Source: Chrysomallon squamiferum
Lineage: Eukaryota; Animalia; Mollusca
NCBI GenBank assembly: GCA_012295275.1
Contig: CM022671.1
Coordinates: forward strand, 27,590,001-27,654,000
Length of the DNA: 64,000 nucleotides
Reading direction: 5' to 3'
Positions within the stretch are counted from its first letter, which is position 1; each line of letters begins with the position of its first letter. The position numbers and the translations under genes are program-made. Below are positions 1-64,000 of the stretch, piece after piece. The notes below the pieces were generated by a model. The model was not told the DNA's origin and made no database searches. It saw only the letters and a program-made list of their open reading frames with translations.

Positions 1-684
1 TATTAACCAGATGAAATCTTGAATCAATACGTCTGGGAATTACAACACTAACAAATTCCGAACTTTCTGACATTTTCAAACAAACATTACAAAAGTAACT
101 TAAAAATCCTTCGCATTCTAAATGTACACCAACTGCGGGACTATTTTACGCGATGCACTTTTGTTATCGGTATTATGAAAGTTTTATAAAAATAAATCAT
201 TTGTTTACAGAAATATTTCCTATTATTTAAATAATTTCTAGTCAAAATAATATTTACAGGGTTACAATGATGTTAATTAGAAATATTTTATTAAAGATAT
301 TGCCTTTCGTTAATTATGCCATTGAGGTCACTGGGGTTATATTCCAAGTATAGTAATCCACGTGAGGACAGTTTGTAAGGAAGTTTTGACTACCTTTCAA
401 TGGTATTTGAAGTAGATAATTACAGTAAACTGGATGTTAATGTAAATGAAATACTTTGAAATAGTTTTGTTTGTTTTTAATTTCTTGTTCTAATAAAACC
501 TAAAACAAAACATATAAATAAAACTCAGTATTTCTGAGTATAGGTGATCCATTGATCGTAGTACTCAGTACTGAGTACTGATTCAGACTTGCTAGACTCA
601 AGCAGCTATTAAGTCTGTTGCCATTGCTCAGTTGGAACTCATTCATTCGAACTCAGACGCAGGGTATTTACATTTCATGATATA

Positions 685-718
<34 letters not shown>

Positions 719-1186
719 TGTAGCATAATTTGATTTTAATTTCATTGGTTTATTTGAAACAATCGATAAAGCTGAATTTTTAAAAATATCGTTTAAACAT
801 TTCGTAACACATATTAACATCATGTTGCGCAAGGAATACATATTTTGCTATTTCCTTATTTATTTTCAGAATAATTTATATATTTGTAAGACACATTAAA
901 TGTAATTTTTATTAACAATAGGAAATGACTATGGATAGCCTGTGAACTAGTTCAAGATAAATGTTGATGGCTTAGTGCTAGTAACTGTTACTGTTAAATA
1001 TATTGTAGTACAGATAAACACCTTGAATATTAAAAGAAACAATTTAGATAAAGTGCGTTCGCGAAATTAATTTTTGTGCTACTTTAGACTGAATAGGTTA
1101 GCATAAAAAATAATAGAATAGGTTAACATTACTTCAGTTTAGTTATTGCATTGAAAGGTCATTTATTTTATTTATTTTCAGCAAAC

Positions 1187-2697
1187 ATGAATACCAATCA
1201 GCAAATGAAAAAGTGTGAGATCTGCCAAAGTGAAATTTCAAAATATAAATGTCCAACATGTTTGATACGGTAGTAAGTAAAATTTTAATGTTAACTGAAA
1301 GCTATACATGTTTAATTTTAAGCAATAACTGAAACCTGGGATATAATTGGAAAAGTAAGTTATAATTATCAATTATAATTATAAGATATCGGTACAGGTG
1401 CTACATATATATATAGCGTTGGTTAAGTGTCATTGAAACATTTAAATTTTTTATGCCAACACTTATACTGAAATGTTTTTATATGTAAATTTCAATTTTT
1501 TCAAACCACTGAGTTTCTTTTCACAAGCCTGAAATCACAATTCAGTCCCTAGGCAGATTATTGTTGATTTATTTCATTCATGTATTTGATCCACTTAAAT
1601 TGTCGATGTATTGTATATATAGTAATAACTATTTCTAATTTTAACTATGAATGATTTCCTTTTTTTTTCTTGTAGTTGCTCATTTGGATGTTACAAATCG
1701 CACAAAGGTAATGTTTTATTTCTATACAGAAGTGCTAAGGCTTTTTCAGAAACAGAAATAACATTAAATTTCAGTTCCAGGCCACTATCAGTATTACAAA
1801 CTAATACAGAATTGCAGTTTTTTTCTTAAAATTTATCGTTATTTGGTACAAATTAATTTCCTTTTATGAGGATGCATTTGTTTACATTTATTGATTATTA
1901 AAGTAGAATTATAAATTGATGGTTGTTTGTTTTTTTTTTCCAGAAAAAGATTGCAAGCCATTAAACATTTCAAAAATCTCAGAGAAAGCAGCAGACACAC
2001 TACATGACAATAAAAACAGTGGTAATATATACTTCCTGTAGATTTATTTAGATTTTATATTAAAAATAATAATAAATTAAATATTCATTAGCATTTTTAT
2101 TTGTGGAAGGTAGCTGATGGAGGTGTAGAACAGTGTCTTTCATAGGCTTTAGATGTGGTTCATTTGTAATGGATATACATCATTACATATATATTAAAAT
2201 ATAATTTATTCATTTAGTTTTAGAAGATGGTGAAATTGCTGACAATCATGAAGAAGAATTTGAACAATCAGAAGATAAAGTTTCTCAAGAAAAACTCCAG
2301 ACTTTAGGTATATCAATTATTATTCTCTTCTTTTTAAAATAATTTTTGGTCGTGTTTAAGTAAATTAAGTAATTTTGACATGATGATCTGATCTTTTTGT
2401 AGCATGTTAAAGTATTTCATTGTTGTTGTTATTTTAACATTAATATTTCCATGTTGAGAGTAAAGAAAATAAATATTTATTTTTTAATTCAATAAAGTAC
2501 AATTTCCTATATTTTCATCAACAGGCCAGTCAAAAGAAATGCTTGCGTTGCTGGAAAATCCTCACTTGAGAACCATAATGAAATCACTATATAATTCAGA
2601 CAGTCCCAGAGAAGAAATGGAGGTTGCTATGAAAGAACCAATTTTTGAAGAATTTGCAGATGAATGTTTAAAACTTGTGGATCAAGACAAAACTTGA
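1187..2697 (+). CDS. ZNHIT3: Zinc finger HIT domain protein 3 (box C/D snoRNP assembly factor, Hit1 homologue); coding exons 1187-1272, 1676-1707, 1944-2021, 2224-2307, 2525-2697
   Basis: Spliced translation gives the zf-HIT motif CEIC...KYKCPTCLIRYCSFGCYKSHK and the C-terminal block LLENPHLRTIM...AMKEPIFEEFADECL. GT-AG sites and phases are consistent. Confidence 0.9.
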
Positions 2698-3674
2698 CCA
2701 GTGACATTTTCTTAATACCATAGTCCTTATTTTCATTAATGCATAAATTAAATTATATGTGATTGTACAGTCAAAATAATCAGCTGTAGACCCCACTAAA
2801 AATGTCTTACACTAAAGTCTCCAGGATCTGTGTCATGTATGCTACCAAGAAAATAAGATAAAGCAAGGGAAATAACATCCAGACCTTTCAACTATACAAA
2901 ACATTTCACAACATTTGGCAGTCAAGTGCAAGTATGATGTGTAGATTTTACAAATAAGCTCTACCTGTATAATATTTCACAAGCAGTTTTGTTATGTTGG
3001 TATATCAACACTTGAAAGTGGTGAATATTATGAGTTTTCCCTAACAAGAATTACACAGATGTAAACTTTGTTTCAAGAGGTATGGTAATAAAATAACATC
3101 TGTATCGTTTGTTTGTTGTTTTATATTTTGTTGTAAAATACACTTTGCCCTGACTGAATACTGAAAGAAAAAATAAATGCTGGTATAACCATATAAGTAA
3201 GTGTAAATAGTTATGATACAGAATGTACAAACAAAAACACAATCACAGAATATTTTATTCTGTTATATAATTCATAATTCACAGTCCACATGTTCAACTA
3301 ATAAACATCTTCTACATGTACACTTTTCTCTTTTTTTAAAATGATGTCCATTTATATTTTCCTTAAGTTCTTGCTATTTTTATTTAAAATATAGCAAATT
3401 TAATAATAGATACTTTATGATTTCAGCAGGTTTAATGAAAATGATGTTTTTGGCTAAGTACAATTTATACTGAAACTGTAACAAAAATAGAAACAACATT
3501 CAGGTTTTTTCAGATCCTTTTAAAGATGGGCATTATTTTTAACACTTGTCCAAATCTAAAAGAACAGGTTTTAATTCCTGACTTGTATAAATATGCTTAC
3601 AGTCTCTGAACTCTTCTCAACACAGTTCAACAATATTTTAAATGAAGCACTACATAATTATATAAATATTCCTG

Positions 3675-4013
3675 TTACACCCATTTTTTAGAAACGTTTA
3701 AATGTTCAAGCTGGTCTATAAATGAAACATGAGGACGCATGTTGCCTGCTCTCTTCTCTCTAAACTGAGGCAGAACAGAATCACCAAGGGCTTTTTTGTG
3801 ACCTAATGATTCCTCCTGTAAATATAAATTACAAGATAAAATTATTTCTTGTTTTAATCTTTTAAGCTCTTTTAAAAAGAAAATATGTTGGATACTGAAA
3901 TCTTGACATTAGCAATATCTGCCTTAATACAAAACATTTACATCAAAAAAGAAACAGTCAACTGAAGTTTATACACACTACACAGCATTTACTATTATAC
4001 ATAACCGTAATCA

Positions 4014-4050
<37 letters not shown>

Positions 4051-4601
4051 TGTTCAGTGTATAAATACTAGTGAAATACCGGGGTAAGAAATGGCCTGCT
4101 CAGTATCTCTAGATTTTCTTGTTCCACCAAAAGACATCTCATTACTGCTCTCTTCCTGTTTGTTGTTATATGTGGATGTACTTTATTTTTTCTGTTAAAT
4201 TAAATAAATAAATAATAATAAAGGAAATAAGAAAATATTAGCCATTAGGGGTGATTAAAGTCCATTAAATTTCATGATGCGTTTGACATGTCCAATATAA
4301 ACATTAATATATACATGTATCATATACAAAATCAGTTGAAGGTAACTTGGAAATCCTTATTTCTCAAACAATGAGAATAACAACAATTGTAAAAGTAAAC
4401 GTTCTTGTATTTCAGTATTTGGTCTTTCATATTTTTGTCACGTTACAAGTATCATCTTAAGTGACAAGTCTAATTTTGCTGATCTCTTTAAAAATAACTT
4501 CATTTTTCACTTTTGAAAAAGCAGTCAAATTACCCTGCATATAACTGTCCAGGAACCTTGTGCCTCTTTTTATAAAACTGCAAAACTCTTGTGAAAAACA
4601 T
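3675..4601 (-). CDS. MRPL57: Mitochondrial ribosomal protein mL63 (MRPL57/MRP63); exons 4534-4601, 4080-4191, 3675-3815
   Basis: Not in the ORF track. Spliced translation MFFTRVLQ...KVPGQLYAGKNK...EQENLEILSRPFLTPEESLGH...PHVSFIDQLEHLNVSKKWV* matches mL63 hallmarks as recalled (PG..GK, E.EN...L..P..T.E, DQL.HLNV.KKW). Phases are consistent. Confidence 0.9.
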
Positions 4602-4843
4602 TTTGCTCTCCAAAACGATAGCACGCAACTTAGAGGTTAGCCGCAAATATTCGTAATTATTTGTCACATGCCATATGGTTTACTGAATCATGAAGAATAT
4701 GTTTATCTCTGTTTATATCTAGGAATTATTACTGGAATAATATAATCATTACTCTATAACAAATAAATCTTTAAAGGTTCGTTTACTGATGATATATTAG
4801 TACGAAATTGGAATTGAGGCTATCTTTACATGACAAAAACAAA
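4602..4843. promoter_or_regulatory. Putative bidirectional promoter for MRPL57/MRPL44
   Basis: Divergent start codons are separated by only 242 bp. CpGs are retained locally, and a YY1-like AAAATGGCAGC overlaps the MRPL44 ATG. Confidence 0.6.
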
Positions 4844-7800
4844 ATGGCAGCGCCTATGAGTAAAACATGTTTTTCTTGCTTGAAATTTGTTATTAGACCT
4901 TCATCACGCCCTTTAAAAGGTTCATTTCCTGATTTACATTATGAATTAAATTTTTTTCGGAAACTGATAATTCCGAATGTATGACTTCTAAAGACCATGC
5001 CATTTACTGAGTTTGTCTTTCACTGGCTCGCTAAGCAGTTTGGTATTGTTAAGGTTATAATAATAATGCATTTTTAATTTATTATTGAACTCTGGTTCAA
5101 AATCTAACTAATTTAGTTGATAAAAAGTTTTAGAATTTACAAATATCATTTCAAGACAACTCTGATGATGTGATGAATAAATACATACTTATCGTAAGCT
5201 ACAATTTATGTGTAAATTGGAATAAATGTCATAATGATAATTTCTCTGACAGTGTGACGCCGTCATTATGACACTCGGAGTGTCACTGAATGTGTTCTGT
5301 ATGTTACCGTGTGTGTGTGTGCGTGCAGTCATATCAAGCAATGAAAGACGATAATCAGTTTAATTTGATATGGAGTGATTTTTTAATTTTTTTTTTTGTA
5401 TTTGCGTTTAAAAAGAGTTTCGTCGATACCATAAAGTATGGAAGGAGCCAGTACTCCGAGCAATGTACAGAAAAAGAGAGGAAGTTGGTCCAGAACCAGA
5501 GAGACACAGATCTGAATGGATAAACTGGTATGTACTGTCATGAAACTATTATTAATAATAACTCTTCTCTATTGATTTTATTTTTGGTTTGCTGAACTCC
5601 TAAACTGTTCATAATGTTTTTATTATTATTATTATTTTTATTTTATTTTTTAATGCATCTTCTAGTGTGTACTTTATTACAAACAACTGCCATTTATTCA
5701 TGTATATTTGAAAATTTTGAAGTTATAAAACAAATTACTTGGATATTGGTCTAGTTTCTACTTTTAAAAATTAAAATTCTTTTTTGCAATATAGTCATCA
5801 GATATAAATATTATAGTTTGCCATACAGCTGAATATTTTTTTTCTCTCTCTCTAAAAAAAAAGGAATTATGAAGCAGAGATATTTGCTTTTGGAAAACGA
5901 CTTGGAGAAGAGTTCAAAGACGACACTTTGAGAACAGCCTTTACACACAGGTCCAAACCAAAAATTTAAATTTCTAATCTCAGTTTAAGTTTTAATTCAG
6001 TATTTAACTTGTATATTTCTTTTTAATGTTTCCAAATATTTATAAATTCACATTCAGTCCTTTAACTGTTATAAATTAAAATTTATTTATTAGTAATTGA
6101 TATTTTTAGTATGTAATTATACAGTTACTTTTTTCTCAGTCAGAACATAGGAATTATAAACTTTTGTTTTTACTCACAGATTTTATTGGTATTTCTGACA
6201 AATTAAATTTTATTTATGATTTTTATAAATAAATTGTTTAATATCTTTGTTTTTAATCAAATTTTATTGGAAATTAAAAAAAAAAAAAATACAGATCTTA
6301 TATTGAAAAAGAAGAGAAAAGAAGAACTGAGTTAGGAATTGATCTTAATGCCGCACCTCTAGGTCTTACTGATAATGAAGATCTGGCACAAACAGGTTTC
6401 TGCAGAATACAATATAAATACAGCTTTTCACTTGAATAATATATTTTTATTTGAGTTTTTTATTTTTGTGATGATTGATTATCATTGATGCCTCCTGTAA
6501 TAAGTTAAACAACCAAAAAATAAAACAGTTGATTTTTATCTGTTTTAATTAAACTAATACAAAAAAATTTAATATTTGTTTTGTTCTCTCTATAAATATT
6601 TGAAACTAAATGAATAAGGAAGGACTTGTGAATTATTAGGTCATAGTCTTCAACCTATAGATAAAAATAAAGTTTTTGAATATTTGGACACATATTTTTT
6701 TTTAAACAATATTATTAATAAACTCATGTCATTAAATCAGTTAGTATGTCATTGATAATTATAAAGTTCTACTGTAATGTAAGGTACACTTCACCAAAGA
6801 TAAACTTCAAAATGTTTGCAGTTTATGACAGGTTGACATAGTAATGTGTTTTTGTTTAGGTGGAGAAATAACAGAACAATATACAAAAGCCTTTCTAAGA
6901 CATGTGTATCCCAGAATGTTTGAAGAGGGTATCTGGTGAGTCAAACTGATTTTTGTTTTAACCCCCACCAAAAAACCCACAATGTGTGTGAGTGTGTCTG
7001 TGCATGTAACAAAAATTCTGTTTTAAAAACAAGTGAACAATAAAATTAATATTATATTAATAGGGACAAATATATGCGATAAATAACAAAATATGTTGGA
7101 GGAAATTATAGCAAGTTGCTTGTAAACATATTTTTTATATATATATTTTTTTTAAATTTCATTTCAGTGGCATTAGCGATTACCTCACTACAGATGAAAT
7201 GTTAGCTGATATTGCAAGAGATATTGGAGCAGCAGATCTTATGTTATGTGCTGTAAGTAGAAAGTAAAATGTTTTTGTTTGAATAATATTCTTTCCAGTT
7301 CTATTATCATTTTTATATATTTTTAAAAAAAATTTAAAAAAAAGAAAATGTATACAGTATCCTGAAATTTATTATTCATTTTTTTAAATGGTTGAATATT
7401 ATTTATTGTTAATTGATTTTTTTTCTCTTTTTTTTTCTTTCAGGATTTTCCACCTGAGACTAAAACTTTGAGTAAAACATTTAAAGCCATTGTGGGTGCA
7501 ATTTATGAGGATCAGGTAGTGATTTGATTTGATTACATAATTAAAAATTTTTCCACTTCACTGCACATTTTCTTTCTGCATTGCACTGTATACATTTTTA
7601 TTTGTAATTATTCAAAACAGTTCAAGGCTATTATTTAACATCCTTTAATTTACAGATTCTTTCTTTTTTTCATTTTTTTTAAAAATTTATGTTCACAGCT
7701 AATTCATTTCAGAAACCACTTTTAAAAGTTTAAAACATTTATTTTTATTATTGAAAGGGAAAAACAAAAGCAGAAACATTTGTGAGGGATTTTGTTCTGC

Positions 7801-8896
7801 CACAGCTGATAGGCAAAGATATCAATGAAATGTGGAATGTAATTAATCCCATGGGATTATTGACAGCAGTGCTGAAAAAACAGGGACAAGAACCACCAGA
7901 ACCAAGGTACACTACTCTTCCAGTGATAACTATTAAATTTCCCAGTCCATTTATTAATTTATTTTATTATTATTAATTCTAATAAGGTAACCACCAGAAG
8001 CAAAGTATATTACTCTTCCAGTAATAACTGTTCGAAATCCCAGTCCAATTATCATTATTCAGCTTGTAGTTTTGACACTGATTTTACATTTTACCTCCCA
8101 TCCCAATGATTCATAACAAAAGTCATTATATGTGCTTTTCTCTATGCATGTAGGTATATAGAAGATTCATTGATACTAATCTCTCTACTATAATTATACA
8201 CAACAATAAAATGTATGTGTTAGATTTTTTTTTTTTTATATGTAATGTTTTAATTATTTTGGCCATTGTTACTTGTAGATTACTTTGGTCCTCAGCTTCT
8301 GGGACTATGTTGTCTCTTTACTATGTCGGTATCTATAGTAACAAACAACTGATTGCCAAATGTAAGTGAAAAAGAAAATACAATTTTTACCTTGAATATT
8401 AAAACATCCAGTGCTGTAAACATCACATTAATGATACTTATCTAGAATAATTGAGAAATTCTATTATAATATTGTTATTTGATTATTGGAAAATGACTTT
8501 ATTTTTTTTATTATTTTTTTTTAATCCTATCCTAAAATTTCAAAAATGAAAAGAAATAAACCATTTCAGAATTATTCATTATATATTCCTGTTTCAAAAG
8601 AAGAAGAAAATGTCTTGGTAAATGTTCAAAATCTTATGTTTAATTTATACAAATAAGAGATAAAATGGCCCACTGAAGTAATTACAATTTGCATTTCAGC
8701 ACCGGGTGAGACCCTTCTTATTGCAGAAGAAATGGCTGCTCGCAATGCTTTAAAGAAAATTATGGGAACTGCAGATTATAGAGCTCCGTTACCACTGGGA
8801 AAGATGGCAGAAAACATAAAAGTGGACTATAACAAAAAGAATATCAGTATAGATGAAATAACTGGTGGTCAAGAGAAGCTTTTACACTCAAACTAA
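4844..8896 (+). CDS. MRPL44: Mitochondrial ribosomal protein mL44 (RNase III-like + dsRBD); exons 4844-4919, 5416-5527, 5864-5950, 6295-6395, 6860-6935, 7168-7252, 7444-7515, 7758-7906, 8279-8361, 8700-8896
   Basis: Translation MAAPMSK...RSEWINWNYEAEIFAFGKRLGE...TAFTHRSY...FVRDFVLPQLIGKDINEMW...NPMGLL...PEPRLL...PGETLLIAEEMAARNAL matches the mL44 signature. All ten exons have consistent phase. Confidence 0.92.
7891..8053. repeat. Direct duplication (~65 bp, period 98) of the MRPL44 exon-8 3' end and 5' splice site
   Basis: aaccaccagaaccaag|gtacactactcttccagtgataact... at 7891 recurs as aaccaccagaagcaaa|gtatattactcttccagtaataact... at 7989. Confidence 0.85.
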
Positions 8897-10544
8897 AAAT
8901 GTGAAAGATGAAAAGACAGAAATGAAAATACAGCAGAGACTTTTTCTAACAAATATTTAAAAAGACTTTATACTCAAAATTTCATCTTTCATTCTAACAA
9001 TAATTGGATACCTACACAATGTTGTATGATTGTAGTGCTATTTGTGTGATCAGTGTAAATATTAAAGATAGTCAAAAATATTATATCGTCTTTATATTTT
9101 TCACTGTCATAAACAGTAACAAATTTAATTTTTGATGTCACTATGATTCAAATAACATTTGATTGGTGTAAATATTAAAGAACATCATATATATTTGTAC
9201 ATTAGTATATTCTTAATAAAGATACTCATTTGCATATTGGAAAAAACAAAATATTTTGTTAATGTTTCTGAAATTCACACGAGATGAGCATAATTTTAAC
9301 ATTACAAAACAATATATTTTATCCCTTGATTATCAGTAAAAATAAATAATAAATAATAATACAAAAATAAAAACATTGATGATATTACAAAGGACAAAAA
9401 GAAATTGAAAACCAAAAAATATAAACAATAAATTTTTATTTCCTTTTGTATTATTTTATATAATAAGAAATTTAACAAAGTAATAACAGTGAAAAAAGTG
9501 CTGTAAAAAACATTTTTCATTGTAAAAAGGAAAAAAGGTTACCTTATCTGCTTACAGTGTCAACAAGACAAAATATTCAGGTTTTTGTATAAAAAACTAA
9601 AAATAAGCATAACTATTAACAAAATTCTCATATCTTAAGGCACTTCCATGTAAATTCATCTAATACAGTTAGTAGAAACAAAGTGCTGGTGTAACTAATT
9701 TATAAATATAAAAATGTTGTTAATGGGGGTGAATTTTAACATACAAAATAATGAAATTTTGATATCTTTTTATTCCAAAATTTTGATCTATAAAAATATA
9801 AAATGTATAAAAAACAAACAAACAACAATAAAGGTATGAAATGATATTTTGTGATAGTCTTCATGGATTAAATATTTCTATCAAAACTATATTTTTGTTA
9901 ACTGTAATTATTTTTTATTACATAAATATATCATTTTACAAAGACATTTGTATTTTTACAAGATCTTTTAGATAATGTCTCTGTTTAAAAAATCTATTAA
10001 ACTTGTTGGTCAAACTAATTGTGATTATTTATTATAAAGAAAGCAGAATATGTTTTAAATAAATAGATATTTGGTTTTTAATCTTCCAACAATGTATGGT
10101 GTAATTATAATAGCATTCTTCTAAACAGAAACTGCAATTAATTTTCTTTAGCAGGAAGCAATTTTATTATGTTTTGTTTTTTAGATTCAGTCTTTTTATA
10201 TCTTATCTGTGCCTAATATAATAGAAATAATAATAATAACAATATATTTTATTTTAGTCATGGATATTTTATGGCAAGATAAATAGAAAATTGATGTAAT
10301 ATGTATATTTCTATTTCAAAACATTTGGTCTACTCTAAATAATTTGGTTGAAAAAACAAAATTCTTAGGTGAAATTTAAATATTTTTCAGCATATTAATT
10401 TTACACCCATAAAAAGTACCAAAAGTTCATATTAATACTGGCATGTCAATGAAGATCTTTTGTTATAATTATCAGTCAAAATTCATGAAAACAAAGCAAG
10501 TTAAGACAAGAGGACCGAATTGATAGTGACCTACATAATTGGCT

Positions 10545-13500
10545 TTATAATTCATTTATACTGTGAAAATAAAGTCTAGTGTCTTGAATGGGACGACTGG
10601 TGTTAAACATTCTGTGGTATCTGTCTTGAAGCAGGAAAGCAGCATGTTTAGGCTGTCGCTGCCGTGTAAGAATTCCTTTCTTATTTCCAACAACTCTTGT
10701 GATTCCTGGTTTATAGAAAACAAAACTTGTGTATTAAAATATTTTTCCTATGTCCACATTTTGTTATCATATAGGCCTGACATCTTCACACTCTTTCTAA
10801 AATTTGTATGTTTCACCTCACATGAGTTAAACAGAATTTAAGAAATATTTAATTTTTTTCCAGCTAAAACTGAAATGAATTGCTCTAAACCCCATGACCT
10901 GTTTTATAAATAAATGTCTGCATATTTACCTTGAGCAGTCATAAAGTCAGCAAAATTCCAAACCATTTCACCAACAAAGTATTTTTTTTTTCACATCAAA
11001 TACTTTGTGATATTCTCTCATGAACTCTACCTGGAATTCCTCAGTAAACACAAAAGAAGGATCCTGAGAGAAAAAGAGAATAAAAATCATTACCAGTTTT
11101 CATTAGTTAGTAAAGAAAAAAACACACAGGTAGAGAATCCATTATCTGAAATACTTCAGACTGGAAGTGTCGGATTTCTCAATATTTCAGATTTTGGAAT
11201 ATAAGGAGATAGCATGAAAATAGAATCTAAATATAAATATGAATTTTATTTACTTTTCATATACAGCTTAAACAGATAGTCTCCAAGATTTTTTATATAA
11301 TATTTTTTATAATTTTGTGCAGAAAATAAAGTTTGTATAATGCAAAAAAGTTAAAAAACTTTAACATACCACTACTTCTGCTGCTCAAAAAATGACGTAA
11401 TATGAGTCATGCAGTGCATTATTAAACTATACGGTGGAGGAAGGAGGGTGTTTATTAATTTACTCCATCAAGTTTTCTAAATAATATTATTTAGAATACT
11501 TACTCTGTGTAATCCTGGAATTGTGTCTGCACCATATTCAGTCAACATGATTGGTTTGTGGAATTTCTGATACCAAGCATCAAGATCATTTCCAAGCTGT
11601 AGTTGTATAAGTTCAGTATGGCTGACGTCTCTGTACCAGGCATAGTAACGATTCAAACAAATAATGTCCACAAACTGAACCTTATAAAATAATATAGACA
11701 TAATTAATCATGAAAGATATTGTTCAGAAAACTTTTAACAATAACATCAAATTCAATACCTTTTAAAAATAATAAAGTTATTCAGAAAGAAGAAATTTAT
11801 TTAATCTATAAAACACATCATGTTATTTTTTTTTAACAGTTAGCAACAAGGGATCTTTCACATGCAAGAAAATACACAGTCTTTGGTAAAACAGTGGCAG
11901 TTTCTTGTTCAAATAAATAAAAACTGATTAATAACATGTTATGCTATACATGTTTCTTAGAAAGAAGTTTAAGTTTCTGATAGAGATACTATTATTATAT
12001 AAAAATTATAACATAATAGCTTTACATTTCCTACAATCAGATCATTTTACAACTCACTGCATGATCATTATTATATTCCTGATTACACACAAATGTCACT
12101 GGTCGAGTTGGGTCAAGTTTTCTAGTATGTTCTATAACAGATCTGCAAAAACAAAAATAATATATAGATAAATTTATATTTTTAATCATATGTCTCTCTA
12201 ATCAATGCATCCAGACTCAACTTTTGTACAGAGATGTATATGCAGCATACAGCTTTTTAAATTTAACATAAAACTTCTATCCCCTCATCTTGTTTTCTTT
12301 ACTGTCTCTTTCCTCTGTTATTTGTGTATGTCTGTTAAATACATATTCAAATCTGAGTTGTGTTTTCTGTTTTGTGTACCTGAAATAATGTTCAGATATT
12401 TTTTTGCTTGTTGCTGGTTCATTTGCTGTTGACCACATAATAACAGAAGGTCTGTTTTTATCTCTTCTCACCAGTTCACCCATTACTTCAAGATGGTGAG
12501 CCAAAGACACAGGACTAAAATTGTCATCCCTGAAATAAAAATAAAAATAAAAATAAAAATAAAAATAAAAATAAAAATAAAAATAAAAATAAAAATAAAA
12601 ATAAAAATAAAAATAAAAATAAAAATAAATGAAATAAAATAATAACAATACTGATAATTAAATTTAAAATATTTATCATTTAGCTTAAATCACTTTTTTA
12701 TTATAATAATTTCTGAAATAACATATTTACATAAGGCCATAATAGTAACTGTAAATACACATGAAATAAAAAAATGTATGTTATGTATCAGATTTTTTTG
12801 GATAAAACAAACCAAAGATTAAATAAACATGATTTTCTGTATTTTTATATAATGTTTTTTTTTTTTCAAATTAATAATTCATTAAAGATCTGAACTTAAC
12901 ACTCTTGATGTTAAAATACTTTAATCTTTTAATAAAATTTCAGTATCTGTAAATGTGTTATTATAAATCAATGGATCCATTATATAATTTGTTCTATTGT
13001 AAACTCTTAATGAACCATAAAAAATTTAGACTTTAACTCTCTTATGACCAGCTATCATGCTGAAAATAACCATTAAGATGTAATTTTATAACATCAACTG
13101 ACTTTACAATTCCAACACCAGGACTCTCGTCTATTATTGCAATCCCCTGTTGATCAGCTTGATCAAGAATCTCTTCAGCATACGGGTAGTGAGATGTGCG
13201 AAAACAGTTGGCACCCAGCCATTTTAACATGTTGAAGTCCTTGGCAATCAGTGCATAGTCCAATCCTTTTCCACGAATCTGAATAAATAAATAAATAAAT
13301 AAATGAAAATTGGGAGAAACCTTTTTATAAATATATTTATATTTCAGATTATAATAGATTAATATTCAATATATATAATATTAATATTAAAACTCTGAAC
13401 AAAATATTGAATATACAGCTTTTTGAACTCATTAAATGTATCAAATTCTTTTATTAATTTGGCATCATTATAGATTGCAGAAGGTAACAAACTGAACGAC

Positions 13501-16369
13501 TATTCCAAAGGAAGATTATTAAATGCAGATCTAGTTTTATTACATTTCCTATTTGCCATACTGAAAAAGGAAAACAAAAAAAAATAGTTTCATTTATCCA
13601 AAGACCCAAAGAAAAACAGAAAACAATAAATCAGAAATAGATTTACATCAGAATCTTCATGCTTAGCAACTCCATGACAGTAGAATGGTTGATTATTGAT
13701 CAGTAGTTTAGTGCTTGTCACTTTGATTGTCCTGATTCCAAATGGCAAACGATATATATCCTGACCTTCTGTCGATGTCATAGTTACCTTCATTACAAAA
13801 TAATACATTTCAAACTGACAATGATAACAACAAACTAATAATCTCAGGATAATTATTCAATACATTTTATTTAGCATATTATTAAAATAACATGAAATGA
13901 TATGAAATATACTTTTTTATTGAAATTATATTCACCTGATCTGAAATTCTTACCACTTTTATGAATGTACAATTATAAAAACAAAAAAAAATAAAAATAA
14001 ATGTAACAATAAAAATGACAGCTAAATGAAGTACTAAAAATGTGAATAACTATTAAATAAATTGCTAAAACAAATACAATAAATATGCAGGAACAATAAA
14101 AATATTAATAATTACATCATTAACAAAAATAAAAAATATAAGAAAGTAACTGCAACAATAAAAGAATAACTTATATAACTTTAAGGTGTAAAAATACGCA
14201 GGTGTAGAATTTTTTTTTTTTTTTTTTTTTTTTTTTAGATAATATATATGTTTTTAAATTGTTATCTATGATGAAATCAGGTACCTTAAGTGTGTAGAGA
14301 TATGCAGGTGAAGTAATATTCATGTTTTTTTAAAATAAAAATGTTTTTAAATTATTATCTATGGTGAAATCAAGTACCTTCAGTGTATAGAGATATGCAG
14401 GTGAAGTAATGTTCATGGTGTAAGGATACCAAAACACAGCACTGTTCACTTCAATTGTTCCTGTCATCTGATTACTACTTCCAACAGTATGACCTTGTTT
14501 GTCAGTGACTTCCACTTTAACAGCTAGTGGACTAGTTACATTTCCTTGTGCTATCACAACATAATGTACTATACCTTGTTTAATAAATAAATAAATAAAC
14601 AAATTAAAAAGAAAAGAAAAAAGAAAGATGACTGATATCAGACATGGTTACTAAATAAAAATTAAAAACATGAAATTAAAAAAAGATAACTAATATTAGA
14701 TATAATAACAAGTTTATTTTATGTTTTGGAACATGAAATAAATCAAAACTGCTTAATTTCTTAATTTAAATTCTGCATTTTAATAAAATAAATAGTTTCC
14801 TTCAGTTTTTCAACAAGTAAAATCAATTGATTATGTAATCTATTATTATGAATCTATTACTGGTTTTATAATAGGTGAAATATTTTTTTACCAAATCAGT
14901 TCAATGTAAGATGCTAACTGGTGACTGAAAGTAGTATTAACTTCACTTTATTCTTTAAGATTGTCTGGGAGTATTTTATTATTAAATAAAATATAAATTA
15001 AATGTAATGTAGATGGAGTGCATATCAAGAAGTACCACTACAGGCTGTCTGTTAAACTGTTAAATATTACCTCCTAAATTTTTACGGTGTTAAAAGTATA
15101 AAACTATGAAGTAAAATGAACCTGTGGAGAAATGTGCAGATTCCTAATTACAATTTTTTTATATAAATTGTTGCTTTATTTGTTTCACATTCTTGGAAAT
15201 ACACAAAATACATTCAGGTATTTTGTCTTAACAGGCAAATGTCAGTATAATTTCTAGATATCACACCAGCAATATTAATGATCTGGTAGTTATAGTAGTA
15301 TTTAGTCTGCTGATACCTTTAGAACCTTGGATGTCTGTGGTAACTGTTATGTCATCAATATAAGTCCAAGGAGTGGTATACAGTCGAACATGTCGATGCA
15401 ATCCAGCATAATTGAAAAAATCCATCTGAAGATTTTGAGTAAAGTAACCTGGAGGATATCTGTAATAATACAATAAATAAAAAAACAAATGGTTTAAAAA
15501 TACACTGGAAATATTCCATACAGTTTACAAATAAATAAGTAACATGAATTATTTGATAAACTGATATAGTGTTATACACATATACATCAATGAACATATT
15601 ATATTTTTTTGGACAATGGTATCCAAAGAAACTTTTTGTCATGTGATCATTGGTTAGCAGCAAGATAACTTTTACACAGATGCTCTTGTAGGAAAAATAT
15701 AAACCACAGTGTTTAGAGAAATTATGAGTTTTGGCAACACAGAGAAAATGTTGGAATGAGAAACAGTGTAAATGTAAATATTGCTTTATGTGAGATAGGT
15801 CATTCAATATTTCATTCCTCTGACAACTATCTAAACTACTGTCTCCTCTCATCTTTAATTTAAAAACGTTTAGGTGTAGATATATATATATATATATATA
15901 CATGTATGTACGTTTGTCTGTATGTATGTATGCAAAGAAATTACGTAAGTTGTATTGTGTTTAACTTTTAAAATACATTTATACTTTTTTCTGTCACTCT
16001 GGTATGTGATGGTTCCTGGGGGCAAAGTGTGAGGAGTCAGTGTATTGTTAACAGCTACTGTGACACGATTCACACCTGTAAAGTCCAGAAACTCGTTAAC
16101 AACACCTTCAAATGGCAAGTGTCCACCATCATGAGTCATTACCAATTTGGAGTTAATCCACTAAATTAAAGAAGAAATAATAAATAAATAAATAAATAAA
16201 TAAATAAATTAATTAATTAATTAGTTAATTAAAAAATCAAGATTATAGTCAGCTATTAACTGAAAACTATTGCTTTTACAAAATTTTTAAAATGCGTAAT
16301 TATATATGTACATTGAAAAGATTTACTTCTTTACTTGGGGGAAGAGCTGTATTCCTACCTTGAATTCAG

Positions 16370-16424
<55 letters not shown>

Positions 16425-16922
16425 CCTACCAAATGTCATAGCAAAATAATCTGAATGGAAAATTATTCATCATGTTTCCATTTAGAAGTAAATATAAAAA
16501 TCTGCTGTCTAAATTGAAAGTTAATAGTAAAAGCATATAATAAAATTAAATAAATTAATTAATTAATATTAAATTGTTTTAAATTACAATCTTACCACAA
16601 CTGCATAATAATGTGCACTTTCAAATCTGAGAACAACCCGTCGATTCCTCCACTGACTGTCAACATAAAACTGCCGATCATACCAAGCCCAGCCTACAAA
16701 ATCTCTGATAGCTTTTTCCTGAGTTATGTCATTGTAGCTGGATGGTACTGCCATTGGAATCACGGGTCCTGTCTGAAAAATGTTAGATCATACTGCTTAA
16801 ATATAGACTCTGAGATTTTATAATATTCAACTATTGAAACTACCTTTACCATTTATATTGTTATTATTTTGTATATTAACAACTTTTTATTTCTTGCTCA
16901 ATGAGTATAACCAAAGTAATTA

Positions 16923-16967
<45 letters not shown>

Positions 16968-17398
16968 TTATTTTTTATTAATTTACCCCACCCCGTTAAT
17001 TATTATTTTAAAACTGTTTGTTTAAATATAAATTCTTAATACATACGGTTTTTATTATTTGTATCTGTGATTATGTAGTATGTGTTTAAGTGTGTTTTAC
17101 GGCAAAATGAACATGCTAATAATTTATAATTAAACATTATTTTGATTTGTATTTTATGACACACTTGTCAAAGCCGGTTCCGCACCTTAGACAAGGGGGC
17201 GTCGTACCATTTTTGTTCAAAACTAGCATTTCGATTTGATGACTGATCTATTTTAAAATTCCACATCCCATCGAGACTTTGTATATTTCTTGTTTCTGAT
17301 TCACGTGGATATAACATTCCTTTTAAACATGAACAGGAATAAAACGAAAGCTGAATTAACAATAAAACCGACAACATTTTTATGACTCTAGCCGACAT
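10545..17398 (-). CDS. GUSB: Beta-glucuronidase (GH2); exons 17186-17398, 16596-16772, 15985-16160, 15317-15459, 14378-14574, 13647-13787, 13103-13278, 12380-12529, 12058-12142, 11504-11680, 10930-11063, 10545-10705; apparent frameshift in exon 11
   Basis: Signal peptide followed by [43 protein letters not shown] (acid/base Glu), TEYGAD (nucleophile), WNFADF and GNKKG. Twelve exons; phases are consistent except exon 11. Confidence 0.95.
11127..11340 (+). mobile_element. Tigger/pogo-type DNA transposon end fragment resembling Tigger4 (Zombi)/MER46, in GUSB intron 10
   Basis: Begins CAGGTAGAGAATCCATTATCTGAAATACTT...GAAGTGTCGGATTT...TTTCAGATTTTGGAATAT and continues TTTCATATACAGCTTA...AATTTTGTGCAGAAAATAAAGTTT. 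This is collinear with the Tigger4 5' end as I recall it. No second TIR was found. Confidence 0.55.
12532..12628. repeat. (AAAATA)n microsatellite forming the pyrimidine-rich tract of the GUSB exon-8 acceptor
   Basis: Hexamer run read directly; it produces the spurious FYFYFY prefix of ORF 12277-12648. Confidence 0.95.
14248..14417. repeat. Direct duplication (~77 bp, period 93) of the GUSB exon-5 3' end and donor site
   Basis: 14248-14324 is near-identical to 14341-14417; both encode [13 protein letters not shown]|gt on the minus strand. Confidence 0.9.
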
Positions 17399-17529
17399 AT
17401 TTCTGTCATGTGATTACAATAAAAAGGTTATTTTTAAAATTTCCGGAATAATTTGTATTTTTTCGTAACATTCCGTTGGATCAAGATAGTGAATAGGTTT
17501 GAGGGCAATACATTCTTGTTATTTAGAAG

Positions 17530-17898
17530 TAATAATGCAACGTCGTCGGGAGGTACAGCGTGTTCATAAATAAATAATTAAAAAAATATTTTTAACAATA
17601 TCAACAACAACAACAAATAATAATAATAAATAAAATAAAAGCACGAAGTTATACGAACAGCAAACAAGTCCATCCCCCCTAAAAAAGATATAAAAAGATT
17701 TTCTACCACAAAACATAATAATGCAACGTCGTCAGGAGGTACAGCGTGTTCATAAATAAATAATAATTTTTTTAATTTTTAACAACATCAACAAATAATA
17801 ATAATAAATAAAATAAAAGCACGAAGTTATACGAACAGCAAACAAGTCCATCCCCCCCAAAAAAAAAGAAATAAAAAAGGATTTTCTACCACAAAACA
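17530..17898. repeat. Two-copy ~185-bp tandem repeat just upstream of GUSB
   Basis: taataatgcaacgtcgtc...gcacgaagttatacgaacagcaaacaagtccatccccc...ttttctaccacaaaaca occurs at ~17530-17714 and ~17716-17898. Confidence 0.9.
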
Positions 17899-18223
17899 CG
17901 AATGCAAAAAGAGAAAGAACAGTACAACATCGACTTCATAAAATGACACTTTTAATTTTGATGCAGTTGTCAAAAAAATCCCCCAAACAAAATAGCACTT
18001 TGAAAATATGGCGAAAATTGTAGCCATATTTTGTCATTGTTTTAACACTCGGAACATATTTTCTAGGAGTGAAATCTTTCTGGATGCCACATGTTTTCTT
18101 ATTCAACGCCATGTAGGCTAATGAATCACAAAGAGAAAATTGTGAGAAAATCAAACAGCAAATAAAAGTGGTAAAGTTATAATTATCATTTCCACAAAAT
18201 ACAGCAGTTTATGCAAGTGGAAC

Positions 18224-19002
18224 GGTTTATTCCCGATTCTGGCATTCCCAAATCTGGCAGTGAGATTATAACACATCTTAATTGGACAGGCCAGTTGTTC
18301 CATTTCTGGCATTCTATTTCTCACCCTTACTAATTGGTGTTCCGTCACCTTAATTGATGATCCATCACGTTAATTGATGTACTTTTGTTAAACTGTATTT
18401 TGTCCACAATTTATAGGACAGTCAGTCACACTCTACAACAACTTCTTTCTCTCCTCTTCATATATCTTTGGGATGGTGTTGGTCAGTAGGTGGACAGCAA
18501 CTTCGCTCGTGTCCAAGGAATGGATGTGGTCTTTACCTCTCCTGACCACAGTCCCATCCGGTGTAGTAGTCACGGTGGCAAGGCACCTCGAATACAAACA
18601 TCTCCATGGTACCGTACCATTTTTGTTGCATACCTATATCCATCAAGTATGGGATCCGCACCTGGTTTTCTGCCGTCCAAAATTTCTCCTTTTGCAGCCA
18701 TGATCAAATATAACAAACACCATGACTGTACAGTATTTATATAGGTAGTATTTCATGTCTCCAAATTTTACTGAGATAAAACATTAATTTCATGTCTCCA
18801 AACATTAATTTTCTTGCAGTCTCTATTCTGGCTCACCTCTGCTCTTCAATGCTCACTAAAGTTAATCTCGTTAATCGCCCCATCTGTTCTTCACACCTCT
18901 AAATTGGCCTTAATTACTCACGCCAGTTTTCCCATTTCTGGAAGCGGATTATAACCTCACCGATTACCTAATCTGGAGACTGCCAGATTTGGGGAACATA
19001 CC
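18224..19002 (-). mobile_element. Non-autonomous Mutator-like (MULE) DNA transposon relic with a frameshifted FLYWCH zinc finger
   Basis: Imperfect TIRs (ggtttattcccgattctggca...ttcccaaatctggcag vs ctgccagatttggggaacatacc). Flanks agtggaac/tgtggaat form a 6/8 TSD-like pair. The minus strand from ATG 18701 reads ILDGYRY/(shift)/NKNGTVPWRCLYSRCLATVTT...GTVVRRGKDHIH, which fits the FLYWCH pattern. Confidence 0.75.
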
Positions 19003-20045
19003 TGTGGAATACTTGGTTCCCATTTTGGGACAGACGGTAATCCCAATGCTGTTAAGCAACATGATTGACTGGGCTATTTCCCAGGATGTTCCTGAGGTTC
19101 AGTTATCGTCTCTGAACTTTGGTTGCAAATGTATTTAAAAAATGTTTTTTAAAAGAACGTTTTTAAACAATAATTATATTTTTTTATTTGTTTTATTATT
19201 TATTTATTTTTAAATTTACTTATTTATTTGAAAATTCTCATCCAGATTTTGAATTTTAAAAAGTATTTAATGTTTTTTTTTTAATCAATCAAGTTTTGGC
19301 TTTAATTTCACATCTGTAGAATCAATCATTTTCAAACTCATCAAAAAAATGTAAACAACTCCTGCATATATTTTAGGGGTCAGGTGTTAAAAGTAAAATT
19401 ACATTCACACCACACTGGTCATCAATACTCATAATTAGTCTCATTGCATTTTGTTAAATATTTCTTATTGTAGTAATTAAAATGGAACAAACACTATAAT
19501 AAAATATATCACTAGTTTTATTCAGTATTTGTGCTTCATGTCAGTAACTACTACAACTTTTGTAACCAATTTTTTGTAATCAAAAAATGAAACAAATTCA
19601 ATAAACACAGTTGGAATAATTTTTAAGTGAAAAACTATGTTATGAATTTAAAAAAAAAAAAACACCATTTTCAGGCAAGATGACTAGTCTACAAAAAACA
19701 AGGATCTTTATTTATTGTTTTCAATGTAAAAAACAAAAATGATTTTTCAGTTATTTAAAATGATTGATGTATCATAGGACTTTATAACTTTATAAAATTA
19801 AACAGGCAGGAAAAAAAATGAATATTATATATTCGAGAAAAAAATTTCTGTTCAACATTTATGTACCAAGAAGGCATCATAAAATCACTTGTTTTTATCA
19901 TTTATTTTAAATTAGCAGTAATATTAATATAAATAAAAAAATAAAAAAATGAATATTAAATGAATCTATAAATCAAACAGTCTTAAAACATTTTCAAAAA
20001 CATAAAGCAGAACATTTTATATTTCAAGATAACTGCTTGGACTCT

Positions 20046-20236
20046 TCAGTTGCTCAAAGAATCTCTTCTACTCCTCAAAGAATATCCTGAAATACAGAAA
20101 CAGTGATATTATTACAAATATGCAAAAACGGTAAACTATTTAATATAACAAAACAAACAAAAATCCAATGAATGACAAAGCTGTTTATCCCTAGGTGATT
20201 GGGCTAATCTCATCTTCCTCATTTTGTTTTATTCAC

Positions 20237-20269
<33 letters not shown>

Positions 20270-23200
20270 TTTTTTTTTTTTGTGGGTCTATAATGTTTTT
20301 AAATTTGAAACATTGAAATAATATTTAATTATGAAATCCCTTAATTTCCATAAAAACATAAAAAATGAAGCTGTTCTACTTTTTTAATCATTTCTAATTT
20401 TCAAATTTGACATTTTTATTAATTATCAATATAAAAATCAGTGAAAGATTAAATAATTAAATCATACACTATACAGCTGATATTTCAACTTACTTCTCTG
20501 CTGCACCTTTTTATCATCAGATTTTCTGAAAAGAAAATGTATATTAATACAAAACAGTAAGCTACAGGTTATTAATGATTTGTGCATGCATTTATAAGAC
20601 ACTGTCCTTGTACATCTAGATGGAAAGGATTATTCATTGTTTTTGTTCTATCAAATTTTAATTTTTCAATTTTCTCCAGTTTGTTCCTTTAAAAAATTAA
20701 ACTTAAATATTATTATAATTTTAAAAAAATCCAAGAAATGTTACAAATTAATTTTCATTTGAGGAATTTTAATAAGCTAACATTGAAAAAAATACATATA
20801 GTGACACCAAATAAATTCTTCAGAATTAGTAAACACAAGTAATACACATGTCACTACTTTTTGAATACACCAACCTTGCAGAACTTGGCACTTTCTGTAC
20901 TTTAGTCTGAAAAAGATAATTAGGAAAATTTCAGTGCTGCATTATGATACATAAATTTTCTAGTATTATTCTTTTGAATATAAACAATATTTGTTATGTC
21001 TGCTTTGAATTTATTGTATTAACAATATCAATACATTTTATACTGCATGATTTTTAATTACTTCTTTTCAGTGCTCAGAAATTATTAATTCACATACAAC
21101 CATTTTTGTTCATTTACTACAATTACTAACTTCAAGTATAACATATCGACATTTTACTGATATGTGCAATAATTAATCTAAACCATTCACTTACAGATTC
21201 TGTTTGCACGTCTGCTGCTTTGGCTTTTTTCCTAGGCACCTTTTCTACTTCAACATGTTTCAATTCTTTCTGTGAAGAAACACTTTTTCTAGGCGTTTTG
21301 ACATTTCCTCTTTTTTGTGGTGAAGTTCTTTTTCTTGAAACATCTTTTTCATCACATTCCTTTGATTCTGGCTTCTTTTCATCTATGACGAGAGTTTTTG
21401 GTAAAGCACCCTCACCATGAGCTTGTGCAATTGATTTTTTTCTTGTTGATCGTTTTAGTTTGCTTGGTGACTCTTGTCTCCGAGGTGAAACATCCGTTTT
21501 TTCTAAATGTTTATTTTCTATCTGAGAAGACTTTACAGCACTGCAAACTGGACTGCAGGGTTTAATTCTGGAAGAATCCAGGCTTTTGGATGGAGATAAT
21601 AATTGACCTTCCAAGTCCAAAGAATCAGGATTATCAAATGAACTCAACTCCATTTCTGCTGCACCTTTGACAGAAGTTTTTATTTTCTGTACAGCTGAAT
21701 CAGGGTTGACAGATGATGAAACTAAGTTGTCAGATGAAGTATTATGTTTGTGCTTACATGGACTAAGTTTGTTATTTTCTAATGAAATAGTTTGCTGTTT
21801 GCAAGTAGAATTTTGTAACAATTCAGGAGTTTCATTTGATGTGGTTGACGTTTCCAAATTATTACCTTCTGAAGAAGTAACCTCCATATTCTGTTTTTTA
21901 GATGTTAGAGAAATCTCATTATCCCTTTCATTTAATTCTCTTTCTGAATTCAAAGACTTCTTCCTTGCAGTTTCACTTTCTGAAACATTTTCATTTTGTT
22001 TCCTTTTTCTTGGAGAAACTTTTGGCAATCTTTCTGATAAAAGAGCATTTCCAGAGGCAGATTCTGCACTGAAACCCTCAACTTCTTCCTGTGACAAATC
22101 TAAATGTTTAACACATTTAATCTTGGTGACTTCAGGTTTCTCAGACACATTCTGAACTGGAGACGAAAGCTTTGAGATTAAAGGTGAGAATGAAATTTTA
22201 CCTTCCTCATCTGAACTGATGTCAAAGGTAACTGAAAATGTTTCCAATGGTCTTTTTTCAAACGGAGAACTTCACTGGTGTTTGTGTTTTCTTTGTTGGA
22301 GAAGTTTTAACCAGTTTAGTTTTAGATGGAGAAGATTTAACCAAATTAAGTTTAGATGGAGAAGATTTAACCAAATTAAGTTTAGATGGAGAAACAGGTT
22401 GAGAACTGTTGGACTGAGATTGTACTGGTGCATCTACATCTATAACTTGAACACTTTCATCATCAGAAATATATCCGACATCTTTTTCAGCCACGTCAAC
22501 GATGACATCTCTGCCGTTTGTTCTTTGGTTAGAAACATCCAGCATTACCTGCTAATAAAGAAAATAAATACCCGGTTTTTTAATTTATACATTACATTAT
22601 TTTTAACCTTCCTGACAGTCTTACACCAACAAAGGTATTTTCACCCAATATATTATTTACCAAAATTTTACTGACATCTATTTGCTACTGTATGACCAAA
22701 TAATTTTAATGAACACTAGAATGATTTCAGTCCATCAGCATTATACCAGTCAGTCATGCTTTGAATCAGACTGGGGCGGTAATTAATCATCACTTTGGAT
22801 ATGACTGAAGAGTACATAAAGAACCAAATAATATATGGATGCACATTACTAGGAATTGTCAGAACAAAATTTTCCACAAATGCTGATGTTACATAGAATT
22901 ACCAGAGGCTTTTTCACTTGATTTAAAAAAAACATACAAAAACAAATCTGAATCAATGTTGTATATTAATGTTACTGCATGAACAATTTCTAAAGTCTGG
23001 ACAAATACCATTTCAATTTTTTTATTTTATTTAAGATTATTCTTTTGTCTCACCTTTTCCTCTTCCAAATGCTTTTTTCTTTGTGAATGTTCTGTAGGAT
23101 TTTCAATTTTTTCTATAGTGTCTGTATTGAAATGTTTCCTAACTGGAGAAATATTTTTGAAACCTTCACCAGATTTAGTTGATTTTCTTCTTGATTCATT

Positions 23201-26200
23201 TTTTATTTCTTTCACACATGCTTTCTCTTTTGTTATGGATTCTAAATCTATTTCATATACTTCTACATCAGAATTTTCTGCACCTTTTTCAAACACTGCT
23301 TCAATTTTCCCTGCCTGATCTTCTGTCAGCTGCAAAACAGTAAGTGTGCATTTTAAAATGTAGAGTAAATGCATTATCACAGCATACTTAACAAAACAGT
23401 TCTTAGATCAAGTTCTGGAAATTCTGTTTCACAACATTTTAAAGAAAATAATGCATTTAGTAATGATAGTAAATGTCCATCAGAAAAGACCAGTCATTCA
23501 TGAAATAAATCAGACTGGGGCGGTATATAATCATCAAAGGACAAATTATTAAATTCTGACATTCTCATTATTAGAAAAGAGTTCTGTGTACATCACATTT
23601 ATTAAAGATTAAAGCAGGAAAAAAATTAATGTTTAAATTAAGAATAAGTATCATGTCATTCAAAAAATTAGTTGTATATGAAACCTATACTCAGGCAAAA
23701 TATACAAGACATGAACACATTATGAAGTAAAGGGATTTTAGAAGCAAAAGAATTTTAAATTTTGAAACTTGTTTTTTTTTCAAATGTGAATTTTTTAAGA
23801 AACCAACCATATTATCTTTCTTATTGATGCATTTTATTTTCTGATCTGTATCTTCAGTCTTTATCTATTGCAAAAGAAAAAACATTATTTCCTGTTACTG
23901 ATAAATAAAAATTGTTATACACACACACACTCTTTATTAGATAGAAGTTATTGATTACCTGAACAGTCCTAATTTTGAAACATTTATTTTTCTTTATACA
24001 GAGGGCTAAAAATTATCATTATCATATTACTATTACAAAATGTTAAAAAAACAAATCTGGATATGCTATCAAATTAAAAATTACAAAAAACTGAATAAAA
24101 AATCAGACAAAACAGAAAAAATACCCCCCAAAACATCCAAGAAATCTTATCAAAAGCATTTATTTTATACCTTTAATAACAATTGGTAATAATGTAGGAT
24201 TTGAAGATTTAATTTCAGAATAATAAATGTATTAATCAGTCCTTCAGACTAGAACCAATCAATCATGAATAAAATCAGACTGGGGCGGTATTGAATCATC
24301 ATTCAGGACAAACAAAATTACAAATAAAATTCAATATCTGCCACTGAAATAAAAATGACCGATAACAAAAGATAATGGAAGAGGTAACAAAACAAAAGAG
24401 AATATAAATAAAATGCCAAAAATTATTTTACTTACCTCAGACTGTTTATTTTGGACAATTCCTTGTTTATTTTTCTGTGGTGACTGTTTAGATTTGGTAA
24501 CATTGTCTTCTTCATCTGTTAAAATGACAATATCCGATTCGTCAGAACTTCTGTCATTATCACAGAGTTCATCAGTCAGGTCTAAAACTCTCACATCTTC
24601 AACAATCTCATCAACCACCGTTTCCTGCAATGAATTAAATATATACACTCATAACAATTACTTTAATTAGGATGTGAACCGAGTTGAACAACTCCACAAC
24701 TATAAATAAAAAAACACACACACACACAAAAAATGGATATATACACTGTTATTTGTAGGATTGGACCTGAAGCTATATAAAATTGACATTCTTTTCACCA
24801 TTTCCTCAGTAACTGAATGTTACATATTTGGTCATTTATTTATTCTTGTTAAAAATTATCATCAAGGAAAATTTTCTAATATATGCAGACCCAAAATTAT
24901 AATTACTAGATCCATTACCTTGTGTGAAAGTTGTATCATTTATTTTTTAATCTAAGATTAGACTGGTTTTATGATTCAGAAATGTACCAGTCAGTCATGA
25001 TTTAAATCAGACTGGGGCGGTAATAATCATCATGAAAATACAATCTAACTTATTTTAATGGTGTTCTAAATATCTTCTGTAATAGTTTTATTTATACCAA
25101 TATTTTACAGCAGAATTCAATCTGGAAACATAATCTACTACATTAGTTTATCCTGATCATTATTTGTCAAACACCAATTCAGCTTGAATTTTAGTTCGTT
25201 TTTTACTATGTGTAACCAGTGCAACGGTACACATCAGACATTATTTTAATATATGGCTGGTTTGGACAGGTCATAATTGGATTATCTGATTTTCTAATCA
25301 TTATACAAGAATAAACCTAACAATAAAAATAAAAAAAATAAATAAAAGAGAAATCACAATAAAACAATTTTCTAAGTTATCTCTCAGTGTATAGATTTAT
25401 CAATAGTGCTAAATTTGTTAATGTCAGAGATATAGTGATTTATTTAAATATGATTAATGTTCTTCAGATCAATACCAGTCAGTCATAAATAAAATCAGAC
25501 TGGGGCGGTTAAATCTAACATCACTAGAACATCACTTCACATTATTACAAACAAGTAGATAAAGTGAATCAGACAATTAAAGAACTATTTCATTAAACAC
25601 TCCTTTTTACATTGAAAAGCAACAGATTTTGTACTTAGGTATCACTAAACATTCATTAGTAACTCATCTTTCTATAATATCTATTATAACAAAAAAAAAA
25701 AAAATGTTTTAATAATAAATTAAAAAATACATACAATTAATAAATAACACAAATAAAAAATATTAAAATCTGAAGACTGTTTTAAAATTTTTTAAAAATT
25801 TTTAAAAAATAATACGATAAATATATATACATACTAAGAATACACTTGCTAAACCCATTTGCCCAAAATTCAAGGGCAATTGCAGACCCAGTTTATAATT
25901 ACTAGATCCATTACCTTTTGTGTGTAAGGTGTATCATTTACATTTTTATCAACTGGCTTTATAATTCAGAAATGTACCAGTCAGTCATGATTAAACTCAG
26001 ACTGGGGCGGTAATAATCATCATGAGAATCAAATCTAACTCAATTTAATGATATTCTAAATGATTTCTGTAATTACTTTTATTTACACTGATATTTTATA
26101 GGAGAATTCAGTCAGGAAAAATAATCTACTACATAAGTTTATTCTGATCATTTTATTATTTGTCAAGCATCAACTGTCAAAATACAATATTAACTACTTC

Positions 26201-29200
26201 AATAAATAAATTCATAACCAATTTCAGTTTGGATTTTAGTTCCAATTTTACTATTTGTAAGAACTGCAATTTGTAAGAAGCATAAACCTAACAAAACATT
26301 TAAAAATCTAGATCCATTTTTATCAAAAAATAAAATAAAATAAATACAACAATTTTCTATGTTATCTCTCAATATTTAGATTTATCAATAATACCAAATT
26401 TGTTAATGTCAAAGATAGAGGGATTTATTTAAATATTATTAATGTGTCCTTCAGATCAATACCAGTCAGTCATAGATAAAATCAGACTGGGGCGGTTAAA
26501 TCTAACATCACAAGAACATGAATTCACATTGTTATGATAAAGTGAATCGCACAATTAAAGAATCACTTCATTAATAATTCATCTTCCTATAATGTTTATA
26601 ATGGCAAATAAATAATGTTTTTCTTTTGCAGACTGCTATATTTATTTATATATTAAAAAAAAAAAATGTTTTATGACTGCTAATATGACAAATATATACA
26701 GATATTAAGAATACACTTACTAAACCCATTTGTCCAAAATTCAAAGGTAATTACATGAATTTCTAATTATGTATCAGTTACTAGTACCATCAGCCAAATA
26801 AAATTTTAACAAACAGGTTATTTCTTTTTAAAAATCAAAATATATAATCTGCATTGGTCACCAGTATCTTTATAAAGTCCCATCTTCTCTGATCCTTAGA
26901 TGCAGCTAAAATATTTTAAAATATCAATATTTTTAAACTTAAGTCAATTTTATTAAAAAGAGTCCTTCAGTACATTACCAGTAAGTCATGAATAAATCAG
27001 ACTGGGGCGGCATACATGTATCATCATGTAGGACTCCAAATTATACTCTGTTATACTATAGCTTTAAAAAGAAAAAATTCTGTATATTCTTATAATGAAA
27101 TTATGTTATGGTGTAATAAAATCACTTTTTTTTAACCTTTTTATTGTTTTGAGTCATCTAAACATAAACACAGATATGTAAACCTTGTATAAATACCTGT
27201 TTGTTCTTTTCTTCACCTTTTCTGTCAACACAAAAAATGACATCTTCAATGTTTTCTCCAACACTGGGCTGGAATTATAAAAAAATGAAAAAAAAATTCA
27301 AAATAAAACAATTAAGATTCACAGAGGAGTTGATAAAACATGGAAAATTTGATGATAAATTTTTTTAGTTCAAATAACCAAAAGAAAGTGTGGAAGAATT
27401 TAAAATTATAAATACCTCTACATTAACATATGACGTAACATCTGGAGTCTGTAATGATGTACCATCTTCATCTTTATTTGTATGTGAAATGGCAGAAGAA
27501 AGATCAACAGTTAAAACCTGAAATGAAAAATTTCAAACATTTCACTCTAAAGGAAACTTACTCTTCTTTTGACCAAGTTCTGTTGCTAAACTTATAAATT
27601 GTTTTATAAATATACATTCCTAAATGTTCGTAATCCTAACTTGTAACTGGAGAAATTTTTGATCTGGATAAATAAATTAAAACAGAAGAATGCAGCAAAA
27701 TGTGAATCAGTAATGCAAATTAATCTTCTTTCCTGATGAAAACATTTTTTAAAAACTAGTTTGTGAAACAACTGTGAAAATCACTGAAAATCAACTACAT
27801 ATATAATAATCGTACATCTAACAGTAGGGTGTTCAACTCTTCTGTAGTTTCAGTCAGCAAAAAATTAGTAATCTGTCGACCTCTGAACTTTTTATCATCA
27901 GGCATCCAGGCACTAATTTCCCGATTCTGACACCATAACCAGTCCAGAAAACCAAAAGGAGCAGGCACATTTTTTGCATGCTGAAATTTCAAAACAGAAA
28001 TTAAAATTTAACAAACATTTAAAAAATAGAAAGATTTCAAATTCATCATTTCATTAAAGATTAATTATTTTACTGCAATTTGAAATTAATTAATTTCAGT
28101 AATTAATTTCAATAAACAGATATTAATGTTTGTGTTATCTGTTTAAAATAAAATAAAAAAATAAACTTTATTACCTCAAAAACATTGGGAATCTGTTTCT
28201 TGAACTTTACAACACACAGTATGTAACGTAGGTACTGGGCACAGTCATTCAAAGATGGAGGAGTGGTAAGACAAAATCTACCAAATAATAATAATAAATT
28301 AAAACAGAAAAAAGCAACAAACTGACTCAAATATCCATCATTTCCTATTATATACAGTATAGTTAATAACATTTAAGAAAATAAAACTGACCTGGCAAAA
28401 TGAACAGTGAATGGTAGTGAAACATCTCCTGTCTGCTGCAGTAAAACATCAAGGCAACTGGTTCCAAAGTATTTCATAATGTAATTGATAAAGCCAACCT
28501 CTTTCTTTTTCGGCGATTCATCACTGAAAGAAAATTATTAACACTACAGCACGAAGCATATCATGAAAGAAAACTGACCCATTTGTCAACATAAATAAAA
28601 CTTGCTGTTATTAAATGATTCTCTTTCTTAGTTTCTATCAGGATTCAATACTACACTGTTGTACATTAGACATAACAAATTAAATATGTGGTGTCTTTGT
28701 TTATCTGCATTAAACTTTTGAAAACGCTTAAAAAGTGATACATTTTACAGATTCTGGCAGTTTGAAACAGCTTATGAGAAACTGAAGATAATCACAGTTC
28801 AGATCACAAAAATGTTCCTTGACATTTTAACTATTTCATCTTAAACTTTAAATCATAAAATATTTTTATAAACAGATTGATTATTAGAATGAAACAAGTA
28901 ACCACTAAAACAACATTAGTATCTTCACTCATTATACAACTTACCCGTTAATAAGGGAACACAAGTCAAGATACAGTGATACAAGAGATGATACTAAATC
29001 TTTGACAGTAATTTTAGATTTCTTCTTCTGATCCATGGACTAAACACGAAGAGAAAATGAAAACAATGATAAAAACATGTTACTTACTCATTTTATGATT
29101 TTTTGTAAACTGAAAATAATCTGAGCTATTTTTACATAGCTGTGTAAAAATAGATTTCACAGATATCCAAGATATAATCTATCTATTTAAAAACAGTTTC

Positions 29201-32200
29201 ATCTACAAACCAAGTTAAAACAGGAATTACTGAACATGTGTAATATTTTTTTAATTCATTATCAACTTAAAAGCAGAGATTAACCATTTTAAGTTGTTGG
29301 GAGGTTTTTTGTACCTGAACATGCCTTGTCATCAAAACAGTAAAACAATTTTTTAAATGTTCTTGCAGCTTCATGGCTCTGAAAAATTAAAATAAAATTG
29401 TCAAAATTTTGGAATTTTAAATTAAATAAAAACAGGAGAAAAACATTCATACAAAATGAAATGCAAACTATTACTGACATAAATTAATATTTTAAAATAA
29501 AACATGTATTTTGCAGAGTACAAAATGCATACATTGACCAATTCAAACTTTACTTCAAAGGTTTAGGGTAGAAGTGCCCAACTGTTTATGAAGTGGTCAC
29601 TATTAAATATATATATATATATATATATATACAACTTTAAAAAAAAAAACCTTGTTTGTTATGCGAGTTCAATATTATTTACGATTCCACTAGTTATTTT
29701 ACAATGGGTTGAAAGCAATATAGGTAAATCTTCATATTTTCAACTGGCTGGTTGCATGTTGAGTAATACATCTACAACTTAATACGTCTTAATTTAAAGT
29801 ACAGTAGCTGCAACATTTGTCTGTCTGTCTTACTATACCAAACAAGAGACTGATTTTTATAAATCAGCATCCTTCAGAAATGTACCAGTCAGTCATGATT
29901 AAAATCAGACTGGGGCGGTAATAATCATCATGAATAAATTTGATTTAATGTATCTTTTTTCTCTAAAGTGTTCTGTAATCTAACTTTTTAAAATATAAAA
30001 TTAAACATCTGATTCACAGTATCATTCAAAAATAAAAGTATTAACCCCACCAAAAATAATATTTACCTTTTTATCTTGTGTTTATTCAAACATTTCTCAA
30101 CTTCAGGTGCAAGTTTGCTATACAAGAACAAGTTAGAACATATTAATGAGTATTTTACAAGGCAACAAAATAAAAATAAAAATCATGTTATAGCTGCTTT
30201 TACAGAGAAGTAGGTGTCTGTTCAGCAATATTTTCATGTAAAAATTCGGAAGAAAAAACGCATAAAAAAACACCATTCTGAGTAAATAAATATTTACCTT
30301 AAATAAATATTCAGAATCTTCACAACATTAAACATGTCAGCAACCACAAGAAGTCTGTCAAGCAGAGTCATCCAATAAAGACTGCGCTTTTCTCTTGAGA
30401 GCGACAACTAAACAAAAAAAAATGTATTTAGTTAAATAAAAATCGGTAATACATACTCTTCTAGGAAAAGAATTTTACTCTTATTCATCTTATTAAATTC
30501 ATGGATGGTTGTAAATACAATAATTCTTCTGTGTTTATCAGGCACAACTTGTGTGTGTAAACAAAACACATCAATCAATGCTTTAATACAGGACTTACCA
30601 AACTACTGTCAAACATCTGCACCTGTTGATTAATGTCATCAATTGGTATTTTCTCAAGTGATTTCATCAAAGAGCCAACACCTAGAATGTACAATACAAA
30701 TCACTGAATGTTAACATTTTTACACGTATTTTATTATACCAATTTCATTTCAGTTTGCTCTAATTAATGTTACAGGAAATTTAAAATACCAAGTTTTTAA
30801 ATTTGTTTTTAACTGAAATGCACACAGTTCATAAATATAATATATTCAGTTAATTTTAACTAAGGTTATACAAACTGAAATCAGTGATTATATTTACTAG
30901 ATGAAAATGCTTAGATTGCAAACTAATCTACAGTTTCAACTATTAAAACAATTTCCATCATTTTTGAAAAACAATAATAATCATGTCTTACAAATATGTT
31001 GTTTTTTCACTAGTTGGTTGTTTTCTGAGGGTGCTGAAACTCCCTCTTTGTTAAAGCTACCATCATTAGTGGATTCCAATATTTCTTTATCAGATGAATA
31101 CTTAGAAATACACCTGAAATTAATAAGAAAAAAAGAAAAAAAAAAGTTTTAACAGAAAATGGAAATTATGTAGAAAAAAGAAAAAAGATAAGTGAATTAT
31201 TTTCTTGTACATTATGTCATGTAACCACAAAAGCTTACAATTTTGAGACAAACCATCTGTTTATAATCAAACTAGTAATTTATTAAAAGTGAATATTTCG
31301 ATAAATTATACATTTTAAAAGTCCAAAGAAAAAACATACTTTATCAAATATTCAAAATACAACTCGATATTGTCTTGCAATTCCTCTCTTAGTTCAGTGT
31401 TTGATATATTTGAAATTCCATCTTTGAATAGACTTTTGGTAATAGCATTTTCTTCTTTTTTCAAATTTCCTGAAAAATAATTAAATGAAAATAACATTAG
31501 TATAAAAAACAAATACATTTAAAATTATGGATTTAAAAGTGATACAAATGCATTTTAGATCTGAACAGTTTTGTTCTTCTTTAAAAGAAATAAGAAAAAA
31601 ATGTACGGTGGCAATACTCCCAATTTTCTCATTAAAAGCACAATAAAATGATTAGATTACAAGATTATGGTTTTAACAAAGTAATTAAGAAAACTCAACT
31701 GGTTTATATTTTCAAGGCAAATGATTTTATGGCTTATCTAATCTGCTATGTTTAAATAAAAGTATTGTTGATAGTGTATCATATAAGGAAAAATTATTTT
31801 GTCTGTGAAAAACTGAAGGTAATCCATTACTGATAATTAATCATTAAAGAAACAAAGAAAAAATAAATAAATAAATAAAACAGGCAGTTAATTCATCTGA
31901 ATTCTGGAAATGCAAGCTGTTTTGCTCACTATTTTACTTTTTAAAAACATTAAATCTTTTTAAACTGGTTTATGATTATCATTATTTAAAGTGGAGAGTG
32001 AAAATATATGGAATTATTTTCAATACCAATATTGCAATAACAAAGGAAATCAAGGGTAAACCAGGATGTTGTACCACTTGATAAACTACATAGAATTAAC
32101 AGACAAGTTTACCATTTCAAAATGATCATCATGCAACTAAGGTAAGCTTATTTTGGTACTTCAGTGTCTGCAAACTTCCATACACATAGTCCGAGAAGTT

Positions 32201-32670
32201 CAATGTTTCATTTATTTTAGTGAGTGTCATGAGTTATGTGGCATAATGTCCAGTATAGTGCAGTTTTATACAACTTTTTTTTTCTGATAATGTTGATTAC
32301 AAAAAAAAATTTGTAACAAGTTAGATTATTATGATGTTTATTTTTATTTTTTGTAGATCTGCATAATCATAATGAAGGCAAATGGGAAATTAACACTAAT
32401 TACTGTTTTTATATTATATATTAGCATAATACCTGAAATAAAGGTCTCTGCAACACATTAAAACTTTCATCTTAAAAAAATGGTCATTGAATATTTCAAT
32501 AATCTATTACTTCAGTACTTTTTAATTTCTGTTGACAAAGTCAATGATAATTAAATTATTCAGGTATAACTTAAGGTACATATTAGTATTACATTTGTGC
32601 TAATTACAAAATCAGTGCAGTTAACTAAAAATAATTGAGCATTACCATTAGAATTCAATGAAAGCTTCAT
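20046..32670 (-). CDS. Uncharacterised ~1077-aa protein and snoRNA host gene; coding exons 32646-32670, 31340-31469, 30992-31113, 30599-30681, 30298-30407, 30067-30117, 29315-29378, 28945-29039, 28392-28523, 28175-28277, 27816-27980, 27416-27517, 27197-27268, 24436-24624, 23808-23864, 23054-23329, 21195-22548, 20875-20906, 20494-20525, 20046-20086; probable 5' exon ending at 33034
   Basis: Twenty GT-AG exons join in one open frame, apart from one extra base in the 1354-nt exon. The N-terminal ~360 aa look globular/helical and the rest is low-complexity acidic, SP- and K-rich. No family recognised; the start codon is less certain than the internal exons. Confidence 0.75.
22303..22392 (-). repeat. 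Coding 30-bp tandem repeat, ~3 copies (SPSKLNLVKS)
   Basis: agatttaaccaaattaagtttagatggaga is repeated; also visible in ORF 22258-22545. Confidence 0.9.
22731..22799 (-). ncRNA. SNORD31: Box C/D snoRNA SNORD31-like, copy 1
   Basis: GTGATGA...TACCGCCCCAGT-CTGA(D')...ATGACTGA(C')...CTGA(D), TCCA/TGGA terminal stem, in intron 22549-23053. Confidence 0.88.
23474..23543 (-). ncRNA. SNORD31: Box C/D snoRNA SNORD31-like, copy 2
   Basis: TTGATGA box C, TACCGCCCCAGT guide + CTGA, terminal CTGA, TGTCC/GGACA stem, in intron 23330-23807. Confidence 0.87.
24239..24309 (-). ncRNA. SNORD31: Box C/D snoRNA SNORD31-like, copy 3
   Basis: ATGATGA, AATACCGCCCCAGT-CTGA, terminal CTGA, GTCCT/AGGAC stem, in intron 23865-24435. 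Confidence 0.88.
24972..25037 (-). ncRNA. SNORD31: Box C/D snoRNA SNORD31-like, copy 4
   Basis: ATGATGA TTATTACCGCCCCAGT CTGA TTTAAATC ATGACTGA CTGGTACATTT CTGA. Confidence 0.86.
25457..25532 (-). ncRNA. SNORD31: Box C/D snoRNA SNORD31-like, copy 5 (variant box C GTGATGT)
   Basis: ACCGCCCCAGT-CTGA, ATGACTGA, CTGA, with a 7-bp ATGTTCT/AGAACAT stem. Confidence 0.82.
25962..26028 (-). ncRNA. SNORD31: Box C/D snoRNA SNORD31-like, copy 6
   Basis: Near-identical to copy 4; all boxes and the guide are intact. Confidence 0.86.
26445..26519 (-). ncRNA. SNORD31: Box C/D snoRNA SNORD31-like, copy 7 (variant box C GTGATGT)
   Basis: Near-identical to copy 5; guide and D'/C'/D boxes are intact, terminal stem is imperfect. 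Confidence 0.8.
26960..27036 (-). ncRNA. SNORD31: Box C/D snoRNA SNORD31-like, copy 8
   Basis: ATGATGA, guide TGCCGCCCCAGT (one G-U wobble), CTGA boxes, perfect 7-bp GAGTCCT/AGGACTC stem. Confidence 0.87.
29869..29935 (-). ncRNA. SNORD31: Box C/D snoRNA SNORD31-like, copy 9
   Basis: Near-identical core to copies 4/6, in intron 29379-30066. Confidence 0.86.
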
Positions 32671-33009
32671 TTTGATACATACTGTTTTGAAACAATACAA
32701 GATATTCAGTGTTTTATACACTCAGACACTGTATAATGTATTATGAGTATGTGTGACACAGTTAAAAATGTTTTAGTTGCCAAATCAGAAAATGACAATT
32801 GTTTATGAATAGTGAAGAAAAAAATACTTGCGAATTTTATTCAGATAGATCAAAGAGATCTTGGTGCCATTTTTATCTGCTTTTTTTTTCCCCTGTCATT
32901 CTGGTGATACACAATTTTATAGGAAAATTCTATTTCTCATTTTTCTGAACATTTTGTCACATACCTATACTTTATAAGACCCAGTCTACATCTACCAGTA
33001 AATTATTAA

Positions 33010-33660
33010 AACGTCGAAACCATATACATTTACCTCCATCATGCACGCATTGCTGGGCAATGCGTTTTGTTACTTTGCGCGCTAGTTTATTCATGACTGT
33101 CATAAGAATAATTCTGCAAACATTTCAGTTCGCAAAACCCCCACGTGTTGCACGCCGAACTCGATCTTCTTGGTAGACTGGACTAAGAGCGGCTTTACAC
33201 GTGTTTCGATTGGACTATAATTCAACCTAGTTAACCAATGGATTCGGCTAAAACATTTAAGTTAACAAAGCTAACATAAATACGTATTTTAATGTAATTG
33301 TTTTTATTGAATAATGATACATAATTTGTTCCACTCTTAAGATATGTTTAATAAATTATTATTTTATATAATATTTTATATTTTTATACTGTTTTTTATT
33401 TTTTACGTATATAGCACAACAACATGAACAAAATTAGCTTTATTAGCAAAGGACTATGGGATAGCAGCGATATAATACAACTCGGTTGGTGATGTTTAGT
33501 CCTTCACTGATTTCATTGTTAAAACATTTTGTAATGATATTAGGTATAGGAAGTGTAAGACAATAATACTGAAGTATTTGGTGCATCTAAATGGAAACGT
33601 CCGACCCTCTAGATTCTTCATAATGGTACCGAAACACCACTGGAAGAAACCAGCTATGTG
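33010..33660. promoter_or_regulatory. Putative bidirectional promoter region (snoRNA host gene / SETD1)
   Basis: CpG-retaining patch with CACGTG E-boxes (~33142, ~33198) between a minus-strand donor (GAG|gtaaat at 33034) and the SETD1 5' end. Confidence 0.55.
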
Positions 33661-33803
33661 AGGCACTAAGACAAGTTTTTGTTTGATTCACAACCGGATT
33701 ACCTATTTGTTATATTTATCCTTAGATATATTATAACATTAATTCTACCTCATTTTATATTTCAGGTGTAAATGGAATTGAAACCTGAGTCCAAGCTGCA
33801 ATC

Positions 33804-36800
33804 ATGGACAAGAAGCGAAGAAACTATAAGCTCATTGTTGACCCTTTTTTACACAGGGGTCAGCAACAGAAAGTTTATAGATTTGATGGTATAAATCCTG
33901 TGGTAAGGACCAGAAAATCGAATTTTGTAAATCATGGAATAATGTCAGAAAGAAAAACTATCAAATTTGGCATATGTCGATATGTGCTACAGCAAATTAC
34001 ATCAAACGTTTAGACCAAATCAGTTCTGATTACTGTTTCTGTCAAATATTTGTTACTGTAATAGAATTTATCCAGTTCCTCATGATTAACGGGACTGTCA
34101 TGATATAATCTTGTTTCATAGGTGAAAAATAATACGCAAAAGTCTTTGATGTGGACTACCATGTGAAAAAAAAAAAGTTCTACGAATACTGTTGATACTA
34201 TCAGCATCATTGTAAATACAGTGAATTCTTTCTTTGGTTAGGTGCATCATGCCTTCTCTATTATGCTAATGGATTTCAAAATCAAGTTAATGGTTTAAAC
34301 TGATAAAGATAATTTATTGGTAGAGTTTATTTTGAAGTTTCACTATTCATTTTTAATATGTTTTTCTATCTATATATTCTCCAGTTTCTGCATCATCAAG
34401 TTGCAAAAGGTTTAATATTAGTGTGAGAAATTTTAAAAATATTTAGGTTTTTGAAACTGATTACTGAAGGTGAAGTTTCTACCTCTGTAAAATCGCAAAA
34501 GCTGTCACCCTTTTTCAGTTTGAATTGCAGGGTGTTGCTTGTATTTGAAAAAATAATAATAATAATAAAAAAAAAAATGTTCTATGGTAAATAGAAAACT
34601 GTAGTAGAAAATTGAGAAATAGAATATTTTGGTTTAATATAATGTTAGAGAAAATGTGTTTGAAGAATATAATCCAGTGAGAAAGAAATCATTTTCAGGC
34701 TTCTGTGTTAAATGTCCCCATTTAATTGAGTAGGATTTGAAAGTTTAAAGAAATATCTCTTTTTCTCCATTAATTGGAGCTAATGTTGTTTAGTACTGTT
34801 CACTGTGTATTTGTTTATTGTTTAATAAGTTTTATCATTTAAAATGAAACATCACACACAGCTTTATTTTCTGTTTTTAGTGATAATAATTTAAACCTTA
34901 AATATTAATTTCTTTTTCTGTTTCAGGATAATCTTTTGGTTGAGGTCAAAGATCCACGACCAAGAATTCAGAGGAGTTGGTTTCGAAGACAACCAGCTGA
35001 TCTTCCGATTCCAAGATTTAAGGTATTTAACTTTTGACTTGTTAAATAAAAATTGGGATCTGTGATTTATCAGTGTGTTGTAATTGTGTATAAATAGTCT
35101 GTTAATTTTGTTTCTGTCAAAAAATCATTTTATGATTATGCAACCTGCTTGGGTTTTTATTTTATCCAGTTTACAAAAGACAAAATTATACTGATACCCA
35201 TTTCATTATTTAGCATTTGCATTTAGGAACATAGCTTGTTTAATTTACAGCTAACTCAGAAGTAGAAAAAGAAATAATATAATATTTTTAATATATCATT
35301 TTTTTTTTTATTAGCACCAATTAATTGTACAAATACAAATATATCAAAAAATTAATCTTTTTATATAATTAATTCAGTTAGTGTTAAATATTTTATATTA
35401 GCTTAGCCACATGATTATTAAAACTTGAATGATTATCTCCCTTGCTATGATGTTGATTTCTTCTGACTTTCAATGTTTCATATTTTTTACCTTAATAGTA
35501 AACCTTCTTCACAAGAATAGTTAGAATCAAAATTATTTGACTTTTTCCAAATGGATAATTTAGCATAAACGCTGTGATTTCTTTTGTTAATTTTACTGCC
35601 TAAAATGATAGATGTTATTATATACCTATTGATCTAATTGTCGTTTGATAAGACTCATGTTTAACCAGCCTGTTATTCAGTTTTTAATAAAAAAAAATTA
35701 TTACAGAATTCCATCTGGTTTTTAGAGTTTTATAAAAACAAATGTTTTAAATATATTACTTGATATTACTTTTTTCTTACTTTTAATATTTTTTAATACG
35801 TTTATTTATTTATTTTCATAAATAGTATGACTGTTATTATGTTGGAACACCTCCTGCCAAGGAAGTAACTTTCAGCAATCTAAATGACAATGTCAACAAA
35901 GACTTCTTGGAAAACATGTGCAAGTCATTCGGCAAAGTTGAAGAGTCTAAGATATACTACAATCCCAAAACAAAGAAACATATGGGCATTGGAAAGGTAA
36001 GACACATACACATAAAACCAACAACACATTTTGTTTCAAATTCGTCTTGCACAATTTCAGAATCTTGGGATTCTTTGATATTTTATATTTCTCTGTTGCA
36101 TACAAAGCATGGAAACTGCACATCAATTGAATGTTTCAACACACTGGACACATCGACAAAAGTCCAATTGTTTAGTGGCAAGAAACAAATTACAATGCAA
36201 ACAGTGGATGTATTTTAATCACTTTTTTCTTCTTTTTTTAAAAATAATTTGTTGCAAAAGTTTTAGAATGACATACTTGTTAATTTTCTCTTTGTAATAT
36301 CCATTTTTTGTTATCTTTATAAGGTTGTCTTTACATCGTCCAAAGCTGCCAAATCATGTGCAGAGAAGTTGAATCAAACTTCCAAGATGGGAAACATAAT
36401 GACTGTTGTTGTGGATACTATGGGTAAAAATCTTCTCATTACCTCTGAATGTCAGATTAGTTTAAAGCTATTCATTTGTTTTTTGATGCCTTAAATTCAA
36501 CATTCTTGTTGAAATAAAAACTGTTTTGAAGAAGATGCTCAACACTTGCCTATAAAGATAATTGAAAATCTGAATAATTTACAGAATGTAATTTTTAAAT
36601 CATAATTTTATGTGGTTTTCAATATGAATTGAGTTTCTAAAACATACTTGAATTAATGTATCTTTGATGGATTTAGTAGAAATATAAATGTTTCAAATAA
36701 AATCACATATAAATTATTATTTTGCTAAGGATAAACTATTACATAAAAAAAAAAAAATTTGTATAGATTGTTGTGTTTATTTCATTATCTCTATGACAAC

Positions 36801-39800
36801 AAATAAAATTTAAAGTCAAATACTCCAGTATTTAATTACATCAGATTAAATAGTAAAAATAGTACATTAATAATGTATTTGCAGTTTGAAACAATTTATA
36901 TTTATTGCTACTCCAGATTAGAATACAACAGTTGTTAGATTGACAGATTCCTAATGATTCATATTTATTGTTGAATGTTTGCAGGAAAAGAAAGAGCAAA
37001 GATGATCGAGGACATTCTAAATGATCGGCGTGTGCATCACTTGCAGAAATCTTCAGTTCAGGACACTGGAGTTCTGGCTGTAAAAAACAATGTAAGAAAG
37101 GAAGTCTATGACCCTGGAGACAATGAATATGAATTTAACAGACACAATACAAGCTTTGATTTTACACCTCGTTCTGTCCAGTCTGAGAGTGGTTACTCAG
37201 GTTCAATATCAGAAAGTGGATTTGCAGGTCCAACACCTTCATCTATTCATTCAGATCATGGTCACGCATCTGGGCATTACCCAGATTCATTCAAGCAACC
37301 ACCCTTTTCTGCAGGAAACAGGTTTGAACCTGATTTCAATTCCCATCATTCTGTATCTCAGGACTTTAATTATGGAATGAACAGTTTTGGTAACCACCAC
37401 AATGCTGCTGGACCTAATTATGATGACAGTGGTTTTACTCAAATGAATCCTCCAAAGTTTGATCCCACCCGTCCACCACCTAACCATCCAGATTTTCTTC
37501 GAAGAGAACATGAACCTGCATACCATGATTCAGATCGATTCTATAAAGATGGTGATGTGTCAAAACAGGATAATTCACGTTCTTTCAACTCAAGTGATTA
37601 TAAAGATAGAGGGTGGCATAATGACAACAAACACTGGACAAGTAACAGAGGACGAGATAAAGCAAAAGATCGTAATTGGGATAGAACCTGGGAAAGAGGT
37701 CATGACAAGGAAAGAAATAGAGACAGATTTAATAACAGAGATAACAATCGAGACTCTAATCGCAGTAGACATTATGACAGAGGTAACGATTATGTTCAGG
37801 ACAATGGTTTACGTGATAAAGAACACAGTCGAGATTGGGAAAAAGAAAAGCCCACAATTAAAAGCAAGCCAGCAAAGCCAAAAATACCTGTGGAAGAACC
37901 AGATGAGGAGCCTCGGTCTTTGAGCCTTGAGTCTAGAATTCAGAGTCTTCTCACTGGAAATGATCCAGATGCTGAACTGGATTCTCCCAAAACAAAACAT
38001 TCTGAAGGGTCCCCTACACCACCACCTCAAACTCCAAACACATGGAACAGATCACCTCACCTCTCTTCTAATCAGGTTCCTCAAACTCCAACAACTTATG
38101 ATCATGATAAAAATTCTACTTCTTGGAGGTCATCGGGACATCACATTCATCAAACACCTATAGAGTCACCTTGGCCACAAACTCCTATGGTGCCAGAATC
38201 TCCTTGGCCTTCACAGACACCCAGTATTCAAACTCCTACACAACCATCTGATCAGAATACATTTGGAAATCATTCAGCTGATAAACTGAAGCCAACACCG
38301 CCTGTGTTTGACAAAGGATACAATTCACAGCAAGACTCAAATCAGTCTCAAAGCACATCTACTGCTACTACAACTGTACAGCCAGAAACAAACAATGTTG
38401 CTCCTGATGATGATGATGACGATGACAAAATGTCCATATCATCCATTAGTAGTGGTGATGAGAAATTGGAAGTTAATTCTCAGATTCCAAATAGTACCAG
38501 CCAGCCTTCTTCAGTTCCAAATTCATTTCACCAGACAATGCCTATGTTTAATCAGGGTCCTATTCCTAATCCATGGCAAAGTGGATTTGTCAATCAGGGA
38601 GCCTATCCACCGACATATAACAATTTTATTGGTGTTAATCCATTTAATCAAAACTTTTGCAATCAGTATCAAAATGATATGATGAATGCACAAATGATTA
38701 ATACCTATGGCAATCAGGTGGGTTTCAAGGAAGAGGAGAAAGTATTCGATATTGATGAGAAATTGTTTAATTCTTCACTCAATAATTTTGTAAAAGACTT
38801 GAAAGAAATCTTACAAAAAGATTTGTGTAAAAAGATGGTGGAAAATTCTGCATTCAAATCCTTTGAAAACTGGTGGGACAAAGAAGAAGAAAAAAGAAAG
38901 GTAGAGTTGTGCTTGATAATTTCTGATTTTAAGAAAGATATTTTTAAAGATAGATAAATACAGCAGAACACTATTTAAATGTATATCAAGCAGCAGCATG
39001 TCATTATAGGTATTTTAATAACTGAAGTATTTATATTCTGAATTGAAATCATCTATTTCTGAATATTTTAAATCACTTTTAAGTTACGAGTAATTTTCAG
39101 ATAACAGTTATTAAATTTTTTATTTACTTAATAGGATTTAATTAGAAAAATGAAAAATCACTTCTTGTTTGTCAAACATATATTTTGGAAGGCATTTATT
39201 TGTCATAAGTCCCTAATGGTGTATGGTTACAGGCATTTTCATTTATATTTTAGCCTCCAAAGTTACTAGGAGCTCCAGAAAAACCTGAGAAGCCATCTCC
39301 TGCCAAACCAGCAGCAGCCAACCAGCCCCAGTCTGCAATGAGTTCAACTATAGCTTCACTGTTTGAAAACCGCCACCCCTGGAGTCGAGAAGGTGGCTTG
39401 GAAAACAACATGGGCTTTGGGCAAGGATTTGGTGTTGGAGGACTGTTAGGTTTGCGAGGTGCAATGCCTAAGATGCCATCATTTAAGGTCAGTAGACATT
39501 CATACTATATGAACATATAATTGTAAATGTACATACATTTTAAGATTTCACCAGTATTTCGATCCTCTTTTCTCTTATGAATTTAATGTCGAATGAATGG
39601 AAATTTGTATGCTTCAATTATATCATGGTTGGAAGATTGATATGTGGGCGATTTATTATTTTAAAACAATATATTTTCTTTCATTTTACTTAATGTTATC
39701 TATGTCTTTTTTCAACTTTACATAATATGCATAATTTTCATTTAGTTACAGAAAGCAGATAAATCTACATATTTTGAGATTATTAGTTTTAACTGTAAAT

Positions 39801-42800
39801 TTATTATTGTATACAAATGTTTATATTTATTAAATAATTTGTTAATAGAAAAAGATGCGTGCACCAACTCCTCCTCAGGAAGAAGAGGGAGAATTTGAAA
39901 CAAATAAATCCAAAACATTAGACGAAGAAGCAGAATCAGGTTAGTCCTAAAAGCATTTGATAAAGAAATGTCTACATACAAAACCTAAAATGTGACAATA
40001 ATTTTGAACAGTATTAGAAACAGTTATATACAAATGCCTGTCAGGTGATTTATTCGTGAGTTTTTTTTTTTTTAGGTATTTGTAATTTAGATATACTGCA
40101 GTATATTCTGAAGAATACAGTATCATCCTTGATATAGTTTATTTTATTAAATTTATTTAAATTGCTTAAATTAACTTGTTTATTTCATGTCTACTAAAGA
40201 TCATGAGAGTCTGACACGGCCAAGAAAACCTGTTGTAAGTGAAAGTGAAGATGAATCAGAAGAAGATGAAGAAAAGGCACGCTCAGGTTTGTTACCCTTT
40301 TCAGACTTTATAATTTTTACTCTGTTCTTGCTTACTTAATTCAAATTCATCTTGTAGAGATTCATTTGAGTCTTGTTTTGGCATAGGCATTTGCCAATAA
40401 TAATTCTATCTAGATTTCATAAGGCATTTCAGTATTTTCAATATTTATGGTGGGCTCATGATACTTTTTTAGGTTCAACAAAATATGTTTTCTTTGTTAT
40501 TTCTCTTGAAAGAATATATAAGATGAAAGATTTACTCAATAAAAAATGTTAAATATTTCAGAGCTCTTTGTTCAAATCTTGATTTAATTTTATTTTGTGT
40601 GTTTTTATAACACTGTTTCTGCATCAGAGAACCATCAAGAAAGAATACATTTTCAGTTCTACAGGTAATATCTACATACTTTTGTATCATTCTAGATGAA
40701 GAAGATGAAAATGAAGAAGACAGCAGCGAGGAGGATGAAGAAGAGAGTGAGGAAGAAAGTGATGAATCATCATCAGATGATGAAGAGGAGGAAGATGAAG
40801 ATGAAGTTGATGAAGATGAACTTGTAGCACTTCATAAGTAAACTGTTGTTTTATTTAGATAAATTTTATTTAACCATAACTGACTTCAGTAACTCATTAA
40901 ATAACAGGTGTAAATTATTGTGGACACTTGTATTTTATTAAAAGTGTTTTAGTTTCTTCCAAACAGTCAGAATTTGCAGTTAAGAGCTGAAAACACTATA
41001 TCAAAGCTAATTGTCTTAAGAAGTTGCAGAGGTTACTAGTTTCATATGTACAATTATCCACATGATATTAAACACTTTCCACTTAATATCTTCCCTATTT
41101 GTTTTCAGAATTTGTTGCTACTTGAAAATAAGTGTTCACTGTGTTTATTTTCAAATTTGTTTTCCAGAGATACTGATGAACAAGTGGAGCCTGAGGAAAG
41201 TAAAGTGAAAGTGAACGTTGAAAAAGAAGAAATGTATGTTTAATATACCATATTAATTAATTTTCTTTTTCATATTATAATTTTGAATATTAATATTATA
41301 CAGATATTTGATACCAAATGACCATTAATGTTATCAGTGTTAGATATCATCAGACAAATATTTGTATTAAACAAAATTTTAAATTATGTACTAGATGGAT
41401 TTCGGTCATAATTATATTTAACATAAGATGTTTTTTTAAATATTCTTTGAATCAGATAGTCTGTGTTATTTTAAAAAATAATAATAATTTTAAAAAAATC
41501 ATTTTGTTACACTTGTTTAGTTATTTTCCTTATTAATTTATATAGTTTTTAATTTTGTTACTACAGTGAGGATGATACGGAATCCAAGAAGGAAGAAACC
41601 AAACCATTGTCTCCCATCAAGGAAGAACCAGTGGATGAAGAAGATGAGGAAGTAGATATAGAGACTGATGATACACAGGACACCAGTTTAGCAGAAGTCA
41701 AGAGTGAGGCAGGAACAGCAAGCCAGAGCCAGGAGCCAGACACTTCCATGGAGGTGAAAGAAGAGCTACTAGAAACACTTACCTCTGAAACTTCAGATGC
41801 AGCATCACCTGAAAAAGACCAAAAGAAAAAGCTGTTGACATCATCTATGGCTCCAGAATCTGTGAATCTTATTCGGAAGACTAATAGGGACAAGAAAATG
41901 GTGCGTGAGGTTAAGATTTCAGAGAGTGAGTTTTCTGATGACAATATTCCACCACCTGTTGGCAACGAAGAAGAACTTTCTTTGCAAAAAGATGAGGATA
42001 GGAAGCCATATGTAAATCCAGCGATAGCAGAACATGATTACTTTGCAGTTCCTCCAACACCGGAAAAAAGTGCAGGAGATTCAGATGCCACCGCTTCAGC
42101 TGATGAAGAATCAGGTGGCATGCCACATGAAATCTGGATGGATCATAATTACTGTATGCCACGTGCAAAATTCGAACTTTCGGAAAATGAATTGCAAGAT
42201 AGTGCTAAAAAGAATGTGGTAAGAACTAACAAAACAAAGCTTCGTGAAAGCACAGAATCGGGACTTTCAGATTCTGCTGCCAGCACAAAAGACAAAGTTA
42301 AGGAAAAACCAAAACGAAAATACACAAAAAGAAAAAACAAGGAAGAAACGTTGACTGATATTACGCACACACTGAATCGGTCAATAGAACGTGGCAGTCG
42401 TGAATTAGCTAATTTATTACCACCACCTAAACCAAAAGTTACCTTTAGTCCTCGGTCATTGCAAGAAGAACGACAGACATTTTTTGCAATGTATCACAGT
42501 GGCATTGACACTGAGGACGTGAACTATCTGAAACGGACGTATGATGAACTAATGCAGTCAGATGATCCAATGTTTTACTGGTTAAATGACATTTTATGGG
42601 TGGATCATCCTATTACAAATATTCCAGATCCTTCTCCCTCAAGGAAAAAGAGGAAGATTGAAGACCTCCAGTACAAGACGCACAAAACAGGTAACGTCTT
42701 TTTTTCTTCATACCTGATTAAATTAGCAGTTGTAATTGTAAACAGTTTTATTATCATAGTCATCTATGAACTAGTATAGTATCTGTAAAAGCAACAGATC

Positions 42801-44760
42801 AGATTTTTATTTTGTTACAGATTGTCTACTCTGTCGTATATAAATGATTAACTTCAGATGACAAGCTGATGTCTCACTAAAACATTGATATATGTATATT
42901 TTTTTTCTCTTCAAATTTTGGTGAAATATGTTTCAGATATATTCAGAAACATTGGCTGTTATCTTAGTATTATGATTAACTTAGAACTTCCTTACAATTA
43001 ATCATAATAAGAAAGTAATAGAGAACTACATTCTTGTAAACTTTTACAATTTTATGAAATTTATTTTACAGGCTGTTCCAGAACAGAAGGTTATTATAAG
43101 CTTACAATGCAAGAGAAGGCAGCTTACTTAATACATGCACGCAATGTTACACTTCAGCAAAAAGTCATCGAAAGCATTAACAAGACAATCGTAAGTTGCT
43201 TCATAATATGTTTGTTTGGTGACTGTTTAATTCTGTTCGTGTGAGAAGAATACTTCAAAACTGTTAAGTCATTTCAACTGACTTAAATTTTACAAAATGT
43301 ATCTTTAATTTAACTGAAGTTAATTATTATATAGGTTCGTTGCTAACTGATATACACTGGATTTAAAATAATAACTATATTAAAATAATTTTGCAGGCTA
43401 TAAACCTCACTTTATTAAATGGGGATTTTTTTAATAATGTAAGTACAGGTTTTGAACAATGTTTTTTTTAAAAATTTTATTACAGGCAGATCAAGCAAAG
43501 AAAAATGTTGTTTCCTCCCGTGATGCAAGAAATGAAAACAGAAGACTGCAGACGGCTCTCTCTGACTTGCCCGAAGTTGGAGAACTTCTCAAATTTAATC
43601 AGCTCAAGGTAATACTTCATTATAATGTTGTTAACATGGATTTTGTTATTTTAAAAATATTTTGTTATGTATTTTTAAAAGTACCTGATTTTCCTATCTT
43701 GTTTTATTCAGTTTTAAAATTTTGGGGATTTTATTATAAGTCAATAAGTACTATTAGAAAGATTGTTTTTACAAATTATGCAGTAAATAATTAAAATATA
43801 TTTAAATGAATTGTAAATTTTAGAAATTAGTTTGTTGATTTAGTTGTTTTTAGCCAGAAATTAATTATAATTTTTATATCAGTTTTTGCAGTTATTAAAT
43901 CTTTCCTATTGTTTTCATTTGTTTGCTTAATGATTTCTTAAATAACAAGTGTTTGGATTTTTTTAATAATAAACTATGGATAAAAAGGCACATTTAAAAG
44001 ATAATAATAATTAGGATTTAAACTTTAAATTCAGTTTATCTAAGATAAAAATTTGTTGTATTTTAGTTCCGAAAGAAGCAGCTGAGGTTTGCCAAGAGTT
44101 CAATTCACGACTGGGGACTGTTTGCTCTGGAACCCATTGCAGCTGATGAAATGGTAATTGAATACTGTGGCCAAATGGTGCGGCAGTCTGTCGCAGATCT
44201 CAGGGAGAAGAAGTACGAGAACACTGGCATCGGCAGCAGCTACTTGTTCAGAGTAGATGGAGAAACTATCATCGATGCCACTAAGACTGGTAATTTAGCC
44301 AGGTTCATCAATCATAGCTGCAATGTAAGTATTATATTTTCACTTTATTATCTCCCTTCCTTTTTGTTTCTACAAATAAATTTATTCATTAATTTTTTTT
44401 AATTAGCTTTGATAAGATTCTGAAATATAAAAATTAACACTTTCTGTTGAATTGTGTATGTTTGGTATGGGTCTTAACTGAACATTCTGTAATGTATTAT
44501 GAAATTGTCAAAAAAAACCTTGTTTAGATATTTGATTATTTTTTAATGATTGCTTGTAACTCATGTGAAATACTTTATATTTTCAGCCAAACTGCTATGC
44601 GAAAATTATATCTGTAGAAGGTTTAAAAAAGATAGTGATATATTCCAAGAGAGACATTGATGTGAATGAAGAAATAACCTATGACTATAAATTTCCTATT
44701 GAGGATGAGAAGATACCTTGTCTTTGTATGTCTCATGGTTGTCGTGGTACACTCAACTAA
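33804..44760 (+). CDS. SETD1: Histone H3K4 methyltransferase SETD1 (SETD1A/B orthologue); exons 33804-33902, 34927-35022, 35826-35996, 36324-36423, 36985-38900, 39254-39487, 39849-39939, 40200-40286, 40696-40837, 41168-41233, 41567-42690, 43072-43190, 43486-43608, 44067-44324, 44587-44760
   Basis: N-terminal RNYKLIVDP...VYRFDG, RRM (TFSNLNDNV), [26 protein letters not shown]-1 motifs EHDY/DHNY, WIN-like [26 protein letters not shown] ([10 protein letters not shown]...[15 protein letters not shown]...EEITYDYKF) and post-[16 protein letters not shown]. All phases are consistent. Confidence 0.96.
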
Positions 44761-47700
44761 ATGTATTCATTATCATCTTCATTTAATACATCAGACTTCA
44801 GAAGGAAGAAGCCATTATTATAAATCGGGAAATTTTAATTGTGTTCTGTTGAATTCCTCTCATAAATTCAGTATACTGACCAAAGGATTGAAGCAATTTA
44901 CAGTTGTAAATCAGAAATAGGGTATGATTACTGCAGAATATTATTTTGTTGTTGGTTTCTTTATTTATTATTATTTATTATATTTTTTTAATAAATCGTT
45001 TTTTGAAGACAGACATATTGTCTATATGTCGCAAAACAAATTTCAGAGACGATGTATATATTTTTTTTATGTTGTTTGTCCTAATCCTTTGGATTATAAA
45101 TTGCACTGTCATTCTGTTATCCAAACATATTTCTTTGTAAACAGACAAATTAAAAAAAAAAAAAAAAATCATAAGTAATTTGTGATTCGCTATGTTCTGT
45201 AAAGCTTGTGATAATCTTAATGAATGTACTGTAATGCTTGTTTTTAACTGGTACATTAATGCCCATCACCAAAGAATATGCACTGTAAATGTCATATATT
45301 ACATTTAATGAACAATGCCTGTCATTTAAACTGCCAATCATATACAAATCTTGGTCAGCATCCATAAATTTAGTCAGATATTAAATATATAATGATAATG
45401 ATTTGTAAATATCTTCAGTAGTATTCACATCTGTTTCAGATCCTGCCATAGCAATACATACGCAAATAATAGTGTATTATAATTAATACAAAAGGTTGGC
45501 AGAGTGTTACACATTTATTTACATAATCATAAAGGCCATTCCTTTTCATTGTTAGGCTTCAGTAAAAAAAATAAAACTAATGGCTACAAATATAATTGTT
45601 TTATTAAAATATTTAACGAAAGCTGCTACTTAGTCAGAAATAATAGATTTCAGACTGTAAATTTATAAATAAGCTTATAAATTTTGGAATACATCAAATT
45701 TAAGCAAAACCGTGATAAATATTAATGTTTTATTTCAGTTAATTTTACATGATACGAGTTTGGTAAGTGATGAAAATGTAGACCGAATAATAAAAAATTA
45801 AGAAGCTTGTTTGATTTGCAGGGTTCATTTAACTATTCTGTGACATAAAAGCTGTTTACTTGCATTAACCTTCCTAAAATTAACCTAAATAAACTTACAT
45901 TTTTTCTATAAAATTTTGGATTAATTAAAGCTTTTAGATAAATTATTTCATTAAGATATCAGTATTATCGAGAATTATGAGTTATCTTAAAAACCAAGAT
46001 ACCATTTAAATTAGGGAAGGTGAAGATAGAGAGACTGATCTGTGTGTGTGCACATGTATATGTGAGAATAGTATATGGATTATTAGTATGCCTACTGTTC
46101 ATTTTTTGTGTTTTTTTTTGTTGCAAGAATTCAGGTTTGTGAATGGTTTAAATTAGTGTGTCTATGATAAAATAGCGCAGATGCAGTAATTTCAGAAACA
46201 CCAGTGAAGACTTAATTTACATAATGTTATTAAAATGTCTTAGTTTGCCTGGTTTTGCAGATGCTAATAAGTTGGTACATTTTATAGTTATAGAATAACA
46301 TTATAATTTATGGTTCTGTCTGTCTTTCACATTATCATGCTTTGTCTTTTCTTCCTTTATGGAGAGTTATCTTTTTTTTAAATTTTTTTTAAATAATTAT
46401 ATTATTCTTCTTCAGGTTTTTCCTGCTCTATGGTCAATGAATAGTTTTAACTAAAATGGACAATACTAGTAAAGCATCCACTTGGTGGTGTTTCAGTAAT
46501 TTAAAAAATATATATACTGCTAGTGCTATTTATGACTTTATTAGTATAACCATATATTTGTTCCCATTAACTATCATCTTATTTATATTTTTTGTGATAT
46601 TTTTCAAGTCTGTATAATCAGTTTGTAGCTTCATTTTTTTCAACTTTTTTTTTATTTTTTATTATTATTATTTTTTTTAAATTTTCATTTTCACTATCTT
46701 TTAAATTTTCTCCCTATGCGAATAACTATACTGTAGGAATACCTGAAATAAAATCTGTTTTTTACTGCCTGGAAATTCACCTTTATGTAACAAACTTCTA
46801 AAGATTTTCCTTTTTTTTTAAACCATCTTCCATTTTCATTTCACACATTAGCATAACAATACTATATATATATTTTTTTTTATTTATTATACATTTATTT
46901 ATTTATTTATTTATTTATTTATTGTAATATTATTGTTATTGTTATTTTATTTTTTATCTATTTTAATTTTTTTATATATTTTTTTTAATGATCTTTAATT
47001 TGTTAAGAGTATAAATGTACATAATTATTCTTCAGTAGACAGATACTGTAAGTTTTAGTGTTAATGAATTTGTATATCAAAGTGCTGTCCACAAAGTGAT
47101 CATGTTATTTAATGTGTAAATACAGTTGTACATTTTGTTTCTTCTTTGTTTTCTTTTTGTTGCTTTTTCTTCTTTTTTTTTCTTTTTATTACTTGTACAA
47201 AAGTATTTTAAAAAAGAAATGCATTTTATTAGTAATATTCTTATGGTAGCTTATATTTTCTTCCCTGTGGTATTGTACATAAAACTGAAGATAAAATGTG
47301 TGGGGAATCTGGGGGCATCATGTAAAAAATACCATTTCTGTCTGGGTTTTTATTATTATTATGTTTGTCACATACTGTTATTTTTTCCTGGAAATGTTCA
47401 GTACAATCATCATGCTTGCATCATGGTTGTGCTGTTTGCTGTAAAATATTTTCAATAACAAAATTAAACGGAGATCAACAAATGTGTTTTGTTTTGCTGT
47501 GATTTTATATTTCACTTTCATTTTAATTTGGTGTTCAAAATGGCTTAGTTGAAGACTTGTTAGAGACAAGAGGTCACATAAGAATCTGATGCTGTATAAA
47601 AAGTCAAACATTACTATGTGTTGGCCTCATACAAAAGATATTTGCAGATATTAGCAACAAAATGTCCTAGAGATATTTTGTTGACATTTAAAAATATATG

Positions 47701-48421
47701 TTTATATATATATATGTATATATTTAAATTTAAAATAAAGTTTAAAATCATGTTAATGTGTCATCAAAAAAAAGTCCCAGTTATATTGGCTGACAGTATA
47801 ACAATTTGATTACATGTCAAAAACATATTTTGTTACAAAATAACAGATTTGACATTTATTTCTGAAAATGGATTATTTATATTTGTTGCAACTTGTTCTT
47901 AAATCACTTTTTCAAGAAGATATTACGTGACTTTGTGATGTGTAACCTTTACTGCTATATTCTTTGAAAACAGAAATTCTCCACCACATTAAAATTTTCC
48001 ATATAACAAGTGTTGGAATTTCAAATTTCATTTAACTGAAAATTTAATAAGCAACACATTTTATGTGCAAGCACAAATTTTAAAATTTTATTAATAATTA
48101 TACAGCGATACAACAAAATGACAGAGTGTTTAACAAAAAGTTTAAGAGAATATATATATTTTTTTTTTTTTAAGAAAACTATCATGCTTTAAAAATCTGT
48201 TCAAAATTCATTAGCAATGTTTATTGATGAAGTATATATTAATATGAAAAAAGTAGATGATTTATCACTGGAAAATTCAGTATTGAAAGAATGAAAAGAA
48301 CTATTCAGTAAAGAAAGCATATTAAATAAATCAATTATTGAAATTGATGAAACGTTATATTATTAAATTATTTTGTTGACAAATAATTTTTGGAATGGGT
48401 GCAGAAGAAAAGTAAATAAAG

Positions 48422-48457
<36 letters not shown>

Positions 48458-49097
48458 TATTAAGCTTAAGCATTATACAGACTAACTTGGCTACAATGAA
48501 TATTCTTTCAGATACAATGTCATAAACAACATAAAGGTAACATTTTGTTGTTAGAAGCTTTAGTAAAAAGTCAGTTCAGTTTATAAACATAAATGCGTTA
48601 TTATTAACATTAAAGTATTGTCATATTTTTATAATTCATTAAACAACAACAAGTTTTGTTCATTATACATGGTGTATATAATAAAATGTATATAATTTAA
48701 CACGAATAAAATAAAATAGACAAGAATTTTTTTTTAAATAACTACTGGTTTTGTTTTATAATGTAAAAACGATATTTTATAGTACAAATCGTTTTTAAGT
48801 TATTTATTTATTCTACTCTTTCGAAACAAAAACAATAAATTAATAAATAAAAAAATAATGAAAAACAAATTGAACTATGATAATATCGTTATATATCATG
48901 TTTACTCAGTGAATACGTACAAAGAAAAAATGTATGTTATATGACAACTATTGCAGAATAGTTATTGCAAAAAACCAAGAATATTACCAATATTTTAATA
49001 ATATGAACGTTATGACAGGAACTATAGGCCCATGTTCAGTTAAATAATTATAAAGTAAAAGAGCACAGAACTAAATTCAAGATATATTGATCCCTTA

Positions 49098-49153
49098 AAA
49101 GTCTGTACTTCGACACGGAACAAATAAAGTCTGTACTTCGACACGGAACAAAT
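49098..49153. repeat. Perfect 28-bp tandem duplication downstream of the TRIM stop codon
   Basis: aaagtctgtacttcgacacggaacaaat x2. Confidence 0.95.
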
Positions 49154-49233
49154 TACTGGTTGCCTGATTTAATATCTTAGTGGTTATTGTCTAACATCAC
49201 CCAAGGAAATATTTTCAAATTCTAATCTTTCTG

Positions 49234-51345
49234 TTACAACAAATCAAATATTCTAATTTCACCACCGCTAGTGGCGCCGACCAATACCTGGCGTTTTTTG
49301 CTGAAATTTGGGCTGGCCTTAACAACGGCAATAACTTTCGGAATTTGCGGCATTTTTAAAATGAATACACCTCTTTTTTGGCCGGTTGTACCTGAAATGG
49401 AATGCACGGCCTTGGCTTTGTTGTCGGAAATAAAAACGTTTCCCGATTCATCATGAGCGAGACCTGTAGGCTCTACTAGACTTTTGTCAGTGTCAGATCC
49501 CTTGTAAGTAAACTTAACTTCGTACTCCTTGTTCAGGATAACCACTTCTTTTTTCGTCCAGTCGCTGATCACAAGACAGCCGTCTGATGTTTTGTCCAGC
49601 GTTCGTGGGTAGATAACTGACTGAAGATTCAACGTCATCAGAAGATTACCTTTTACATCCAGGAGATCAACCTTTGGGACACTGTACGGTTTGCACGTTC
49701 CTGCTGCATATTTGTTGTCTTCTAGAAAAACCAGCGAGCAGTAACCTGTACTGGTACGAATATATTCAGCGACGTCCAGAGATTGCAATTTGACTGCCAC
49801 AATAATAATGTGACTGTAACCTGGACACGTAACTGCTAATCTGGCCTCAGAAACTTGTGTTACATCCCACGGTTCCATTGCTTCTTCAAATTCCAAACAG
49901 AATAGAATATCGCCATTCACGTTAATGAGTTTCAGCTTTTTATTCCACCTGTCAACAACAACGAATCTGTCTTCGTCAACTTGAGAAATACCAACAAACT
50001 GGGGAGCACGTGTATCCTCACTGGTGATTCCATTAAACGTATTAATCAATCGTATATCCCAATCACAACAGTTACTTCTCGTTGACGACCGAGCCTTTCC
50101 CGAACTAGTGCTTCGTTTACTTCCAGAAGATGCTGGAGGAAAACGAAACGGTGGTGGTGGTGGTCGAAAAAATGGCAGAGCTATCTGAGGTCGAGCTTGT
50201 AGCGAGACTGCTTGGCCATGATGGTCCAAGAAACCTGGAGCCTGTTGTCCACCACCTTGATAATATTCTGAATGAGAAGAATTTTCAGGTTGAAAATAGC
50301 CTTCTAAAGACACAGTTGGAGAACTGTTAACTTTAGATAAATAGCTCTTTCCACTACTAGTTTCTATGTGGCCAACAGTTATGTTTTGCACGAGTCTGTC
50401 GGCATTACAATCAGGAACAAAACTTAGCTGAATACTTTTTAGTTTTAACTGTAACTGCTCAGCGGCCTGCGTGTAGTTTGTAATTTCCTTTTCTACGTTA
50501 TTTATAACACTGAGAGATCGAATAGGTCCACAGTTTAGTAAATTATCAAAGACTTTCTGCGTTCCATCCAAACTACTAAGTAGTGATTTACATTCATCTG
50601 CTCCCTCTTCAGCATTTGCCTCTTCCGAACGAACGATGTCAGAAAGAATTTTCAAACATTCTCTTTCTTTGTCCAGCAGTAACTTTGTCATCTGACTTTT
50701 AATTATAGCAAAACGTTCTGAAACTTCTGCTGTTACTTCTTCCTTTTTCAATTTCAACTCATTGGGTTTGTCAGAGAACTGTTCCCGAGTTTTGCTGACC
50801 TTTTTGGAAAGCTTTATTATGTTTTCCTTAAAATCAGCTAGTCTATTTTCAACTGTTTCTCTGGCTCCTTCTGCTGCTAGGTGGTCATCGCGGCACTCTC
50901 TATGATTAAGAGTGCTTTCACATTCCTCACAAACCCCAACAGAACGCCTGCTGCAAAATTTGGTCATACGATTACTTGAATGGCGAGGACAATATTCCTG
51001 TTGTCCAGTCTCTGAGCCATCTGAATCTTGCTGGACGTTCCTCTGATTTTCCAAGTTGTGTACAAGGCTTACAATGAAGAAATTAGTAGGAAATGAATCC
51101 ACCCAGTCTGCCAATTTCCTGGGATCAGCATTTGAAGGTTTTGCTGGCTTCCTACAAATTGGACATGGAAATGTTGATCTGGGTATGGATAAAATCCTAC
51201 CATCCCCTACTCGTCTCACTATGTGATTGCGTAGGCACTTTCGACAAAAATTATGAAGACAAGGAAGTTGTTTCGGCTCATCGAACGTCTCCAAGCAGAT
51301 ACTACAACTGAGAAATTCGTCATACAGCCCTTGTAAGACCTCCAT
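49234..51345 (-). CDS. Intronless TRIM E3 ligase: RING, degenerate B-box, coiled coil, NHL-like beta-propeller (TRIM2/3/56/71-like)
   Basis: CSICLETFDEPKQLPCLHNFCRKCL...CPICR RING, FPTNFFIVSL, CPRH...FC...VCEEC...H, and NHL-like repeats (PWDVT, PTGLAHDESGNVFISD). First ATG is at 51345, with an in-frame stop upstream. Confidence 0.9.
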   Translation of the reverse strand: MEVLQGLYDEFLSCSICLETFDEPKQLPCLHNFCRKCLRNHIVRRVGDGRILSIPRSTFPCPICRKPAKPSNADPRKLADWVDSFPTNFFIVSLVHNLENQRNVQQDSDGSETGQQEYCPRHSSNRMTKFCSRRSVGVCEECESTLNHRECRDDHLAAEGARETVENRLADFKENIIKLSKKVSKTREQFSDKPNELKLKKEEVTAEVSERFAIIKSQMTKLLLDKERECLKILSDIVRSEEANAEEGADECKSLLSSLDGTQKVFDNLLNCGPIRSLSVINNVEKEITNYTQAAEQLQLKLKSIQLSFVPDCNADRLVQNITVGHIETSSGKSYLSKVNSSPTVSLEGYFQPENSSHSEYYQGGGQQAPGFLDHHGQAVSLQARPQIALPFFRPPPPPFRFPPASSGSKRSTSSGKARSSTRSNCCDWDIRLINTFNGITSEDTRAPQFVGISQVDEDRFVVVDRWNKKLKLINVNGDILFCLEFEEAMEPWDVTQVSEARLAVTCPGYSHIIIVAVKLQSLDVAEYIRTSTGYCSLVFLEDNKYAAGTCKPYSVPKVDLLDVKGNLLMTLNLQSVIYPRTLDKTSDGCLVISDWTKKEVVILNKEYEVKFTYKGSDTDKSLVEPTGLAHDESGNVFISDNKAKAVHSISGTTGQKRGVFILKMPQIPKVIAVVKASPNFSKKRQVLVGATSGGEIRIFDLL

Positions 51346-52593
51346 GACAGTTTTCTTCACTCTTCCTTTTCGTCGCGTATTTAATATTTAGACGTACTGA
51401 GATTCATATGTCACAGGAAGAATAACACAGCTGATACGAATTACGAAACATGAAATATATCGGTAAGAAAAGAAAAACGAGACTACGTAAAATATTCAGT
51501 TCATCGATGCTTGTCCAGGTCGCATAACTGTTTTGGTTAGACTGACACGGCTGTAAATTACTTGCTGACCCAGAATCTTCCATATTCCGAGCTAATTTCC
51601 AACATCGTATAAGAATATTAACACGAAAATCAATTAATTACAATCCATCTGCTCCTTTTATATCCCCCTCCACACAAAAGCGTAGATCGTGCTTAGTCTT
51701 AGTTGTTATGTGACCACTTTTATCGTTCACGCAGCTAGTAAATAAAACACCATAACCTTATTTGAAAGCAAAAGGTGACTTATCTATATATAGATGCAAA
51801 TACACGACGTCAAGTCTTTTCGTGTTTATTACGAACAGTCGTCATTATTTTCCTCTGCTGCACGTATTTTATGCGTAAATGAATGAATTGAGAAAAGAAA
51901 CGTAAGTCTAGACTCGAATCGATTATTACAGTATTTATTCAATAGGTTCCGCAGTGCATCAATTGCGCATGCGTTTGTCGAAAGATTACAGAAGAAAAAT
52001 TACTTTTATCTTGATATTTAATCCCCGAAGAAGTCTTTTGGTTAAGTGCAAACGAACAGGCGACTTTAGTATGAATATTAACAATACACTTAATTATACT
52101 GTGCACCTAGATTAAAATTTTATTAACACAATATCAGTGATATAATATAATTTTATTTCTCTAGCATTTTATTAATATTAACTTTAATAAAACGTAGAAC
52201 AATACGCAATAAAAATTAAGAGGTATTTCGTGCAACGAGAACCCCTACCCATAGAACGGAGAATGTGGTTATGATGGAAAGTCGTATCGAATGCCCACCT
52301 GTTCAAATCTTATTCAAACCCTGTACAGTGAGAGCATTACTAACAAGCATTGTTTCTCCAGAACAGACGTATTGCAAGTTGAGACGAATCCTCAATATTA
52401 AAACACCGAAATATTAATGAAACCCTTAAAGATTATAGATAAATAAAATTTTTTTTCTTATTTTTACTACTACTACTACTACTAATAATAATAATAATCT
52501 GTAATTAAGATATTAAGAAATGTCTATCCGTGGTTTATTTAATATTCGTCCCGGATTCATGTTTTTACATCGTCAAAAAGGAATCAGGTAATA

Positions 52594-52613
52594 TTCCGGT
52601 TCCGGTTCCGGTT
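52594..52613. promoter_or_regulatory. Triple TTCCGG (ETS/GABP-like) motif upstream of the VMP1 first exon
   Basis: ttccggttccggttccggtt lies ~70 bp before ATG 52680 in a CpG-retaining region. Confidence 0.5.
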
Positions 52614-52679
52614 AAAACATTTATTGGACACGTTTGTTAAGTATGTAAATATATTCTTTATATTTTTTACACTGATAAA

Positions 52680-63747
<11,068 letters not shown>

Positions 63748-64000
63748 CTACCTTAACAGTCCATAGATTGAAGCTGAACAGTAACTCTTTATCAAATGCA
63801 TGCAATCTATTTTTAAAATGTTTACAACAATTAGTTGACGTGCCTTTGATAATAGGCTGGAAAAGTCTTTTTAAAAAGTGATAGCTATTTTTCTTAAATT
63901 ATTTTCTTTTATCTGTTATTTACATATATATGTGTGTGTGTGTTTGTGTGTGTGTGTGTATATATATATATATTTTATTTTTCAGTTATATTTCTATGTT

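Follow-up and report, generated by a model that had tools for sequence, protein, structure and literature searches.

Nine predicted SNORD31-type box C/D snoRNA genes in five introns of a protein-coding gene of Chrysomallon squamiferum

Across the window, the 64,000-nt stretch of Chrysomallon squamiferum DNA analysed here, we found nine minus-strand units that carry an exact 14-nt match to the guide plus box D' (29905, 26997, 26482, 25997, 25495, 25007, 24275, 23510, and 22766), where 0.03 would be expected by chance and none of 100 shuffles equaled that count. A tenth match, at 39323 with two mismatches, was set aside as unrelated. The initial annotation had placed nine SNORD31-type units here and expected nine hits of the Rfam SNORD31 covariance model (RF00089); the units are indeed present where it put them, and RF00089 scores agree, with eight of the nine at or above the gathering score (40.2-51.2 bits) but copy 2 below it. 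No other snoRNA family reached its gathering score in an Rfam search of the window. The copies measure 58-61 nt from box C through box D, and 32 of 58 columns are invariant in the alignment of their bodies. Judged by sequence, the nine units are SNORD31/snR67-type box C/D snoRNA genes whose maturation to small RNAs is predicted (Table 1).

Table 1. Features of the locus, numbered from the first base of the window
Feature	Position	Strand	Evidence and remarks
Host gene (~20 exons, ~1,090 codons)	20050..33103	-	Open frames, three RNA joints, homology
Copy 1	29874..29931	-	Rfam 49.1 bits; sole copy in predicted 688-nt intron 30066-29379
GT-AG phase-0 intron, 2,572 nt, copies 2-6	24625..27196	-	RNA joint
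Copy 2	26967..27027	-	Rfam 33.4 bits, E 5e-4; leads the five copies in the large intron
Duplication unit 1: spacer, copy 3, spacer, copy 4	25886..26760	-	Repeat matches D3, D5, D6, D8, D9
Copy 3	26451..26511	-	Rfam 40.2 bits; duplication unit 1; box C 3' base U
Copy 4	25966..26023	-	Rfam 48.1 bits; duplication unit 1; terminal stem weakest
Duplication unit 2: spacer, copy 5, spacer, copy 6	24895..25885	-	Sequence comparison; run X5 contigs on inter-copy flanks
Copy 5	25464..25524	-	Rfam 44.8 bits; duplicate of copy 3; box C 3' base U
Copy 6	24976..25033	-	Rfam 50.4 bits; duplicate of copy 4; final copy in the large intron
Copy 7	24244..24302	-	Rfam 44.0 bits; sole copy in predicted 571-nt intron 24435-23865
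Copy 8	23480..23537	-	Rfam 47.7 bits; sole copy in predicted 478-nt intron 23807-23330
Copy 9	22735..22793	-	Rfam 51.2 bits; sole copy in predicted 502-nt intron 23053-22552

Box D is found in 9/9 copies, and boxes D' and D and the guide are intact in all of them. Box C is exact in six copies, reads UUGAUGA in copy 8, and has a final U in copies 3 and 5, a form that is listed in PMC11014333 for the expressed fly snoRNA CD5a. D' is invariant, and the C'-like heptamer is identical to the Rfam consensus in three inspected alignments, with one-base variation in three copies. The region before box D varies between copies and holds no conserved second guide. A short internal stem, in which the 5' end of the guide pairs with bases after C', persists in each of the nine copies. 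It shows covariation across 65 distinct copies (39 A:U, 11 G:C, 2 G:U, 0 A:C, and 13 not classifiable), although kin in this count are not independent. Terminal stems that differ in sequence yet still pair had also been described: the four quoted examples are present (copies 9, 8, 5, and 2), but copies 1, 4, and 6 have no comparable box-adjacent stem, the duplex lying farther from the boxes in copies 1 and 6. Flank duplexes are better than those of shuffles (fraction <=0.015) in 4/9 copies, namely, copy 2 (terminal stem of 7 bp, guide beginning with G), copy 5 (long terminal stem, fold z -4.0), copy 6 (distal duplex, fold z -4.6), and copy 7; short terminal stems are visible in copies 8 and 9 and weak in copies 3 and 4.

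Paired with E. coli 23S rRNA, the guide forms 11 contiguous pairs in 9/9 copies and D'+5 falls on G2251, within a target 10-mer that is unique in that rRNA (2247-2256). Chicken 28S rRNA carries the same target site (PMC2653536, supplement 7). The proposed equivalence with E. coli Gm2251 and yeast Gm2619 agrees with the relevant parts of PMC11121408 and PMC11014333, whose Tables S4 and S6 equate fly Gm3152 with human Gm4196 (SNORD31) and yeast Gm2619 (snR67).

The host is protein coding, as first annotated, on the evidence of RNA joints, a long open frame, and homology to Haliotis rubra (XP_046549539; 31% over 393 amino acids, E 2e-45). Its frame is open for 704 codons from the ATG up to a break near 22272, after which another frame reaches the last exon; the break is a probable indel error. 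A helical N-terminal part of ~380 amino acids is followed by a long acidic, Ser- and Lys-rich low-complexity region, and the exons flanking the intron of copy 1 fall in the region aligned to P0022. P0021, a PKD-repeat protein, was taken to match by chance and set aside. Word-based searches with two single host exons as queries and a PDB sequence search for host identity gave no match, Pfam gave nothing at cut-off for six host open reading frames and the homologues, and all scores of an Atlas search for host identity stayed under 0.9. When the Haliotis homologue was modeled (pLDDT 59.8), Foldseek returned nothing at E<=0.001, and the structural matches that did emerge were generic helical repeats, the best with Z 9.7 and an rmsd of 4.4 across 195 residues. 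Thus, by sequence, domain, and structure searches, the host is not recognizable as a ribosome or translation gene, and tblastn of its protein against the SNORD31-type loci compared here gave no match. Its homology identifies it as a member of a conserved, uncharacterized gastropod family. The orthologue is located next to SETD1 in Gigantopelta, Haliotis (LOC124259441), and Batillaria (BaRGS_00020854).

All nine copies are intronic and in host-sense orientation, as had been claimed, one intron being supported by an RNA joint and four by prediction from GT-AG ends and frame continuity. The copies are spread over five introns, copies 2-6 together and copies 1, 7, 8, and 9 each alone. The joint of the large intron (24623/27196, skip 2572) occurs in one contig in each of three of three RNA runs from one study, based on ordinary RNA-seq contigs placed on 24400-28300 only. 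Animal C/D snoRNAs follow a one-per-intron pattern in the portions of PMC11028025 and PMC3089462 that treat it. Copies 1, 7, 8, and 9 fit this pattern by prediction, whereas copies 2-6, together in a single intron by the assembled mRNA, depart from it. The initial annotation is silent on this sharing. No splice joint inside the large intron appears in the contigs of the three runs, which is a weak negative because contigs lose rare isoforms. Unspliced intron pieces of 138-316 nt lie near copies 4-6 in all three runs. Bins at about 25055-25316 and 26234-26626 have no RNA cover and are uninformative.

Four of the five copies in the large intron stem from a ~990-bp tandem duplication. The spacers of the two units are 81% identical, and the units differ at 3/117 body columns compared to 136/712 spacer columns (P 4e-7); restricted to columns that vary among the nine copies, the bodies still differ at only 3/50 (P 0.02). 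The suggestion that selection maintains the copies therefore holds insofar as bodies are constrained relative to spacers. However, copy 1 is near-identical to copies 4 and 6 despite diverged flanks, a likeness that fits conversion equally well; from their sequences these copies look homogenized, and gene conversion therefore rivals selection. Within the groups 1/4/6 and 3/5, copies differ from one another by 1-2 nt. Decayed host-exon copies inside the large intron were not found beyond short A/T-rich matches, so that growth of the array by duplication of exon plus intron is not visible. snoRNA paralogs usually arise by cis-duplication within the introns of one host, according to passages of PMC2653536 and PMC4696412, and the array likely arose by repeated local duplication.

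Probably, the locus comprises nine SNORD31/snR67-type genes in five introns that supply host-derived guides for methylating a single G of the 28S P-loop. The copies would be cut from host pre-mRNA and would guide fibrillarin to 2'-O-methylate this guanosine. The sequence, boxes, family match, sense orientation, and large-intron splicing are observed at this locus; by what is established for the family, the RNAs would assemble with fibrillarin, NOP56, NOP58, and 15.5K, pair over 11-12 bp upstream of D', and have the fifth paired base methylated (G2251 in E. coli numbering). Copies 1, 7, 8, and 9 presumably mature via the usual splicing, debranching, and trimming and would suffice for function. 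Least certainly, copies 2-6 may be largely redundant extras, at least some of them freed by internal cuts or rare alternative splicing and others maybe poorly made. Purifying selection and occasional gene conversion would keep the bodies alike with no need for extra dosage.

A need for more guide in this lineage, with nine expressed copies selected for their total amount, was the initial interpretation. The intact D', D, and guide of every copy and the better conservation of bodies than spacers even at variable columns are in its favor, as is the copy number itself: 53 other SNORD31-type loci hold one to four copies each (two to four in 8/53), although most of these are short contigs and their copies undercounted, and Tables S4 and S6 of PMC11014333 give four copies of the guide in fly and two in Xenopus. 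Yet one SNORD31, in SNHG1, is listed for human (PMC7154078, in part), fly Gm3152 is ~96% methylated with its four guide copies (PMC11014333), E. coli lacking Gm2251 shows hardly any effect (from the relevant part of PMC7600485), yeast without snR67 and two other guides is viable (PMC11121408), and conversion accounts for the likeness without dosage selection, making this interpretation unlikely in our judgment. An artefact of assembly or an array of dead repeats is highly improbable and largely refuted already: the window contains the probable indel error near 22272 and several indels relative to run X5, but the duplication units differ by 19% in their spacers, X5 contigs lie on the unique sequence separating copies 2-3, 3-4, and 5-6 with depth in all 30 bins, and guide and boxes are conserved.

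How copies 2-6 leave their shared intron admits other answers. NMD-sensitive isoforms of snoRNA host genes exist, and with this precedent a minor NMD-degraded isoform could splice between these copies through hidden noncoding exons, each copy then having an intron of its own. Acceptor-like sites follow copies 2, 4, and 5 (26905, by eye; 25680; 25316). The last of these has its counterpart behind copy 3 in the other duplication unit, and the sequence at 26721 resembles a donor. We regard such exons as possible but doubtful: the three runs contain no internal joint, unspliced contigs span 26905, 26721, and the flanks of copy 4, such motifs are frequent in DNA of 27% GC, and the 12 matching bases of the duplicated site are expected anyway at 81% identity. 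Alternatively, the large intron could be trimmed from its ends only, leaving a stable ~2.05-kb sno-lncRNA from 27027 to 24976 with copies 2 and 6 as caps, which would carry five C/D motifs and, instead of yielding five free guides, serve C/D proteins as a scaffold or sponge; such a persisting ~2-kb RNA would be an invertebrate sno-lncRNA made of rRNA guides. The intron, spliced directly around its five copies in all three runs, contains at least two snoRNAs, as sno-lncRNA introns do; mammals make sno-lncRNAs from two-snoRNA introns (sections of PMC11028025), the outermost copies have good flank duplexes, and the unspliced pieces near copies 4-6 could derive from such an RNA. However, these pieces are low-depth contigs without RNA ends or strand that could equally be pre-mRNA or DNA, the spacers are 19% diverged with many indels between units, in contrast to a conserved scaffold, and the inner copies have perfect guides, as for working guides, so this outcome is quite improbable. 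Only tentatively do we suggest that five C/D snoRNPs on one 2.6-kb intron entail either separation by an endonuclease, undescribed for animal C/D snoRNAs, or an RNA of ~2 kb capped by copies 2 and 6.

The locus contributes a nine-copy entry for a guide of ancient origin, together with a new host, and it fits the known picture of snoRNAs as mobile and locally duplicating. Since the large intron and the four single-copy introns belong to the same transcript, they provide an internal control with five distinguishable C/D paralogs, and the system could be used to ask whether animals can free C/D snoRNAs from an intron that holds several of them and whether copy abundance depends on position or on flanking stems, although experimental use is limited by an organism that is no laboratory model.

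A literature search, with most subscription papers outside its scope, returned no publication joining SNORD31 with molluscs, none on intronic gastropod snoRNAs and their host gene, and none on U31, Uhg1, and Drosophila together. The boxes and D' guide of the array are common to SNORD31/U31 (RF00089, clan CL00053), yeast snR67, plant U31, and Dictyostelium CD13, and so are the predicted site (Gm4196/Gm2619/Gm2251) and the short internal stem; the array differs by its nine copies and by lacking a conserved second guide before box D, whereas Um2724 is a further target of snR67 and a second site is tentatively assigned to human SNORD31. The initial annotation had contrasted the coding host with noncoding SNHG1. 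Human SNORD31 does lie in SNHG1, but the contrast is not special, because other SNORD31-type genes sit among coding blocks (RRM, RPS7, RPL3, PRP21, and Nop) and in fly the hosts of 53% of the C/D snoRNAs are protein coding (PMC11014333). In four loci with RRM hnRNP-like or RPS7 genes (L028, L019, L006, and L010), two to four copies lie among the coding blocks of one gene, as here. Unlike ours, their hosts are of the usual kind, encoding RNA-binding or ribosomal proteins, and in L028 and L019 the copies are separated by coding blocks, probably one per intron, whereas five share an intron here.

Drosophila Uhg1, with snoRNA:CD2a-d (U31:54E), likewise bears several guide paralogs for one target in one host, but it is noncoding, carries six families (16 genes), and has four copies of this guide, whereas the coding host described here carries this family alone in nine copies, five of them within one intron. 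Several snoRNAs per intron are also known from fly H/ACA clusters, rice intronic clusters, and mammalian sno-lncRNA introns. However, the fly intronic clusters consist of H/ACA genes, the C/D snoRNAs of fly and silkworm being described as one per intron in PMC3089462, and the mammalian sno-lncRNA introns described in PMC11028025 contain snoRNA pairs, compared to five C/D paralogs in this mollusc intron. With its nine copies, the locus exemplifies on a large scale a gene layout that is already known, and it is no new kind of system.

Searching the 64-kb window for the 14-nt guide and D' string that pairs with the P-loop of LSU rRNA, we found nine exact matches, all on the minus strand (22766-29918), against 0.03 expected; the units first described as a SNORD31-type array are real and correctly identified. 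Nine Rfam SNORD31 matches had been anticipated, and eight copies reach the gathering score, with copy 2 (numbering follows host transcription order) at 33.4 bits, E 5e-4; no other Rfam family has a gathering-score match anywhere in the window. Box C to box D spans 58-61 nt, and 32 of 58 columns are invariant in the aligned bodies. The four terminal stems quoted in the initial annotation are all present, but stem strength is uneven: the flank duplexes of copies 2, 5, 6, and 7 score above shuffles, those of 1, 8, and 9 are intermediate, and those of 3 and 4 are weak, and whole-unit folding z-scores range from -4.6 to -0.7. All nine copies retain a short stem in which the 5' end of the guide pairs with bases following C'; over 65 distinct copies, taken from the window and fetched loci, this stem covaries (39 A:U, 11 G:C, 2 G:U, 0 A:C, and 13 unclassified), the related copies not being independent. 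At window position 26448, contigs of the sequencing run X5 carry a difference within copy 3, in the 3' arm of its stem, that would weaken the stem; no X5 differences are listed within the bodies of copies 2-6.

In E. coli 23S, a single site (2247-2256) carries the 10-mer that complements the guide core; every copy forms 11 contiguous pairs there, with G2251 opposite the fifth base from D'. Read in E. coli 23S, the target thus agrees with the site originally claimed, the equivalent of E. coli Gm2251 and yeast Gm2619, which PMC11121408 equates. The P-loop target site also occurs in chicken 28S (PMC2653536 supplement 7), and Table S4 of PMC11014333 aligns fly Gm3152 with human Gm4196 (SNORD31), yeast Gm2619 (snR67), Arabidopsis Gm2620, Xenopus Gm3305, and Dictyostelium Gm2952. 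Since the stretch preceding box D varies between copies, they have no second guide in common.

The host lies head to head with SETD1, their starts ~0.7 kb apart (33100-33800), and a shared promoter is possible. Its frame is open for 704 codons and breaks near 22272, after which a different frame carries on as far as the last exon; the break is likely a one-base assembly error. In the long exon (22258-22275, minus strand), one frame stops at 22258 and a second, starting at 22271, stays open over 379 codons. A protein search with one host exon returned eight proteins at E<=0.001, seven of them true relatives, all annotated as uncharacterized and including Batillaria BaRGS_00020854. The claim of a protein-coding host is borne out by RNA joints and by 31% identity over 393 aa to Haliotis rubra XP_046549539 (E 2e-45), which spans the first eleven exons and is accompanied by a 1,326-aa H. 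asinina cluster member. Pfam, Atlas, and fold searches gave no match that would name the family; the host is a real coding gene with no recognizable role in the ribosome or translation. The Batillaria homologue and Batillaria SETD1 (BaRGS_00020847) have close locus numbers and contigs of equal length, which suggests that synteny is kept. The SETD1 exon beside the host is 79% identical to Gigantopelta aegis, with Haliotis next at 48%, placing this animal near Gigantopelta among the gastropods. A 30-nt tandem repeat in a host exon (22292-22393) codes for repeated Ser-Ser-Pro-Ser-Lys units, and by eye both the host tail and the Haliotis homologue contain numerous SP sites and several stretches that are hydrophobic-acidic and SIM-like. 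Also by eye, a ~180-bp tandem duplication (17530-17900) lies directly upstream of the beta-glucuronidase-like start.

Genes in the window
Feature	Position	Strand	Remarks
Host gene	~33103 to 20050	-	GT-AG ends at 19/19 modelled introns
Beta-glucuronidase-like gene	5500-17400	-	Glyco_hydro_2_C
SETD1	33790-44800	+	neighbour
TRIM gene, single-exon, RING/B-box/NHL	49234-51387	-	neighbour
Two further genes	58400-63900		neighbours, which we take to resemble MRPL44 and VMP1

All nine copies are intronic, as proposed, four of them (1, 7, 8, and 9) singly in predicted introns of 478-688 nt; what had gone unstated is that the other five share one intron. Joints 27816/27517, 27416/27268, and 27197/24624 occur together in one contig in each of three RNA runs from one study, the last excising a single 2,572-nt phase-0 intron with copies 2-6. 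An assembly artefact was rejected as the source of the repeat, because X5 contigs cover the unique flanks between copies and differ from the window at scattered sites. Copies 3-6 lie within two tandem units of ~990 bp. Aligned to each other, the units show 3 differences over 117 body columns, 136 over 712 spacer columns, and 208 gap columns (P 4e-7); restricted to columns variable among the nine copies, the bodies differ at 3 of 50 (P 0.02). Copy 1, in another intron 3.9-4.9 kb from copies 4 and 6, differs from each by one base, its 100-nt flanks being weakly like theirs (z 1.1-3.9; the pair of copies 4 and 6 scores about 12); remaining pairs differ at 7-16 positions. The likeness in these alignments fits purifying selection acting over the body as a whole, gene conversion, or a mix of the two.

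The nine copies are probably redundant canonical guides for P-loop methylation, processed out of host pre-mRNA. Copies 1, 7, 8, and 9, each alone in its intron, would be enough for this methylation, and some of copies 2-6 may mature as well. snoRNA host isoforms sensitive to NMD exist, and the large intron could contain hidden exons of one; we consider this somewhat unlikely, since contigs of the three RNA runs, which drop rare isoforms, have no joint within the intron and run unspliced across its candidate internal splice sites. It is quite improbable that the intron persists as an end-trimmed long RNA; unspliced low-depth pieces near copies 4-6, found in all three runs, could come from pre-mRNA, DNA, or stable fragments of the intron. 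Both readings of the large intron are compatible with canonical guide production from the other copies. That nine copies are kept by selected dosage is unlikely, given that the modification is described as dispensable, or its loss by itself as mild, in E. coli (PMC7600485) and yeast (PMC11121408), and that flies, with four copies, methylate the site almost fully (PMC11014333).

Scanning metagenome contigs gave 57 stretches representing 54 loci, or 53 after removal of one overlapping duplicate, with one copy in 45, two in 4, three in 3, and four in 1; some are near-duplicates and most are short, and 6 of the 15 loci of at least 5 kb are multi-copy. Rfam, run on 15 loci, confirmed 11 SNORD31 matches in 8. 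Pfam, applied to 66 of the 99 ORF pieces lying close by at 18 loci, placed same-strand coding blocks at RRM (L006, L019, L028), RPS7 (L010), RPL3 (L009), PRP21 (L031), Nop (L051), and DIP2-like (L027) genes, so the contrast drawn between a coding host and SNHG1 does not mark this array as unusual. hnRNP A1-like RRM genes carry 2-4 copies in three unrelated contigs (L028 600-5000, L019 8900-10400, and L006 2600-7400, the last also with SNORD61), and such a gene may be an older invertebrate host of the family. Elsewhere, a SNORD31-type gene adjoins SNORD24 (L005 5970-6215), and three copies within 650 nt precede SNORA53 with no Pfam match nearby (L018 250-2440); both are possible non-coding hosts or clusters.

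Our literature search found no published report of such an array in a mollusc or gastropod. PMC4696412 and PMC2653536 describe paralogs spread over separate introns of a single host as typical. One per intron is given as the predominant rule for animal C/D snoRNAs by PMC11028025, which also describes paired snoRNAs in one intron giving sno-lncRNAs in mammals; the intronic clusters reported in flies are H/ACA (PMC3089462). A shared intron is less usual for animal C/D genes. PMC11014333 gives four SNORD31-type copies for Drosophila Uhg1 and two for Xenopus, compared to nine here. Considering these systems, the other loci, and the published paralog pattern, neither a coding host nor the presence of several copies is out of the ordinary, and nine is a large number. 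The array, its identity correct, is an added case of a known arrangement.
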